Below are positions 1 through 64,000 of a stretch of 64,000 nucleotides of DNA, piece by piece; positions within the stretch are counted from its first letter, which is position 1, and the number at the start of each line of letters is the position of its first letter. The translations under genes and the position numbers were made by a program. Source of the stretch: Abditibacterium sp. (GTDB lineage Bacteria; Armatimonadota; Abditibacteriia; Abditibacteriales; Abditibacteriaceae). The notes beneath the pieces were generated by a model, which worked only from the letters and a program-made list of their open reading frames with translations, had not been told where the DNA came from and did not search any database. Where the stretch lies: positions 32,001-96,000 of the forward strand of contig OZ251992.1 in the NCBI GenBank assembly GCA_965246885.1, given 5' to 3'.

Positions 1-42
1 TCACCGGCGCGCATACCTCTTCGGTTGGCGCGGGTCTCTGTC

Positions 43-2229
43 TCATGGCGCCAGTTTCATGCGGCCCCAATGGGTGCGGTCAGTGGAGTTTTTGTCGCTG
101 CCGTTCCACATCAGTTGCCGCTCGCGTCGGTTCGCGGCGCCGTCGTCTACAGCCAAATCGAAGCGTAGCTCCCGCCCCGCGCGCGGGGCGGGAGCTACGC
201 CCAGAGCCGCCCAAGGGATGGCGGCTTCAAGGGTATACCCTTTGCCGTCCACACCCGGCACGACGACAGTTTTGCACTGGGTGGGCGCGAGCGCATGGGC
301 GATAAAGGCTTGGCCGGAGTGTCCCGCGCCCAAAAGCACTTGGCGGTCGGAAAACAGCAGTGGGCCGCCGCCGTCTAAGCCCTCGCTGCCAATGAACAGT
401 TCCAAGCCGTCCCCGTTCCACAGGTTCGCGCCTTCTTGCGCGTTGTTCATGGGCGTGGGGTCTTTGACGATGGCGAGCAAGTAGAAGTTGTCGTCGTCCC
501 AGCAGGTCTTGAAAGCGGCCCCCAAGTTCTCGCCGCCAGTTCCCTGCACCATCCGGGCAGGCGAGATGGTCTGCGCGGGCAACCCCCCAAAGCCCGCGCC
601 AGTGCCGTCGAAGGCGACGGGGCCAATTGCATGGGGGCAGACAAGTGTTTTGGCGGCGTCGCTTCCAAGTTGGAAGCGTGGGTTATTCCACACAAACGGC
701 GCGCGTTCTCCCAGAGAGACGCGGTAGATGTCGCTATTGGTGCGGGTCATTTCGGAGAGGGCGTCGCTCCAAGGGCGGTCAGCGACGCTGAGCAGTCCGG
801 TGTTGTTGCCTTCGCCGTGCAAGCCCTCGAACCAGCGCCCGGTCGCGCTTTGGTCAACGAGGGTGAACCACTCCGTTCCCACCACGAACCCCAGCGAAGC
901 GGCACCCTCGACGTAGTTCCGGTAGGCCAAGCCGCGCTCGCGCTGGGTGTTGACGGCCTGCACGCCGCCCAAACCCGACTGCGCGGGCGCGCTCCAATAG
1001 AACTCCGACAGCATCAGGGGCCGCTCGCCGCTCCACCGGTAGATGCGCTTCAACAGGTCGCTATCCAGAGCATCGGTGTAGTAGTTGAACGAGACGACAT
1101 CGCAGTAGCGCCCCATCAAGCGGCACAGCGTTTCGTTGTTGATGGTGCCCGCTTGCAAGCGGTTGCCAAGCAGCAGATGGTGCCGGTCGTAGCGGTGGAA
1201 GGTGTCGGCGAGCAGGCGGAAGTAGGAATTGAGAAAGAGCGCGGTGTAATCGCCCATATCCGCCGCCGCGCGGGGCGTGCGCACGGGTAAGGGCGCGTCG
1301 TCCAGCGCCTCGAACGAGGCGTAGTTTACTCCCCACGCCGCGTTGAAAGCGGCGATGGTCTGGTATTTGGCATGGAGCGTCACCACCAGTTCGCGCTTGC
1401 AAGCGTGGCTCCGGTCGAGAGTGGGCACGACGCGGGGCACATCCTCCAGCAGGGGTTCGTTGGACAAATAATAGCCGATGAGAAGTGGGTCGTCTTGCGC
1501 GGGCGCGACGTATTTAGCGAAAGCGGCGGCAAGTGTGGGCGCGTTGGACGGCTCGAAAGGGTCGAAGACGCCGTTCACGCCGGGGAGAATCGGCAGGTTA
1601 ACCGGCAGATGCCCGACGAAAGGGAAGTTGGCGGCGTGCTCGCTTTGCGTGGGAGGCGAGAAGGCGCCCGCCGAGTTGAAGCCCCACCCTTTGAGCCGCC
1701 CAATCATGCGCGCGGTGTAGCTTTCGAGGTCGTAGGGCCTGCCGGTCTTGCGGATGAGGTTGGCGAGGTGGAAGGAGAACGCGCGCGGGTCGTCGGCGCG
1801 ATACGCGGAAGCGTAAGCGCCCGCGCGTGGGGGGAGCCACTCGTAAGCGCTCTCGCGCCCCGCGACGAGGGTATATTCGTCGCCCGGCGCGAGCACGCAC
1901 ACGCCCAAATGAAAGAAGGCGTCGCCCATCGGATCAACGAGCAACCAGCGCCCGCCGTGCCGCTCGACGTGGAAAAAACCCGTTGCACGCAGTCTTAACG
2001 CTTTGCCGCTTCCGCTTAGGCCGCCGAAACGGTTGGCTTTGAAGGCGGGCGCAGGTTTGGCGCGCGCTTTGAGGCGCTCGTCGGCGCGCAGTTGCGCTTC
2101 GTCGCTCACCTTGCCGGGGTAAGCGGCGCCAACGGGCTGGCCGAAGCGGTCGAGGAGCGGCGCGGCGCGGGCCAAGGGGGGAGCAAGCAACGGCGCCAGA
2201 AGCAAAGCGGCAAGAAACAAGCGGTTCAT
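43..2229 (-). CDS. Secreted GH50/beta-agarase-like glycoside hydrolase with C-terminal CBM9-like sugar-binding domain
   Basis: Signal peptide MNRLFLAALLLAPLLAPPLARA (start moved to ATG 2229). Motifs WLLVDPMG..FFHLGV, GYYLSNEP, DVVSFNYY, PLMLSEF. C-terminus has WDDDNFYL..GDGLELF..YTLEAAIPW. Confidence 0.7.
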   Translation of the reverse strand: MNRLFLAALLLAPLLAPPLARAAPLLDRFGQPVGAAYPGKVSDEAQLRADERLKARAKPAPAFKANRFGGLSGSGKALRLRATGFFHVERHGGRWLLVDPMGDAFFHLGVCVLAPGDEYTLVAGRESAYEWLPPRAGAYASAYRADDPRAFSFHLANLIRKTGRPYDLESYTARMIGRLKGWGFNSAGAFSPPTQSEHAANFPFVGHLPVNLPILPGVNGVFDPFEPSNAPTLAAAFAKYVAPAQDDPLLIGYYLSNEPLLEDVPRVVPTLDRSHACKRELVVTLHAKYQTIAAFNAAWGVNYASFEALDDAPLPVRTPRAAADMGDYTALFLNSYFRLLADTFHRYDRHHLLLGNRLQAGTINNETLCRLMGRYCDVVSFNYYTDALDSDLLKRIYRWSGERPLMLSEFYWSAPAQSGLGGVQAVNTQRERGLAYRNYVEGAASLGFVVGTEWFTLVDQSATGRWFEGLHGEGNNTGLLSVADRPWSDALSEMTRTNSDIYRVSLGERAPFVWNNPRFQLGSDAAKTLVCPHAIGPVAFDGTGAGFGGLPAQTISPARMVQGTGGENLGAAFKTCWDDDNFYLLAIVKDPTPMNNAQEGANLWNGDGLELFIGSEGLDGGGPLLFSDRQVLLGAGHSGQAFIAHALAPTQCKTVVVPGVDGKGYTLEAAIPWAALGVAPAPRAGRELRFDLAVDDGAANRRERQLMWNGSDKNSTDRTHWGRMKLAP

Positions 2230-2261
2230 TGGGAAGAGAAAAGGGCGCCCCCGCCGCACCC

Positions 2262-4670
2262 TTAAGGGACGCGCGGAGCAGTGGAGGGATGCACCACAAG
2301 CGGGTCGTTGCCGGTGATGGGCGCGAGGGGAAAACCGGGAAGCGCGGAGATGGCATCGCCCCGGTCGTCATAGACGGCGTTGTCGGTTCCGGCCTGAGCT
2401 TTAGTGGTGTCGCGTCCGCCGCGCGCGCCCGGTGCGCCCGCCAGATAGGTCACGACGACCGATTTGGACGCGGGCGCTGTCGCCGTGAGTCGGATGTGTG
2501 TCGCGTCCACGATGCGAACACTCGCCGGATTGCCGAGCGCGCCGCCGTCTATCCCGATTTGAAACCCGGAGGGCGTGCCACCCGCCGCGCTCACCAGTTT
2601 GGTGCCGCCGTTGGGCACGACGACCAAATCCACGACGGTCGCGCCGTTCTCGATGTGCCAAGAGGAGCGCGCCCTGTCCACTTCCGGGCCAAGGCCGGAA
2701 AAGGGCGCAGCGCCAATGGCATGGGCGAGGGTTTGCGCGGCGCGACTGGCGAGGATGCCAAGCCCGGAATCGTCGTCGGAAAGATGGGTGCCGTCTTGCG
2801 TTGTCTCATCGAGGGCAAAGCAAAGCACGCCGACGGGCTTGCCTTGCGCGGCGCGCGAGCGCGCCCATTCAACATCGAAGGAGCGGATGCCGTCGGCGTT
2901 GCCGCCCACGCCCCAATCGCCGTTGAGGGGAAATATGAAGAACTTGTAGGGCCAAGGGCCGCCCGGCGCGCTTTGCACGGCGGCGTCGTATTGTGCGAGC
3001 AGTTGGTCGAGGGCCGCGTAGCGCGCTTCGCGGCTCATCCCGACATCGCCCTGACCGTTGCCCCACACCCCGAACTGCGGGCGGGCGCGCTGAATGAAGC
3101 GCTTCCAGCGCGCCCAACGGTCGGTGTCGCCCAAGAACTCGTGGATGGGCGAGCCGCCGACCGCGAAGTTGCCCACGCCAACCGGCCCTTGTGACAGCAA
3201 GGCGAGGCGCTCACTTAAGCGGTTTTCGCCCCAGTTGTCGCGCGACGTGTTGGGCGCGGCGGGCGTCCAGCGCGTTTGCCAGCCTTGCGGCTGCGAGTTG
3301 TCCTGATACCCGGCAGTGTTTTGGTTGAGGTCGGAATAAGCGCGCACATATCCGCCGACTTGCGGGGCGAACGAGCGCCCGCCGCCGCCGTCGTCGCGCA
3401 TCTTTTGCAGGATGGATTGCCCGCCAACGCCCACCACGACACCGAGGGAAAAGCGGCGGTGCAAGCGCTTGGCGGGCGACCATTCGCCCCCGCTTTTCCA
3501 TGACACTTCCGCGTCGTAGTCGGCGAAGCCGTTGGGGATGCCCGCCACGTCGCCCCGCCAACTTTGCCCGTTGCCAACGGCTTGGGCAACCGTCGCCCAA
3601 GCGGTGCCGCCCTTGGCGGCGTCGGGGAGCGGTTCGGGCGCGCCCCAAGGCACGACGCGCATCCGAATATCGGCGCCCGGCCCGACGCGCGTGCCCCAAA
3701 AGCGCGCCTTGGACGTGGCGGCGGGAAAGGGCGCGCGTGGCAAGACCTGCCCAAAGCCGTCCATGTCCACAAGGACATCGTCGCCGACCTTGGCGGGGAG
3801 AAGCGAAGGCGACGCGGCGAATTTGCCGCTTATGGTGCCCGCTTTGCCGCTCACCAGTTCGTCCAACTTGCCATCGGTAATGGTGCCGGGGTAATAACGG
3901 TCGTCGCGGGCGGCGCTCAAGGCGACGACATCGCGCGCGTCGGCCCCCGCGAAAAGGCGGCTCATCTGGGGGCGCGTCAGAGCGCCGCCGTTCCAGATAA
4001 CAACCCCTTGCACCGGTTGCTTCCAGAAGGTGAAGGGCCATTCCGGTTGCGATTTGAGGAGCGCGCCGCCGATGCGCGCGGTTTTTCCGGTGATGCCCTT
4101 GAAGCCGCCGTTGGTAATGCCGCAGTCCATCAAGCGCGCCCCCGCTTCGTCCACGCCCCACAGTTCGACGCGCCCGCTTCGACAGAGCAGGGCCAGCCCA
4201 TGCACGCGCCCGTCGTCCATGCCCGCTTGCCCGACCAAGGGCGTCGCGCCGCCCTCGCCAAACAGCAGGTCGCCCCCGGCAGGAACGCGCGCCGAAGCGC
4301 TCGTGCCCGCGTCATCCTTGGCCGTTGCCACGCAAGTGTTGGCGAAGTGCCCGTATTTCCAAGCGTTGGGGTATTGCGCGCACCACGTGAGAGAGAGGTG
4401 TCCGGCGTCAGTAAAAAGTGTGTTGGAGGGCGTTCCGATGGAAAGCACGGTGCCGGTTTGGTAGTTCCCCGGCGCGATGCGGGTCACGAGGAACACGCTC
4501 CAATCGCCATCGGAGCGCAGCGACACGGCGGGGAGTTCGACGCTGCCGTCCTTCTTTTCGGCGCTGTCAAAAGCAAAGGCGGAAGCGGGGGCGGCGCGCT
4601 CGGTGTGGAAGGGCGCGGCGGGGGCGGCACCCGCGCAAACGGCGGCGAGCAGGAGGGGAAGGAGTTTCAT
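2262..4670 (-). CDS. Secreted protein with LamG/ConA-like N-terminal region and SGNH/SASA-type carbohydrate esterase domain
   Basis: Signal peptide MKLLPLLLAAVCAGAAPA. SGNH-like blocks GGQS, AVGGSPI, WGNGQGD, DGTH. Confidence 0.55.
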   Translation of the reverse strand: MKLLPLLLAAVCAGAAPAAPFHTERAAPASAFAFDSAEKKDGSVELPAVSLRSDGDWSVFLVTRIAPGNYQTGTVLSIGTPSNTLFTDAGHLSLTWCAQYPNAWKYGHFANTCVATAKDDAGTSASARVPAGGDLLFGEGGATPLVGQAGMDDGRVHGLALLCRSGRVELWGVDEAGARLMDCGITNGGFKGITGKTARIGGALLKSQPEWPFTFWKQPVQGVVIWNGGALTRPQMSRLFAGADARDVVALSAARDDRYYPGTITDGKLDELVSGKAGTISGKFAASPSLLPAKVGDDVLVDMDGFGQVLPRAPFPAATSKARFWGTRVGPGADIRMRVVPWGAPEPLPDAAKGGTAWATVAQAVGNGQSWRGDVAGIPNGFADYDAEVSWKSGGEWSPAKRLHRRFSLGVVVGVGGQSILQKMRDDGGGGRSFAPQVGGYVRAYSDLNQNTAGYQDNSQPQGWQTRWTPAAPNTSRDNWGENRLSERLALLSQGPVGVGNFAVGGSPIHEFLGDTDRWARWKRFIQRARPQFGVWGNGQGDVGMSREARYAALDQLLAQYDAAVQSAPGGPWPYKFFIFPLNGDWGVGGNADGIRSFDVEWARSRAAQGKPVGVLCFALDETTQDGTHLSDDDSGLGILASRAAQTLAHAIGAAPFSGLGPEVDRARSSWHIENGATVVDLVVVPNGGTKLVSAAGGTPSGFQIGIDGGALGNPASVRIVDATHIRLTATAPASKSVVVTYLAGAPGARGGRDTTKAQAGTDNAVYDDRGDAISALPGFPLAPITGNDPLVVHPSTAPRVP

Positions 4671-4688
4671 GGGGTGGGCGCCCGCGCC

Positions 4689-6665
4689 TTACGGAGCCGG
4701 ATAGAGTTGGCTCATCGGCACGACCTGCGCGCTTTGATGGCCGGGGCGCATCCACGACAAAACGGCGTTGGCGCCTTGGGTGTCGTCGAAATACTCCATC
4801 TTGAGCGCGTATCTGCGCCCCGCTTCAAGGGCGATTGTCCCGCTGCCATTGGAAAAGGGGCCGCCGACCCAATGATCAATGAGGGGTTTCCCGTCCACCC
4901 ACAAGCGCACGCCGTCGTCGGTGTTGGTTTGGAAGGAATAGGTGCCGCCTTCGAGGGCTTGGACTTGCCCTGTCCAACGCACCGACCAGTGGTCTGGCCC
5001 CACGCCCGCCATCGGTTTGCCGTCGCTTCCGCTTGGGCTGCCCTCGCCCCACCAGTAGTTGACGTTGGCGTCGGTGCGCGTGGCCATCAACTTCTCAAAG
5101 TTCTGACCGGCATAATACTCCGCGTGGAGGCCCGTTCCGTCCCCCAACGCGGGGTAAAGCTGACTGGTAGGAACCGTCTCGAACCCCTTAGCGCCGGGAC
5201 GCTTCCATTCCAATGTGCCTTTGCCCGCACCGAGCAGTTCGGCTTTAAAGGGATAGCGCTGTCCAGCCACAAGAGGGATAGCCTGAGCGCCCACCGTCTT
5301 GCCGTTCACCATCACGCGCAATTTGCCGCTTGCGGGGGCGCGAAAACTGTACAATCCGCCTTCCAAGGCTTGCAATTCTCCGGCGAAGCGGGTTGCGGGA
5401 GCGGTTCGGGCGCCAAAATCAACCGTTGCGGCTTGTGCCGTCCCGATCGGTTTATGCCATCCTTTGTCGGAATAGTATGTGGCGGTCACTCCGGCACCCA
5501 ATCCGGGGATAGCGGCGCTTGGGTCGGCGAACAAGGCGCGAAAACGCGCCGCCGATTGCGGGAACTCGTTGGTCTCGTCCTCGCTCAGGCCGGGGGAGAG
5601 TTGATGGTGCCCATCGCCCGCTTGCACGTCGAAGTGGCAGGCGAAATACACGTTGTTCGTGGGGTCGTTGATAAAGGCGTGCATCTTGTCCACGAACGCC
5701 ACGTTATCCAAACCGCCGTGCCCGTCCTCGCGTTTAGAGATGCTCCATTCCGGCAGCGCGAAGAGCTTACCGTGCGCGCGGGCGAAGTCGCTCCACTCTT
5801 TGAGTCCCATCTGTCCGCCATACGTGAAGTCGTTCCAAGCGCGCTCGCGGCGCCCTGCGGCTTCTTCTTTGGTGGCGCCGTCGGGGATGGGGTAGGTGTC
5901 TTTGGCCCACGACTCATCGTAAACGTCTAACCCCACGATGTCCACCACGTCGTCGCCGGGGTAGGCTTGAGCGGAAGGGAACTGTTGCCAGCCCAAGGCG
6001 GGGTTCCAGCAGAACTGGAGCTTTTCGGCGCCCTTAACGGCGTGCATCGTCCCGACGATTTGGCGCCAATAGGCGGCCCACGCTTTGGGGTCGTCGCTGG
6101 CGCGGTGCGTGTACCAGCCGCCGTTGAACTCCCAGCCCAAACGCAAGACGCTGTCACCCAGCCCGTAGTCCACGAGGTTTTGCGCGAGGGCTTTGAAGTG
6201 CGCGTTGTAGTCCCCCTTGGCACCCGCTTGCAACGAGACGGGCTTGCCCGCATCCGCCCCACGCTTGGCGCCGCTCCTGTCCCAGCCACCGGGAAGAAGC
6301 GGGATGGACAAAATCAGGCGGCGGCGCGGGTCGGCGTGCTTCCAGTCGCGCCATTCGCCCAGTTGCCAGCCGCCGCCCTCGATGTTGTTTTCCCACGCAT
6401 CGTTTGGCTCGAAGTCTTCGGCCCACACGACGGGTCGGTTAATCCACCGGCTGTATGCCAAGTTCGCCTTGGCGCCGCCGCTCTGATTGGCCGCGCCCCA
6501 CCGATACGCCGCTATATAAGGCGCCTTAGCGAGGGGAAAATCGGCGAGAGCGGGGTGCGGCGCGGGCGCGGTGTCACCGGGCGCTCCGGCGGCGGGCGCG
6601 GCGAGGGTGCAGCCGGAGGACAACAGCAACGCAGCGCCCGAAAGAAGCAGGGGGAGAAGTTTCAT
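4689..6665 (-). CDS. GH26-family glycoside hydrolase with two PA14 domains, possible lipoprotein
   Basis: LRLGWEFNGGWY, YPGDDVVDIVGLDVYD, ALPEW. PA14 motifs WSVRWTGQV..TDDGVRLWVDG. LSSGC lipobox-like sequence. Confidence 0.85.
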   Translation of the reverse strand: MKLLPLLLSGAALLLSSGCTLAAPAAGAPGDTAPAPHPALADFPLAKAPYIAAYRWGAANQSGGAKANLAYSRWINRPVVWAEDFEPNDAWENNIEGGGWQLGEWRDWKHADPRRRLILSIPLLPGGWDRSGAKRGADAGKPVSLQAGAKGDYNAHFKALAQNLVDYGLGDSVLRLGWEFNGGWYTHRASDDPKAWAAYWRQIVGTMHAVKGAEKLQFCWNPALGWQQFPSAQAYPGDDVVDIVGLDVYDESWAKDTYPIPDGATKEEAAGRRERAWNDFTYGGQMGLKEWSDFARAHGKLFALPEWSISKREDGHGGLDNVAFVDKMHAFINDPTNNVYFACHFDVQAGDGHHQLSPGLSEDETNEFPQSAARFRALFADPSAAIPGLGAGVTATYYSDKGWHKPIGTAQAATVDFGARTAPATRFAGELQALEGGLYSFRAPASGKLRVMVNGKTVGAQAIPLVAGQRYPFKAELLGAGKGTLEWKRPGAKGFETVPTSQLYPALGDGTGLHAEYYAGQNFEKLMATRTDANVNYWWGEGSPSGSDGKPMAGVGPDHWSVRWTGQVQALEGGTYSFQTNTDDGVRLWVDGKPLIDHWVGGPFSNGSGTIALEAGRRYALKMEYFDDTQGANAVLSWMRPGHQSAQVVPMSQLYPAP

Positions 6666-6677
6666 GGCGATGGAGGG

Positions 6678-8516
6678 TTAGTTGACGACGACATCGTCGA
6701 GGTTGATCCACTGGTTGCCCGCCGCGTTGGAGTAGAACGAAAGTTCCAAAGTTCCGCTTGTGACGTTGACGGTGGTGGTTATTTTCTGCCACGTGCTCGC
6801 GGCGGGAATGTTGACGACGGCCACGTTGCTTCCGTCATAGTATTTGACGGCCATCTGGCAGGCCGCTTGTCCGCCACTGCTTTTAATCCACGCGCTGATG
6901 GTATGGGGGCCGTTGGGAACGGTGACTTGCTGATAGAGCGTGGTTTGGTAGGGGTTGGGCGACCAGTTGTCGCAGCCCCAACTGCCGGTGTGCGCTTCGC
7001 CCGCGCCGTTGGCCGCGAAAACAGCGTTGCCGTTATTGCCGACCCACAAGTTCCAGCCGCTCAGGTTGCCGGTCTCGAAGCCGGAGTTCTGGAGGTAGTT
7101 CGAGATGACGGTGGGAACGGCGCTGACCTCGGAAGAGAAGGCGCTCAGACCGTTGGAGTTGACCGCCTTGACTTTGTAGTAGTAGCGCGCGCCGGGAGAG
7201 AGGCCGGTATCCGCAAAGGAGGTGGCGGTCACGCCAGTAGCGATGGGCGTGGCCGCTTCGCCGCCTGCGCTTGTGCCGCGATAGACGTTGTAAGTGACGG
7301 CACCGGGCGCCATCGTCCACGACAGCGCGACTTGTCCACCGCCTGCGGTGGCTTTGAGTCCACCGGGAACATTGGGCACCGCCGCGCTGCCCGCGTCGGA
7401 AAACAAGCGCTTGTAAAGAGCCGCCGAGTTGGGGAAGGTCGTGGCGCCAAAGATACCCGACAGGCTGCTGTTGCCATCGGCGGGCGCTTCAAAGTAGCAG
7501 GCGACGGCGACGTTCTTGGCGGGGTCGTTCAGCCAGTTATACATCCGTTGGATATAGGAGGTGTTGTCGCCGCCACTGGGGTGGTTGCCGTCGTTCAGTT
7601 GCCACAAGCCCCATTCGCCCACGACGACCGGTTTTTTGTGGGCGCGCGCCAAGTCCGCGAGAACGTTGATGCGCGGCAGTTCGGAGTTAAACCATGCGGC
7701 ATCGCGCTGGGCCTGCGTGGGCTGCGTGGTGCCAACGGGGTAAAGGCCGCCGTAGGCAACATCGTAGGTGTCGAAGCCCACGTAGTCCACCCAAGCGTCG
7801 CCGGGGTAGTAGTTGGGCGAGTAGACCTGCACGTTGGAATCGGTCGGGTTCCAGCAGAACTTGAGGACGCCGCCACTATCGTTGGCGCGCATGGTGTTGA
7901 CGATGTTGCGCCACGCCGCGATGTAGTTGGTGGGCATGTTCGACATCGCGTTGAGGTTGCCAAAGGGGTTCCAACCGCCATCGAACTCGTAGCCCAAGCG
8001 GATGATGACCTTTTTAAAGCCGAGCGAGTTCACTTCCTTGGCGTAGTTGGCGAAATACGCCATCGTCGCGGGGTCGTTGTTGGCTTCGAGTTGCCACTCT
8101 TGGTTTTCCCACGCGAGCTTTTGATCCCACGTGTCGTTGCCGTTGGGGTCGGCGGGCATTTGGCCCATCCCTAAAATGACGGTGGGAAGGTTGGCGCCCT
8201 TGCGCGTCTGCATCGTAGACCAAGGGATGTTCCAGTTGACGTGCTGGGCGCAATCGTACCAATCGCCCGGCCCCCATCCCGGATCGGCTTCGGCGCCCAA
8301 ATTGGCGGTGCCCAACCAAGCGCGGTATTTGGCCCAGTTGCCCGTCCCCTGCCCGGCGGGGCCGGAAAGGTCGGCATCGTAGGCTTGGTTGTAAAGATAA
8401 ACCGACTGCTCGAAGCGGGTAGCGGCGGGTGCCTTGGCGGGCGCTCCGACAAGGGCAAGGGCGCCGAGGGCGCACGCTGTTACTGTAACTTTGGCGGAAA
8501 AGCGGATGGTGTTCAT
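6678..8516 (-). CDS. GH26-family glycoside hydrolase with fibronectin type III and CBM4/9-like domains
   Basis: IRLGYEFDGGW, YYPGDAWVDYVGFDTYD, VGEWG. FN3 motif YNVYRGT..YYYKVKAVN; NSGFETG CBM start. Start placed at MNTIRF (ATG 8516). Confidence 0.85.
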   Translation of the reverse strand: MNTIRFSAKVTVTACALGALALVGAPAKAPAATRFEQSVYLYNQAYDADLSGPAGQGTGNWAKYRAWLGTANLGAEADPGWGPGDWYDCAQHVNWNIPWSTMQTRKGANLPTVILGMGQMPADPNGNDTWDQKLAWENQEWQLEANNDPATMAYFANYAKEVNSLGFKKVIIRLGYEFDGGWNPFGNLNAMSNMPTNYIAAWRNIVNTMRANDSGGVLKFCWNPTDSNVQVYSPNYYPGDAWVDYVGFDTYDVAYGGLYPVGTTQPTQAQRDAAWFNSELPRINVLADLARAHKKPVVVGEWGLWQLNDGNHPSGGDNTSYIQRMYNWLNDPAKNVAVACYFEAPADGNSSLSGIFGATTFPNSAALYKRLFSDAGSAAVPNVPGGLKATAGGGQVALSWTMAPGAVTYNVYRGTSAGGEAATPIATGVTATSFADTGLSPGARYYYKVKAVNSNGLSAFSSEVSAVPTVISNYLQNSGFETGNLSGWNLWVGNNGNAVFAANGAGEAHTGSWGCDNWSPNPYQTTLYQQVTVPNGPHTISAWIKSSGGQAACQMAVKYYDGSNVAVVNIPAASTWQKITTTVNVTSGTLELSFYSNAAGNQWINLDDVVVN

Positions 8517-8555
8517 GGGTGTGTGGCGGTCATTCATATCTCCCCAGATAAAAGC

Positions 8556-8581
8556 GCGCCGGGGATTGTAATCCCCGGCGC
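8556..8581 (-). terminator. Stem-loop between pilin-like genes and downstream GH26 gene (weak terminator or mRNA stabiliser)
   Basis: gcgccggggat-tgta-atccccggcgc (11-bp stem), followed by GCTTTT on the minus strand. Confidence 0.6.
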
Positions 8582-8603
8582 CAGACAAGTTCGCACGCGC
8601 GGC

Positions 8604-9404
8604 TCAGTCGGCGTCCACGCTCCACGCGGTGTAGGCGCCATTAGGCGCTTCGTGGACGAGGCGGTCGTCGTTGAGGGCTTTGACGTGGCCATCGGTGAAG
8701 AGAACGTTGGTCGTGTTCAAATGGCGCTCGGAGGCTCCACTGCCCCACTGGCGCAAGCAGTAGCGGTGCCCGTCGTCGCCGATTTGGAAGTCGGGGCCAT
8801 AAGCGGTGTCGAAAATCACGGCGTAACCTTGGTCTGTTGAGACGTTGGGAACGCAGTAACCATCCACGACCCAGATCGTGCCGGAGGGGTCTTGCATCTG
8901 GGACAGGGTCGAGTAGTTCGCAGGCCCGCCGCCGCCCGCGCCGTAGTAAGCGTTGATGGCGTAGGAGCCGTATGAGGTGTTGGGGACGCCCGACGTGTAG
9001 TCGTACTCCTTATAGGGGATGTAGGCCTTGTTGCCGCTCTTGGTCGAATCGAACGGCAGCAACGTGTCGCTGGGGCACACGAACAGTTGCTTGCTCTTGA
9101 GGTAAGGGGAAACGGCGTCCATCCACTTGTAGTTGTCGGCGTCCGAGGCGCCATCCCCGCCGGGGCCGTAGCGCTTCTGCACTAACTGCTCGTCGTAGTC
9201 CTGCGAGTATTGCAGCAGACCCAAACCGATCTGCTTGAGGTTGGATTGGCAACTGGCGCGGCGGGCGTTCTCGCGGGCGCGTGCAAAGGCCGGGAACAAG
9301 ATAGCGGCAAGAAGGGCGATGATGGCGATAACTACCAAAAGTTCCACCAAAGTAAATCCTTTCCGGGTGCCCGAAGTAGCGGTTTTGAAGGTGCAAGTGT
9401 TCAT
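8604..9404 (-). CDS. DUF1559 prepilin-type N-terminal cleavage/methylation protein with H-X9-DG motif
   Basis: [38 protein letters not shown]. Start at MNTCTF (alternative 9422). Confidence 0.92.
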
Positions 9405-9440
9405 GGTTGTGGGTTGCCTCATAGAGACGAAAACGGTGGG

Positions 9441-10265
9441 TTACCCGTTGTTGGTTTGCGAAACTCCCAACGAGGTGTTCCAGTTGCCATCGCAGGCACT
9501 GGGTGCGGTGGCTCCGTCAACATTGGCGTTGTTGATTGTCCACATGCAAACGGGACTGCCCGTTGCAACGGGCTTGAGGGATTTGACATGACCGTCCATG
9601 AAAAGGAAGTTGGTGGTGCCCAAGTGCCCTTGCAGGTTTTCCATGTTGCCCTTGTCGTAAGCATCGGGATTGTCCGCGTTCTTGCTTTCGGTAATCATGA
9701 TGACGGTCGCAACGCTGGGTATTTCCGCCATGCTCCGCGTCTGAAAGGCACCGCCGCTATACAGTTCGATCATCGGCCTTCTCGAACCGGGGCCGTTGCT
9801 CGAAGCCGCTTCTTGCCCACCGTTGGCCATGTAGGAGATGGGCATCGCTTGCGTTGCAACCGCGCCCGTATCGGAAAAGCGGGTGTCGTAACCGCCGGGG
9901 TCGGGGGCGCCGTTCATGTTGCCACTGGCTGTGTTGGAAGGGCACTTGAAGATTTGCGCGCTCTTGACGTAAGGTTGCAACAGGGTTTGAAAGGGCACGC
10001 GGGAAACGCCGGGAGTGCCGCCGTAATACCAGCGCACCGGCAGAACTTTCTCGTCGTAGTCCTGCGAGTATTGGAGAGCACCTAATCCAATCTGCTTGAG
10101 GTTGGATTGGCAGGAACTGCGTCGGGCGTTCTCGCGGGCACGCGCGAAAGCCGGGAACAAGATAGCGGCAAGTATCGCTATGATAGCGATAACTACCAAT
10201 AATTCTATAAGGGTAAATCCTTGGCGGCTCAAAGCCTTTGGTTGAAAGTTGCTGAATGTGTTCAT
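9441..10265 (-). CDS. DUF1559 prepilin-type protein with H-X9-DG motif
   Basis: [38 protein letters not shown]. Confidence 0.92.
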
Positions 10266-10316
10266 GGGTCTCTCTAAAGTAAATAAAAGAGGCAGTTGCT
10301 TTTGTTTGGTGGCGAG

Positions 10317-11330
10317 TTAAACTGAGCGCGGCGCGCTCACCGAAGCGCGCTCGACCAGATGAACCGGAGCGACGCGGCAGCAGTTCGCGGCCTCCTCGCC
10401 GCGCCCTAACCCGATCCACGCTTCGACGGCCAAGCGCCCGATGTTGGCGTAGCCAAAGCCCACGCTTGAAAGGCCGCGATGCCGCGTGTCCTGATCGTCC
10501 ACGCCAATTAAAGACAGGTCGCGCGGAACATGAAGCCCCGCTTGAGCGGCGGCATCCCACAATTGGAGCGCCAGAAAGTCGTTGATGCACGCCACGCCGG
10601 TGATACCGGCGCCCTTTAGATGTGCCAGCACGTCGGGCCGCAATTCCCATGCGGCAGTCGCGCCCTCAATGATGGGCGCAGCAGATAAGCCCAGCCGCTC
10701 CGCTTGCAACGCGAAGGCCCGTTGGCGGGCGAGGTCGTCAAAAGCGCCCAGTGAACTGGGGCCGGACAGATAAGCGATGCGCCGATGGCCGTGCGCGTGC
10801 AAATGCTCGACGGCCAAACGCATGATCTCTTCGTTGTCCGGGTCAACCCACGCCACGTTCGCGGGCACGTCGCGGCGGTAACACGCCACCGCCGGGATGC
10901 CGTGCTCTTCCAGCTTTTCCAAGATGTCGTGCCATTGAAGCACATCCGGCGAAATGAAGATGAAACCATCAGAGCGCCGGTCGAGAAAGCGGATGGACGC
11001 GTGGCTCATCCAATCCTGCGCGTCGCGTAGCATCACCACCAAGTCGTAAGAGTGCGCGTGCGCTTGCGAGCACAGCCCCTCGAAGGTTTGGGAGTCAATC
11101 GGGTTGCCCGACACGTTCGAGGTGAAAGGAACAATGCCAATCGAGCGCGTTTGCACGTGGCGATTTTGCAGCGCCGACGCAACGGGCACATACCCCAAGT
11201 CGCGCACCGAAGCCATCACGCGCTCAAAAGTGTCATCCGCCACAAGTCCCTTGCGCCCGCGCAACACACGCGACACCGTCATCGGAGAAACGCGGGCATG
11301 TTCGGCTACTTGTCGGATGGAAGGACGCAT
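10317..11330 (-). CDS. LacI-family transcriptional regulator
   Basis: HTH PSIRQVAEHARVSPMTVSRVL; sugar-binding domain ending VPRDLSLIGVDD. The ORF-track upstream extension is only translated repeat DNA. Confidence 0.93.
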   Translation of the reverse strand: MRPSIRQVAEHARVSPMTVSRVLRGRKGLVADDTFERVMASVRDLGYVPVASALQNRHVQTRSIGIVPFTSNVSGNPIDSQTFEGLCSQAHAHSYDLVVMLRDAQDWMSHASIRFLDRRSDGFIFISPDVLQWHDILEKLEEHGIPAVACYRRDVPANVAWVDPDNEEIMRLAVEHLHAHGHRRIAYLSGPSSLGAFDDLARQRAFALQAERLGLSAAPIIEGATAAWELRPDVLAHLKGAGITGVACINDFLALQLWDAAAQAGLHVPRDLSLIGVDDQDTRHRGLSSVGFGYANIGRLAVEAWIGLGRGEEAANCCRVAPVHLVERASVSAPRSV

Positions 11331-11336
11331 CGGGGA

Positions 11337-11349
11337 TGTTACTGTATCA
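11337..11349. promoter_or_regulatory. Candidate LacI operator (TGTTACTGTATCA)
   Basis: Near-palindrome between the -10 box and the lacI start; resembles the TGTTAC..GTAACA class of LacI-family sites. Confidence 0.55.
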
Positions 11350-11350
11350 G

Positions 11351-11380
11351 AGTATGCCCAAAAAAATGGGGCTTCAAACA
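11351..11380 (-). promoter_or_regulatory. Promoter of LacI/pilin locus 1: TGTTTGA-N13-TGGGCATACT
   Basis: Same motif and spacing as at 45554-45583 and 61035-61064; A-tract upstream. Confidence 0.65.
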
Positions 11381-11414
11381 TTTTCGCCCACTTTTTTTTG
11401 CGCGTCCCCTGCAC

Positions 11415-11623
11415 GCGCCGATGACGGAGAGACGCGCGCCAACAGTTGAACGGTACGCGCCAACAGTTGAACGGTACGCGCCGACGGTTGAACGGTGCGC
11501 GCCAACAGTTGAACGGTACGCGCGACGACCGAATTGTACGCGCCGACGATTGAACGGTACGCGCCGACGATTGAATGAGGCGTGCCAACCGAAGATAGAA
11601 GCGCGCCAACGACAGAGCCGGGC
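11415..11623. repeat. Intergenic 21-bp tandem array, about 10 units, consensus GCGCCAACAGTTGAACGGTAC
   Basis: Units at 11415, 11436, 11457, 11478, 11499, 11520 (20 bp), 11540, 11561, 11582, 11603; degenerate at both ends. Confidence 0.9.
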
Positions 11624-11639
11624 AATTTTCGGGTTGGGT

Positions 11640-13703
11640 TTAGCCGCCCGGTTCGGAGCGGGTCATTCGTTGGAAGTTGCGGGCGGTGAGGGCGAACATC
11701 CCCAAAGCGGCGAGAGCGTAGACCGCCAGAACGGGCAAAGGCCAGAGGGGAAACAGCCAAGGGCGCGCGCCGCTCACCAGATATGACGGGGCGGGGGGGA
11801 TGGAACTGGTGTTATACAGCGAGGAGAAGAAGTCGCCCGTGCTGGGGAACAACAAGGGCACCGGGAGAACGGCGGCGATGGTTTGGGCGAGCGAGTCGTT
11901 GGACACAATCTTCAGGCTGCGGAGCAAGTCGAAGAGGGGGGGAATCAGCCCATGCGCCATTAGAAGCGCTGCCGCTCCGCCCATCGCCATTGCTAAGGCG
12001 CGGCGCACGTTGGGCGAGTTGAATGAACAGAGCACGCCCCAACTCGCCGCAAACGCGCCAAAGACGGCCTCGGCCAAGGGGAACCACAGCGCCGTTGCGG
12101 GTCGCACCAACCCCAAAACCGCCACCAGCACCGCCGTCGGAACCGCCAGCATCCACACGTACAGCGAGAACGTCAGCACCGCGCCAATCTTGCCGCCGAT
12201 GATTTGCGAGGGGCGCATTGGAATAGTGAACAGTTGCTCCAACGTTTGCCCTTCGCGCTCTGGCGCGATGGCGCGCGCGCCGAACCACGCCGCGAAGATC
12301 ATCAGCAGCCCCAAATGCACGCGCCCAAAGAAAATAAAAAGCGGCTCGAAGTCGGTCGTCAGCGACAACGGATTGACAAATCCCCACAGCATATACAGCA
12401 GGAGCGCCACTTCCGTGAGGATGGTGATGGCGTAGCCGAAGGTGAATAGGTAGCGCGTCTTGCCCAGCAATCCCGACCGCATCTCGCGCGCGTAGATGGG
12501 GTTCACTTTGTCCGACAGAAACGGCGTGACGCCATACGTCGCTTTTTGCTTTTTGGGCGCGGCAAGAGGCGTGTTTTGCGGCGGCAGGAGCGGCGCCTCG
12601 CCCGCTTGGAGCGCGCCGGGAAGCGCGGCCCAATTTGCGCTGTGGGAGGGAACAGGCGCCATCGGCACAACTCCGCTTGCGCCAAACGAGGGCGCGGCGA
12701 CTTTTTCTTCCTGCACCATCATTGGCGCCGTTGCCACGCCCCACTCGGTTTGCAAGTCCTCGACGCGCTGGCGCAGGTTCGGCTCGGCGTCGGCACGGTT
12801 CATTAGCTCGCGCGCGGTCTGGAGCAACCCCCAATGCGCCACCAGCAACAGATACGATAGCGCAAACGCCACGCACACGACGATGTAGCCAATGCTCTGG
12901 TCGTACAGCATCCAAACGAGGAGCGCGACGAGAAAGATGGGCGCCACTACATATACCATCGGGCCGTACATCTCGCCCATCATGCGCGCCGCCTTTGACT
13001 TGTCGCCGCGTTTCCACAGGTTCACAATGGCGTAGAACAGCCCCACCAGCACGAAGAAGCCGCAGATAATCACCCCGAACGGCGCCAGACAGACCATCAG
13101 AATCGAAGCGACGGGCAGCAGCAAGTAACACATTAGCATCGCCCGCGTCGCGCCGTGCCAGCGCGCCGAGCAGTACAGCCCAAACCCCGTCGTGAAGGCC
13201 GCCAACCCGAAAATGACCGCATATGCCCCGACAATCAACCCCACATCCACACCGCCCAGCAAAAAGCACAGCGACGTGAGCGGCATCGTTCCCATAAGCA
13301 ACAACCCCACAAGCGACAGCACCCCACCCGCTTTGCCCCACACGATTTGAAGCGGCGACAACGGCGTCAGCAGCAGCGGCTCCAACGTTTGCCGCTCCCG
13401 CTCTTGCGCCAGCGCCCCCGTAGCGAGTGCCGGGATAATGATGAGAATCAACCCGATCTGCCCCCAAAAGATTTTGGAAAACAACTCCGTTGCGCGCGCG
13501 CCGCCGTCGTGCTGCAAGTTGAAGGTTTGATCCGCCGGAAAATATGCCGTTACAAACGCGCCCAGCAGCGCCACATACAGCGCCAGTAGCGCAAACGCGC
13601 GCGCGTTGCGAAGTCCCGCGCGCAGTTCCCGCGTGAGGACGGGGTTGGAGAGGTTGATCGCCACACGCGGGAGTTTAGGCAGTGAGGACGCTTGCTCCGA
13701 CAT
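11640..13703 (-). CDS. ABC-2-type transporter permease with two internally duplicated permease domains
   Basis: NPVLTRELR..ALAQERERQTLEPLLLTPLSP..GK is repeated as NPIYAREMR..IAPEREGQTLEQLFTIPMRP..GK; many TM helices. Confidence 0.8.
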   Translation of the reverse strand: MSEQASSLPKLPRVAINLSNPVLTRELRAGLRNARAFALLALYVALLGAFVTAYFPADQTFNLQHDGGARATELFSKIFWGQIGLILIIIPALATGALAQERERQTLEPLLLTPLSPLQIVWGKAGGVLSLVGLLLMGTMPLTSLCFLLGGVDVGLIVGAYAVIFGLAAFTTGFGLYCSARWHGATRAMLMCYLLLPVASILMVCLAPFGVIICGFFVLVGLFYAIVNLWKRGDKSKAARMMGEMYGPMVYVVAPIFLVALLVWMLYDQSIGYIVVCVAFALSYLLLVAHWGLLQTARELMNRADAEPNLRQRVEDLQTEWGVATAPMMVQEEKVAAPSFGASGVVPMAPVPSHSANWAALPGALQAGEAPLLPPQNTPLAAPKKQKATYGVTPFLSDKVNPIYAREMRSGLLGKTRYLFTFGYAITILTEVALLLYMLWGFVNPLSLTTDFEPLFIFFGRVHLGLLMIFAAWFGARAIAPEREGQTLEQLFTIPMRPSQIIGGKIGAVLTFSLYVWMLAVPTAVLVAVLGLVRPATALWFPLAEAVFGAFAASWGVLCSFNSPNVRRALAMAMGGAAALLMAHGLIPPLFDLLRSLKIVSNDSLAQTIAAVLPVPLLFPSTGDFFSSLYNTSSIPPAPSYLVSGARPWLFPLWPLPVLAVYALAALGMFALTARNFQRMTRSEPGG

Positions 13704-13760
13704 TGGGCGCGAAAGTTAAACTCGCGCGCACAACTGGCCCGCTTCTGGGGCCATACCATT

Positions 13761-14714
13761 ATGATCGTCACTACCAAAGACCTCTTCAAACTCGCGTATG
13801 GCAAATACGCCGTCGGCGCTTACAACATCAACAACCTCGAACAAACGATGGGCCTGTTCCGGGGCTGCATCCAATCGCAGTCGCCCTTCATCATCCAAAT
13901 TTCCAAGGGCGCGCGCGCTTACACCGACAAGGAGATGCTCGAATCCATCATTCGCGGCGCCGACAAGGTGTTCCCCGAAGCCATCTTCGCGGTGCACCTC
14001 GATCACGGCGACGAGCAGACCTGCTACGACTGCATTGATTCCGGCTTCTACTCGTCGGTGATGATAGACGCCTCGCACGACCCCTTCGAGGAAAACGTCG
14101 CCATCACCCGCCGCGTCGTCGAGCGCGCGCACGCCAAGGGCTTGTCCGTCGAAGCAGAGATAGGACAACTCGGCGGCGTCGAAGAGGACATCCAAGTGGA
14201 CGAGAAGAACGCCAACCTCACCGACCCCGACGAGGCCGAAGCGTTCATCAAGCAGTCCGGCTGCGACAGCCTCGCGGTTGCCATCGGCACCTCGCACGGC
14301 GCTTACAAGTTCTCCGGCAGCCAAGGGTTGCACTTCGACCGCATCGAAGAAATCGCCAAGCGCGTCCCCGGCTTCCCGCTTGTGATGCACGGCAGTTCCA
14401 GCGTCCCCCAAGAGGAAGTGCGCCGCATCAACGAAGCAGGCGGTAAGCTCAAAGAAGGCGCCAAGGGCGTGGACGAAGAGCAATACCTGCCCGCCGCCAA
14501 ACTCGGCGTCACCAAAGTCAATGTGGACACCGACGGCAGATTGGTGTGGACGCGCGTGCACCGCGAGTTCTTCCAAGACAAGCCCGAAGAGTTCGACCTG
14601 CGCCCCGCCGGAAAAATCTTCATGCAAGCCTACGCCGACTTCATCGCCCACAAAAACGAGAAGTTAGGCAGCGCCGGGACGCTGCCGGAGATACGCAAGG
14701 CGCTGGGGTTGTAA
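13761..14714 (+). CDS. fba: Class II fructose-1,6-bisphosphate aldolase
   Basis: VHLDHG, SSVMIDAS, AIGTSHGAYKF, LVMHGSS, KVNVDTD. Confidence 0.95.
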   Translation: MIVTTKDLFKLAYGKYAVGAYNINNLEQTMGLFRGCIQSQSPFIIQISKGARAYTDKEMLESIIRGADKVFPEAIFAVHLDHGDEQTCYDCIDSGFYSSVMIDASHDPFEENVAITRRVVERAHAKGLSVEAEIGQLGGVEEDIQVDEKNANLTDPDEAEAFIKQSGCDSLAVAIGTSHGAYKFSGSQGLHFDRIEEIAKRVPGFPLVMHGSSSVPQEEVRRINEAGGKLKEGAKGVDEEQYLPAAKLGVTKVNVDTDGRLVWTRVHREFFQDKPEEFDLRPAGKIFMQAYADFIAHKNEKLGSAGTLPEIRKALGL

Positions 14715-14726
14715 GACGGAGTGCCC

Positions 14727-16331
14727 TCACCCAGCCCGGTGCTCACGCAGCATAACCCCGTAGTCCGCACGCCAGATGTCTTCGTCGGCTTGGGCGTTTT
14801 GGAGGGACTGGAGCGGGGCGGTTTGGTCTTCGGGCTTGTCCGCTCCGGCGAGGGATTGCAGGGCTTGGAGCTTGGCGGACTCGGCGTCGAGGAGTTGGTC
14901 GCGCGACCAGAGGGCCTCGTCGGAGTGGGGCGCGAGCGCTTGCACGGCGTCTACGACGGCTTGTTGGGCGGGCACGACTTGCGCGCCAACGGCGGCGGCG
15001 AAGCGTTCGGGTGTGGTGCGGTCGGATTGGTCGAGGGCGGTCTGGACGGCTTTGGACTGTCGCACTATCGGGCGCACGTGGGCGGCGAAGGCGTTTAAAT
15101 CGGCGCGGTTGGGGTCGTAAAAGAGCCACCACCCCAGTAGTAGCAAGGGAACGCCAAAGACTGACGGCCAAAACCAAAGTGGCGTGCGCGCTTCGGGCGG
15201 TAGCTCGGAGGCGCGCGGAAAAACGCGGTCGGGCGGGGTTGGCGCTTCGATGACCGGTACCGGCGGCGCGATGGCCGGTACCGGAGGGCGGGTCGCCGGT
15301 ACCGGCGACGGGATGAGCGACGTCGCTGACGGGATGAGCGACGTCGGCGCTTTGGGCGCCGGGGCAGGCGCGGGGCGCTGTGCGGCACGCAGTTCTTGCA
15401 GCCATGCCGTTACGGTTTGCGGGCGTTTGGGCGCGGGGATTTCGAGCGCCCCCGCGACGGCGCGGGCGAGTTGCATGGAGATGAGCGGGTTGCGCTCGTT
15501 GAGCGGCGGGAGCGATACGCCGCTCGCGCGGTCGGGCGAAGGCGGTGGCGGGTCGCCGCACAGGGCGTGGTAGAGCGTCGCGGCGAGCGCATACACGTCG
15601 GTGAAAGGGCCAAAACGCGCGCGGCGCCCGTATTGTTCGAGCGGCGCATACCCCGGCGTGAGCAGTTGCGTCATCGGGGTGGTGCGGTCGGGCGCAAACT
15701 CACGCGCCGTGCCGAAGTCAATCAACACCGCGCGCCCCTCGCAAAGCAGGATGTTGTCCGGCTTGATGTCGCGGTGCAACAGCCCCGCTTCGTGAACGCG
15801 CGACAGCGCTTCGCCGACCGTGTAAATAATGCCGAGCGCCTCGTCGGTCGGCAACGGCCCGCCGTTCGCCAAGCGGTGGCCCAGCGACTCGCCGCGCAGG
15901 AACTCCATCGCAAAGTAGGCCGTGCCTGCTTCGGCCCACACGCCAAACGCCCGCACGATGGAAGGGTGCGAAAAGCGCGCGAGCGTGGCCGCCTCATCCC
16001 GAAAAGCGGCCAACTCGTGCGCCCACTCCGCTTCCGTCACGCCGCGCGGGGGCAATACTTGCCCCCCTTGCCGCGTCGAGCCGAAGGGGAAGAACTCCTT
16101 GACCGCCACCTCGCGCCCCAGTGCCACCTCGCGCGCCCGATAGGTCAGGCCAAAGCCGCCCGCACCGAGCAACTCCTCCACGACAAACGCGCCGCCGCGC
16201 AAGGGCGTTCGGGGCGCGAGCGCGGGCGCCAATGGCTCCAGCGCCGCGCCCGCCAAGTCCAACGGCGAGCCGCACGCCGCGCACACGAGCGCGCCGTCGG
16301 GGTTGGGCGTTTGGCAGACCGGGCAAAGCAT
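14727..16331 (-). CDS. Membrane Ser/Thr protein kinase (zinc ribbon, kinase, Pro-rich linker, TM helix, helical extracellular domain)
   Basis: CPVC..CAAC, LGAGGFG, VAVKE, HRDIKPDN, DFG, GYAPLEQY, TM WFWPSVFGVPLLLLGWWLF. Confidence 0.92.
   Translation of the reverse strand: MLCPVCQTPNPDGALVCAACGSPLDLAGAALEPLAPALAPRTPLRGGAFVVEELLGAGGFGLTYRAREVALGREVAVKEFFPFGSTRQGGQVLPPRGVTEAEWAHELAAFRDEAATLARFSHPSIVRAFGVWAEAGTAYFAMEFLRGESLGHRLANGGPLPTDEALGIIYTVGEALSRVHEAGLLHRDIKPDNILLCEGRAVLIDFGTAREFAPDRTTPMTQLLTPGYAPLEQYGRRARFGPFTDVYALAATLYHALCGDPPPPSPDRASGVSLPPLNERNPLISMQLARAVAGALEIPAPKRPQTVTAWLQELRAAQRPAPAPAPKAPTSLIPSATSLIPSPVPATRPPVPAIAPPVPVIEAPTPPDRVFPRASELPPEARTPLWFWPSVFGVPLLLLGWWLFYDPNRADLNAFAAHVRPIVRQSKAVQTALDQSDRTTPERFAAAVGAQVVPAQQAVVDAVQALAPHSDEALWSRDQLLDAESAKLQALQSLAGADKPEDQTAPLQSLQNAQADEDIWRADYGVMLREHRAG
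15249..15353. repeat. Five degenerate 21-bp units encoding the heptad Pro-rich linker of the kinase
   Basis: gatgaccggtaccggcggcgc / gatggccggtaccggagggcg / ggtcgccggtaccggcgacgg / gatgagcgacgtcgctgacgg / gatgagcgacgtcggcgcttt. Confidence 0.75.
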
Positions 16332-16371
16332 CAGGGAGAAGGGTGTAGCAATTCGCGGGGCAGGGACAGTT

Positions 16372-17883
16372 TCACCTCAGCCAAGGTTCGTCGGCGCCCG
16401 TCGTTCTGCCGCCCAAGACGTTGCCCTTGGCGTCGGTGATTTGAAACGGCGCGGGCAACGGTGCGCGGGTTTGGCGCCACCCATCGGCCCACTCTTTGGC
16501 GATTTGCAAGCGGTCGTCGCGTCGGAGGCCTTGCCACGCGGGGGTAGCGACGATGCTGACTTGGCCGTGCCCGAAATCGGGGCGCACCGACTGCACCCAC
16601 TGCGTGCCTTGCAAAGCGCGGCGAAGAGTCGTGCCTTGGGTGCGCAGGTTGGTCGGCGAATCGGTGTAGGGGTCGCCGGTAGTCGCGTTGGGGTGAAGCT
16701 CAGGGATGGCGCGTCCGATGCGCGCCAAGCCGCCCACCACTAAAATGGCGACAAGCGCGATGCCAAAGACCCACTTGCCCACCGTCCACGAGCGCTCGAT
16801 TTCCTCGCGGCGGCGCAGGTGTTCGCCGGGCACGTATTCTCGCTTGCGGCGGCCACAGCCGGGGCAAACGTTGTCGAGGATGTTGTTTGGGCGCCCACAC
16901 CGGGGGCAATTGGTCTTGTCGGGCGCGGTCGTCCAAGGCAGGGGCGTGGGCGCGGGCGGGGCAACGGGCACAACCGGGGCGGGCGGTGGCGGCGCGGGGT
17001 TGCGGATGGCGTCAAGGGCGCGCTCCAAGGCTTCGGAGAACGCCTTGGCATCAGCGAAGCGCGCGTCGGGCTTGAGTTCAAGAGCGTGCCCGATGGTTAC
17101 GACAAGCGGCAACGGCCCTTTGACATCGGGCAAGGGAGCGCCCAACACGCGGTCGGTCGCGTCGGGCGGGGCAAACCCGCTCAGGCACTCCCACAGCGTC
17201 GCGCCAAGGGCGTAGAGGTCGCTCGCGGGCGTCATTTGGGCGCGCGTGGCGTAGGCTTCGGGCGGGGCGTAGCCGGGCGTGAGAGCGAGCGAAGTGGTCT
17301 GCGTTTGTTGGGCGATGAGGCCGCGCGCGTTGCCAAAATCAATCAGAACGGGCGACTCGTCGGAGTTAAAGAAGATGTTGTCGGGCTTGAGGTCGCGATG
17401 CAAGAGGTTGCCGCGATGAAGCAGGTCGAGCGCGCGGCATAGCGCGATGCCCAGTTCGGCGACGCGCGCGGGCGAGAGGGGGCCGTTCGCCTTCAAGCGC
17501 GCGGCGAGCGAGCCGCCGTCAAGCGCTTCCATCGCCATGTACGCCGTATTGTTCTCCTGCCACGCGCTATACACGCGCACGACGGCGGGGTCGGAGAAGG
17601 TGGCCAAGCGCCGCGCTTCTGTCTCGAAGGCGCGCTTGGCCTTATCCCACTCGTCGGGCGACACGCCGCGCGGCGCGACGACATCGGCGCCGTTTCGGGT
17701 CGCACCGGGAGGGAAAAGTTCCTTGACGGCCACCCAGCGCAGAAGGGCAGGCTCGGCGCACAAATACGTGAGGCCAAAGCCGCCGCGCCCAAGGAGCGAG
17801 TCCACCGCAAACGCGCCGCTTTGAAGCGGCGTCGCGGCGGGCAAGGCGTCAGGGGGAAGCGGGGGAGCGACGGGAGGGGACAT
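16372..17883 (-). CDS. Membrane Ser/Thr protein kinase with post-kinase zinc ribbon
   Basis: LGRGGFG, VAVKE, HRDLKPDN, DFGNAR, GYAPPE; CPRC..CPGC; TM helix. Confidence 0.92.
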   Translation of the reverse strand: MSPPVAPPLPPDALPAATPLQSGAFAVDSLLGRGGFGLTYLCAEPALLRWVAVKELFPPGATRNGADVVAPRGVSPDEWDKAKRAFETEARRLATFSDPAVVRVYSAWQENNTAYMAMEALDGGSLAARLKANGPLSPARVAELGIALCRALDLLHRGNLLHRDLKPDNIFFNSDESPVLIDFGNARGLIAQQTQTTSLALTPGYAPPEAYATRAQMTPASDLYALGATLWECLSGFAPPDATDRVLGAPLPDVKGPLPLVVTIGHALELKPDARFADAKAFSEALERALDAIRNPAPPPPAPVVPVAPPAPTPLPWTTAPDKTNCPRCGRPNNILDNVCPGCGRRKREYVPGEHLRRREEIERSWTVGKWVFGIALVAILVVGGLARIGRAIPELHPNATTGDPYTDSPTNLRTQGTTLRRALQGTQWVQSVRPDFGHGQVSIVATPAWQGLRRDDRLQIAKEWADGWRQTRAPLPAPFQITDAKGNVLGGRTTGADEPWLR

Positions 17884-17916
17884 GGCGGGGCGTTGCGGGC
17901 GGGCGCCGAAGGGCTG

Positions 17917-19779
17917 TTAACTTTGTATGGCACTGAGAAGCCCGAACAGCAGCAGGGTTCCACACACGACGGTGAGCGCGATGCCTATGGCGCGCGCCCA
18001 GACGACAGTGCTCTTGTCGCCGGGATCGTGCGGGCCATAATCGGCGAGGATGCTGTTGGCGCGAATCCACACCATCGGCGCCACGAGGGGGCAGCAGAAA
18101 AGAGACATGAGGGCGTAGGCCATCACTTCGCCGCCCTTGGCGGTGGGCATGCGTTGCGAATACCCGTTGCCCGGCCCGCCGTAGGGAAGCGGGCCTCCGC
18201 CATACGGCGCGGGGATGGGCGGGCCGCCGCCGTAGGGCGAACTGGCCGGGATGGGCGCGGCAGAAGCGCCCGCGTGCACGCTCAGGCCACCGGGCATGTA
18301 GCCGGAGGGCGGCGCGAGGAGCAGGGCTTGCTCGACGTGCTCCGTTAGCCCGCGTTGCTCGCCACTGGAGCGGCCCAAGTCGGTGAGGTTGAACGGCACG
18401 CCCGACTGCGACTTGATGAGAACGAGCGTGCCGCGCGGGTCGGGCGCAACCGTCCCGGTGACGACTTGGCCGTAGGAGCGCAAATCGAGGGGCGTCGAAC
18501 CCACGACGCGGTTGCCCGCGATGTCAATGGAAGGGTTGGTGACGCCAAAGGTAGAAAAGCCGCGCCAAATGGCGCTCAGAGCGATGGGAAGCGGCGCATT
18601 GGTCACGAGTTGCCCATCTCCCACGCGCGAAGCGGAGTAGCCACCGCCCAAATTGAGAGCACCGCCATACGCGGGCGTGGGCGACGGCGCATTGGGCGCC
18701 ATAGGCGGCGCAACGGGAAGCGCGACCGGAACGGGTGGGCCGGGGATGGGCGGCGGGGTGGGGCGCGGCGGGACGGCGGCGGGGCGTTCGAGTTCTTCGA
18801 TGAACTGCGCCATTGATTGGGGCCGCTCGGTCGCCTTGATTTGCATGGCGTGCATCACGGCGCGGCTGACGCCGGGGGAGATAGCGGGGTTGACCGCCTC
18901 AGGAGAGGGCACTTCGACGCCCGACACGCGGTCAGTCGCGGGCGCGGGCATCCTTCCGGTCAGGCAGTGGTAAAGCGTGGCGCCGAGGGCGTAGACATCG
19001 GAGAACGAGCCAAAGCGGGCTTGTTGTCCGTATTGTTCGAGCGGCGCGTAGCCGGGGGTGAGCATCGCGGTTTGGCGGACAGTTTTGCCCGACGCGAAAG
19101 CGCGCGCGGTGCCGAAGTCAATGAGGACGGTGCGCCCGTCATCGGTGACGCAGATGTTGTCGGGCTTGATGTCGCGGTGGATGAGACCCGCCGCATGGAC
19201 GGGTTCGAGCGCGAGCGCGACGGCTTTGATGTGCACGACGGCGGCGCGTTCGGGGATGGAGCCTTTGTCGTCTATTAACTTTTGAAGGGTCTTGCCTTCG
19301 AGGAACTCCATCGCCATATACGCGGTGTTGTTTTCTTCCCACACGCCATAGACGCGCACGATGCCGGGGTGCGAGAAGCGGGCGAGGGTGCGCGCTTCCT
19401 CGATGAACTTGCGTTTGGTGTCTTCATAGGCGGCTTGCGTCATGCCGCCCGTTGGAAGCACCGTTCCGCCGCGCCGTCCGGCGCCAAAAGGGAAGAACTC
19501 CTTGATGGCCACGAAGCGGCGCAGGTTGGTGTCGCCCGCTTTATAGGTGATGCCGAAGCCGCCTTGTCCTAAAACGGGGCCGACGACGTAGCCACCGCCG
19601 CGTAGCGTCGAGTCGCGGGCGAGGGCGAACCCATCGGCGGCCCCGCTCGCCCCATGAGCGGCCCCGCTCGCCGCTCCACCGCCTCCCCCCGAAGGAGGAG
19701 CGGCGAGGGCGGTGCCGCAAGCGGAGCAAACCCGGCTTCCGGGGGGGTTGGCGGTGCCGCAGGTGGGACAGATGAGCAT
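17917..19779 (-). CDS. Ser/Thr protein kinase with N-terminal zinc ribbon and C-terminal DUF4190-like two-TM domain
   Basis: CPTC..CSAC, LGQGGFG, HRDIKPDN, DFG. Pro/Tyr/Gly-rich stretch followed by ALMSLFCCPLVAP..ARAIGI. Confidence 0.9.
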   Translation of the reverse strand: MLICPTCGTANPPGSRVCSACGTALAAPPSGGGGGAASGAAHGASGAADGFALARDSTLRGGGYVVGPVLGQGGFGITYKAGDTNLRRFVAIKEFFPFGAGRRGGTVLPTGGMTQAAYEDTKRKFIEEARTLARFSHPGIVRVYGVWEENNTAYMAMEFLEGKTLQKLIDDKGSIPERAAVVHIKAVALALEPVHAAGLIHRDIKPDNICVTDDGRTVLIDFGTARAFASGKTVRQTAMLTPGYAPLEQYGQQARFGSFSDVYALGATLYHCLTGRMPAPATDRVSGVEVPSPEAVNPAISPGVSRAVMHAMQIKATERPQSMAQFIEELERPAAVPPRPTPPPIPGPPVPVALPVAPPMAPNAPSPTPAYGGALNLGGGYSASRVGDGQLVTNAPLPIALSAIWRGFSTFGVTNPSIDIAGNRVVGSTPLDLRSYGQVVTGTVAPDPRGTLVLIKSQSGVPFNLTDLGRSSGEQRGLTEHVEQALLLAPPSGYMPGGLSVHAGASAAPIPASSPYGGGPPIPAPYGGGPLPYGGPGNGYSQRMPTAKGGEVMAYALMSLFCCPLVAPMVWIRANSILADYGPHDPGDKSTVVWARAIGIALTVVCGTLLLFGLLSAIQS

Positions 19780-19867
19780 TGGCGTGGCTTTCAGTGTCTA
19801 AGATTTGGCGCCGCGCGGGACAGGAAACGCACAAAGACGCGCCGTTGCGTTATATTTCCCCTTGCCC

Positions 19868-20212
19868 ATGAACCCGCAACCGCCCTCCGGCCAACCCCCA
19901 TTCAACGCGCCGCAGTCGCCCTACGGCGCCCCGCAACCGCCGTATGGCGGCCCGCCCGCGCCCATTCCCGGCGCCGACAAAAAACTGCCCGCCGGTTTGT
20001 GCGGCCTCTTGCTCGGCGGCTTCGGCGTCCACAAATTCGTGCTGGGCTATACCAACGAGGGGTTAATCATGCTCGCGGCCAGCCTGTTCACTTGCGGCAT
20101 CGGCTATCCCATCGTCCACATTATCGGCCTCATCGAGGGCATCGTGTATCTGACCAAACCCGACGAGCAGTTCGTGCAAGAATACGTGCAAGGCCGGAAG
20201 CCTTGGTTCTAA
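19868..20212 (+). CDS. TM2-domain membrane protein
   Basis: KKLPAGLCGLLLGGFGVHKFVLGY..IGLIEGIVYLTK; Pro-rich N-terminus. Confidence 0.9.
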   Translation: MNPQPPSGQPPFNAPQSPYGAPQPPYGGPPAPIPGADKKLPAGLCGLLLGGFGVHKFVLGYTNEGLIMLAASLFTCGIGYPIVHIIGLIEGIVYLTKPDEQFVQEYVQGRKPWF

Positions 20213-20216
20213 GCAA

Positions 20217-20249
20217 CAAAAAGCGCCCGCAACGGGAGTTGCGGGCGCT
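20217..20249 (-). terminator. Intrinsic terminator downstream of tRNA-Lys (possibly bidirectional)
   Basis: agcgcccgcaac-ggga-gttgcgggcgct, with an A-run on the left (U-tract on the minus strand). Confidence 0.75.
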
Positions 20250-20263
20250 GGGGGTTTTGGGAT

Positions 20264-20336
<73 letters not shown>

Positions 20337-20438
20337 ATTTGAAGGCGCATTCCAGATGCCTGCGCAATTCGCCCGTTCCATCTTAGCAAGAATCGGTGGG
20401 CGACGGCAACTCCCGATTACCCCAGTCACACTCTCCTC

Positions 20439-20900
20439 ATGCCCCGCGCCCGCCGCTTGTTGCTCCTCATCCCGCTCCTCGTGCTGACGGCGTTCTTTGC
20501 GGCGTGCGGCTGGCGCAACTGGCATTTACAAAAAGACGAGCGCGGCGCGTGGCTCGAAGGCACGGGTTGGGCAATGGCCCAAATGCCGGGGCAGAAGGTC
20601 TGGAACGGCGATTTGGACGTTAGCGGCAAGGACGAACCGGAAATTTATCGCGTGATGGCGCAGAACTATCCGGGGGCAACAGCCCGCTTTGTGTCGGGCA
20701 CTCCCAATTTCGACCTCATCAGCGTCCCCCAGATTTCGGTCGGCGCGCCCAATATCATCAACCAATTCCGCGCCGACAACCAAATCACGTTCTCTTCTCC
20801 CGGCGGCGGCGACAAGTATGTGGACATCGTTTTGACCCGCTCGCCCATCAAGTTCTGGGACAACGGGTGGCACATCACGCGCGCGAGCAACCATCGCTGA
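20439..20900 (+). CDS. Hypothetical membrane-anchored or exported protein
   Basis: N-terminal hydrophobic helix; fills the gap between tRNA and purA with typical codon usage. Confidence 0.7.
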   Translation: MPRARRLLLLIPLLVLTAFFAACGWRNWHLQKDERGAWLEGTGWAMAQMPGQKVWNGDLDVSGKDEPEIYRVMAQNYPGATARFVSGTPNFDLISVPQISVGAPNIINQFRADNQITFSSPGGGDKYVDIVLTRSPIKFWDNGWHITRASNHR

Positions 20901-22274
<1,374 letters not shown>

Positions 22275-22292
22275 GGGCGAGGCGCCTTCTCT

Positions 22293-22886
22293 ATGGACTC
22301 GCACGAGCAAGAAATCGCCGCCTTGGGGCGCCGCTACGCCGAGCAACCGACGGGGAGCGTCGTCTTCTACGGCTCCAGTTCCATCCGCTTGTGGCCGGGG
22401 TTAGGGCGCGAGTTTCCCGGCGTAGTCATCGAAAACTGGGGCTTTGGCGGCTCGACGCTGCGCGAGTGCGCCCACTACTTCGCGCGCGCCATTGTTCCGC
22501 GCCGACCGCGCGGCTTCGTGTTCTTCGCGGGCGAGAACGACCTCGCACTCGGTAGCGCCCCCGACGCGGTGTGGGAAACGCTCTGCGACTTGCTTGACGC
22601 GCGCGACGTTCTGTTGCCGGGCACGCCCTTCGCGTTTGGCGCGCTTAAGCCCTCCCCCGCCCGCGCCGCTTTGTGCGCCGCAATCGAGCAGACCAACGAC
22701 TGGTGCGCGAGGGAACTCGCCGCCCGTCCCGCGTGCGAATGGCTCGACTTCTTCACTCCCATGCTCGACGCCGCGACTGGATGGGGCCGCCCCGATTTAT
22801 TTATGGCCGACCAAATGCACCTGTCGCGCGCGGGTTACGAGGTGTGGAATGGGGTACTGCGGAGGGAATTGAGTTGGCTCGGCTGA
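22293..22886 (+). CDS. GDSL/SGNH hydrolase
   Basis: FYGSSSIRLW, GFGGS, AGENDL, DQMHL. Confidence 0.88.
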   Translation: MDSHEQEIAALGRRYAEQPTGSVVFYGSSSIRLWPGLGREFPGVVIENWGFGGSTLRECAHYFARAIVPRRPRGFVFFAGENDLALGSAPDAVWETLCDLLDARDVLLPGTPFAFGALKPSPARAALCAAIEQTNDWCARELAARPACEWLDFFTPMLDAATGWGRPDLFMADQMHLSRAGYEVWNGVLRRELSWLG

Positions 22887-22910
22887 GCAGAGCGTTTGAC
22901 GCACGAGCGT

Positions 22911-23417
22911 CTACAGCCCGCGCAATACGCCCTGCAACTGCCGCCCATGATAGGCGTTGTGGACTTCGCTGAGGCGCAGCATCTCCGCGCCGCTCAGGGC
23001 GCCGATGACCGGGTGGAAGAAGGAGCGCTCTTCGTTGGGCGTTTCGAGGGAAGCACGCATCCCCGCCCGCGCCGCTTCCCAACGGGCGCGCAGTTCGGGC
23101 CAAGGCGTTGCGCCGCGCGGCTCGAACTGCGCGCCGGGAAGCGGGAGCGTGATGTCGCGGCGTAGCGCCCACGAAATGAGCGCGAAGACGGCGCGGCGGT
23201 GGCGGGGAAGCTTGCCGCCTTTGGCTTGCGAAGTTGCCCACTCGCCGGAGCCGACGGTTTCGTCGCCGATCACCAGATGCTCGGCGATTTGGAGCGGCGA
23301 CCAGTCGGAGAGCTTGGCTTTGCCCATGCGAGCCGCGTCGTCTAAGGCGTCGAGCGCGGCCACTATCTCGCGGCGCTGGGCTTCGATGGCGTCAAAAGAG
23401 GAAGGAAAAGAAGGCAT
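22911..23417 (-). CDS. DinB-family protein
   Basis: WSPLQIAEHL, HPVIG, HNAYHGRQ. Confidence 0.85.
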   Translation of the reverse strand: MPSFPSSFDAIEAQRREIVAALDALDDAARMGKAKLSDWSPLQIAEHLVIGDETVGSGEWATSQAKGGKLPRHRRAVFALISWALRRDITLPLPGAQFEPRGATPWPELRARWEAARAGMRASLETPNEERSFFHPVIGALSGAEMLRLSEVHNAYHGRQLQGVLRGL

Positions 23418-23432
23418 TGTCGAGGGGGCAAT

Positions 23433-24332
23433 TCACGCCTTGAAAAATTTGCGGCGCAGTTGGCGCAGTGTCAGGCGCGGCGCGTGTTGCAAAGCGTAGC
23501 GGAAATGGACGCGAGACTCAGCGGCCCGTCCCTCTTTTCGCGCGCTCAAGAACCGCTCCCACGCTTGGCCACCGTAGTTGACCTCGATAGCAGCCAAACC
23601 CTGCGACGCGGCGCGGATGGCGGGTTCGTCCCCTTCAACAAAGGCGAGCGCCAGATGTTGCTCCAAGATATGACGAGAAGCGCGGTGCAATACGGCGTAA
23701 CGGCGCGAAACGCCGCCCGCGTGAACGCGGTAGCTCGCCAAGGATTCGGGGCACGCGCCAAACGGCGATTCGTGGTAGGAATCGCGGGCCATTTTCAGCC
23801 ACAAATCGTAGTCTTGGCTCGCCTTGAGAAGAGAGTTGAAGTTGCCTACCCGCAGGCATGCTGCGCGCCGTGCCATCACCGTAGACGCGCAAATGCCACA
23901 GCCCGTCAGTAGCTCGATGTAAGTCGTCATCCTTCCGCCATAGCCTGCGCGGAAAACTTCGCCCTGCTCGTTTATCATGTCGAAATCCGTGTGACAAAAA
24001 GGCACGTGAGGATTGGCCTCAAGGGCTTGCAGTTGCTTTGCGAGCTTTTCCGGCTTCCACAAATCGTCATCATCCAAAAAAGCGAAGATTTCTCCGTGCG
24101 CATGCGCCATCGCCACATTGCGCGCGATGGCGTGCCCGCTGTTGCGTTGGCGGAACACGCGGACGCGCGGGTCACGGGCGAAAATCGGCGTGACGTCGGT
24201 GTGCGAGCCGTCGTCCACCACGACCCACTCCCAGTCGGCGTACGTTTGCGCCAAAACGGACGCGACGGTATCTCCGGCAAAGGGTTTGGGATTGAAGGTC
24301 GGCGTGATAATCGAGACCAGAGGCGTGTTCAT
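23433..24332 (-). CDS. Glycosyltransferase family 2
   Basis: VSIITPTFN, VVDDGS, AFLDDDDLW, QDYDLWLK. Confidence 0.92.
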   Translation of the reverse strand: MNTPLVSIITPTFNPKPFAGDTVASVLAQTYADWEWVVVDDGSHTDVTPIFARDPRVRVFRQRNSGHAIARNVAMAHAHGEIFAFLDDDDLWKPEKLAKQLQALEANPHVPFCHTDFDMINEQGEVFRAGYGGRMTTYIELLTGCGICASTVMARRAACLRVGNFNSLLKASQDYDLWLKMARDSYHESPFGACPESLASYRVHAGGVSRRYAVLHRASRHILEQHLALAFVEGDEPAIRAASQGLAAIEVNYGGQAWERFLSARKEGRAAESRVHFRYALQHAPRLTLRQLRRKFFKA

Positions 24333-24338
24333 AGCGGT

Positions 24339-25466
24339 TTACGGACGCATCCACAACCGCAATACGCGCTCGCTCGCGGTTTCGACTAAGGCGGCGCCCT
24401 CCGCTAAGCACGAAGCCAACGCGCGCGGGCCGTCTACAATCGAAAAGGCGCTGCGCAGCCCCAAAGCGTCCAACTGCCCACCCGAAAGGGCGACCCGTCC
24501 GCCTAAAGCGACGACGGGCACCCCGGCGTCTGTCGCAACGCGACAGACGCCAGAGATGGTCTTGCCGTTCAGGGTTTGCGCGTCGAGCGAGCCTTCCCCT
24601 GTCAGAATGAGATCGGCGCCCGCGATGCGCTCCCCGAAGCCCGTCGCTTCGAGCACGGCGTCTATCCCCGAACGAAGCGTCGCGCCGCCAAACGCCATCA
24701 GGCCGAACCCCGCGCCGCCCGCCGCGCCCGCGCCCGGTTCGAGGGAGAAATCCCGCCCGAATTGTGCCGCCGTTACTTCAGCCAAGCGCGCCAAACCCGC
24801 GTCGAGTTGAGCCACTTGCGCGGGTGTGGCGCCCTTCTGGGGGCCGAAAACCGCCGCCGCGCCGTTGTCGCCGCACAGGGGGTTGGTGACATCGCACAGC
24901 GCGGTAAAGCGGCAATTGGGAAAGCGCCAGTCGAGAAACTTCATCTCAATGCGCGCCAGCCTTGCCAACTCACCGCCGCCCGGTGGCAAAACGCAGTCGC
25001 GCTCATCGTAGAAGCGCACGCCCAGCGCCGACATCAAGCCCGTCGCCCCGTCCGTCGTCGCGCTGCCGCCCAAGCCGACCAAAAACCGCCGCGCCCCGAC
25101 GTTAATGGCCGCGCTAATCAGTTGCCCCACCCCGTAGGTCGAAGCGCGCCCGGCATCGCGCTGGTCGGGCGGCGAAAGGTTCAGCCCCGCCGCGCTCGCC
25201 AGTTCAATCACCGCCGTTCCATCGGGCAAGATGCCCCAATCGGCGTCTATTTCCTCGTCGAGCGGCCCGCGCACCCGCGCCGTTTTGCGCTTGCCGCCCG
25301 CGCCAAGAAGCAGGGCATCCAGCGTCCCCTCGCCGCCATCGGCAAGGGGAATTTCGACCACTTCGGCGTCCGGCACCGCCCGCCCGACGCCGCGTTTCAT
25401 CGCCGCGCAAACCTCCAAGGCCGTCAAAGAGCCTTTGAAACTGTCGGGCGCGAGGATGATTTTCAC
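24339..25466 (-). CDS. glxK: Glycerate kinase (GlxK/GarK family)
   Basis: APDSFKGSL, ADGGEGT, GLGGSATTDG, GAGAAGG, TGEG; GTG start. Confidence 0.92.
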   Translation of the reverse strand: MKIILAPDSFKGSLTALEVCAAMKRGVGRAVPDAEVVEIPLADGGEGTLDALLLGAGGKRKTARVRGPLDEEIDADWGILPDGTAVIELASAAGLNLSPPDQRDAGRASTYGVGQLISAAINVGARRFLVGLGGSATTDGATGLMSALGVRFYDERDCVLPPGGGELARLARIEMKFLDWRFPNCRFTALCDVTNPLCGDNGAAAVFGPQKGATPAQVAQLDAGLARLAEVTAAQFGRDFSLEPGAGAAGGAGFGLMAFGGATLRSGIDAVLEATGFGERIAGADLILTGEGSLDAQTLNGKTISGVCRVATDAGVPVVALGGRVALSGGQLDALGLRSAFSIVDGPRALASCLAEGAALVETASERVLRLWMRP

Positions 25467-25472
25467 GAGATT

Positions 25473-26531
25473 TTACAGCCGCACTTCGGCGCCCGTGCGG
25501 GCCGATTCGTAGATGGCGTCAAGGATGCGTTGCAAGTTCAGCGATTCTTCTGGCTTAATGTAAGCCTCCGTCTCGCCTTGCAGAACGTCTATAAAGTGCG
25601 CCATGCGGTTGGGGTCTACCGTCGTGGGGAGCAAGGGCGCCTCCTCAGTGACTTGGCCGGTTCCGGAAGCGTCGGCGTGCGTCCACTTCATGGAGGGCAC
25701 AATCAGCCCGCCTTCGCTGCCGAAGACCTGCGTGTAATCGGCGCCGTGTTCAAAGTAGGCGGCCCACGACGCTTCGAGGAGCACCGTCCGTCCGCTTTTG
25801 AGTTTGATGAGCGCAATGGCCAAATCGTCCACGTCAAAGGGCTTGGCGGGATCAATTTCGCCCTTGCCCCAGTTGCCATCACCGATACCGCGCGGGCCAA
25901 ATTGGGCGTAGGTTTGGCCCGAAACAGACGCCGCCTCGAACTCGCCCATCAGGAACAAGCACCTGTCCAGCGCGTGCACGCCGATGTCGTAAATGGAGCC
26001 GCCGCCCGCGAACTTGGTTTGGGTAAACCACGAGCCGATGCGCGGAATGCCACTGGGCCGCATCATGGCGGTCTTGGCGTGGTAAAGTTCTCCCAAATCG
26101 CCGCGCTCAATCATCTGCTTGGCGGTCTGGACTTGCGGCACCATGCGCAAATTCTGCCCGACCATGAGCAACACGCCCCGCTTTTTGGCTTCCTCGACCA
26201 ACTTGGCGGCGTCGGTTGCGTTGGTCGCCATCGGCTTGTCTATCATCACGTTCTTGCCCGCTTGCAGAGCCTCCAACCCGACGGGAGCGTGCAAGTAATT
26301 GGGCAAGGCGATCGAGACAACGTGAATATCGTCGCGCGCGAGGAGTTGTTTGTAGTCGGTAACGAGTTCGGCGATGCCGAACTTATCGGCGGCCTCGCGC
26401 CCACGTTCAGGGGAAACTTCGGCAAGCGCGACAACCCGCGCGTCAGGGTGCTTTTGGAACGACTCGATGTGGTTAAGGCCAATGGCCCCCGCGCCAATGA
26501 CGGCGACATTGTATGTTTGAGAAGCTGACAT
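25473..26531 (-). CDS. Gfo/Idh/MocA-family oxidoreductase
   Basis: IGAGAIG, DKPMA, GGGSIYDIGVH. Confidence 0.92.
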   Translation of the reverse strand: MSASQTYNVAVIGAGAIGLNHIESFQKHPDARVVALAEVSPERGREAADKFGIAELVTDYKQLLARDDIHVVSIALPNYLHAPVGLEALQAGKNVMIDKPMATNATDAAKLVEEAKKRGVLLMVGQNLRMVPQVQTAKQMIERGDLGELYHAKTAMMRPSGIPRIGSWFTQTKFAGGGSIYDIGVHALDRCLFLMGEFEAASVSGQTYAQFGPRGIGDGNWGKGEIDPAKPFDVDDLAIALIKLKSGRTVLLEASWAAYFEHGADYTQVFGSEGGLIVPSMKWTHADASGTGQVTEEAPLLPTTVDPNRMAHFIDVLQGETEAYIKPEESLNLQRILDAIYESARTGAEVRL

Positions 26532-26576
26532 GAAGCCCGCAGTTTAAACAGGCGACGACGGGGGCCATTGATTAGA

Positions 26577-27794
26577 CTACGAAGCGAGTCTAATCATGCG
26601 GTCTAAGGCCAGTTTCGCTTCGCCCGCGATGGGTTCGGGGACGATGATTTGGTTGACGACGCGGCCCTCCAGAAGGTTGTCCATTACCCACAGGAGGTGC
26701 GGGCCGTCCACGCGGTACATGGTGGAGCACACGCACACATTGGGGTTGAGGGAAAGCACGGTGCGGTCGGGGTATTCGAGCGCGAGGCGGGACACGAGGT
26801 TGATTTCCGTGCCGACGGCGAAGACATCGCCGGGCTGGCCGTCGGCAATGATGCGCCGAATCTTCTCGGTGCTGCCGTAGCTGTCAGATGCGACGACGAC
26901 ATCGTGAGTACATTCGGGATGCACGACAACATGCACGCCGGGGTGCTGACGGCGGATATTGCGAACGTGAATGGGCAAAAACGTCCCGTGAACCGAGCAA
27001 TGACCCCGCCACAGCAGCATCGGCGCCGCGCGCAGTTGTTCGGGCGTGTTGCCGCCGTAGTTCTCGTTGGGATCCCACACCAAGCAGTCTTCGAGCGCGT
27101 AGCCCATTTCCAACACAGCCGTATTGCGGCCCAAGTGCTGGTCGGGGAAAAAGAGCAGCTTGTCCGCTCCGGCGCCGCCTTCGGCAACGGGTTTGAGCGC
27201 CCATGCCATAATTTTCTTGGCGTTGGAACTGGTGCAGACGGCGCCGCCGTTGCGCCCCACGAAAGCCTTGAGGTTCGCCGCCGAGTTCATGTAGGTGATG
27301 GGGATAATGGTCTGTCCCGCGCAGGCATCGGCGAGGGCGTCCCACGCTTCTTCGACTTGGTCTATGTCGGCCATGTCCGCCATCGAGCAACCGGCATGGA
27401 GGTCGGGCAAAATCACCTTCTGGTGCGGCGCGCTGAGGATGTCGGCGCTTTCGGCCATGAAGTGCACGCCGCAAAAGATGAGAAACTCCGCGTCAGGCCG
27501 CGCCGCCGCGTCCTTACACAGCTTGAAACTGTCGCCGCGAAAGTCGGCCCAGCGAATCACTTCCTCTCGCTGGTAATGGTGGCCCAAGATAACCAAACGA
27601 GCGCCCAGTTTGGCTTTGGCTTCGGCAATGCGCACCGCGATTTCTTCGGCGCTCAGGCGCAGATATTTTTCGGGGAGCGGCACTTGTAGCTGCGCGCCGC
27701 GCTCCATCGTGATGGGGCCGGAAAAACCCTCGCCACCGGGGTGTTGCCGTTGGAACGCCGTCGCTAATTCGCCTTGAAGTTGAAGTGTCGCCAT
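26577..27794 (-). CDS. nadA: Quinolinate synthase
   Basis: LGHHYQ, FCGVHFMAE, AGCSMA, YMNS, CSVH, HPEC, CSTM. Confidence 0.96.
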   Translation of the reverse strand: MATLQLQGELATAFQRQHPGGEGFSGPITMERGAQLQVPLPEKYLRLSAEEIAVRIAEAKAKLGARLVILGHHYQREEVIRWADFRGDSFKLCKDAAARPDAEFLIFCGVHFMAESADILSAPHQKVILPDLHAGCSMADMADIDQVEEAWDALADACAGQTIIPITYMNSAANLKAFVGRNGGAVCTSSNAKKIMAWALKPVAEGGAGADKLLFFPDQHLGRNTAVLEMGYALEDCLVWDPNENYGGNTPEQLRAAPMLLWRGHCSVHGTFLPIHVRNIRRQHPGVHVVVHPECTHDVVVASDSYGSTEKIRRIIADGQPGDVFAVGTEINLVSRLALEYPDRTVLSLNPNVCVCSTMYRVDGPHLLWVMDNLLEGRVVNQIIVPEPIAGEAKLALDRMIRLAS

Positions 27795-27901
27795 GATGGT
27801 TTTGCTCGCGCGCAGGATTGTGCATTATTTCACAACCTCTGTGATTGCATGGACGCCCAACTTCGGCGAGTGTTGCAAGAGATTTTCCGAGCCGCCGGCC
27901 T

Positions 27902-27993
27902 GCGCCACTGAGTCACGCATATGCGCCACTGAGTCACACGTATGCGCCACTGAATCACACGTACGCGCCGCCGAGTCACACGTACGCGCCACT
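27902..27993. repeat. Intergenic 21-bp tandem array, 4+ units, consensus GCGCCACTGAGTCACACGTAY
   Basis: Units at 27902, 27923, 27944, 27965 and a partial unit at 27986, between divergent nadA and a glycoside hydrolase. Confidence 0.9.
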
Positions 27994-28071
27994 TGGCGGC
28001 GCACGGCGGCGAATGTGGTGCGCAAGGCAAACTTCCGGCGCGCGGCGGCGTCCAAGGCTTCTCCGGCTTCT

Positions 28072-30780
28072 ATGCACAAATTCTTTTTGGCGGGCGCGGC
28101 CCTACTCGCTTCCTTTTCTTCTTCCGCGCGCGCCCAAACGCCTGCGACGACGGCGCCCGATGCGCCGGAGCGTTTTCCCTTCGCCCTGCCTTGGGACGAC
28201 GTCAGTCCCACTGCCATGAGCGCCGCCGACCTGAACCCGGCGCCGCTCACGGACGCGCACCGCGTAAAGGTTCAGGGGGCGCATTTCGTGGATGGAACGG
28301 GGCGGCGCGTGCGCTTTTTCGGCACCAACGTCACGGCGAGCGCGCCCTTTTCGCGGGCCGCCGATGCGGGGAAGTGGGCGGCGCGGCTGCACAAATTCGG
28401 CTTCAATTGCGTGCGCTTGCATCACATGGATGCGCCTTGGGCGCACCCGAACATCTTCGGCGATAACCGCGACAACTACGCCGCTTCCAACGCGCAAACC
28501 TCGCCGGAATCGCTCGACTTGCTCGATTCGACGGTCGCGGCGCTCAAGAAGAACGGCGTGTACGTTGATTTAAACCTTCATGTCGCGCGCGCGCCAATGG
28601 GGGCCGACGGCTTTCCCGACGCCGATAAGCTGCCGGAAATGGGCAAAGTGACCGCCTATTTCGACCCGCAGTTCATCGCGCTCCAGAAAGACTATGCGCG
28701 CCAATTGCTCACCCATCGCAACCCCTACACGGGCCAGAAGTGGGCCGACGACCCCGTCGTGGCGCTTGTCGAACTCAACAACGAGGACAGCTTGGTGGGT
28801 GAGGCGTGGTCGGGCAAGTTGCAGGCGCTCCCGCCGCACTATCGGGACATCCTCAGTGGCGGTTGGAACCACTTTCTCCGCGCGCGCTATGGCACAACAG
28901 CCGCTTTGCGCGTCGCGTGGAACGCGCCGTTGGACGCGGCGCAAACGCCCAATCTCTTGCGCAACGCGCAGTTTGCCGAAGGCACTCAGGAGTGGCAATT
29001 GGAAACCCAAGCGGGCGCCGAGGGAAAAGCGACGGTGGTTGACCTTCAAGGCGCACCCGTCAACGGGCCAACGGGCCGCGCGCTGCGGGTCGAGATCGCG
29101 CGCAAGCCGGACGAAGGGTGGAAGTTGCAACTGAATCAGACGGGCCTTGACCTCCATCCGAACGCGCTGTATACGCTGAGTTATTGGCTCCGCGCCGATG
29201 CGCCGCGCCGCGCCGGAAATTACTTTGCGCTCGACCAAGAGCCTTGGTCGCAACTGGGCGGCGGGCGCGACGTTGCTCTCACGAAGGAGTGGCAATACGT
29301 GCGGAGCGTGTTCAAGGTCGGCGCGAGCGTGCCCGCACATTCGCGCTTGTCGTTTATCCTTGGCGAGGCGAGCGACGCGGTCGAGATTGCCGATGTGCGC
29401 TTGACCGAAGGGGCGCTCGCGGACGTTCCGGCCTCGCAGACCCTCGAAGCGGGGGGCATGGGCAACCTCGATTTACCCCCGGCGCAGGGAGCAGCGCCGA
29501 TGCAAGCGCGCGATTGGGCCGAGTATCTGATGAGCGTGGAAGCGGCCTACGTCCAAACCATGCGCGATACCGTCCGGCGCGAGTGCGGCTATCGTGGCCC
29601 CATCACCTGTTCGCAAGCGAGCTACGGCGGGATGGGTGGGGTTGCCCGCGAGTCGGCGAGCGATTATGTGGACATGCACGCGTATTGGCAACACCCGGAA
29701 TTTCCGCACCAGCCCTGGGACGCCAAAGACTGGCGCATCTCCAATACGCCCATGCTCGATGACCCCAAAGGCGGCACGCTGCGCGAGTTGGCGACGGCGC
29801 GAATCGCGGGCAAGCCGTTCACCGTCTCGGAATATAACCATCCCGCGCCGAGCGATTATGCGAGCGAAACGCTGCCGGTCATTCTGAGCTACGCGGCGTT
29901 GCAGGACTGGGACGGCGTGTTTTTGTTCAGTTGGAACGGCGACCGCGACAATTGGAACCCCGGCAAGATACGCGGCTTCCTCGATGCCGACGCTGACCCC
30001 AACAAGACGGTCTTCGCCCCACTTATGGCGCGCGCGTTTTTAAGTGGGGCGCTCGCTCCGGCGCCAATGGGTGCAACGCTATCGGTGCCAACGGGCGGCT
30101 TAGTGGAGTTAACGGCCTCCACGCAAGCGGACGGTAATTTTTGGAACAGCATCCCCGGCGCATGGGAGAAAAACGGCATGCTGGCCGGCGAGTTCCTAAA
30201 CTCGCGCTTCGCGCTGAGTTTAACACGGGGTGCTGTCCCCGCGTCCACAACTCTCGAACGCTCCGGCCCGCGCACGGTGCCCGGAGCCAACCCCGCGTTC
30301 AACTGGGGCTTTACGGGCGGCAAGGGGCACTTAGTAGTGGACAGCCCATCGTTTAAGGAGTTGGTCGGGCACGTGGCAGGGGCGCCTTGGCCGTTGGGCG
30401 CCCTTACCATAGAAGGCGCCTCGTCCTCAAACGGCTGGATGAGTCTGGTCGCCATCGCGCGCGATGGCAAGCCGTTGGAGCAGTCGGCCTCCATTGTGGT
30501 GGCCGCGCTCAACCGCGCCGAGAACGCGGGCATGAAGTGGAACGCCGACCGTACCAGTGTCGGTGACGGCTGGGGCGATGGCCCGCCGCTCCTCGAAACG
30601 CCGCGCGCCACGCTCTCGCTCAGCACGAGCGCAACAGGTGCCCAAGTGTGGCGCTTGGACGCGACGGGCGCGCGCCTCAGCCAGATTCCGGCCACGCTTG
30701 AAAACGGCACATTGCGCTTCGAGATTAGCCCGACCGACCGCACGCCTTGGGTGGAGATAGCCCTTGCGGGTGTACGGTAG
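28072..30780 (+). CDS. Secreted clan GH-A glycoside hydrolase with CBM4/9-like module inserted in the catalytic domain (GH148-like architecture)
   Basis: Signal MHKFFLAG..ARA. RFFGTN, VRLHHMD, NPYTG..DDP, ELNNED; then NLLRNAQF..CBM; then DMHAYWQHP, FTVSEYNHP. Confidence 0.7.
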   Translation: MHKFFLAGAALLASFSSSARAQTPATTAPDAPERFPFALPWDDVSPTAMSAADLNPAPLTDAHRVKVQGAHFVDGTGRRVRFFGTNVTASAPFSRAADAGKWAARLHKFGFNCVRLHHMDAPWAHPNIFGDNRDNYAASNAQTSPESLDLLDSTVAALKKNGVYVDLNLHVARAPMGADGFPDADKLPEMGKVTAYFDPQFIALQKDYARQLLTHRNPYTGQKWADDPVVALVELNNEDSLVGEAWSGKLQALPPHYRDILSGGWNHFLRARYGTTAALRVAWNAPLDAAQTPNLLRNAQFAEGTQEWQLETQAGAEGKATVVDLQGAPVNGPTGRALRVEIARKPDEGWKLQLNQTGLDLHPNALYTLSYWLRADAPRRAGNYFALDQEPWSQLGGGRDVALTKEWQYVRSVFKVGASVPAHSRLSFILGEASDAVEIADVRLTEGALADVPASQTLEAGGMGNLDLPPAQGAAPMQARDWAEYLMSVEAAYVQTMRDTVRRECGYRGPITCSQASYGGMGGVARESASDYVDMHAYWQHPEFPHQPWDAKDWRISNTPMLDDPKGGTLRELATARIAGKPFTVSEYNHPAPSDYASETLPVILSYAALQDWDGVFLFSWNGDRDNWNPGKIRGFLDADADPNKTVFAPLMARAFLSGALAPAPMGATLSVPTGGLVELTASTQADGNFWNSIPGAWEKNGMLAGEFLNSRFALSLTRGAVPASTTLERSGPRTVPGANPAFNWGFTGGKGHLVVDSPSFKELVGHVAGAPWPLGALTIEGASSSNGWMSLVAIARDGKPLEQSASIVVAALNRAENAGMKWNADRTSVGDGWGDGPPLLETPRATLSLSTSATGAQVWRLDATGARLSQIPATLENGTLRFEISPTDRTPWVEIALAGVR

Positions 30781-30870
30781 GCGTCAGAACTACCCTGCAA
30801 ATTGCCGCCGTTGGCACGCGGCTTGAAAAGGGGAGTTTCCTGTATGCGCCCACGCGCATGTGGACGAACT

Positions 30871-31617
30871 ATGCAACTTAAAACTACCCTGTTGGGCGCC
30901 GCCGTGATGCTGGGCGCCGCGCTTCCGATGGCGGCCCACGCTGCGCCCACCACCGGCACAATGACCCCAACCGCCATGACCGCGCTGTCGGCGCAAGACC
31001 AAGTTTTCCTCGTGCGCGCCGCCGAAGGCAACATGGCAGAAGTCACCCTCGCGCAGTTGGCCCTCGACAAGTCGAAGACCCCCGGCGTGCAAAGCGTCGC
31101 CCGCACCATTATTGATGGGCACGGTCGGGCGCAAACCGAACTGCTGGGCATCGCGCGTGGTAAGGGCATGACGGCCCCGCCGATGCTCAGCCCCACGCAT
31201 ATGGCAGTGCAAAAGTCTCTCGGCAAGGCACGCCGCGCCAACTTCGACAAGATGTATATGGCGAACCAGACCGACGACCACGAGAACACCATTGCCCTCT
31301 TTCAAACCGAGGTGGCCAACGGGCAGGACGCCGACCTCAAAGCCTATGCCGCGAAGTATCTGCCGGACATCGTGGGCCACACGATTATGATTTACCAAGT
31401 CGCCGCGCAGGTCGGGGCGCCCGGTAGCGAGATGCGCCCGCCGTCGCCGCCCGTCCCGCCCGGCGTGACGCCAACCATGATGCCCATGCCGGGAATGGCG
31501 ATGGGCGGCGGCATGACTTCGGGCGGCACGACTTCGGGCACAGCGCAAACAGGAAACTCGTCCCGTCCCTATCCCCCGACGAACAGTGGCGGCATGACAG
31601 CGCCAATGACCCAGTAG
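30871..31617 (+). CDS. DUF4142-domain exported protein
   Basis: Signal peptide; DQVFL..AAEGNMAEV..FDKMYM..DH..LKAYA..LPDI..H. Confidence 0.85.
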   Translation: MQLKTTLLGAAVMLGAALPMAAHAAPTTGTMTPTAMTALSAQDQVFLVRAAEGNMAEVTLAQLALDKSKTPGVQSVARTIIDGHGRAQTELLGIARGKGMTAPPMLSPTHMAVQKSLGKARRANFDKMYMANQTDDHENTIALFQTEVANGQDADLKAYAAKYLPDIVGHTIMIYQVAAQVGAPGSEMRPPSPPVPPGVTPTMMPMPGMAMGGGMTSGGTTSGTAQTGNSSRPYPPTNSGGMTAPMTQ

Positions 31618-31639
31618 GAGGCGCGCCAAAAATGCCGTC

Positions 31640-31680
31640 AAGCAAAGCCCCCGAACTGCCGCTGTTCGGGGGCTTTGCTT
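31640..31680. terminator. Bidirectional terminator between convergent genes
   Basis: aagcaaagcccccgaac-tgccgct-gttcgggggctttgctt, 17-bp perfect stem. Confidence 0.85.
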
Positions 31681-31733
31681 GGGCCAATGTCGTGGCTTGG
31701 GTCAATGTCATGGTTTGGGCCAATGTCGTGACC
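31680..31733. repeat. Three 18-bp tandem units TGGGYCAATGTCRTGRYY
   Basis: tgggccaatgtcgtggct / tgggtcaatgtcatggtt / tgggccaatgtcgtgacc, directly after the mlaD stop codon. Confidence 0.8.
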
Positions 31734-33533
31734 CTACTGCGACAAACGGAAGCCGATGCTGCCCGTCGAGCGCCCGCCGAAGGTTTCGGCTCCGGCGCGC
31801 AGTTGCAGGTTGGGCGTGAGTTTATAGCCGCCGTAGAGGTTGTAGCTGGCGTGATTGGGGTCGTAGGCGTTGCCTTCGATGGAGAAGCGCCCACGCCGCA
31901 CTTCCAAGCCCGCGCCCAACTTGGAGCGATACACGCCGTAGCGAAGCGCGGCACCCTTGCCGAAGAACTGGCCGCTTTGGAGGGTGAAGCTGTTGGTTTC
32001 GCCGATGCCGTCCAAGCCCAAGCGGAAGGGCGCGTTGAACAAGTTGGTCTCGAAGTCGAGGTCGCCTAAGGTGCGCGCGTTGTGGGGATAAACCCCTTTG
32101 CGAAGCAAGCGGCGGGCGGTAAAGTTGATGCCGGTTGTGTCGAACTCCGTGCCCGTCGCGCGGGGGATGTTGGTGGCGCCGGGGGTGGGAGTCGCGGGCG
32201 TGACGGACTTGGATTTTCTGCCGCCGAGCAAGCCGCTCAAGCGCTCGGTCGCGGTGCGGGTGGCGGCGAGGGTGCCGTTGAGGTTTTCGACGGAGCCTTT
32301 GAGGTTCGCTTGCAAGGACGGGTCGCCGACGATGCCCGCCAAGCTGCCGGACACTTTCTCCAAGTTGGCGGCACTCGCGTTGAGACTGGAGAATATGCCG
32401 CGCGTTTTGCCGTCGGGAGTGTCGTTGAGGGCGCCCTTGAGTCCGGTCGCCGTGTCGCGGAGCGCTTCGGCGCTTTCGCGCAGGGCGGTGAGCGCTCCGG
32501 TCAAGCTCTTGCCGGTGTTGGGGTCGGCGGCAAGGCCCGCGATGCCCTCGCTGGCGCGCTCGATGTTCTCGCTGGCGCGACGCAGGTTGGTGAACGAGGC
32601 TTGCGCGTTCTCCTTGAAGCCGCCCGCTTTGAAGGTGAAGTTGAGGGTTTCGGTCAACCCCGCGATGTTGTTCGAGGTCTTGTCCAAGTTGCCCACAAGC
32701 GAGCGGAACTGCGCGCGGTTGTCGCGGAACAGGCTGTCTATATTGCCGCGCACGTCGCCGATGATCTGCTGCGTTCCGTTGCTTAGCCCGTTGGTGAGGC
32801 CGCCGATGCCGCGCGTGCCGACTTCAATGTTGTGCGCGGCGACGGCGGCCTCCGCCGAAGCGCGCTGCGCGTTTTGGAGGGTAGTGTCGAGGGAGCGCGC
32901 GCTTTGCGGGTTGCCCAAGCCGAACTTGAAGCCCTGCGGCCCGAAGCTTTTGGACGCGTTGTTGGTCAGGCGCGCGACGCCATCAAGGGTGGCGGCGAGT
33001 TTCTCTTGCGTTTTCCCACTAAGCGCGCCTTTGTTGAGCAGTTCGAGGGTGTGGTTGAAGTTGTTGAGAGTGCGCGTCAGTTGGCGCGCGGTGTCCTCGC
33101 TCGAAGCCGCCGAAAACAGCCCGCCGACGGCGCGGCAGGGAATGATTTGGTCGCGCAGGTTGGGCAGATATTGCAGTTGGCGGGGACGGTATTGGCCGCG
33201 AATGTCGATGTAGTTCTCGCCGATAAGCCCGGAGTTCTGGACGGTGTACGCGTAGGACTGGAGCAACTGAAACGGCGGGTTGGAGCGGCGCACTTCGAGC
33301 GTCAGGATGGGGTCTTGCGTTTTGGGGTCGAAGCCGACTTCGGCGACTTGGCCGATTTTCACGCCGCGCAAGCGCACGTCGTTGCCTTGCGCGATTTGCG
33401 CCGCGCCCACCAAGCGCACGTAGTACTTGTCGGCGCCCAACCCCACGCCGCGCAGGTAAAAGTAGCCGAACACGATCACGAACAGACCGAGCAGGAACAC
33501 GATCCCAACCTTGATTTCGTTGCCGTAGCGCAT
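31734..33533 (-). CDS. mlaD: Long MlaD/MCE-family protein
   Basis: EIKVG TM anchor, VRLRGVKIGQV, SGLIGENYI; long helical region; beta-strand-rich C-terminus. Confidence 0.88.
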   Translation of the reverse strand: MRYGNEIKVGIVFLLGLFVIVFGYFYLRGVGLGADKYYVRLVGAAQIAQGNDVRLRGVKIGQVAEVGFDPKTQDPILTLEVRRSNPPFQLLQSYAYTVQNSGLIGENYIDIRGQYRPRQLQYLPNLRDQIIPCRAVGGLFSAASSEDTARQLTRTLNNFNHTLELLNKGALSGKTQEKLAATLDGVARLTNNASKSFGPQGFKFGLGNPQSARSLDTTLQNAQRASAEAAVAAHNIEVGTRGIGGLTNGLSNGTQQIIGDVRGNIDSLFRDNRAQFRSLVGNLDKTSNNIAGLTETLNFTFKAGGFKENAQASFTNLRRASENIERASEGIAGLAADPNTGKSLTGALTALRESAEALRDTATGLKGALNDTPDGKTRGIFSSLNASAANLEKVSGSLAGIVGDPSLQANLKGSVENLNGTLAATRTATERLSGLLGGRKSKSVTPATPTPGATNIPRATGTEFDTTGINFTARRLLRKGVYPHNARTLGDLDFETNLFNAPFRLGLDGIGETNSFTLQSGQFFGKGAALRYGVYRSKLGAGLEVRRGRFSIEGNAYDPNHASYNLYGGYKLTPNLQLRAGAETFGGRSTGSIGFRLSQ

Positions 33534-33566
33534 GAGGAGTGCGGAGTGCAGGAAGCGCGCTCCTCT

Positions 33567-34322
33567 TTAAAGGATAATCGGCCCGTGCGCTTCGCCCCGC
33601 AGAAACTGTTGCACGACGGGCGAAGGCGAGGCTTCGACTTCGGCGAACGGGCCGCTCGCCACGATGTGCGCGTCGTGGAGCATCAGCACAAAGTCCGCGA
33701 TGCGGCGCACCGATTCAACGTTGTGCGTCACGACGACGTTGGTGGTGTGGCGCGTGTCGCGCACCTTGATGATGAGGTCGTCTATCACGCGCGTCATCAC
33801 CGGGTCGAGACCCGAATCGGGTTCGTCATACAGCACGATTTGCGGCTGCGTCGCCAACGCCCGCGCGAGCGCGACGCGCTTGCGCATGCCGCCCGACAGT
33901 TCCGAAGGCCGCTTGCCCTCGATGTCGTGGAGGCCCACCTCGCCCAGAAGTTCCTTGACGATGGGCGCGACCTCGGCGCGCGATTTCCCTTGGCGCTCCA
34001 ATCCAAAGCCAACGTTGTCGGCGACGCTCATCGAGTCGAAGAGCGCCGAGTATTGGAACACGAAGCCCATTTCGCGCCGCACCTCGTTAAGTTCCCGCTC
34101 GCTCAGGGGCACGATGTCCTGCCCATTGACGAGTATCTCGCCGTCGTCGGGTTTGAGCAGCCCCGCCATTAGCCGCAAGAGGGTGGTTTTGCCCGACCCC
34201 GACGTTCCGATGAGGCACGACACGGCGCCGCGCGCGAGCGAGAACGACAGGTCGTCCAACACCGCCTTGCGCCCGCCGTCGGGCGCGGGAATGGAAAACG
34301 AGACATGGCGGAATTCAATCAT
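33567..34322 (-). CDS. mlaF: MlaF-type ABC ATPase
   Basis: GTSGSGKT, FQYSALFDSM, LSGGMRKRV, YDEPDSGLDP; start MIEFRHV. Confidence 0.92.
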   Translation of the reverse strand: MIEFRHVSFSIPAPDGGRKAVLDDLSFSLARGAVSCLIGTSGSGKTTLLRLMAGLLKPDDGEILVNGQDIVPLSERELNEVRREMGFVFQYSALFDSMSVADNVGFGLERQGKSRAEVAPIVKELLGEVGLHDIEGKRPSELSGGMRKRVALARALATQPQIVLYDEPDSGLDPVMTRVIDDLIIKVRDTRHTTNVVVTHNVESVRRIADFVLMLHDAHIVASGPFAEVEASPSPVVQQFLRGEAHGPIIL

Positions 34323-34430
34323 GGGCGGGAAGGGGGCGCAAGGCAAGGGCTTTCCCCTGATTCCTCTCATAGTTTGTCTTCCCCGCGCGAGGAGGCACGC
34401 GAATGGACGCTCGTCCCGCCAACTGCCCCC

Positions 34431-35792
34431 ATGAACTCCGTTATCCTTTTTGGCTTTCTCGCCAATTTTATGACTGCTGTTACTGTCGTTTGCGGCGTCG
34501 TGCTGATTCTGCTCGTGGCCTTCGATGTCATCGTAACGGTCTTGCACCCCGAAGTCGAGTCGCCGCTTTCGACGCGCTTCCAACTGCTTCTCTGGCGCGG
34601 CTTGCGCGCTTTGCAGCGCCTGCTCACGCCGCGCAGGGCCGAGGCAGATACGAGCCGCACCGTGCTCAACTGGGGCTTGCCACTTATGGTTTCGGGACTG
34701 ATTGTGTTGTGGCTGACAGTGCTGGCCTTCGGCTACGCCCTCATTTACTACCCTTGGATTGACGACCCGCACGCCTTCAACTCGATTCACACCGGGGCAC
34801 ACAGTTACTCCAAGGCGCTCTACTTTTCCGGCGTCACGCTCGCCACGCTTGGCTATGGCGACATCCAGCCCGTGTCATGGCAGTTCCGTTTGCTTTCCAT
34901 TTTCGAGGGCTTCACTGGCGCGGTCGGCATTGGCTTGCAGGTCGCGTACGTTCTGGCCGTCTATCCGGCGTTCTCGCGCCTTCGCACGGCGGGGGTGTCA
35001 CTGGATGCCGAAGTCGCCGGACAAGCCGGAGGCTTGCCGCTTTTGCGCCGCTACATGACCAGCCCCGGCCAGTGGAATCCCGGCTTGCCCGGACGATTGT
35101 ACACGCTCGCGCAAGACATCCTCGCCATCACCGAAGCGCACGAAACGCACCCTGTTCTGTATTACGCGCACCCGCGCCGCGTGCAGCACTCCTTTTTGCG
35201 CATCTTGGCGACCGCGCAAAACATCGTCATCCTCTTGCGCTACTGCCTGTCGCCCGATGTGCACCCCGACATGGTGCGCGACCCGCAACTGCTGCTCCTC
35301 GAACAGTCGCTGCACTACTCCTTGCGCCGCCTCAACGCCAGCCTGACCATCAGCGACTCGCAAGAAGAAATCATCACCAAGAACCGCGCGCATCTGACCG
35401 AGGAATACAACCGGATGTGCGCCCAACTGGAAGCGCTGGGCCTCACCTCGTCGCGCCAGAAAGCCACCACACCCGTCCCCGTCTTAGTGGACGCCGCGAT
35501 GGAGGAGGCGCCCAATGAACCCAAGGAGCGCCAAGACCCCGCCATCGAAGCGGGCACCGTCACGACCCAACCGCCCAGCACCGGCGACCACCCCGAAGTC
35601 CCCGACGGCTCCGACCCGCTCGAACTGCTCGACCCCGCCCTCGACTTGCAATCCAAATCCGCCCTCGACGCCTTCCTCGTCTTCCACGCCGAAACCGACT
35701 CATACCTGAGCGCCTACGCCCAAGCGTGCGGCTACACCGTCCAAACCGCCACCGCCGACCAACAAACCTCGTGGTGGGTGGGAGCAGGTTAA
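34431..35792 (+). CDS. Potassium channel family protein (two-TM pore domain)
   Basis: YFSGVTLATLGYGD selectivity filter; HPVLYY motif. Confidence 0.85.
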   Translation: MNSVILFGFLANFMTAVTVVCGVVLILLVAFDVIVTVLHPEVESPLSTRFQLLLWRGLRALQRLLTPRRAEADTSRTVLNWGLPLMVSGLIVLWLTVLAFGYALIYYPWIDDPHAFNSIHTGAHSYSKALYFSGVTLATLGYGDIQPVSWQFRLLSIFEGFTGAVGIGLQVAYVLAVYPAFSRLRTAGVSLDAEVAGQAGGLPLLRRYMTSPGQWNPGLPGRLYTLAQDILAITEAHETHPVLYYAHPRRVQHSFLRILATAQNIVILLRYCLSPDVHPDMVRDPQLLLLEQSLHYSLRRLNASLTISDSQEEIITKNRAHLTEEYNRMCAQLEALGLTSSRQKATTPVPVLVDAAMEEAPNEPKERQDPAIEAGTVTTQPPSTGDHPEVPDGSDPLELLDPALDLQSKSALDAFLVFHAETDSYLSAYAQACGYTVQTATADQQTSWWVGAG

Positions 35793-37249
35793 TGACCTCC
35801 GCCACCACATCCCCCGCAACCTCCTCCCCCGCCCCCACCGCCGCAACCTCCCCCGCCAGCGTCGCCGCCCGTTGAGGCCGGGTATAAAACACTCTGCATT
35901 TGTGGTGGAAACGCTCCCGCGCCAAGGAGTGCGAAGCTCATGGAGAGCGCGTCGTAGTCCCCCGACAGTCGCGCTTGAGCGCTGGCGTCCGCGTCGTAGC
36001 GCGGCCCAAGGTGCAGCCTGAAACTTTGCGCTTCGGGCACGTGGCGCTCGAAACGAAGCTGATTCAAGAGGGCATCGCCGCTCTTCGAGCGCCGCGCCGG
36101 GTTCGTTAGAAAGTGGAACAACAAGGCCAGTAGAACCCCGCACGACAGCAGCAAGAACCCAACCGGGCGCTCGCGGCTCAGGCCGACCACGATTTTGATG
36201 GCGCCAACGCCCAACAGACCGAATGTCGTGCCCAACATCCAATTGTCCGCACGGCGCTCGACCTCGCGGCTTACCAGCAAGCCGAGGCCCCGCAACTTCT
36301 GGTCAATGGCGCCGAGTTCTCCCTCCAATCCGCGCCGTGCGCTGGAAGCGGGAACCTCGTTGCCGCCGGAAAGGCGCTGCCACAAAGCACGTTCAAAGGG
36401 GTGAAGCGGCGCGTCCACCCTACCCGTTGCTCGTATGCCTTTCTTTGTGGTTTCGAGCGCGCCTTTTTCCCAAAGCGACGCCAGCGCGACATCCACAGCG
36501 AGCATTTTACCGTCGCGCAAGCGTGCCACTTCGTAGGCGTCGAGCGGTTGCGCCGGTAACGCCGCGTCGTGGGGAAGTAGCAAGCGTTCGCGCGCCCACC
36601 ACGCCAATGCTAACGCTCCAGCGCTCAACGTCCAGAAGAACTGGAGAAACGCTTCGCCGTGCCAATCGAATACGTTCGGCCCTATGCTCTGGGCTTCGGC
36701 GCACCCCGCCAAGAACAGCAACAGCAGCACCGGTGCCAGTCGCATCTTACTGCCCAAAGGAACTGCCCCGCCCAAAGGCTTGTGAACAACCCACGCGCGG
36801 CGCAGATTCACGCGGCGAAACGAACTCGCCTCGCCGAACCGCACCGATAACGGTGGCCAAACGTCGCGCGGCGGCTCATGCCCAAACGCGGCGCGGTAAG
36901 AGTCAAGCGTCCGTTCATACCAGTTCTCGAACTTGTCGCCCTCGGCCCACCCGCCCTTAGTTGGGCCATGATGAAGCGGAAATCCCAGAATTTCGCCGCA
37001 CAGTTCATCCCAATACGAGCGCGTGTAAACGAGGTGCAGATGCCACGCCTGATCTACTTCGTCCGAAGGCGTGACCGGATGCCCACACGTCGCGGCCAGA
37101 AAGAGAAACCGTTTGTATTCCTCCACCACGCGCAACGCGAAGGGGTGAGTCCAGCCGTTGTCGCGCGCCAATCGCTTGGAAAACGAGAGCGCCGCGTCGC
37201 CATCCAAATCCAGAGCATCGAGCTTTCGCCGAAGAAGCTTTGTGTCCAC
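35789..37249 (-). CDS. Glycine-rich-domain / TIGR04222 membrane protein
   Basis: EEYKRFLFL..PSDEVDQAWHLH N-terminal domain; KIVVGLSRERPVGFL; Gly/Cys tail GGCGGCGG. GTG start assumed (ORF extends to 37300). Confidence 0.8.
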   Translation of the reverse strand: MDTKLLRRKLDALDLDGDAALSFSKRLARDNGWTHPFALRVVEEYKRFLFLAATCGHPVTPSDEVDQAWHLHLVYTRSYWDELCGEILGFPLHHGPTKGGWAEGDKFENWYERTLDSYRAAFGHEPPRDVWPPLSVRFGEASSFRRVNLRRAWVVHKPLGGAVPLGSKMRLAPVLLLLFLAGCAEAQSIGPNVFDWHGEAFLQFFWTLSAGALALAWWARERLLLPHDAALPAQPLDAYEVARLRDGKMLAVDVALASLWEKGALETTKKGIRATGRVDAPLHPFERALWQRLSGGNEVPASSARRGLEGELGAIDQKLRGLGLLVSREVERRADNWMLGTTFGLLGVGAIKIVVGLSRERPVGFLLLSCGVLLALLFHFLTNPARRSKSGDALLNQLRFERHVPEAQSFRLHLGPRYDADASAQARLSGDYDALSMSFALLGAGAFPPQMQSVLYPASTGGDAGGGGCGGGGGGGGCGGCGGGGH

Positions 37250-37330
37250 ACCGCCAGTGTGAACCCCCGCTAAGCGCGTTGCCACTCCAAAGCCGTTCAA
37301 GCGGGCGGGCTACACTTTTCGCCCTTGATT

Positions 37331-40081
37331 ATGAGTTCCACTCCCACCGAAATGGCGCCGCAGTTTGACCCGCATCCCGTCGAGGCGCGTTGGGGCGCGT
37401 TCTGGATTGAGAATGGCGTTGGGCGCGCGTCGGGCGACCCGGCACAGGCCAAGCCGTTTGTCCTCACCATTCCCCCGCCCAACGTCACGGGCGTTTTGCA
37501 CTTGGGGCACGCGCTTCAGCACTCCATTCACGACTGCCTCCTGCGCTACCATCGCATGAAGGGCGACGCGGCGCTGTGCGTGCCGGGGACGGATCATGCG
37601 GGCATTGCGACGCAGATAAAGGTCGAGCAACTGCTGCGGAGTGAGGGCACGTCGCGCGAAGAGTTGGGGCGCGAGGACTTTTTAGAACGCGTGTGGGAGT
37701 GGAAGGAGCGCTACGGCGCGACCATCATCGAGCAGATGCACGCGCTCGGCTGCTCCTACGACTGGGAGCGCGAACGCTTCACGATGGACGAGGGCTACGT
37801 CAAAGCCGTCCTGACGGTCTTCAAGTCGTGGTTCGACCGGGGGCTGATCTATCGCGGGTACCGCTTGGTGAACTGGTCGAGCGGCGCCAAGACAACCGTC
37901 TCGGACTTGGAAATCGAAGCGCGCGAGGTGAGCGGCTCGCTGACGTATATCCGCTACCCCGTTGAAACCTCCCCCGGCCCCTCCTCCGAGAGGAGGGGAG
38001 AAGCTGCCGAGTTCATCACCGTCGCCACGACGCGGCCCGAAACGATGCTGGGCGATACGGCGGTCGCGGTGCATCCCGACGACGCGCGGTATGCGCACCT
38101 GCGCGGGAAGAACGTGGTGTTGCCGCTGATGAACCGCGCCATTCCGGTCGTGTTTGATGAGTCCGTCTCGATGGAGTTCGGCACGGGCGCGGTGAAGATA
38201 ACGCCCGCGCACGATCCGAGCGACTATGAGATGGGCACGCGGCACGGGCTGGAAATGATCTCGGTCATTGGCTTCGACAACCTCATCACCGACGCGGGCG
38301 GCGCGTATGCCGGGATGGACAAAACCGACGCGCGCAAGCGCATCATCGCGGATTTGAAGGCGCTGGGATTGCTCGAAAAGGTGGAGCCAATCACGCACAC
38401 CGTCCCGCACTGCGCGCGCACGGGCGTGGTGATTGAGCCGCTTTTGTCCGAGCAGTGGTTCGTGGCGATGAAGGAATTAGCCCGCCCCGTCGCCGACGCC
38501 ATCCGCATGAATCGCGTGCGCTACCACGCGCCGCGTTTTGCGCAAACGAGCTTGGAGTGGTTAGATGGCATCCGCGACTGGTGCATTTCGCGGCAACTGT
38601 GGTGGGGTCACCGCATCCCCATCTACTACGGGCCAAACGGCGAAGTGGAGTGCTCGATTGAACCCATCGAGCGCGAGGGCTGGCACCAAGACGGCGACGT
38701 GTTGGATACATGGTTTTCGAGCGCCTTATGGCCCTTCGCGGTGTTGGGCTGGCCCGACGCCTTGGAGCGCGCGTGGTATCCCACGTCGGTTCTGATCACG
38801 GGCCGCGACATCCTCAACCTGTGGGTGTCGCGCATGATTACCACGAGCTTGGACTTTGTGGACGGCCAAGTGCCGTTTCACGATGTCCTCGTGCATCCCA
38901 CCATTCAGGACTCCTTCGGGCAACGGATGAGCAAATCGCTCGGCACGGGCATTGACCCGCTCGAACTGATAGACATCTACGGCGCCGACGCCACACGCTA
39001 CGGCTTGTTGCAACTCGCGGGCGGCGCGCAGGACACGCGGTTTTTGGATGGCGCCATGACCAAGCTGGGCGAAACGGCGGTCAAGCGGTGGATAAAGGAG
39101 CATCGCGGCGAAGCCCTCCCGCTCGAATGGAGCGACGCCGACGGCAAGCCGACCGAGCGCTTCCCGCAAATGCAAGCGGCGCGCAACTTCGCCAACAAAA
39201 TCTGGAATGCCGCGCGCTTAGTGCTGAGCGCGCAGGTTGACCAGTGGAATGGGGAACTGCCGCAAGACCTGCCCTCGCGTTGGATTGCCAAACAACTCAA
39301 CGAAACAATCGTCAAAGTCACCGACTCGCTGGACGCCTACGCCTTCGACGCCGCGTGCCGCACGCTCTACGAGTTCATCTGGGGGGACTTTTGCGATTGG
39401 TTCTTGGAAACGAGCAAGCCCCAACTGCGCGAAGGCGACGCGCAACATATCGCGTTTATGGCGCACGTTCTCGAAGTCTCGCTGCGCTTGCTGCATCCGT
39501 TCATGCCGTTTCTGAGCGAGGAGATTTGGAGCCGCGTTACGGGGCGAGAGGGCGTGTGCCTTGCCGCGTGGCCCCAAGCGTACCCTTACCAATCGCCCGG
39601 ATTCGAGTCGGACTTCTTTCTCATTCAAGATGTCACACGCGCGGCGCGTAGCCTTCGCACGCAAGCGCAAATCCCGCCTTCCAAAAAGGTCGCCATGACC
39701 GTCCAAACTCACGGGACGGACGGCTGCATGGGGAACCTGCTGACCAACGGCTATCTCGTCGCGCAACTGGCCAACGTGGAACCGCTTGCAATTCAACGGT
39801 TCGGCACCGAGCGTCCCGCCAATGCCATCGCCGAAGAAAACGAACTCTTCGCCGTTGTTCTGCCGCTCGAAGGCCTGATAGACGTGGCCAAGGAGCGCGC
39901 CAAATTAGAGCGTCAACTGGAAGCGGCGCAAAAGGACGAGGCCAAAGTTGCGGGCAAACTGGCCAACCCCAACTTCGCCGCCAACGCGCCTGCCGAAGTC
40001 GTGGCCAAAGACACCGCGCGCGTGGCCGAACTGCGCGGCCAAATCGAGGTATTGACCGCGCGCTTGGCGGCGCTTTCCTAA
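37331..40081 (+). CDS. valS: Valine--tRNA ligase
   Basis: PPPNVTG.LHLGH, DHAGIATQ, TTRPET, DWCISRQLWWGHRIP, RMSKS, C-terminal coiled coil. Confidence 0.98.
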   Translation: MSSTPTEMAPQFDPHPVEARWGAFWIENGVGRASGDPAQAKPFVLTIPPPNVTGVLHLGHALQHSIHDCLLRYHRMKGDAALCVPGTDHAGIATQIKVEQLLRSEGTSREELGREDFLERVWEWKERYGATIIEQMHALGCSYDWERERFTMDEGYVKAVLTVFKSWFDRGLIYRGYRLVNWSSGAKTTVSDLEIEAREVSGSLTYIRYPVETSPGPSSERRGEAAEFITVATTRPETMLGDTAVAVHPDDARYAHLRGKNVVLPLMNRAIPVVFDESVSMEFGTGAVKITPAHDPSDYEMGTRHGLEMISVIGFDNLITDAGGAYAGMDKTDARKRIIADLKALGLLEKVEPITHTVPHCARTGVVIEPLLSEQWFVAMKELARPVADAIRMNRVRYHAPRFAQTSLEWLDGIRDWCISRQLWWGHRIPIYYGPNGEVECSIEPIEREGWHQDGDVLDTWFSSALWPFAVLGWPDALERAWYPTSVLITGRDILNLWVSRMITTSLDFVDGQVPFHDVLVHPTIQDSFGQRMSKSLGTGIDPLELIDIYGADATRYGLLQLAGGAQDTRFLDGAMTKLGETAVKRWIKEHRGEALPLEWSDADGKPTERFPQMQAARNFANKIWNAARLVLSAQVDQWNGELPQDLPSRWIAKQLNETIVKVTDSLDAYAFDAACRTLYEFIWGDFCDWFLETSKPQLREGDAQHIAFMAHVLEVSLRLLHPFMPFLSEEIWSRVTGREGVCLAAWPQAYPYQSPGFESDFFLIQDVTRAARSLRTQAQIPPSKKVAMTVQTHGTDGCMGNLLTNGYLVAQLANVEPLAIQRFGTERPANAIAEENELFAVVLPLEGLIDVAKERAKLERQLEAAQKDEAKVAGKLANPNFAANAPAEVVAKDTARVAELRGQIEVLTARLAALS
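37967..38000 (+). repeat. Short palindromic element inserted in frame in valS
   Basis: acctcccccggCCCCTCCT-ccgag-AGGAGGGGag encodes TSPGPSSERRGE in a normally short loop. Confidence 0.7.
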
Positions 40082-41073
40082 GCATCCAGCGTGGCAAGCA
40101 TCTCGCGCGTCAGCGCAAACCCGCGCGGTTTGCCGTCTGCAAACGCCGCCAAGTCGTCGGCCAAGTAACGCAGGATGCGCACAACAGAGGGCGCGATGCC
40201 GCCCGCGCGGTGTGGCGAAAGCAGCACGTTCGGCAACGCGCGAAACGGTGAATCGCGCGGGAGCGGCTCTTGGTCGAAGACATCGAGCGCCGCGAACAAG
40301 TCGCCGCGACACAAGCGAGCGAGTAGCGCCGCCGAATCTACCAAAGAAGCGCGCGCCACGTTGATCAGCACCGCGTCGCGGGGCATTGCTTCGAGGTGCG
40401 CGCGGCCCAGCAAGTGCGCGCTGCCCTCGTTGGCCGCCGCGCACAGGACGAGGACATCGGACTCGCGCACCAACTCCTCCAAGCCGACCAAGCGCGCCCC
40501 CAACTGCGCGGCGCGGGCGGGCGGCAGGAACGGGTCGTAAGCGCAAAGTCGCGTATGGAACGGCGCTAACAGTTCGGCCAAGCGCCCGCCGACGCCGCCC
40601 AAGCCGACAATCCCCACGCGCAACCCCGTCAGTTCGCGCTCATAAAGCGGGATGTCGCCGGGGAAGTCCGCCACCCACGCTTCCGCCGCGTTCCACATGG
40701 CGGCGTGGTAGTTCGAGGTGCGGCGCAGACTCGCCAGAATGAGCGCGAGCGCCATTTCCGCGACGGCGGGCGAAAAGCCGCGCCGCCCGACCGAAACGGC
40801 AATGTCGCGGTCAAGCAACGTCCTCGCAAAAGGCTGCGTGATGTCTATGTGCCCGCAAAAGCGCAAGCGCGGCGCCGCGTCGAGCATGGCGGGCGAGAAC
40901 ATCGGCCACGACCACATCAGGAGGGCATCCTTGTCGCGCAGAAGCGGCGCGATCTCTTCGGGAGTGTCGCACGACGCCCGCTCGATGTGGGCGAAGGTGC
41001 CCAATTCGCACCAAAAGTCGGCGAGTGGCGCCCAACTGAAGAACGTTGGCGGCAAGTTGACGAGCAGATTCAT
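40078..41073 (-). CDS. D-2-hydroxyacid dehydrogenase family protein
   Basis: VGIVGLGGVG, YDP, LINVAR, LDVFDQEP, SPHRAG. Confidence 0.9.
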   Translation of the reverse strand: MNLLVNLPPTFFSWAPLADFWCELGTFAHIERASCDTPEEIAPLLRDKDALLMWSWPMFSPAMLDAAPRLRFCGHIDITQPFARTLLDRDIAVSVGRRGFSPAVAEMALALILASLRRTSNYHAAMWNAAEAWVADFPGDIPLYERELTGLRVGIVGLGGVGGRLAELLAPFHTRLCAYDPFLPPARAAQLGARLVGLEELVRESDVLVLCAAANEGSAHLLGRAHLEAMPRDAVLINVARASLVDSAALLARLCRGDLFAALDVFDQEPLPRDSPFRALPNVLLSPHRAGGIAPSVVRILRYLADDLAAFADGKPRGFALTREMLATLDA

Positions 41074-41094
41074 GGGATTGGGCGCGGGGCGCGG

Positions 41095-43488
41095 CTATTT
41101 CACCTCGATATCGAACTCGACCACGCGCTTTAGCCCTTGCGCGTCCTCGACGGCGAGGGTCAGGCGCGCTTTGCCGGTTTGTCCGGGCGCGGGAGACAGC
41201 GAGATTTGGCGGGTGCAGGGCAGTCCCCACCGCTCGAAGTGGCCGCTCTCGACCTTGATGCTCGCGGCGGGGAACAAAGTGGGGTTGTCGGACGTGGCGC
41301 TTACGCGCAGCGCGTCCGGCGGGGTGCTGTCGTCGGCGACGTTAAAACTGCTCTTCCAGAGTTCCCCGACTTTGAGGTGTTCGCCATAGGACGTGAAGTC
41401 AGTGGTGGGCAGGGCGTTGGCGATGCCGCTCCCGTCGGCGTTCGTGATTTTAAGCGAGTTGAGGTTGTAGGGCCGCTCGTCGGGCACGGTGAGAGTGAGG
41501 GTGTTCAAACCCGCCGCGAGCGCAAGCAGGGCGGGCGCGGAATCGGCGAAAGTGTTCTCGTTGGCGGTTGCGGGCACGTTCACAGTCTGAAGCGGCCCGT
41601 CGTTGACGGAAAACCCGATGGTTTTCGGCGCGTTCTTGAGCGTCGCGGCGCTGATTTGCAGCCGATAATTCCCGGCGCGCGGCGCGCGCAGCAGGTAATC
41701 GAGTTGCGCGCCTTTCGAGAAGTAACCGAGGAAAGCCACGCGCTCCAAAGGCTTTGGGCGTCCGGGATAGATGCGGGCGTCCACCTCGCCGGGCACGGCT
41801 TGGCCGATGGCAAGCGGGGCGCGCGGCATTTGGCGGGCGGCGTCGAAGCCCAGTTCCTTGGGCTGCGCCAAGTCGCGCAGGTTGTCGGTGATGCTCCATG
41901 TGCCGTAGGGCGACTCGAACTTGCCCGCGCCAATGACGAACCAGTTGAATTGGTCGCCGCCTTTGGAACTCCACATTCGCAGATAATCCACCATGATGTC
42001 CTTCATGCGTGGGTCGAGCGAGGCGGCTTTCTTGGCGGCGATGTTGTTCGCGCCAAAAGTGTCGGGGCCGCCCTCGTAAGCCGCCATTTTTAAGCCGTAT
42101 TTGGTGGCGAGGGTGGCGATTTCGTCCAACGTGGTGCCGGTTTTGTAGTGGTCCACCGAGGCTTGCAGCGCGTTCAACACGTCGTCTTTGCGCAGGTCTG
42201 TGCGCGCGTCGGCGCCTTGGCCGTTGCCGCACGCGAAGTAGGGCGCGACCGCGAGCGCGGCAAAGTAGCTGCTCGGCGGGCCGTAGTTCTTGCGAATATA
42301 GGCCAACTGGTTGGCGAAACGGTAGGGCACCAACTGATACGCCAAAACGGGCTTGACGCGCGCCCCAAACGAGCCGGGGCCAAACGCCCGGACGAACATC
42401 TGACCGACTTCGAGTGCCCGTCGCGCGTAGCGGCGGTCGCCCACCGTAACATCGCCTTTGTCGCCGTCGTAAGCGAGGTTTGAGTTGCCCTGCCCTTTAA
42501 CTTCCTCGACCGCCGCGTCGCGGTTCATTCCCGCTTGCAAGAAGCTGTCGTTCCACACCTCGTTCGAGTATTCGACCCACACCCGGAGACCCGGCTTAAG
42601 CTGCGCTTTCACGAGGGCCGCGAGGTGTTGAACGTAATCATCGGATGCCATGACCGGCACGTTGAGCCAGAGGTCGCAGTTCGTTTGGTTGGCGAGGGCG
42701 ACGCAGTATTCCCAGCAGATGCCCTTTTGGTTCTCGAAAAGGTGCGGTTCCTTGTCCCAGTTGACCTTGATCCGTTGGGAGATGCGCGCGGTCTGCGTGG
42801 CGTCGGTGGGGAGGGAGCGATCCGCCCACTCGCGTTCGAGGTTGCCGTTGGTGGCGTGCCAGTCCATGAAACGCAGCACGTTCGGGCGGCGCGCTTTGAT
42901 GAGCGCGAGATACTCTTCCGAGAAAAGCGGCGGATGGAGCGCGTCGTAGCCGGGGCGAATGACGCGCAGTTGCTTGACCTGCCCTTGCGTCGCGTGAAAA
43001 TCGAGGCGAAAGAACGTCACGCCATCGGGCACGACAACCTCGTAGCTGTTGGTGCCCGTCGCGGCGTCGAAAGAAGGTTTCCCAACGGTGCTGGAACTGC
43101 CGAACACCGTCAGTCGCGTCGTTCTTGGCCCAACGAACGAGACGTGGTATACACCGGGCGTAATGGCTGCCCCGTTGTCGGACAGAATGACGAAGAAATC
43201 CTCCGTCGGCCAGCCGCTTCCGTCGGTTTTGGGCGCTGGCTCGCCCGAAGCGAAAGTCTGAAAGCCGCGCGTGGTCTTCACCATGTCGGCGAAGGCTTCG
43301 TCGCGCACCCAATCAATCTCGCCGTTGAGTCCGGCGCCCAGTGGAAGGGTCGGTGCCCCTGCCAACTGGGGCGCCGCCGTGAGCTTGGGCGCCGCGTGAG
43401 CGCATCCGGCGCCCAGAGGCAGGAGCCACAGGGACAACACGAGCAACCGGAACGACGCGGTGCGTCGTAGTTTAAAAGGTGTGGGCAT
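41095..43488 (-). CDS. Secreted clan GH-A-like glycoside hydrolase with CBM6/35-like and Ig-like C-terminal modules
   Basis: Signal or lipobox LGAGC; LRFMDW..TN, DLWLNVP, VEYSNEVWN (acid/base-like), AYEGG (nucleophile-like). Confidence 0.62.
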   Translation of the reverse strand: MPTPFKLRRTASFRLLVLSLWLLPLGAGCAHAAPKLTAAPQLAGAPTLPLGAGLNGEIDWVRDEAFADMVKTTRGFQTFASGEPAPKTDGSGWPTEDFFVILSDNGAAITPGVYHVSFVGPRTTRLTVFGSSSTVGKPSFDAATGTNSYEVVVPDGVTFFRLDFHATQGQVKQLRVIRPGYDALHPPLFSEEYLALIKARRPNVLRFMDWHATNGNLEREWADRSLPTDATQTARISQRIKVNWDKEPHLFENQKGICWEYCVALANQTNCDLWLNVPVMASDDYVQHLAALVKAQLKPGLRVWVEYSNEVWNDSFLQAGMNRDAAVEEVKGQGNSNLAYDGDKGDVTVGDRRYARRALEVGQMFVRAFGPGSFGARVKPVLAYQLVPYRFANQLAYIRKNYGPPSSYFAALAVAPYFACGNGQGADARTDLRKDDVLNALQASVDHYKTGTTLDEIATLATKYGLKMAAYEGGPDTFGANNIAAKKAASLDPRMKDIMVDYLRMWSSKGGDQFNWFVIGAGKFESPYGTWSITDNLRDLAQPKELGFDAARQMPRAPLAIGQAVPGEVDARIYPGRPKPLERVAFLGYFSKGAQLDYLLRAPRAGNYRLQISAATLKNAPKTIGFSVNDGPLQTVNVPATANENTFADSAPALLALAAGLNTLTLTVPDERPYNLNSLKITNADGSGIANALPTTDFTSYGEHLKVGELWKSSFNVADDSTPPDALRVSATSDNPTLFPAASIKVESGHFERWGLPCTRQISLSPAPGQTGKARLTLAVEDAQGLKRVVEFDIEVK

Positions 43489-43532
43489 GAGAGGGGGGAA
43501 AGAAACTTCGTCGAAGGCGTGTGTCACAAACA

Positions 43533-43562
43533 AACAGCCCGCAACACGTGTTGCGGGCTGTT
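43533..43562 (-). terminator. Stem-loop between pilin-like gene and downstream hydrolase
   Basis: Perfect 30-bp palindrome aacagcccgcaacacgtgttgcgggctgtt. Confidence 0.75.
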
Positions 43563-43573
43563 GGAAACGGGAC

Positions 43574-44344
43574 TTAGTTCATGCCCTGTTGCAGCACGCC
43601 CAAGCGGTCGAGCAACGGTTGCGGCGCGGAGCCGGAAGCGGTGTTTCCAAACGCTGTGGTGTTGGATATATTCCACAAGTTGAGCGGCGTGCCGGTGGCA
43701 AGAGGTTTGAGCGCCTTGACGTGGCCATCGGCGAACAAGTAGTTGCTGGTGCCTAAGTGGTTTTGCAAACGCAGGCTGGCGACATCAGTTACACCCTCAC
43801 CTTGGTTGGCGTAGTCGCTAACGCTGTTGGTCTCGTAGACCATGATAGTTGTCGCGGAGTTATTTAGCTCAGATAATGCGCATAAATACTCTGAGGTCGC
43901 ATAGTAACCACCAAAGATGAGCTTGCCTCCATAAGAGTTAGTCGCGTCGTGTTCGGTGTTGTACTCGCCGGAGACGACTTGGTAAGAAACGGGAATGGTG
44001 TTGTTCGTGTTTCTCATAAAGTCGTTGGAACTGTTCGATGGGCACTTGAACAATTGTGTGCTTTTGACGTAAGGTTGAATTACGAACGCCCAAGCCGCAT
44101 CTTTGGTGGGGGTGATGGGAATGGCGATCTTCGGGAACCGCTCGTCGTAGTCCTGCGTGTATTGCATGATGCCCAAGCCGATTTGCTTGAGATTGCTTTG
44201 GCAGGAGGCGCGGCGCGCATTTTCGCGGGCGCGGGCGAAAGCGGGGAACAAGATAGCTGCCAAAATTGCGATAATGGCGATAACTACGAGCAATTCTATG
44301 AGCGTGAACGCGAAGCGGCGGCTCTGGTTTGTGTGGAAACGCAT
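43574..44344 (-). CDS. DUF1559 prepilin-type protein with H-X9-DG motif
   Basis: [38 protein letters not shown]. Confidence 0.92.
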
Positions 44345-44380
44345 GGTGGTTTGATGGAAGTGACTCCTGGAAGGAGCCGG

Positions 44381-45529
44381 TTAAGCTTCTCGCACCTGCG
44401 GTGCGAGAAGGACGTGTGAGACGGCGACAGGCTCGCCGGAAAGCGCGGTTTCGACCGACTCGAACAGCGAGTCCACGAGCGCGCCGGGGTCAATTTGTAA
44501 GGCCACAAACTCTTCTTCGTGGCCCAAAAGCGCGGGCGAACCCGCGTTGCAGTGCGAGGCGAGCAACACATCGGCGGGCCGCTCGCATCCGGCCTTCAGG
44601 CCGAGTTTGTGCCATGCCGACAGCGCGCCGCGCGTCATCAAGTCGTCCACGACCAGCACAGCGTCGGGCGGATTGGGCGCGCCGAACACTTCGAGCGCCA
44701 AACGGTAGCCCTGCTCCTGATGCGACTCGCGCTCGAAATCGCCGGGGGCTTTCAAGCGGCGGTTCAGGTCGTGGACAAGCGACGCCTCGAACTCTAAACC
44801 GTGCGCCCGCACACAAGTGGCGAAGGTCGTTTCGTGGGCATCGCGCTCGGCATTGGCTTCGTCCGGGGCAATGTAAAGCGGGCGATACGGCGTGACGGGC
44901 CGCCACATCGCTATGCGCCGCGCGCCGCGCCGCGCCAACTCCGCGACTCCCAAAGACAGCATGGCGTCCAAGTCAATCCCGACCGTGACGCGCCCCATGC
45001 CCGCGAAGGACACAAAGACGGCGCCTTGGCTTTCCAGACTTCGGACGGCGGCAGGGCCAAGACCGACGCCGATCACGCCGTCTATTCGTCCGCGCTCGAT
45101 GTCGAGCAACAGCGCCGCATCGAGTGGCGCGTTGACATCTTCGGGCGCGAACTGCAAACGCAACTCTTCGCCATGCTCCGCCGCGCGCCCTTTGGCCGCT
45201 TCGAGCAGCAAATCCCAGAACGGCGACGTGCCCGCCCCGCGAAAGTGCGCCGGATGGCACACCAACGCGAGGGTGCGCGTCGTTTTAGCGACGAACAAAC
45301 CCACGCCATGCTGCCGCCGGATGATTCCATTCGCTTCCAGTTCGCCGAGCGCCGCGTTGAGCGTGGTCAGGCTCACGTTTAGCTCGTCGCGTAGCTGTGT
45401 CACGCGCGGCAACTTCGCGCCCGTCCCCAACGCCCGCGCCATTTCCGCCACGCGCGCGCACGTCTCGTGAACCCGCTTGGGTGCGCGCGGCGTCGGGGCA
45501 ACTGGCGAAGAAAGAGAAGGCTGTCTCAT
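44381..45529 (-). CDS. GntR-HTH regulator with LacI-type sugar-binding domain
   Basis: GAKLP..LRDELNVSLTTL..RQHGVGLFV; C-terminal PPDAVLVVDD. Confidence 0.88.
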   Translation of the reverse strand: MRQPSLSSPVAPTPRAPKRVHETCARVAEMARALGTGAKLPRVTQLRDELNVSLTTLNAALGELEANGIIRRQHGVGLFVAKTTRTLALVCHPAHFRGAGTSPFWDLLLEAAKGRAAEHGEELRLQFAPEDVNAPLDAALLLDIERGRIDGVIGVGLGPAAVRSLESQGAVFVSFAGMGRVTVGIDLDAMLSLGVAELARRGARRIAMWRPVTPYRPLYIAPDEANAERDAHETTFATCVRAHGLEFEASLVHDLNRRLKAPGDFERESHQEQGYRLALEVFGAPNPPDAVLVVDDLMTRGALSAWHKLGLKAGCERPADVLLASHCNAGSPALLGHEEEFVALQIDPGALVDSLFESVETALSGEPVAVSHVLLAPQVREA

Positions 45530-45553
45530 CGGAACTCTGAGCGGAACACTTCG

Positions 45554-45583
45554 ATTATACCCACTTCGCGCCCCGCTCTAACA
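45554..45583 (-). promoter_or_regulatory. Promoter of GntR/pilin locus 2: TGTTAGA-N13-TGGGTATAAT
   Basis: Perfect TATAAT plus the shared motif; upstream AAAAAAATTTT tract. Confidence 0.72.
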
Positions 45584-45722
45584 CCTTGGGAGAAAATTTT
45601 TTTGGGGCGCCCGTCGGCAGACTCCGTTTAGGCCGCGACCGCCTGCCGCCTGCCGCCAAATGCCCTTCCAGACGCGGCCAACTCCTTTCCGCCGCCATTC
45701 GCCACCATCGGCGGCACGGTGG

Positions 45723-45785
45723 CGCACCTCCGCCGCCGCGCCACAGACCTCCGCCGCCGCGCCACAGACGTCGGCCATTGCGTCG
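45723..45785. repeat. Intergenic 21-bp tandem array (2 near-identical units plus degenerate ones)
   Basis: cgcacctccgccgccgcgcca / cagacctccgccgccgcgcca / cagacgtcggccattgcgtcg. Confidence 0.75.
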
Positions 45786-45809
45786 CCGACCGCGCACACT
45801 GAGCGGCGC

Positions 45810-46431
45810 ATGAACAACACCAACTCTTCGGCGGGGGTTTCCAAGGCGCGCTTTGAAGCGTTTTCCGATGGCGTGTTCGCTATTGTGATTACGCTGCTGG
45901 TGTTGGAGTTGCGCGTGGCGGAGCATCTGTCACCCGAAGAACTCAGGCGCGCGCTTTTGGAGCAACTGCCACGACTGGGGGCGTATGTGCTCACTTTTTT
46001 GTCGGTGGGCGTCTTCTGGGTGGCGCACCACCTCATGCTGGGCGCGGCGGCGCGCGTTGGCCGCGTGCTGTTGTGGATAAACAACTTCTTTTTGATGCTC
46101 GTGGCGCTCCTTCCCTTCGCGGCGGGGGTGCTGGGGCGGCTACCCGTCTTCGCGCGAGGCGGTCGCGTTGTATGGCGGCAACATGGTGCTGGTCGAGGTG
46201 TTTCTCATTTGGATATGGGCGCACATTACGCGCCACCTCAAGCGTCCCGACACGCCGGGGTCGCTTGTCCAGTCGGGCTTTGCGCGCACTTTTGCGGGCT
46301 TGGGCATCTACGCGACGGGCGCCCTGTTAGGGATTGGAGGGCTGTCGATTGCGGGCATCGCCTTGTTCTGGGCGGCGCCATTATCGTATGTTTATTTGCA
46401 AGCGGTCGTTGACCACGCAGCGCACTCATGA
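45810..46431 (+). pseudogene. TMEM175-family (DUF1211) protein, frameshifted
   Basis: RFEAFSDGVFAIVITLLVLEL. The frame switches near 46134-46140 and continues as YPSSREAVALYGGN to the stop at 46431. Confidence 0.8.
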
Positions 46432-46841
46432 AAATCACTTTGCCCCTCCTTGTCCACGCTTTTGAGACCGATTTTGGCGGCGTGGTGTCGAACACGCGCT
46501 TTTTGGAGTGGTTCGAGCGCGGGCGCTACGCCCTGCTCCACGCGGCGGGGTTGCCCGTCGAAGCGACGTGGGCATCCGAGGGCGTCATGGCCGTCGTGCG
46601 CCGCGTCGAAGTGGATTATCTGCTTTTCGCGCGGCACGAGGACGCCTTGCTCCTGACTTCGCGCGTCGGGGAGTGGAAGGGCGCGACGGCAACCGTCGAA
46701 CACGAGATCACCCGCCCCGCCGACGGCGCGACAATCGCGCGGGCAAAGCAAACCATCGCCTTCTTGAACCGCGCATGGAAGCCCACGCGCGTGCCCGCTT
46801 CGTATCGGGAGAAACTGGGGGATAATGCAGACGGCGAATAA
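46428..46841 (+). CDS. Acyl-CoA thioesterase (YbgC/4HBT hot-dog fold)
   Basis: ETDFGGVVSNTRFLEWFERGR, VVRRVEVDY. Confidence 0.88.
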   Translation: MKITLPLLVHAFETDFGGVVSNTRFLEWFERGRYALLHAAGLPVEATWASEGVMAVVRRVEVDYLLFARHEDALLLTSRVGEWKGATATVEHEITRPADGATIARAKQTIAFLNRAWKPTRVPASYREKLGDNADGE

Positions 46842-47922
46842 ATTCGCAGCCAGCAGATATGTCGGCCTTCGCCGACATAAAGGCAACACGTCAACGAAGG
46901 TTGACGCTTTCGCTGGCTGCGAATTTATTCGCTTGGCCTTTGCAGTTTCAGTCCTCCTTTTCTCCGGTTGCACCCGCACCTCGGCGCCGCCTGCGCCGGA
47001 TAACCGTGTCACCCTGTACTGCTCGGTTGACGAAGAGTTCGCGCGTCCATTAGTGAAGCGGCTGGAAGCGCAGACGGGGCTTCAGATAGCCGTCCTCTAC
47101 GACACGGAGGCGACGAAAACGGCGGGGCTGGCGAACCGCATCCGCGCCGAGCGTCACCGTCCGCGCTGCGACGTGTATTGGGCCTCGGCGCTGTTGCAAA
47201 CGCTGCTGTTGTCGGACGACCACCTGCTCGCGCCGTATGACAGCCCCAAGCGCGCCGACTTGCCCGCGCGCTTTCGGGGGAAGGACTGGACGGGTGTGGG
47301 CGTGCGCGGGCGGTTGCTACTGGGTTCGTCTCCGGCGTGGGCGGCGCCGACGTTGCGCTTTGTGCCGGGCAAGCCCGCCAATTTCGCGCTGTCCAATCCG
47401 GCGTTTGGCACCGCAAGCGACTGGGCAACCGCTTACGCGACGCGAGCGGGCGACGGCGCGACGCGCGCATACTTCTCCGACCTCAAGCGGGAAGGCGCGC
47501 GCGTGTTACCCGGCAACGGCGATGTGGCGCGCGAGGTCGCGCAGGGGAATCTCGCCTTCGGCTGGGCGGACACGGACGACTACCTGAACCAAAAGCGCGA
47601 ACGGAAGCCCCTCTTCCCCGCCCGCCCGCTACGCGACAACGTCCTCGTTCCCGGCGCGGTATCGCTCGTGGCGGGGGCGCCGCACGCGGCGAACGCGCGC
47701 AAGCTGCTCGATGCCCTCGTATCCAAGAGCGGCGAAGCGGCGCTGGTGGCGGGGATGCCGGGGGTGTTTTCGTTGCGCGGGTTGGGTCTGCGCGCGAACT
47801 GGCGGTCGGGCGGCGAGGATTTCTCTTTCCTCCAAAGCGCGCCCGCCGATGATTACACGCGCTGGCCCGCGCGTTGGAAGGCGATACGCGCCCCGCTCGC
47901 GCGCCTGTTGGCGACGGGGTAA
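46825..47922 (+). CDS. Extracellular solute-binding lipoprotein (Fe3+/polyamine-type ABC binding protein family)
   Basis: Lipobox LFSGC; VTLYCSVD, DTEATKTAGL, LSNPAFGT, GWADTDD. Start uncertain (ATG 46825 or TTG 46933). Confidence 0.8.
   Translation: MQTANKFAASRYVGLRRHKGNTSTKVDAFAGCEFIRLAFAVSVLLFSGCTRTSAPPAPDNRVTLYCSVDEEFARPLVKRLEAQTGLQIAVLYDTEATKTAGLANRIRAERHRPRCDVYWASALLQTLLLSDDHLLAPYDSPKRADLPARFRGKDWTGVGVRGRLLLGSSPAWAAPTLRFVPGKPANFALSNPAFGTASDWATAYATRAGDGATRAYFSDLKREGARVLPGNGDVAREVAQGNLAFGWADTDDYLNQKRERKPLFPARPLRDNVLVPGAVSLVAGAPHAANARKLLDALVSKSGEAALVAGMPGVFSLRGLGLRANWRSGGEDFSFLQSAPADDYTRWPARWKAIRAPLARLLATG
46834..46932. repeat. REPIN-like palindromic element, copy 1 (99 bp)
   Basis: 21-bp terminal inverted repeats gcgaataaattcgcagccagc, with two inner hairpins gtcggccttcgccgac and gtcaacgaaggttgac. 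Confidence 0.88.
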
Positions 47923-47924
47923 GA

Positions 47925-48022
47925 GCGAATGAATTCGCAGCCAGCGAGATTGTCGGCCTTCGCTGACATGGAGCAGCACGTCAACGAAGGCCAACGTTTT
48001 CGCTGGCTGCGAATTCATTTCC
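47925..48022. repeat. REPIN-like palindromic element, copy 2 (98 bp)
   Basis: gcgaatgaattcgcagccagc...gctggctgcgaattcatttcc; same layout as copy 1. Confidence 0.88.
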
Positions 48023-48076
48023 TCGCCACTCAACAACCGCGCCCGCGCCGGATGATCTAAGCTCTTTTGCACCAGA

Positions 48077-49111
48077 ATGAACACGCGTCTCTTCTTCCTC
48101 GCGGCCTTGGCCGTTTCGCCCCTTGGCTTTGCCGCCGCGCAACCGGCACAACTCGCCGCTTCTCCGTTGTGCGTCAACGGCCAGTGCGCGCCGGTTATCT
48201 CCGAGACCACCTACTTCGGGCGCGCAGCGTATCGCTTGACCGATGGCAAGACCGAAGCGGTCGTCGTGCCCACGTTGGGGCGCGTCATGCGTTATGGGCG
48301 CGTCGGTGGCGCCAATCTGTTGTGGAACGCGCCGACGCCCAAGGGCCTTGATGTGGGCGGCTGGAAGAATTATGGCGGCGACAAAACATGGCTGTCGCCG
48401 CAGTCGAGTTGGGGCGTCATGCACGGCAAAGGCTGGCCACCCGACGCCGCCTTCGACGGCACGCCGCAACGCGCCGACGTGCTGACGGGCGGCAAGTTGC
48501 GCATGGTGTCCAGCCTGTCCCCCGGCTTGGGCATCTACTTAGTGCGCGTGTTTTCCTTCAACAGCGCGGGCGAGTTCGTTATCCAACAAAGCGCGGTCAA
48601 AACGGCGGGCGCGCCGGTGCGTGTCGGCTTGTGGAGCATCTCGCAAAGCGTTCCCGGCGCGTGCGTGTTCCTGCCCGTCGAGCCTGATTCGGCCTATAAG
48701 GGCGGCGCCTTCTATTTCAACGGGCAACACCCCGTGCTACAACCAGCTTCAATCGTTGGAGAGATGTTGCGGGTGCAACCGCAACCCGTCAACGGCGGTG
48801 TCAAGTTCGGCGTGGACGCGCCCGTGTCGGCGCTCGCGTCGGTGCGAAACGGCCTCGCATGGGTGCAAAAAAGCGCCAAACCCAAAGGAGATTACCCCGA
48901 CGGCGCGGCGGGATACGGCTTCCCCGTCGAGCTTTATATCAACGGCGACGCGAAGGCGTTCTACGCCGAACTGGAATTGCTCGGACCGCTCGTGAACATG
49001 TCCAAAGGCCAAAGCCAAACCCATACGGTGCGCTGGAGCCTGCACGACCTGCCCACCAAAGACGCCGCCGACGCGCAAACCCTCGCCGCCGTCGCCACTC
49101 TTCTCAGGTAG
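48077..49111 (+). CDS. Secreted DUF4380-like protein
   Basis: Signal peptide; VVVPTLGRVMRYG, WKNYGGDKTW, YAELELLGP. Confidence 0.6.
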   Translation: MNTRLFFLAALAVSPLGFAAAQPAQLAASPLCVNGQCAPVISETTYFGRAAYRLTDGKTEAVVVPTLGRVMRYGRVGGANLLWNAPTPKGLDVGGWKNYGGDKTWLSPQSSWGVMHGKGWPPDAAFDGTPQRADVLTGGKLRMVSSLSPGLGIYLVRVFSFNSAGEFVIQQSAVKTAGAPVRVGLWSISQSVPGACVFLPVEPDSAYKGGAFYFNGQHPVLQPASIVGEMLRVQPQPVNGGVKFGVDAPVSALASVRNGLAWVQKSAKPKGDYPDGAAGYGFPVELYINGDAKAFYAELELLGPLVNMSKGQSQTHTVRWSLHDLPTKDAADAQTLAAVATLLR

Positions 49112-49122
49112 CGCGTCCCAAC

Positions 49123-49653
49123 TTACGCCGCCGCGCCGCGTCCGCGCCACCAGAGGCCGAGCGCGACCAGAAAGTTAATCCCTGACAAGACGTGCGTCGT
49201 CGCGCACACCGGACAAAAGTGCTTGAGGACGCCCAGCGAAATATACGCCAGCACCACCGAACTGGCCAACCCCACCGAAGCGAGCAAGAGCCTTTGCAGC
49301 GCGGCGGCGCGCATTGATGCGCCCCGGCTGGAAATGGCCGTGATAAACACGAGCGCCCAAAACAGCACTCCGTAAGCGCCGAGCGGGATCCCGAACACTT
49401 GGCCGTATTGCGAGCCGATCACCTTGTCGCAGGAAATGGTTTCCGAAATGCCGCACCCCGTCTCCTCGCCCGCTTTGATGAGCAGGTGAACGTGGATGGC
49501 CCACGCGCTCGCCGCCAACCCGCACGCCGCAAGCGCGACATGGGGCCACGCCACGACAACACCCGCGCGCGGAGCGGAGGACACGGGCGCAAGGGGCGCG
49601 GAAGCAGTAGGAGAATCGGGCGAACCCGGACGCGGCGAAAGGTTGGCGGCCAT
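49123..49653 (-). CDS. Vitamin K epoxide reductase (VKOR) family protein
   Basis: CGISETISCDKVIGSQY, FGIP, FCPVC. Confidence 0.88.
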   Translation of the reverse strand: MAANLSPRPGSPDSPTASAPLAPVSSAPRAGVVVAWPHVALAACGLAASAWAIHVHLLIKAGEETGCGISETISCDKVIGSQYGQVFGIPLGAYGVLFWALVFITAISSRGASMRAAALQRLLLASVGLASSVVLAYISLGVLKHFCPVCATTHVLSGINFLVALGLWWRGRGAAA

Positions 49654-49744
49654 ACCGGGGAGTTTAGAAAGCCGACGCGCGGGGAAGAGAGGAGTTTGGT
49701 GAGGAGTGCTTTTCACCGGCGCCATACGGTAAACCAAAGGGGCC

Positions 49745-50536
49745 ATGCTGCTTCGTCGCTCTTCCGTCCGTGCCGCTTCGAGGCCGCTTTACGACTTCCT
49801 CCAGTTCTTCGGGCAACTCGCCTCGCTCGCCCTTGAAACCGGCTGGTGCATCGTGCGCGGGCGCGTTGATGTGAAGGCGACCATCCGCCAAATGGCCGAG
49901 GTGGGCGTCGGCTCCTTGCTGGTCGCCCTCATCACCGTTGGGTTTTCCGGCGCGGTGACGGCGCTTTACCTCGCGGCGCAACTGACGCGCTACGGGCAGG
50001 GCGGCTACACCGGCGCGCTCGTGGGCAAGTCGCTCGCGCTCGAAATCACGCCCGTGATTACGTCCATCGTCGTCGCGGCGCGCTCCGGCAGCGCAATGGC
50101 GGCGGAGTTGGGTTCCATGACCGTGACCGAACAAGTGGACGCCCTCAAAACGATGGCCACCCCGCCCGTCGAATACCTCGTCGTGCCGCGCGTGGTCGGC
50201 ACCGTGTTGATGATGCCCATCGTCGCCGTCCTTGCCAACCTCGCGGGGTTGTATGGCGCCAGCCTGACCGCCGCGCTGGGCGGCGTGTCGCACACCATGT
50301 TTTGGCACTCCTTCCAGAACATGGAAGTCTCCGACATGATCAACGGCCTGCTCAAAGTGATTCCCTTTGGCGCCCTTATCGCCTTGATTGGATGCCGCCA
50401 AGGGTTGACTACCAGCGGCGGCGCGCAAGGCGTGGGCCGCGCAACGACCAGCGCCGTCGTGTTCGGCTCCATCGCCATCTACGTCGTGGACTTCTTTATC
50501 TCGCTCCTGCTCCAAGACGCCGCCAAGTGGCGGTAG
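49745..50536 (+). CDS. mlaE: MlaE-type ABC permease
   Basis: ARSGSAMAAELGSMTVTEQVDAL, YLVVPR, GGAQGVGRATTSAVV. Confidence 0.93.
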   Translation: MLLRRSSVRAASRPLYDFLQFFGQLASLALETGWCIVRGRVDVKATIRQMAEVGVGSLLVALITVGFSGAVTALYLAAQLTRYGQGGYTGALVGKSLALEITPVITSIVVAARSGSAMAAELGSMTVTEQVDALKTMATPPVEYLVVPRVVGTVLMMPIVAVLANLAGLYGASLTAALGGVSHTMFWHSFQNMEVSDMINGLLKVIPFGALIALIGCRQGLTTSGGAQGVGRATTSAVVFGSIAIYVVDFFISLLLQDAAKWR

Positions 50537-50540
50537 GCGT

Positions 50541-50645
50541 AGCGACTGAAGTCGCAGCCAGCGGAGTCGTCGGCCTTCGCCGACGTAGAACCTGCCACCT
50601 CGTCGGCGAAGGCCGACGACTCCGCTGGCTGCGACTTCAGTCGCT
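50541..50645. repeat. REPIN-like palindromic element, copy 3 (105 bp) between convergent genes
   Basis: Perfect 45-bp inverted arms agcgactgaagtcgcagccagcggagtcgtcggccttcgccgacg around a 15-bp spacer. Confidence 0.9.
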
Positions 50646-50652
50646 TCTCCAC

Positions 50653-52386
50653 TTACATCGCGTCAATCGGCATCTTCACGTTGCCCACGCTCTTCCCCGG
50701 CCAGTCGTCCGTGCGGAACGGCGACGCGGGGAGCCACTCGCCCTCTTTCGTCTTGCAGCCCAGCGTCGCGCGCGCCATCGGGTTGTTCGCCCACGCATAC
50801 CGCACCGCAACGGGGTTGGGGACTTCGGGAGAGTACACCTCAACCTCGTCACCGAATAGCCCCGCCGTCGCATGAACGAACTTATGGTCGGCGCCTGCTA
50901 TATCAAAGCCGTCAAGTGGGCCGTCGTGCAATGTCGCCAAGCCCGCGTTCACATGGTCGAACTGGAGGCGAATATCGTTGCGCGGAGGCTCAAGACCCCG
51001 AAGGTCTACTATCTTCATCCCGCGATACGTCGGCCCCGAAAAGTCAATCTTCTCCCCATACACGTGTGAGCGCGCCCACAGCGCGAGGCGGTGGCCCACA
51101 TCCTGCTTGTCCTTGGGATGCACGTCTTTCTCTTCGCCGATGTCAATCGTGACCGCCATCCCCGTCTGGGGCAGCGAGAGCGCCATCGCTTGAGCTTCGC
51201 GCACTTCCGACCACTCGCTTTCGATGGGTTGCGGGTCGGGCGGCAGTACACTGGCCAACTGCACGAAGGCAAAGGGCAGGTCGGGCCGCCCCCATTGCTT
51301 GCGCCAGTCGGTAATCAGCGCGGGGAACAGCGTGCGATATTGGTATCCGCGATTGTCGTTGGTTTCGCCCTGATACCAGATGACGCCGCGCAGGGCATAC
51401 GGGATGAGCGGCGCTATCCCGCCGTTCCACAGCCCCGTCGCGCGGTGGGCAAAAGCGGGGTCTATGGGCGCTTTCGGCTTAGCGGGTTCGGGTTGCTTCG
51501 CAGCTTTGGCCGCGTCGTCTGCCGTTTGCCACGCGGCCAGTTTCGCGTCGTACTCCTTCTTGGCGGCAGGGTAGTCGCGCGCCACCGCGTCCCACCGGTC
51601 GAGAATATCGCGCTTGAGGCCCGGCTCCCCAGACAGCGCCTCGCGGCTCATCCACGCTTCCCCCGGCGTCCAACCTTGCGAGACGTGCAAAATCCCAATG
51701 GCCACTGGACGACGGCTTGAAAAAAAGCGGCCAATCACCGGTAAATCATTCAGAATCGGCGAGCGGGCGGTTGGCTTGCTGTCGCTTATGAATGGTATAT
51801 CACCGAGCGTTGGCGGCGCGGGGGAAGCTGGCGCGTTCAAACTGCGTTGCAAGTCGCGCGCGAAGAAGTAGGCCACCGCCGAAAACTGCTTGGCCGTGTC
51901 GGGCGTGCACTTGACCCACTGCCCTTTCACGTCGCGCTGGGGCGTGTCGGCGACCGCCGCGCTTCCGTTGAACTCGCGGATAAGCGGAAAGTTCGCTGCC
52001 GCCATCTCCGCCTCGCCGTTTGTGGCGCGGTCGAGGGTGAACGCCATATTGGACTGCCCGCTCGCCAGCCAAACTTCGCCAACATAGACATCCGACAGCG
52101 TCACCTCATTATGGCCCTTGACGGCCAACACATAAGGCCCGCCCGCGCGTTGCTTGGGGAGGTTGGCTTGCCAACGCCCATCGGCGCCCGCGACCGCTTC
52201 GGCGTTCGCGCCGTTCAGCGAAACGGCGACCTTCTCACCGGGCGCGGCGGTTCCCCACACGGGGAGAGTGGCATCGCGCTGAAGCACCATGCCGCTTGCA
52301 AAAAAAGAGGGGAGCGTCACATCGGCCCGCGCCGCAAGCGGCGCGGTGAGTATAAAACCTGCAAGGAGGAGCGTGGATGATTTCAT
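50653..52386 (-). CDS. Sialate O-acetylesterase family protein, secreted
   Basis: MVLQR, GEVWLASGQSNM, FSAVAYFF, IWYQGE, DVHPKDK, VRYAW, PASPFRTD. Confidence 0.92.
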   Translation of the reverse strand: MKSSTLLLAGFILTAPLAARADVTLPSFFASGMVLQRDATLPVWGTAAPGEKVAVSLNGANAEAVAGADGRWQANLPKQRAGGPYVLAVKGHNEVTLSDVYVGEVWLASGQSNMAFTLDRATNGEAEMAAANFPLIREFNGSAAVADTPQRDVKGQWVKCTPDTAKQFSAVAYFFARDLQRSLNAPASPAPPTLGDIPFISDSKPTARSPILNDLPVIGRFFSSRRPVAIGILHVSQGWTPGEAWMSREALSGEPGLKRDILDRWDAVARDYPAAKKEYDAKLAAWQTADDAAKAAKQPEPAKPKAPIDPAFAHRATGLWNGGIAPLIPYALRGVIWYQGETNDNRGYQYRTLFPALITDWRKQWGRPDLPFAFVQLASVLPPDPQPIESEWSEVREAQAMALSLPQTGMAVTIDIGEEKDVHPKDKQDVGHRLALWARSHVYGEKIDFSGPTYRGMKIVDLRGLEPPRNDIRLQFDHVNAGLATLHDGPLDGFDIAGADHKFVHATAGLFGDEVEVYSPEVPNPVAVRYAWANNPMARATLGCKTKEGEWLPASPFRTDDWPGKSVGNVKMPIDAM

Positions 52387-52428
52387 GGGTTTGCTTGGTG
52401 GTATCGTGGAGGTGGTGCCGCGCTTCGC

Positions 52429-53346
52429 TTAGTTCGTCAGCGTCCAGCACACGCCGTCGGAGGGGTGACGCTCCCGGTAGGGATGCATCGTGAGGCCGTT
52501 CTGCTTGGCGAGGGCTTTGGCGAGGCCATACTCGGCTTTGGGGCCGTCCGAATTGCCGACGACGAACGAGAAGCCAAAGTTCGTGCCCGCCGCCAATTTC
52601 AGGTCGGCCAATTCCGAGCGGGGGATGGCCACCTCATAGGTGAGCGTGTTGCCGTCGCGCCGGACGAAGCTTTGCGCGGCGGGAACGAGGCCCGTCGTCT
52701 TGGGGCCGCGCGGTTGGTGCGGCCAGTCGTTGATGCGCGGCAACCCCGGCGCCAGATAGCGCCATACCTCGTTGCCCCAGCCCGCGACGCCATAAATCGA
52801 GTACTCGCAATCCGTGTCCGGGAACGTGTGGAAGCCAACCGGCACACCGGCAATGGGCTTGAGGTCGTGCCAGCCGGGGTTCGTGTCAAAGGCGACTTGC
52901 AAGCGGTCGCGGCGCAAGGGGAAGCCCGGAACCGACACTTCTGTTTCGGGCGCGGCGGTGAACGTAACGCCAATGGGCACGCGGATGGGTTGCCCTTCGA
53001 GGCCAATCAGTGGCGCGGCTCCGGCGGCATCGGTCATGGAGGAAGTAATGCGCTTTTCGGGGTCGCGCGTCGTTATCTCTTGCAGTTCAAGGGCGAAATC
53101 GCGCACCGTCCCATTATCGGTGCCCTTGGTGAACGCGATGCGCAGGGTGGGCACCTCGCCCGGCAGGAACAGTTGCCCCGGCGCGTTCGAGCCAAGGAAA
53201 CGGCACGACGTGTTCGGCATCCCCGCATGGAGAACGGCCATGTTCTCGGCCAAAACGAGGGGCACCTGCGCGTGCGCGGCGCGCGGAACAAGAAGAGCAG
53301 CGCCCACCAAGAAAGCGGCTCCCAAACGGAGTGCGGGTTGAGTCAT
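52429..53346 (-). CDS. Secreted hypothetical protein with C-terminal CBM9-like fragment, possibly internally deleted
   Basis: Signal peptide ending AAHA; C-terminal DRLQVAFD..YEVAIPRSEL..FGFSF. Confidence 0.55.
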   Translation of the reverse strand: MTQPALRLGAAFLVGAALLVPRAAHAQVPLVLAENMAVLHAGMPNTSCRFLGSNAPGQLFLPGEVPTLRIAFTKGTDNGTVRDFALELQEITTRDPEKRITSSMTDAAGAAPLIGLEGQPIRVPIGVTFTAAPETEVSVPGFPLRRDRLQVAFDTNPGWHDLKPIAGVPVGFHTFPDTDCEYSIYGVAGWGNEVWRYLAPGLPRINDWPHQPRGPKTTGLVPAAQSFVRRDGNTLTYEVAIPRSELADLKLAAGTNFGFSFVVGNSDGPKAEYGLAKALAKQNGLTMHPYRERHPSDGVCWTLTN

Positions 53347-53489
53347 TGGATCGGAGCAAAACAAACGGACGGCACAGAAGAAGACAGCCTCTCCCAAGGG
53401 AGTCCGATATGAGACTGCGCCGCCGCGCGGGAGTTGTGCCCAAAAATCCGCCTTCTGGGAGCGACCCGCCGCCGTCTGTCACTATTTCC

Positions 53490-53609
53490 CAGACGTGCGC
53501 CGTTCGCCGACAGATGTGTGGGAATCGCCGACGGACGTGCGCCGCTCGCTGACAGACGTGTGCCGCTCGCCGACGGACGTGTGCCGCTCGCCGACGGACG
53601 TGTGGCACC
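53490..53609. repeat. Intergenic 21-bp tandem array, about 6 units, consensus CRGACGTGYGCCGCTCGCCGA
   Basis: Units at 53490, 53511, 53532, 53553, 53574, 53595, upstream of the gyrB promoter. Confidence 0.9.
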
Positions 53610-53709
53610 GAAAACGGGCCGGAAACGAGAGGAAAAGCGAGGGCGTGAAGGGGGAATCATCCGGCGGCCTTTCGTCGCCGGGAAACGGCCCTCACGCGCG
53701 CCCCTGCGC

Positions 53710-55933
<2,224 letters not shown>

Positions 55934-55938
55934 AACAG

Positions 55939-56175
55939 ATGTCGAAAGAACAACTCCTCGAACTCGTGGCGCCGCTTTCCTTGGAGGAGCGGCGCCAACT
56001 GCGGGAACTGCTGACCGAAGGAGAGCTACAACCGCTTTCTCCTGAAGAGGTAGAAGTCCATCCGATGATGAAGATCGTGCGCGACATCGAGCGACTACCG
56101 CCAATGGATGCGCCGCCCGATTTTTCTATTAACCACGACTTCTATATTCATGGCGGAGACAAACGTGAATCGTGA
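55939..56175 (+). CDS. Putative antitoxin (78 aa)
   Basis: Small acidic ORF MSKEQLLE..PPDFSINHDFYIHG overlapping the start of a PIN gene. Confidence 0.7.
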   Translation: MSKEQLLELVAPLSLEERRQLRELLTEGELQPLSPEEVEVHPMMKIVRDIERLPPMDAPPDFSINHDFYIHGGDKRES

Positions 56176-56581
56176 AGGCGTCTTCGTAGACATAGGTGCA
56201 TGGATTGGGCTGTTATCGAACAGCGATGTGCACCACTTGCGGGCTGTCGAGGTGTTGGCAACGCTCCTCGCCCAGAACCGTCCGCTCATCACAACGCACG
56301 CGATTGTGCTGGAAGTGGGCGATGGCTTGGCAACCAAGCGGCGGCGCCAGTTTTCGGGCGCGTTTCAGGCGTTGCTGTTGGCTCCTTATACAGAGGTAGT
56401 AGCCCTTGAGGAATCCCGGCTGGCCGAAGCGTGGGCGCTTTATGACGGGCGGCGGGATAAGGAGTGGAGCCTGACCGACTGCTTTTCCTTTGTGGTGATG
56501 CGCGAGTATGACCTGCGCGACGCCTTCGCCCACGACCACCACTTCGAGCAGGCTGGCTTTCGCGCGTTGATGCGCGCTTAA
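56165..56581 (+). CDS. vapC: VapC-type PIN-domain toxin
   Basis: FVDIGAW, VLE, DKEWSLTDCFSF, HDHHFEQAGF; GTG start. Confidence 0.9.
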   Translation: MNREGVFVDIGAWIGLLSNSDVHHLRAVEVLATLLAQNRPLITTHAIVLEVGDGLATKRRRQFSGAFQALLLAPYTEVVALEESRLAEAWALYDGRRDKEWSLTDCFSFVVMREYDLRDAFAHDHHFEQAGFRALMRA

Positions 56582-56599
56582 TCAATATCTAAAAACCTA

Positions 56600-59224
56600 A
56601 TGGCAATCAATTCAGTCAATTCGAGCGGCAACTTAGTGGATGCCGATGGCAAGGCGGCTTATGCGCGCGAAGTCATCCCGATGCGGATTCAGGACGAGAT
56701 GCGCGTTTCCTACACGCGCTACGCGATGTCGGTTATCGTCGGGCGCGCGCTGCCCGATGTGCGCGACGGCCTCAAGCCCGTACATCGCCGCATTTTGTAT
56801 GCGATGTATGACCAGAACATGACCCCCGACCGGCGCCGCGAAAAGTGCGCGTCGGCGGTGGGCGAAGTTCTCAAGAAATACCACCCGCACGGCGACCAAT
56901 CGGTCTACGATGCCCTTGTGCGCATGGCGCAAGACTTCTCCATGCGCTACCGCCTCGTGGACGGGCAAGGCAACTTTGGCAGCGTGGACGGCGACGCGGC
57001 GGCGGCTTACCGCTACACCGAAGCGCGCTTGGCGCCCCTCGCAATGGAACTGCTGCGCGACATCGAAGCGGAAACGGTGGACTTCGTGCCGAACTTTTCC
57101 GAGTCCACGACCGAGCCGTTCGTGTTCCCGTCGGTGTATCCCAACCTGCTGGTGAATGGGAGCGCGGGCATTGCGGTTGGCATGGCGACGAACATTCCGC
57201 CGCACAATCTCGGCGAAGTGTGCGACGCGGTAGGGGTGTTGCTCGACAACCCCGACGCTTCGATTGGCGATCTCATGGCGGTCTGTCCCGGCCCCGATTT
57301 CCCGACTGCCGGGTTAATTTTGGGCACCAAAGGGGCAAACGCCGCCTATCACACCGGGCGCGGAAGCGTGATTATGCAAGCACGCGCCACGATTGAGCCG
57401 ATGGACGGCGGGCGCAACGCCATCATCGTGACGGAACTTCCCTACCAAGTCAACAAAGCCACCCTGATTGAGAACATCGCGGCTTTGGCGCGCGAAAAGC
57501 GCGTCGAGGGCATCTCCGAACTGCGCGATGAGTCCGACCGCCAAGGCATGCGCATCGTGATGGAGATCAAGCGCGACGCCAATCCCAGCGTCGTCCTCAA
57601 CTTCCTGTATAAGCACACCGCGCTTCGCACCAGTTTTGGCGTCAATACCCTCGCCATCGTGGACGGCTCACCGAAAGTGCTCACGCTCAAGTCCGCTCTC
57701 GAAGCGTTCGTGCGCCACCGCGAGGACGTGATCACGCGGCGCTCGAAGTTCCAACTGCGCAAGGCCGAAGCGCGCGCGCATATCTTGGAAGGGTTGCGCG
57801 CCATTCTCGCGTCCATTGACGAGGTCATCGCGCTTATCCGGGGTTCGGAATCGCGCGAGGACGCGCGCAACCGGCTGATGAACGAGGGCGTTCCCGCTTA
57901 CGTGGACGGCGCCCGCGCCGCCGACGGCACGATGGTGACGCTGTCGGAAATCCAAGCCAACGCCGTGTTGGACATGCGCTTGGGCCAACTCACGCAGCTT
58001 GACCGCATGAAGATAGACGACGAGTACGCCGACCTCATGAAGGAGATCGAGCGGCTGCGTGGCATCTTGGAATCGCCGCAAAAGGTGCGCGGCATCATCA
58101 AAGCCGACATGGTGCGCATCAAGAAGGAATACGGCGACCCGCGCCGGACGCAAATCATCGCGCGCGAAGCGCAGGAACTCAAGCCCGAAGACCTCATCGC
58201 CGAGGAAGATGTCGTCGTCACCATCACGCGCGACGGCTACATCAAGAAACTGCCGAAGGACACCTACAACGTGCAAGGGCGCGGCGGACGCGGCAAGGTC
58301 GGCTTGAACAAGAAGGAAGAGGACATGATCGAGCACCTCTTCGTCTGCTCGACGCACCACACCCTGCTTATCTTTACCAACCGGGGCAAGGTCTACCAAC
58401 TGCGCGCCTTCGAGATTCCCACCGCCTCGCGCCAAGCCAAGGGAACGCCCATCATTAACCTGCTTCAAGTCGAGCAGGGCGAATACGTCACCGCCGCGCT
58501 CAACATCTCCGACTTTTCCGACGACCGCTTCCTGTTCATGGTCACCAAAGAAGGCACGGTCAAAAAGACCGCACTTTCCGCCTACGACACCAAGCTCTCG
58601 AAGGGCATCATCGCCATCAACCTCGAAGGCTCCGACGAACTGCGCTTCGTGTTCCAAACCGACGGCAAGAAGGAGATTATCCTCGCCAGTCGCCAAGGCA
58701 TGAGCGTGCGCTTCAACGAGGCGGACGTGCGCGCGACGGGGCGCAACACGCAGGGCGTGACCGGTATGCGCTTCAAGTCGGGCGAAGATTACATTGTGGG
58801 CGCCGTGCCCGCCGATTCGGAAACGCTCATGCTCACCGTCAGTGAAAACGGCTTGGGCAAACGGAGCCGCATCGAGGACTACCGCTTGCAAAACCGGGGC
58901 GGCACGGGCGTCATCACGCTCAAAGTCAGCGACAAGACCGGCGAACTGGTCAGCCTCCAGAGCGTGCGCGACGACGAGGAACTGCTCATCATCACCCGCA
59001 ACGGCATCGTCATTCGCCAGCGCATTGACACCATCCGCGAAACGGGCCGCGTCGCGCAAGGCGTCAAGCTCATCAACCTCGACCCAAGCGACAAAGTCGC
59101 CGCCGTCGCCAAAATCCTCCAAGAACCCGAAGGCGACGACGTGGAACCAAGCGCCGACGCCGAGAGTCCAAACGGGCAGTTGGAACTGCCCGACAACGCC
59201 GACACGCAAACGGTCGAAGCGTAA
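56600..59224 (+). CDS. gyrA: DNA gyrase subunit A
   Basis: RALPDVRDGLKPV, YHPHGD, AAAYRYTE catalytic Tyr, GyrA-box QGRGGRG, beta-pinwheel repeats. Confidence 0.97.
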   Translation: MAINSVNSSGNLVDADGKAAYAREVIPMRIQDEMRVSYTRYAMSVIVGRALPDVRDGLKPVHRRILYAMYDQNMTPDRRREKCASAVGEVLKKYHPHGDQSVYDALVRMAQDFSMRYRLVDGQGNFGSVDGDAAAAYRYTEARLAPLAMELLRDIEAETVDFVPNFSESTTEPFVFPSVYPNLLVNGSAGIAVGMATNIPPHNLGEVCDAVGVLLDNPDASIGDLMAVCPGPDFPTAGLILGTKGANAAYHTGRGSVIMQARATIEPMDGGRNAIIVTELPYQVNKATLIENIAALAREKRVEGISELRDESDRQGMRIVMEIKRDANPSVVLNFLYKHTALRTSFGVNTLAIVDGSPKVLTLKSALEAFVRHREDVITRRSKFQLRKAEARAHILEGLRAILASIDEVIALIRGSESREDARNRLMNEGVPAYVDGARAADGTMVTLSEIQANAVLDMRLGQLTQLDRMKIDDEYADLMKEIERLRGILESPQKVRGIIKADMVRIKKEYGDPRRTQIIAREAQELKPEDLIAEEDVVVTITRDGYIKKLPKDTYNVQGRGGRGKVGLNKKEEDMIEHLFVCSTHHTLLIFTNRGKVYQLRAFEIPTASRQAKGTPIINLLQVEQGEYVTAALNISDFSDDRFLFMVTKEGTVKKTALSAYDTKLSKGIIAINLEGSDELRFVFQTDGKKEIILASRQGMSVRFNEADVRATGRNTQGVTGMRFKSGEDYIVGAVPADSETLMLTVSENGLGKRSRIEDYRLQNRGGTGVITLKVSDKTGELVSLQSVRDDEELLIITRNGIVIRQRIDTIRETGRVAQGVKLINLDPSDKVAAVAKILQEPEGDDVEPSADAESPNGQLELPDNADTQTVEA

Positions 59225-59237
59225 AAGTCGAGCACAG

Positions 59238-59272
59238 ACGCCCCACTCGAAATCAACGAGTGGGGCGTTTTG
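59238..59272 (+). terminator. Intrinsic terminator after gyrA
   Basis: acgccccactcg-aaatcaa-cgagtggggcgt followed by a T-run. Confidence 0.85.
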
Positions 59273-59307
59273 TATCCGCGCAGGCGTGTTTCCCGAAACT
59301 TGCGCCG

Positions 59308-59670
59308 TCATGCTCGCGGCAAGAGGAACACTTGACCCGTCGGGGCGGCAAAATCAATGAGCACCACGTCGTAGACGCGCTTCTGGAATTTCCACTCGCC
59401 GTCTTGTTTAATCAAGTCGTCGGTGTAGAACGCCAGAATGTTCATGCCTTTGACTCTGGGGAGCGCCCCTTCGCCGTTGGGTCGGCTTTGCCGATTTCGT
59501 TGAGCGTGACCTGTGCCCGCGCGGTTGTTTCGCCCAGCAGGGTGATGGTGGTGGCGTGGTTCATTTGCACGAATAGCTCTTGGCTTTCGACGGCGCGCTT
59601 GACTTCGGTCATTATCGCTTCGATGCCCTCGTAGTGCCCATTGATGGAAGCATGGAATTCCCACACGCCG
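59308..59670 (-). pseudogene. SnoaL/NTF2-family gene remnant (5'-truncated, frameshifted)
   Basis: GVWE..YEGIEAI..QMNH..ARAQ in one frame and YTDDLIKQDGEWKFQKR in another; shift near 59466-59480. Confidence 0.72.
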
Positions 59671-59675
59671 CTTGC

Positions 59676-60002
59676 ACTCCAGCACGCCGGAACAAGAGCC
59701 TACGGCAACTATGCGCCCGATGTCGTGCAACGCCTTTCCTTCATCAGGCAAATGCAGAGCGCAGGCTTCACTTGCGCGAGATAAAGCACGTCTTGCAAGA
59801 GTGGGGCGACGACGCGAAAGCGACACCCAAATCAGAGAGCGTCCAAATCATCGAGCCGAAACTACGCCAAACCGAAGAGAAGATCCGCCACTTGGAAGAA
59901 GTGCGGGCGTATTTATCCAGCAAGATAGAACGCTTGGAAGCAGAGACAGCGCCCTCCTCGCTTTCCGCAACTGGCGGAAGCGAACAGTCACCTACCCCAT
60001 GA
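59676..60002 (+). pseudogene. MerR-family regulator remnant (HTH missing, frameshifted)
   Basis: YGNYAPDVVQRLSFIRQMQSAGFT, then a frame switch near 59770 into LREIK..KLRQTEEKIRHLEEVR. Confidence 0.75.
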
Positions 60003-60963
60003 GTTCGCGCAGTATCGGCTCGATTTCATCTTGCTTGCCGATGTCGCGCGCGAAGTCGCGTACAAACAGCGCGGCCTCCATGCGTTCGTGCGCGGAGACG
60101 GCGGCGTGGATGTGGAACGGACGGAAAGAAACGCCCGCCGTCTTGCCGTTGGGATACAGGCCGCGCCACCGCGACATTTCAACGGTCGGCTCGAAATGCG
60201 CGTCAACGACGGAAAGAAGGGGTGCGATTTGGGACATGGGGTACATATTGTTGATTACGCTTATCTTTGTCCGTTCTCCAGCCCCGAAATATGAGGGCGT
60301 GGTGTAACAAACCAACTCGTCGCTCCGACCAAAGGTGGGCCGGATGAGCGAGAAAAGCACTCGCACCACCGCAGTCCAACTCTCGAAGTTGCCGTTGGCG
60401 AAAGACAGCACCGAAAGGCGGCGCTCGTTCTCATCCAGCGCGGCAAATCGGCGCGAAAGACGCAGTTCGTCGGCCTGCGCGTCGAGGCCATCGGTGTGCA
60501 AACGGCCTTCATCGCCCTGCGGGTCGAGAAACTCCACATAAGCAGAAGCGGGGCGCGACACGAACTCCAACGCCTTCGTCCACGCGAAGCGCGGCGTCGG
60601 CGCCAGCCAGCGCGCGGGCAGCTTCTGGCGGGGGGACTTCACCAAGAAGCGGCCCAAGCGTAGCAGCGCCCAGTCATCGCCGTCGGGGAAAGGCACGACG
60701 CGGTAGTGGCGGCGCGTGGCCCAACAGTCCGACAGGCGGCGCGTTAGTTGGTCGCGCTTGAATGCCGTCAGCGGGCGCTTAGGCGAGACTGAATACGCGA
60801 GGTCGCACCACACCAGTTGCGGGTCGCTCCCTTGTGGGCGGAAGAAAAGGTCGCCCCACGCGGCGCGCCACTCGATGACCGGCGGGTCGGGCACGCGCCC
60901 CGCCGCGCGGAGCGGCAGTTCGTCCTCGAACGGGGCAAAGAGGTCGCGGATGTTCATGGGCAT
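59992..60963 (-). CDS. Hypothetical protein
   Basis: 323-aa ORF with no recognised motif; fills the interval, divergent from the GntR gene. Confidence 0.6.
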   Translation of the reverse strand: MPMNIRDLFAPFEDELPLRAAGRVPDPPVIEWRAAWGDLFFRPQGSDPQLVWCDLAYSVSPKRPLTAFKRDQLTRRLSDCWATRRHYRVVPFPDGDDWALLRLGRFLVKSPRQKLPARWLAPTPRFAWTKALEFVSRPASAYVEFLDPQGDEGRLHTDGLDAQADELRLSRRFAALDENERRLSVLSFANGNFESWTAVVRVLFSLIRPTFGRSDELVCYTTPSYFGAGERTKISVINNMYPMSQIAPLLSVVDAHFEPTVEMSRWRGLYPNGKTAGVSFRPFHIHAAVSAHERMEAALFVRDFARDIGKQDEIEPILRELMG

Positions 60964-61034
60964 CGGGCAGTTCTTCCTAATCTACAAAAGCGCCGGGGCA
61001 TCCTCCGGGCACCCCGAAAATTTTCCCGCCAAAG

Positions 61035-61064
61035 TGTTAGAAACAGTTGCGTCTTGGGCATACT
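61035..61064 (+). promoter_or_regulatory. Promoter of GntR/pilin locus 3: TGTTAGA-N13-TGGGCATACT
   Basis: Shared motif with loci 1 and 2; upstream AAAATTTT tract. Confidence 0.68.
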
Positions 61065-61121
61065 GTTTCTGTCCCCATCTGCCCCTTTTGCCCGGCAAAG
61101 CGGCGGGGAGGGGCGGACTTT

Positions 61122-62357
61122 ATGGCGACACGGCAAGAAATCGCGCACTCCAAAGCGGGCCTATCGGACGAACTCCGGGGCCACCGCGACGGCGGTTTGG
61201 CGCCGGGCGCGCCGCTCCCGTCGGTGCGCGAGTTGGCCGCGCGGCACGGCTTGTCCAAGCGCGCCGTCAACGACGAACTGCAACGTTTGGCCGACGCCGG
61301 GGTGCTTTACACCGTCCCGCGCGTGGGCACCTTCATCGCCTCACCAAAACAAGGCGCACCCGGCCCGACCAGCGATACCGTCGCCCTCTTGTCGGTTGCG
61401 CCCCTGCGAAGCGGCTCGAACGCGCGGGCGGACGGCTGGACGCACGCCATCGAAGACGGCGCCGCTAGCGCCATCCACGCCGGAGGGCAGCACGTGTTGT
61501 CCTTGCAACGCGACGGTTTTCTCGATGAAGTCGTCGGGCCGGGCGCGGTCGAACGCTTGGCCGCGCGCAACCTGAGCGGACTGGTCATCTCCGACATGAT
61601 CGGCGAGGAAGACCACCTGCATCGCCTCTTGACCGGCTTCGCCAAGATACGGGTTCCCGTCGTGGCCATCGGGGGACACGCGGCGTTTAAGGGCTGCGAC
61701 CGCGCCGTGTCCGACCACGAAGCGGGCGCTTACGCGCTCACGCGCTGGCTGTTAGGGCGCGGCAGAACGCGCATCGCCCAAGTCTGGAGTGCCCCCGCGA
61801 GCGGCTACTGGTTCCCGGCGCGCATGGCCGGATACGCGCGGGCCATGCGCGAGGCCGGGTTGGAAGCCGCCGCCCCGCTCATCGTGCCCGTGCGCGGACA
61901 CGCCGACCGCGCGCAGTTCGAGAGCGCCGCCGCGCAGTTCGAGAGCGCGCTCCGGGAAGGGGGCGCGGGTGTGGATGCCCTGCTCGTGGACACCGATGGT
62001 CACGTCCCATTCGTCGCGGCGGCGCTCCGGCGCATGGGAAGCGAGCCAAACCGCGACGTGCTGCTGGCGGGCTACGACAACTACTGGCAAATGATGGACG
62101 CGGGCGACTTAGAGCGCACCTTGCCGGTCGTGACCGTAGACAAAGGCAACTGGCAGTTGGGCGAAACCGCCGTCGCGCTCCTGTGGGAGCGCCTCGCCGG
62201 AGCCTTGCCCCGCGCGCCGCAAACCCGCGCCGTCGCGCCGCACTTAGTGGAAGTCGAAGCGCAACGCGCGCACCTCTGGCGCCACGCGCTACTGACCGTC
62301 GGGCCACCCACAATAGCCCACAATCAAGCAGGAGTTCCCGTCGCGCAAGCGGCGTAA
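61122..62357 (+). CDS. GntR-HTH regulator with LacI-type sugar-binding domain
   Basis: PGAPLPSVRELAARHGLS..PRVGTFI; SDHEAG, AGYDN. Confidence 0.88.
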   Translation: MATRQEIAHSKAGLSDELRGHRDGGLAPGAPLPSVRELAARHGLSKRAVNDELQRLADAGVLYTVPRVGTFIASPKQGAPGPTSDTVALLSVAPLRSGSNARADGWTHAIEDGAASAIHAGGQHVLSLQRDGFLDEVVGPGAVERLAARNLSGLVISDMIGEEDHLHRLLTGFAKIRVPVVAIGGHAAFKGCDRAVSDHEAGAYALTRWLLGRGRTRIAQVWSAPASGYWFPARMAGYARAMREAGLEAAAPLIVPVRGHADRAQFESAAAQFESALREGGAGVDALLVDTDGHVPFVAAALRRMGSEPNRDVLLAGYDNYWQMMDAGDLERTLPVVTVDKGNWQLGETAVALLWERLAGALPRAPQTRAVAPHLVEVEAQRAHLWRHALLTVGPPTIAHNQAGVPVAQAA

Positions 62358-62411
62358 ACTTAGTGTCGGGGTTCCGATACAACCGCCGGAAGTTCCGGTA
62401 AGAACAACACC

Positions 62412-63188
62412 ATGAATCACAAACTTCGCTTCGAGACAATGGGCAAGAAGGGGTCTGCATTTACCCTTATAGAATTATTGGTAGTCATCGCTATCATCGC
62501 CATCCTTGCTGCTATCTTATTCCCGGCCTTTGCCCGCGCCCGCGAAAACGCCCGCCGCGCCTCGTGCCAGAGCAACCTCAAGCAAATCGGACTGGGCTTC
62601 GCCCAGTATACGCAGGACTACGACGAGACCTACCCGCTCAGCAGAACGGGACAACTCAACGTTCCGTCCAACAGACACGACGCATGGTGGGACGTGTTGC
62701 AGCCCTACCTGAAAAGCACGCAAATCTTCCAGTGCCCCAGCGACCCCAACAACGCGGGAATGCCCAACGACAATTTCAAGTCCCAAACCGCCGCGCCGTT
62801 GGAGCGCCCGAACATTTGGTCGAGCTACGTCGGCAACGTTTATATGCTCGCCATCGACAACAACCCGTTGGCCATCGCAAGTGTCGCCAGCACCGCCACG
62901 ACCATCATCGTTTCCGATGGCGCGACTCAAATCAACGCCACCGCGCCCTTCGTTACTCCCACCTCGCCTGCTAAAACCGTCCAATGCCCTTGGCTCGTCG
63001 CCGACCCCGGCAATGCCACCCAGTTGGGCTTTATGGACAGCGGCGACAACAACTGGGGCGGCCCCAGCGTGCGCCACTTGGAAACGGGCAACGTCCTGTT
63101 TGCCGATGGCCACGTCAAGGCGCTGCGCGCCGAGAAGTGGTTCTACGCCAACACCCCTTGGCTCGACCCGACTAAGGGCGGTAGCTAA
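62412..63188 (+). CDS. DUF1559 prepilin-type protein with H-X9-DG motif
   Basis: [38 protein letters not shown]. Confidence 0.92.
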
Positions 63189-63302
63189 GGCGAAGCGCCT
63201 TTCGGAAGTGGTGCGGCCCGAACAGGAGCCGCGCCCTCCCTTCCGAAGAGTTCTTGCCGCCGCCTCGACCTCAAAGCGGCGGCACTATTTACAGGAGGAA
63301 TC

Positions 63303-64000
63303 ATGTCGGCTTTGCACAGTGGAAACGGGCGTTTGGGTTTCACGTTGCTGGAATTGCTCATCGTCATTGCCATCATCGCCTTGCTCGCGGCGATTCTGTT
63401 CCCGGCCTTTGCTCCGGCGCGCGAAAACGCGCGGCGGGCGGCTTGCCAATCAAACCTCAAGCAGTTGGGCTTGGGCTTCGCGCAATACACGCAGGACTAC
63501 GACGAGCGCTTGCCCGGTTACGTCGTTAGCCACACTGATGGGAGCCAATCGTGGAAGCGCGTGCTTTTTCCCTACGTCAAGTCAACGCAAGTCTATAGTT
63601 GCCCGTCCAACAAGTTCGGCCAAAGTCCGTCGGGCGACAGTCCGCCCTACGTTACAATCCCCACCGGTCAGCCCGTCTTCGATGTTTCCTACCTCGCCAA
63701 CGCTTCGGTGCCGGGCGCTGGAGGCACCACACCGATGCGCTCCGCCGACCTCGCCGTCAATATCGCGGCCATCACCAACTCTTCCTCCACCATTCTCCTC
63801 ACCGAAGGCACATGGGGCGGCTGCGACATTTCGTTCAACTACTCGCCCTTTGTTTTCGCCGACCAAGTTGTGACGCAGCACAGCGAGTTTCGCGGCCACA
63901 ATGGGCGCGTCAATTTCCTGTTCGCCGATGGCCATGTCAAGTCGCTCAAACCCACCGCGACGGCTTCGCCCGTCAATATGTGGACAATAGACGGCGCGGG
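63303..64000 (+). CDS. DUF1559 prepilin-type protein, truncated by window end (absent from ORF track)
   Basis: [57 protein letters not shown]; open to the end of the window. Confidence 0.9.

Follow-up and report, generated by a model that had tools for sequence, protein, structure and literature searches.

The window, by which we mean the whole stretch of 64,000 nucleotides analysed here (G000:C1:32001-96000), comes from a host genome, G000, of 3.56 Mb and 92.7% completeness, for which a custom hexamer model gave a set of 2,988 genes with rough start positions. The one homologue that bears an organism label is from an 'Abditibacteriota bacterium', which makes a member of the Abditibacteria (Armatimonadota) the probable host. 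The window holds three loci in which a LacI- or GntR-type regulator stands ahead of DUF1559/H-X9-DG prepilins. Locus 1 contains the following features:

11337..11349, minus strand: operator-like palindrome of LacI type, immediately ahead of the LacI start codon and matched by one in the same position of the orthologous locus in a relative (G008)
10317..11330, minus strand: LacI-family regulator (PF00356 and PF13377; start chosen from the G008 orthologue)
9441..10265, minus strand: DUF1559/H-X9-DG prepilin A, 274 aa, with a predicted type IV pilin fold and a large insert (N_methyl, PF07596, AF2)
8604..9404, minus strand: DUF1559/H-X9-DG prepilin B, 266 aa (N_methyl, PF07596)
8556..8581, minus strand: GC-rich hairpin of 11 bp with a short T run after it, separating pilins from enzymes (sequence)
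8478..8490, minus strand: second palindrome resembling an operator, within the beginning of the first GH26 gene and possibly there by chance (sequence)
6678..8516, minus strand: GH26 + Fn3 + CBM4_9-like protein with a signal peptide (Pfam)
4689..6665, minus strand: GH26 + PA14 protein with a signal peptide (Pfam)
2262..4670, minus strand: probable SASA/SGNH-type carbohydrate esterase (Atlas features score 0.95, PF03629 clusters)
43..2229, minus strand: GH50-like hydrolase with a CBM9-like domain (PDB 4bq2, E 6.6e-40)

This is the order that the initial annotation had given (LacI, two prepilins, hairpin, two GH26 enzymes, esterase and GH50-like enzyme, all on the minus strand), and past the left edge of the window the locus goes on with a GH32 gene and then a melibiase/alpha-galactosidase gene. 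Here and at the other loci, signal peptides were assigned by eye, without a predictor. The first palindrome, which we take to be of LacI-operator type, lies 7 bases before the LacI start and has an identically placed counterpart in G008; the second has no counterpart in the orthologous G008 locus, and a rough estimate puts the number of such sites to be expected in the whole genome at about two. The esterase had no match in Pfam, NCBIfam or PDB. Taken together, the two GH26 enzymes, the esterase and the alpha-galactosidase make an acetylated galactomannan-type glycan the likely target, which we treat as a lead only because the GH26 Pfam matches are weak (E about 1e-9).

The other two loci are similarly headed:

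44381..45529, minus strand: locus 2 GntR regulator with a sugar-sensing domain of LacI type (Pfam)
43574..44344, minus strand: locus 2 DUF1559/H-X9-DG prepilin (N_methyl, PF07596)
43533..43562, minus strand: 13-bp hairpin after the locus 2 prepilin (sequence)
41095..43446, minus strand: locus 2 783-aa protein with a signal peptide (weak Atlas lead, 0.79-0.81, to GH30/CBM6 clusters)
40078..41073, minus strand: locus 2 D-2-hydroxyacid dehydrogenase family enzyme (Pfam)
61122..62357, plus strand: locus 3 GntR regulator with a sugar-sensing domain of LacI type (Pfam)
62439..63188, plus strand: locus 3 prepilin 1 (N_methyl, PF07596)
63303..64000, plus strand: locus 3 prepilin 2, ending 58 bases beyond the window edge (N_methyl, PF07596)

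At locus 2 the regulator, prepilin, hairpin and dehydrogenase were as annotated, but the 'GH-like' label of the 783-aa protein did not hold up: it matched nothing in Pfam, NCBIfam or PDB, and the Atlas lead reaches only 0.79-0.81. At locus 3 the GntR regulator and the prepilins stood, but there are three pilins instead of two, and the CAZymes presumed to lie past the edge were not found by Pfam: beyond the third prepilin come a PhyH dioxygenase and three large proteins without a glycosidase Pfam match. The initial annotation had also stated that SusC/SusD, TonB receptors and ABC sugar transporters are absent from these loci, and no transporter family was matched in the genes scanned there; in particular there was no SusD-family lipoprotein match among those genes, and none of the 14 PF00528 matches of G000 lies in the three loci.

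The arrangement extends well beyond the window. G000 encodes 58 DUF1559-type prepilins in 49 clusters, and for 15 of its 25 PF13377 (LacI/GntR-type) regulators the next co-oriented gene is a pilin (17/25 within two genes), compared with a mean of 0.45 and a maximum of 5 for the next gene in 20,000 gene-order shuffles (mean 0.85 and maximum 7 within two). The placement of pilins behind regulators is thus strongly non-random and far above chance. The remaining 8 regulators have no pilin in the next two positions, and several of them head genes with signal peptides by eye. One more regulator is broken and is followed by a pilin remnant. In the regulator-led clusters the gene after the pilin was CAZyme-type (a glycosidase or carbohydrate-binding domain by our own classification, a few of them below curated cut-offs) in 11/15 cases, against 4 of 100 genes drawn at random, one being itself a pilin-downstream gene (Fisher p 2e-9), so that the proposed enrichment of pilins behind LacI/GntR regulators and ahead of CAZymes was borne out on both sides. 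Over all clusters a co-oriented CAZyme-type gene came next in 14/49 versus 4/100 (Fisher p 4e-5), with first downstream genes scanned by Pfam in 47/49 clusters and the two unscanned ones scored negative. These 14 genes carry GH26, GH39, GH29, BNR (twice), GH5, F5/8, GH10, GH13, PA14, LamG+GDSL, pectate-lyase-like, GH9 and GH2/CBM11 domains. The 34 of 49 clusters that are not regulator-led showed no CAZyme enrichment (3/34 vs 4/100, p 0.37). Strong hairpins follow 30/36 pilins versus 67/178 gap-matched controls (p 6e-9), an excess that suggests a step yielding a pilin-rich transcript.

All five prepilins of the window match PF07596 and N_methyl above curated cut-offs, and at E 1e-6 no TIGR04294 match was listed for them. 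The C-terminal H-X9-DG motif was found by pattern match, with H214, G225 and H226 invariant across 44 homologues. The prepilin leader that had been read from the letters follows the class III pattern: short and basic, with G/A at -1, F at +1, E at +5 and a hydrophobic helix; across the 58 DUF1559 pilins position -1 is Ala in 39 and Gly in 19. An AF2 model of pilin A built on the 44 homologues (pLDDT 91) predicts a type IV pilin fold, a long alpha-1 helix (51 residues, 19-69) on an antiparallel beta sheet, with a loop-rich insert and with the H-X9-DG segment running into a core beta hairpin. The best 18 matches of this model in a structural search (VIA) were all pilins or pseudopilins, including EpsG and PulG, the best at a modest Z of 5.1 (rmsd 3.7, 121 aligned); no two-lobed periplasmic binding-protein fold was among the best 50 VIA matches listed, and Foldseek returned nothing at E<=0.001. 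The GspG pseudopilin model TIGR01710 scored 31-35 bits against a cut-off of 88.85. The mature N-terminal 56 residues are near-constant among paralogues (median 93% identity to the majority), and the variable remainder has a median of 38% identity to the closest paralogue; the predicted architecture is a variable insert surrounded by an assembly helix and a core hairpin that stay constant. G000 also holds a near-identical tandem pilin duplicate and one decayed copy.

The prepilin peptidase on which the idea depends is encoded in G000, as is a probable type IVa pilus machine with a PilT ATPase. One operon carries PilB-like, PilT, PilC-like and PilD genes with four pilin-like genes, and another carries PilM/N/O/P-like genes, named from gene order and inspection with no family match, together with a PilQ-like secretin. 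PilT lies above its NCBIfam cut-off; PilB, PilC and PilQ are the best matches yet fall below theirs. The genome further encodes GspE/GspF/GspD-like and Tad proteins and has three secretin genes in tandem, with six secretin matches in total. Its 63 N_methyl matches correspond by count to the 58 DUF1559 pilins, the 4 operon pilins and 1 remnant, and no separate short or conventional PilA is among them; since, in addition, the first operon pilin has 62% of the DUF1559 N-terminal 56 residues in common, we infer that the pilus machine uses DUF1559 proteins as its chief pilins. LpxC and LpxD genes show that the cell has an LPS outer membrane. Neither a TonB receptor (PF00593) nor a TonB C-domain (PF03544) was matched in G000, which at 92.7% completeness could have lost a receptor gene from the assembly, and its ABC permeases are few (14 matches) and its sugar-porter matches weak only. 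DUF1559 occurs in 41/41 genomes searched in the phylum, with 4 to about 50 scored matches each (at most 47 candidates were scored), next to 0-6 TonB-receptor matches per genome; the family is not limited to Planctomycetota and PVC-type phyla, given that all 41 Armatimonadota genomes carry it.

Glycans are only part of the picture. The sole TPP riboswitch match of G000 lies 76 bases before a pilin, the sole cobalamin riboswitch match 140 bases before a pilin, and its one nikR gene, which faces NicO-type genes, stands ahead of an HHHE-motif pilin. The earlier reading of the pilins as inducible glycan-capture subunits therefore agrees with the enrichment at glycan loci but is too narrow in scope. 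We surveyed the B12 slot across 27 family genomes, examining 37 of 39 cobalamin-riboswitch matches: a TonB receptor follows at 20 loci and a single pilin clade at 10, other genes follow at 5, and 2 were not called. Members of the B12 pilin clade are 45-60% identical in the variable part, the copy of G000 itself aside. The B12 pilin is present in each of the three family genomes in which no TonB receptor was matched (G000, G009 and G013), and five family genomes have both a B12 receptor and a B12 pilin. For nikR we took 20 loci of relatives from 22 non-self matches. The gene that follows encodes a TonB receptor in 3 of them, the orthologue of the G000 His-triad pilin, at 68-71% identity, in 2, and a different pilin in 1. 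Ahead of the same NicO-type gene, G003 and G000 carry the pilin, whereas G010 carries receptor, ExbB, ExbD and TonB genes; in a metagenome locus (L104) the pilin is directly followed by ExbB-, ExbD- and TonB-like genes (ExbD and TonB named by inspection) and then by NicO. The nickel pilin clade keeps the HHHE motif and several acidic residues; an AF2 model of the nickel pilin of G000 came out too poor to use (pLDDT 52). Among 80 of the 285 metagenome relatives of this clade, many of them on short contigs, a nikR gene is found no more than 1 kb away in 20 and CbiM is next in 4 (12/63 and 4/63 after clustering at 90%), and neighbours of the clade (n=142) include 15 NikR, 5 HupE/UreJ, 3 CbiM and 3 CobW. 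The pilins had been proposed to sit where the binding protein sits in classical sugar operons, a placement that we no longer favour: the B12 and nickel slots of relatives are shared between pilins and TonB receptors, which points to an outer-membrane receptor slot and away from that of an ABC binding protein. B12 is too large for porins, and cobalamin needs a receptor in Gram-negative bacteria; the B12 case is for this reason the strongest argument for a crossing of the outer membrane.

The match between individual pilins and individual glycans is looser. In the orthologous locus 1 of G008 the enzymes are 67-75% identical and pilin B has an orthologue, which adjoins a GH26 gene and is 57% identical in the variable part, and the pilin A slot holds a different pilin. 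The pilin of a second orthologous glycan locus (L264) is replaced too, bringing the swapped slots to 2/3. The two closest relatives of pilin A (L258, L259) stand alone, with neither regulator nor CAZyme, and a regulator followed by a pilin occurs in 8/20 of the best pilin A-related loci. The swapped slots and the stand-alone relatives speak against tight co-inheritance of pilin and CAZyme, and frequent swapping at orthologous glycan loci weakens strict glycan specificity; together with the many clusters that lack a leading regulator it argues against a strict one-pilin-one-glycan code, and a glycan preference of any one pilin is putative. Exchange of a receptor for a pilin at sugar loci is likewise unsupported, with no regulator-receptor-CAZyme locus among 17 TonB-receptor-match loci of relatives. 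In a broad cross-phylum sample of DUF1559 loci in GTDB contigs, from which 9/77 loci, mostly Lentisphaeria, were dropped as having no pilin call, the upstream gene was LacI-type in 4/64 cases (3 Armatimonadota, 1 Victivallales; gene calls are rough), and few of the 25 downstream families listed were CAZymes. This scarcity suggests that the glycan cassette is lineage-biased.

We propose, with as much doubt as confidence, that the DUF1559 pilins each capture a particular nutrient as subunits of a single retractable pilus common to all of them, which would take over the task of the TonB-dependent receptors of other Gram-negative bacteria. The proposal draws on gene order, enrichment, sensor linkage, the swapping of TonB-receptor slots and the machine genes, as well as on the predicted pilin fold and on the dextran-binding pili-like fibres of Planctomycetes. 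Against it count the replaced glycan pilins, the lack of CAZyme enrichment where no regulator leads the cluster, the five genomes with both B12 receptor and B12 pilin, the low share of LacI-type upstream genes across phyla, the PilB, PilC and PilQ scores below cut-off next to Gsp-like genes, the incompleteness of the genome and the Ala at -1 in 39 of 58 leaders. At a locus like the first one, the LacI repressor would free the operon once its sugar appears, and the hairpin would yield more pilin than enzyme mRNA. PilD would cut the leader and PilB and PilC would add the pilin to the fibre, whose variable surface might bind the cargo (oligosaccharide, B12, thiamine or nickel). Retraction by PilT could then pull the cargo through or to a secretin, where inner-membrane permeases would take over. 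More tentatively, such a retractile pilus, with subunits set by dozens of sensors and fishing for glycans, vitamins and metals, may be a third general way for nutrients to cross the outer membrane, in addition to porins and TonB receptors.

Pilins might instead stay in the inner membrane or in short periplasmic fibres, as anchored periplasmic binders that feed permeases or sensors. We think this unlikely, because the slot is shared with an outer-membrane receptor, because B12 exceeds porin size in a genome with LPS genes and no receptor found, and because the modelled fold is that of a pilin and not of a periplasmic binding protein. It would, on the other hand, explain why pilins adjoin inner-membrane NicO, CbiM, ECF, SSF and ABC permeases, it is in keeping with the small number of ABC permeases and the weak sugar-porter matches, and it agrees with the old 'solute-binding protein' label in the available text of PMC2754498 and PMC4807772. 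The swapping of glycan-locus pilins and the low identity of their variable parts (median best paralogue 38%) would suit an inducible adhesin, a fibre that holds the cell on insoluble glycan, with variation serving attachment or phage escape and no import by the pilus; type IV pili are also reported to help chitin adhesion in a planctomycete (PMC11131199, available text). An adhesin leaves unexplained both the pilins behind B12, TPP and nickel sensors and the conserved His/acidic set of the nickel clade, and we hold it to be distinctly improbable.

Type II secretion offers another role for a subunit of this fold, in that each operon could bring its own pseudopilin, a piston subunit for the export or display of its large enzymes. 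Large signal-peptide enzymes do stand after pilins, GspE/GspF-like genes and six secretin matches are present, and EpsG and PulG are among the structural matches. Yet no secreted enzyme in the same orientation comes after the TPP or the nickel pilin, and 8/25 regulators have no pilin in the next two positions while several of these head genes with signal peptides by eye, so that we see little chance of this being their role. Finally, the pilins could be a recombining cassette family that lands behind promoters with no tie to a substrate, as near-constant 5' ends (median 93% over 56 residues), the tandem duplicate, the decayed copy and the slot swaps might suggest; the fidelity of clade to sensor for B12 and nickel across genera and the highly non-random placement behind nutrient sensors make this very hard to believe. 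Our preferred reading remains the shared retractable pilus with nutrient-specific subunits.

Should it hold, the neighbours of a pilin would reveal substrate range in uncultured phyla as SusC/D pairs do in Bacteroidota, and the route would serve TonB-poor phyla (Armatimonadota and probably PVC). It offers an answer to the question of how diderms that degrade glycans but have few TonB receptors, or none, bring food across the outer membrane, and a very large family without a function (an estimated ~180,000 stretches in GTDB contigs) gains named candidate cargos. The arrangement is apparently undescribed in the literature searched, that is, in main texts, with few subscription journals among them, where we found no description of pilin-headed glycan loci or sensor-linked pilins; its parts are known, and the uptake route would be new. 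The main text of PMC13526803 does not mention pilins. In the available text of the respective sources, DUF1559 is labelled solute-binding (PMC2754498, citing Studholme 2004, and PMC4807772), is mentioned on plasmids (PMC5352709) and has 68 paralogues in Planctopirus, two of them essential (PMC10632474), and the link to uptake is described as still open (PMC11131199).

The five window prepilins share their domains (DUF1559/SBP_bac_10, PF07596; N_methyl, PF07963 and TIGR02532; H-X9-DG) with a known large paralogue family. As far as the available texts go, that family is PVC-restricted and called 'solute-binding' with no evidence given, whereas here it occurs in an Armatimonadota-type genome, with a pilin model and named nutrient sensors. 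The 12-nm pili-like fibres of Planctomycetes (PMC5394234, available text) bind a glycan, dextran, and are found in DUF1559-rich bacteria; they differ in belonging to another phylum and in having an unnamed subunit, and if our reading is right DUF1559 pilins could be that subunit, a tie that we infer. The polysaccharide utilization loci of Bacteroidota (SusC/SusD) and the TonB carbohydrate loci of proteobacteria resemble the loci described here in combining a regulator, a surface capture gene and secreted CAZymes, but here neither a TonB receptor nor TonB was found in the genome and a pilin occupies that slot. The btuB cobalamin-riboswitch and NikR-TonB receptor regulons have the same sensors and neighbouring permeases, and 20/37 B12 loci of the family are of that type; the difference is that 10/37 B12 loci, like several at nikR, have a pilin where the receptor would be. 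Competence type IV pili (ComP, the Thermus pilins) share the pilin fold and the PilB/PilT/PilQ machine. In competence a polymer is captured and retracted through a secretin, with one cargo, DNA, and few pilins, whereas here about 58 large pilins stand under separate nutrient sensors.

Several prepilin genes in the genome under study have neighbours that may point to additional substrates (C1 positions here are those of the whole contig OZ251992.1). One is flanked by a DUF485 gene and an SSF symporter (C1:1989368-1992332), one adjoins a modA-like gene (C1:2344510), another is followed by a metallophosphoesterase (C1:2258163) and a fourth follows an ABC permease (C1:3327410). It is possible that these pilins serve further cargos. 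PhyH-family dioxygenases are also a recurrent pilin flank (C1:97362, 116787, 947952 and 2487087).

Opposite the pilin next to nikR, the genome's sole nickel-sensor gene, lie two exported proteins, which we take to be DUF4331-like, together with a TPR-like gene and two NicO-type genes (C1:1943170-1952983); a second PilT-like ATPase is encoded two genes away from nikR. The upstream side of nikR carries a repeat array, different from the array of imperfect repeats (unit of about 22 bases) found upstream of the LacI promoter at about 11400-11590 of the window.

Elsewhere, C1:3047199-3048500 carries a decayed copy of the regulator-prepilin cassette, in which the LacI gene is split and the prepilin gene after it is reduced to a truncated remnant. 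A tandem pair of nearly identical pilin genes (C1:143756-145328) has a Tad-type secretin at a distance of about 6 kb. Three further secretin genes stand in tandem at C1:2111654-2116287, with no pilus or secretion genes among their neighbours, and are possibly extra channels for the pilin system.

Inspection of the window also shows three tandem kinase-like genes (14727-19779), two of them with a Cys-rich N-terminus; these are unrelated to the pilin finding. Rfam gave a single match within the window:

20264-20336, tRNA gene

In relatives, loci L345-L355 encode proteins roughly 1,200 aa long that match the TonB-receptor barrel weakly. These proteins are not located in sugar loci, and a single recurring 630-aa gene adjoins them.
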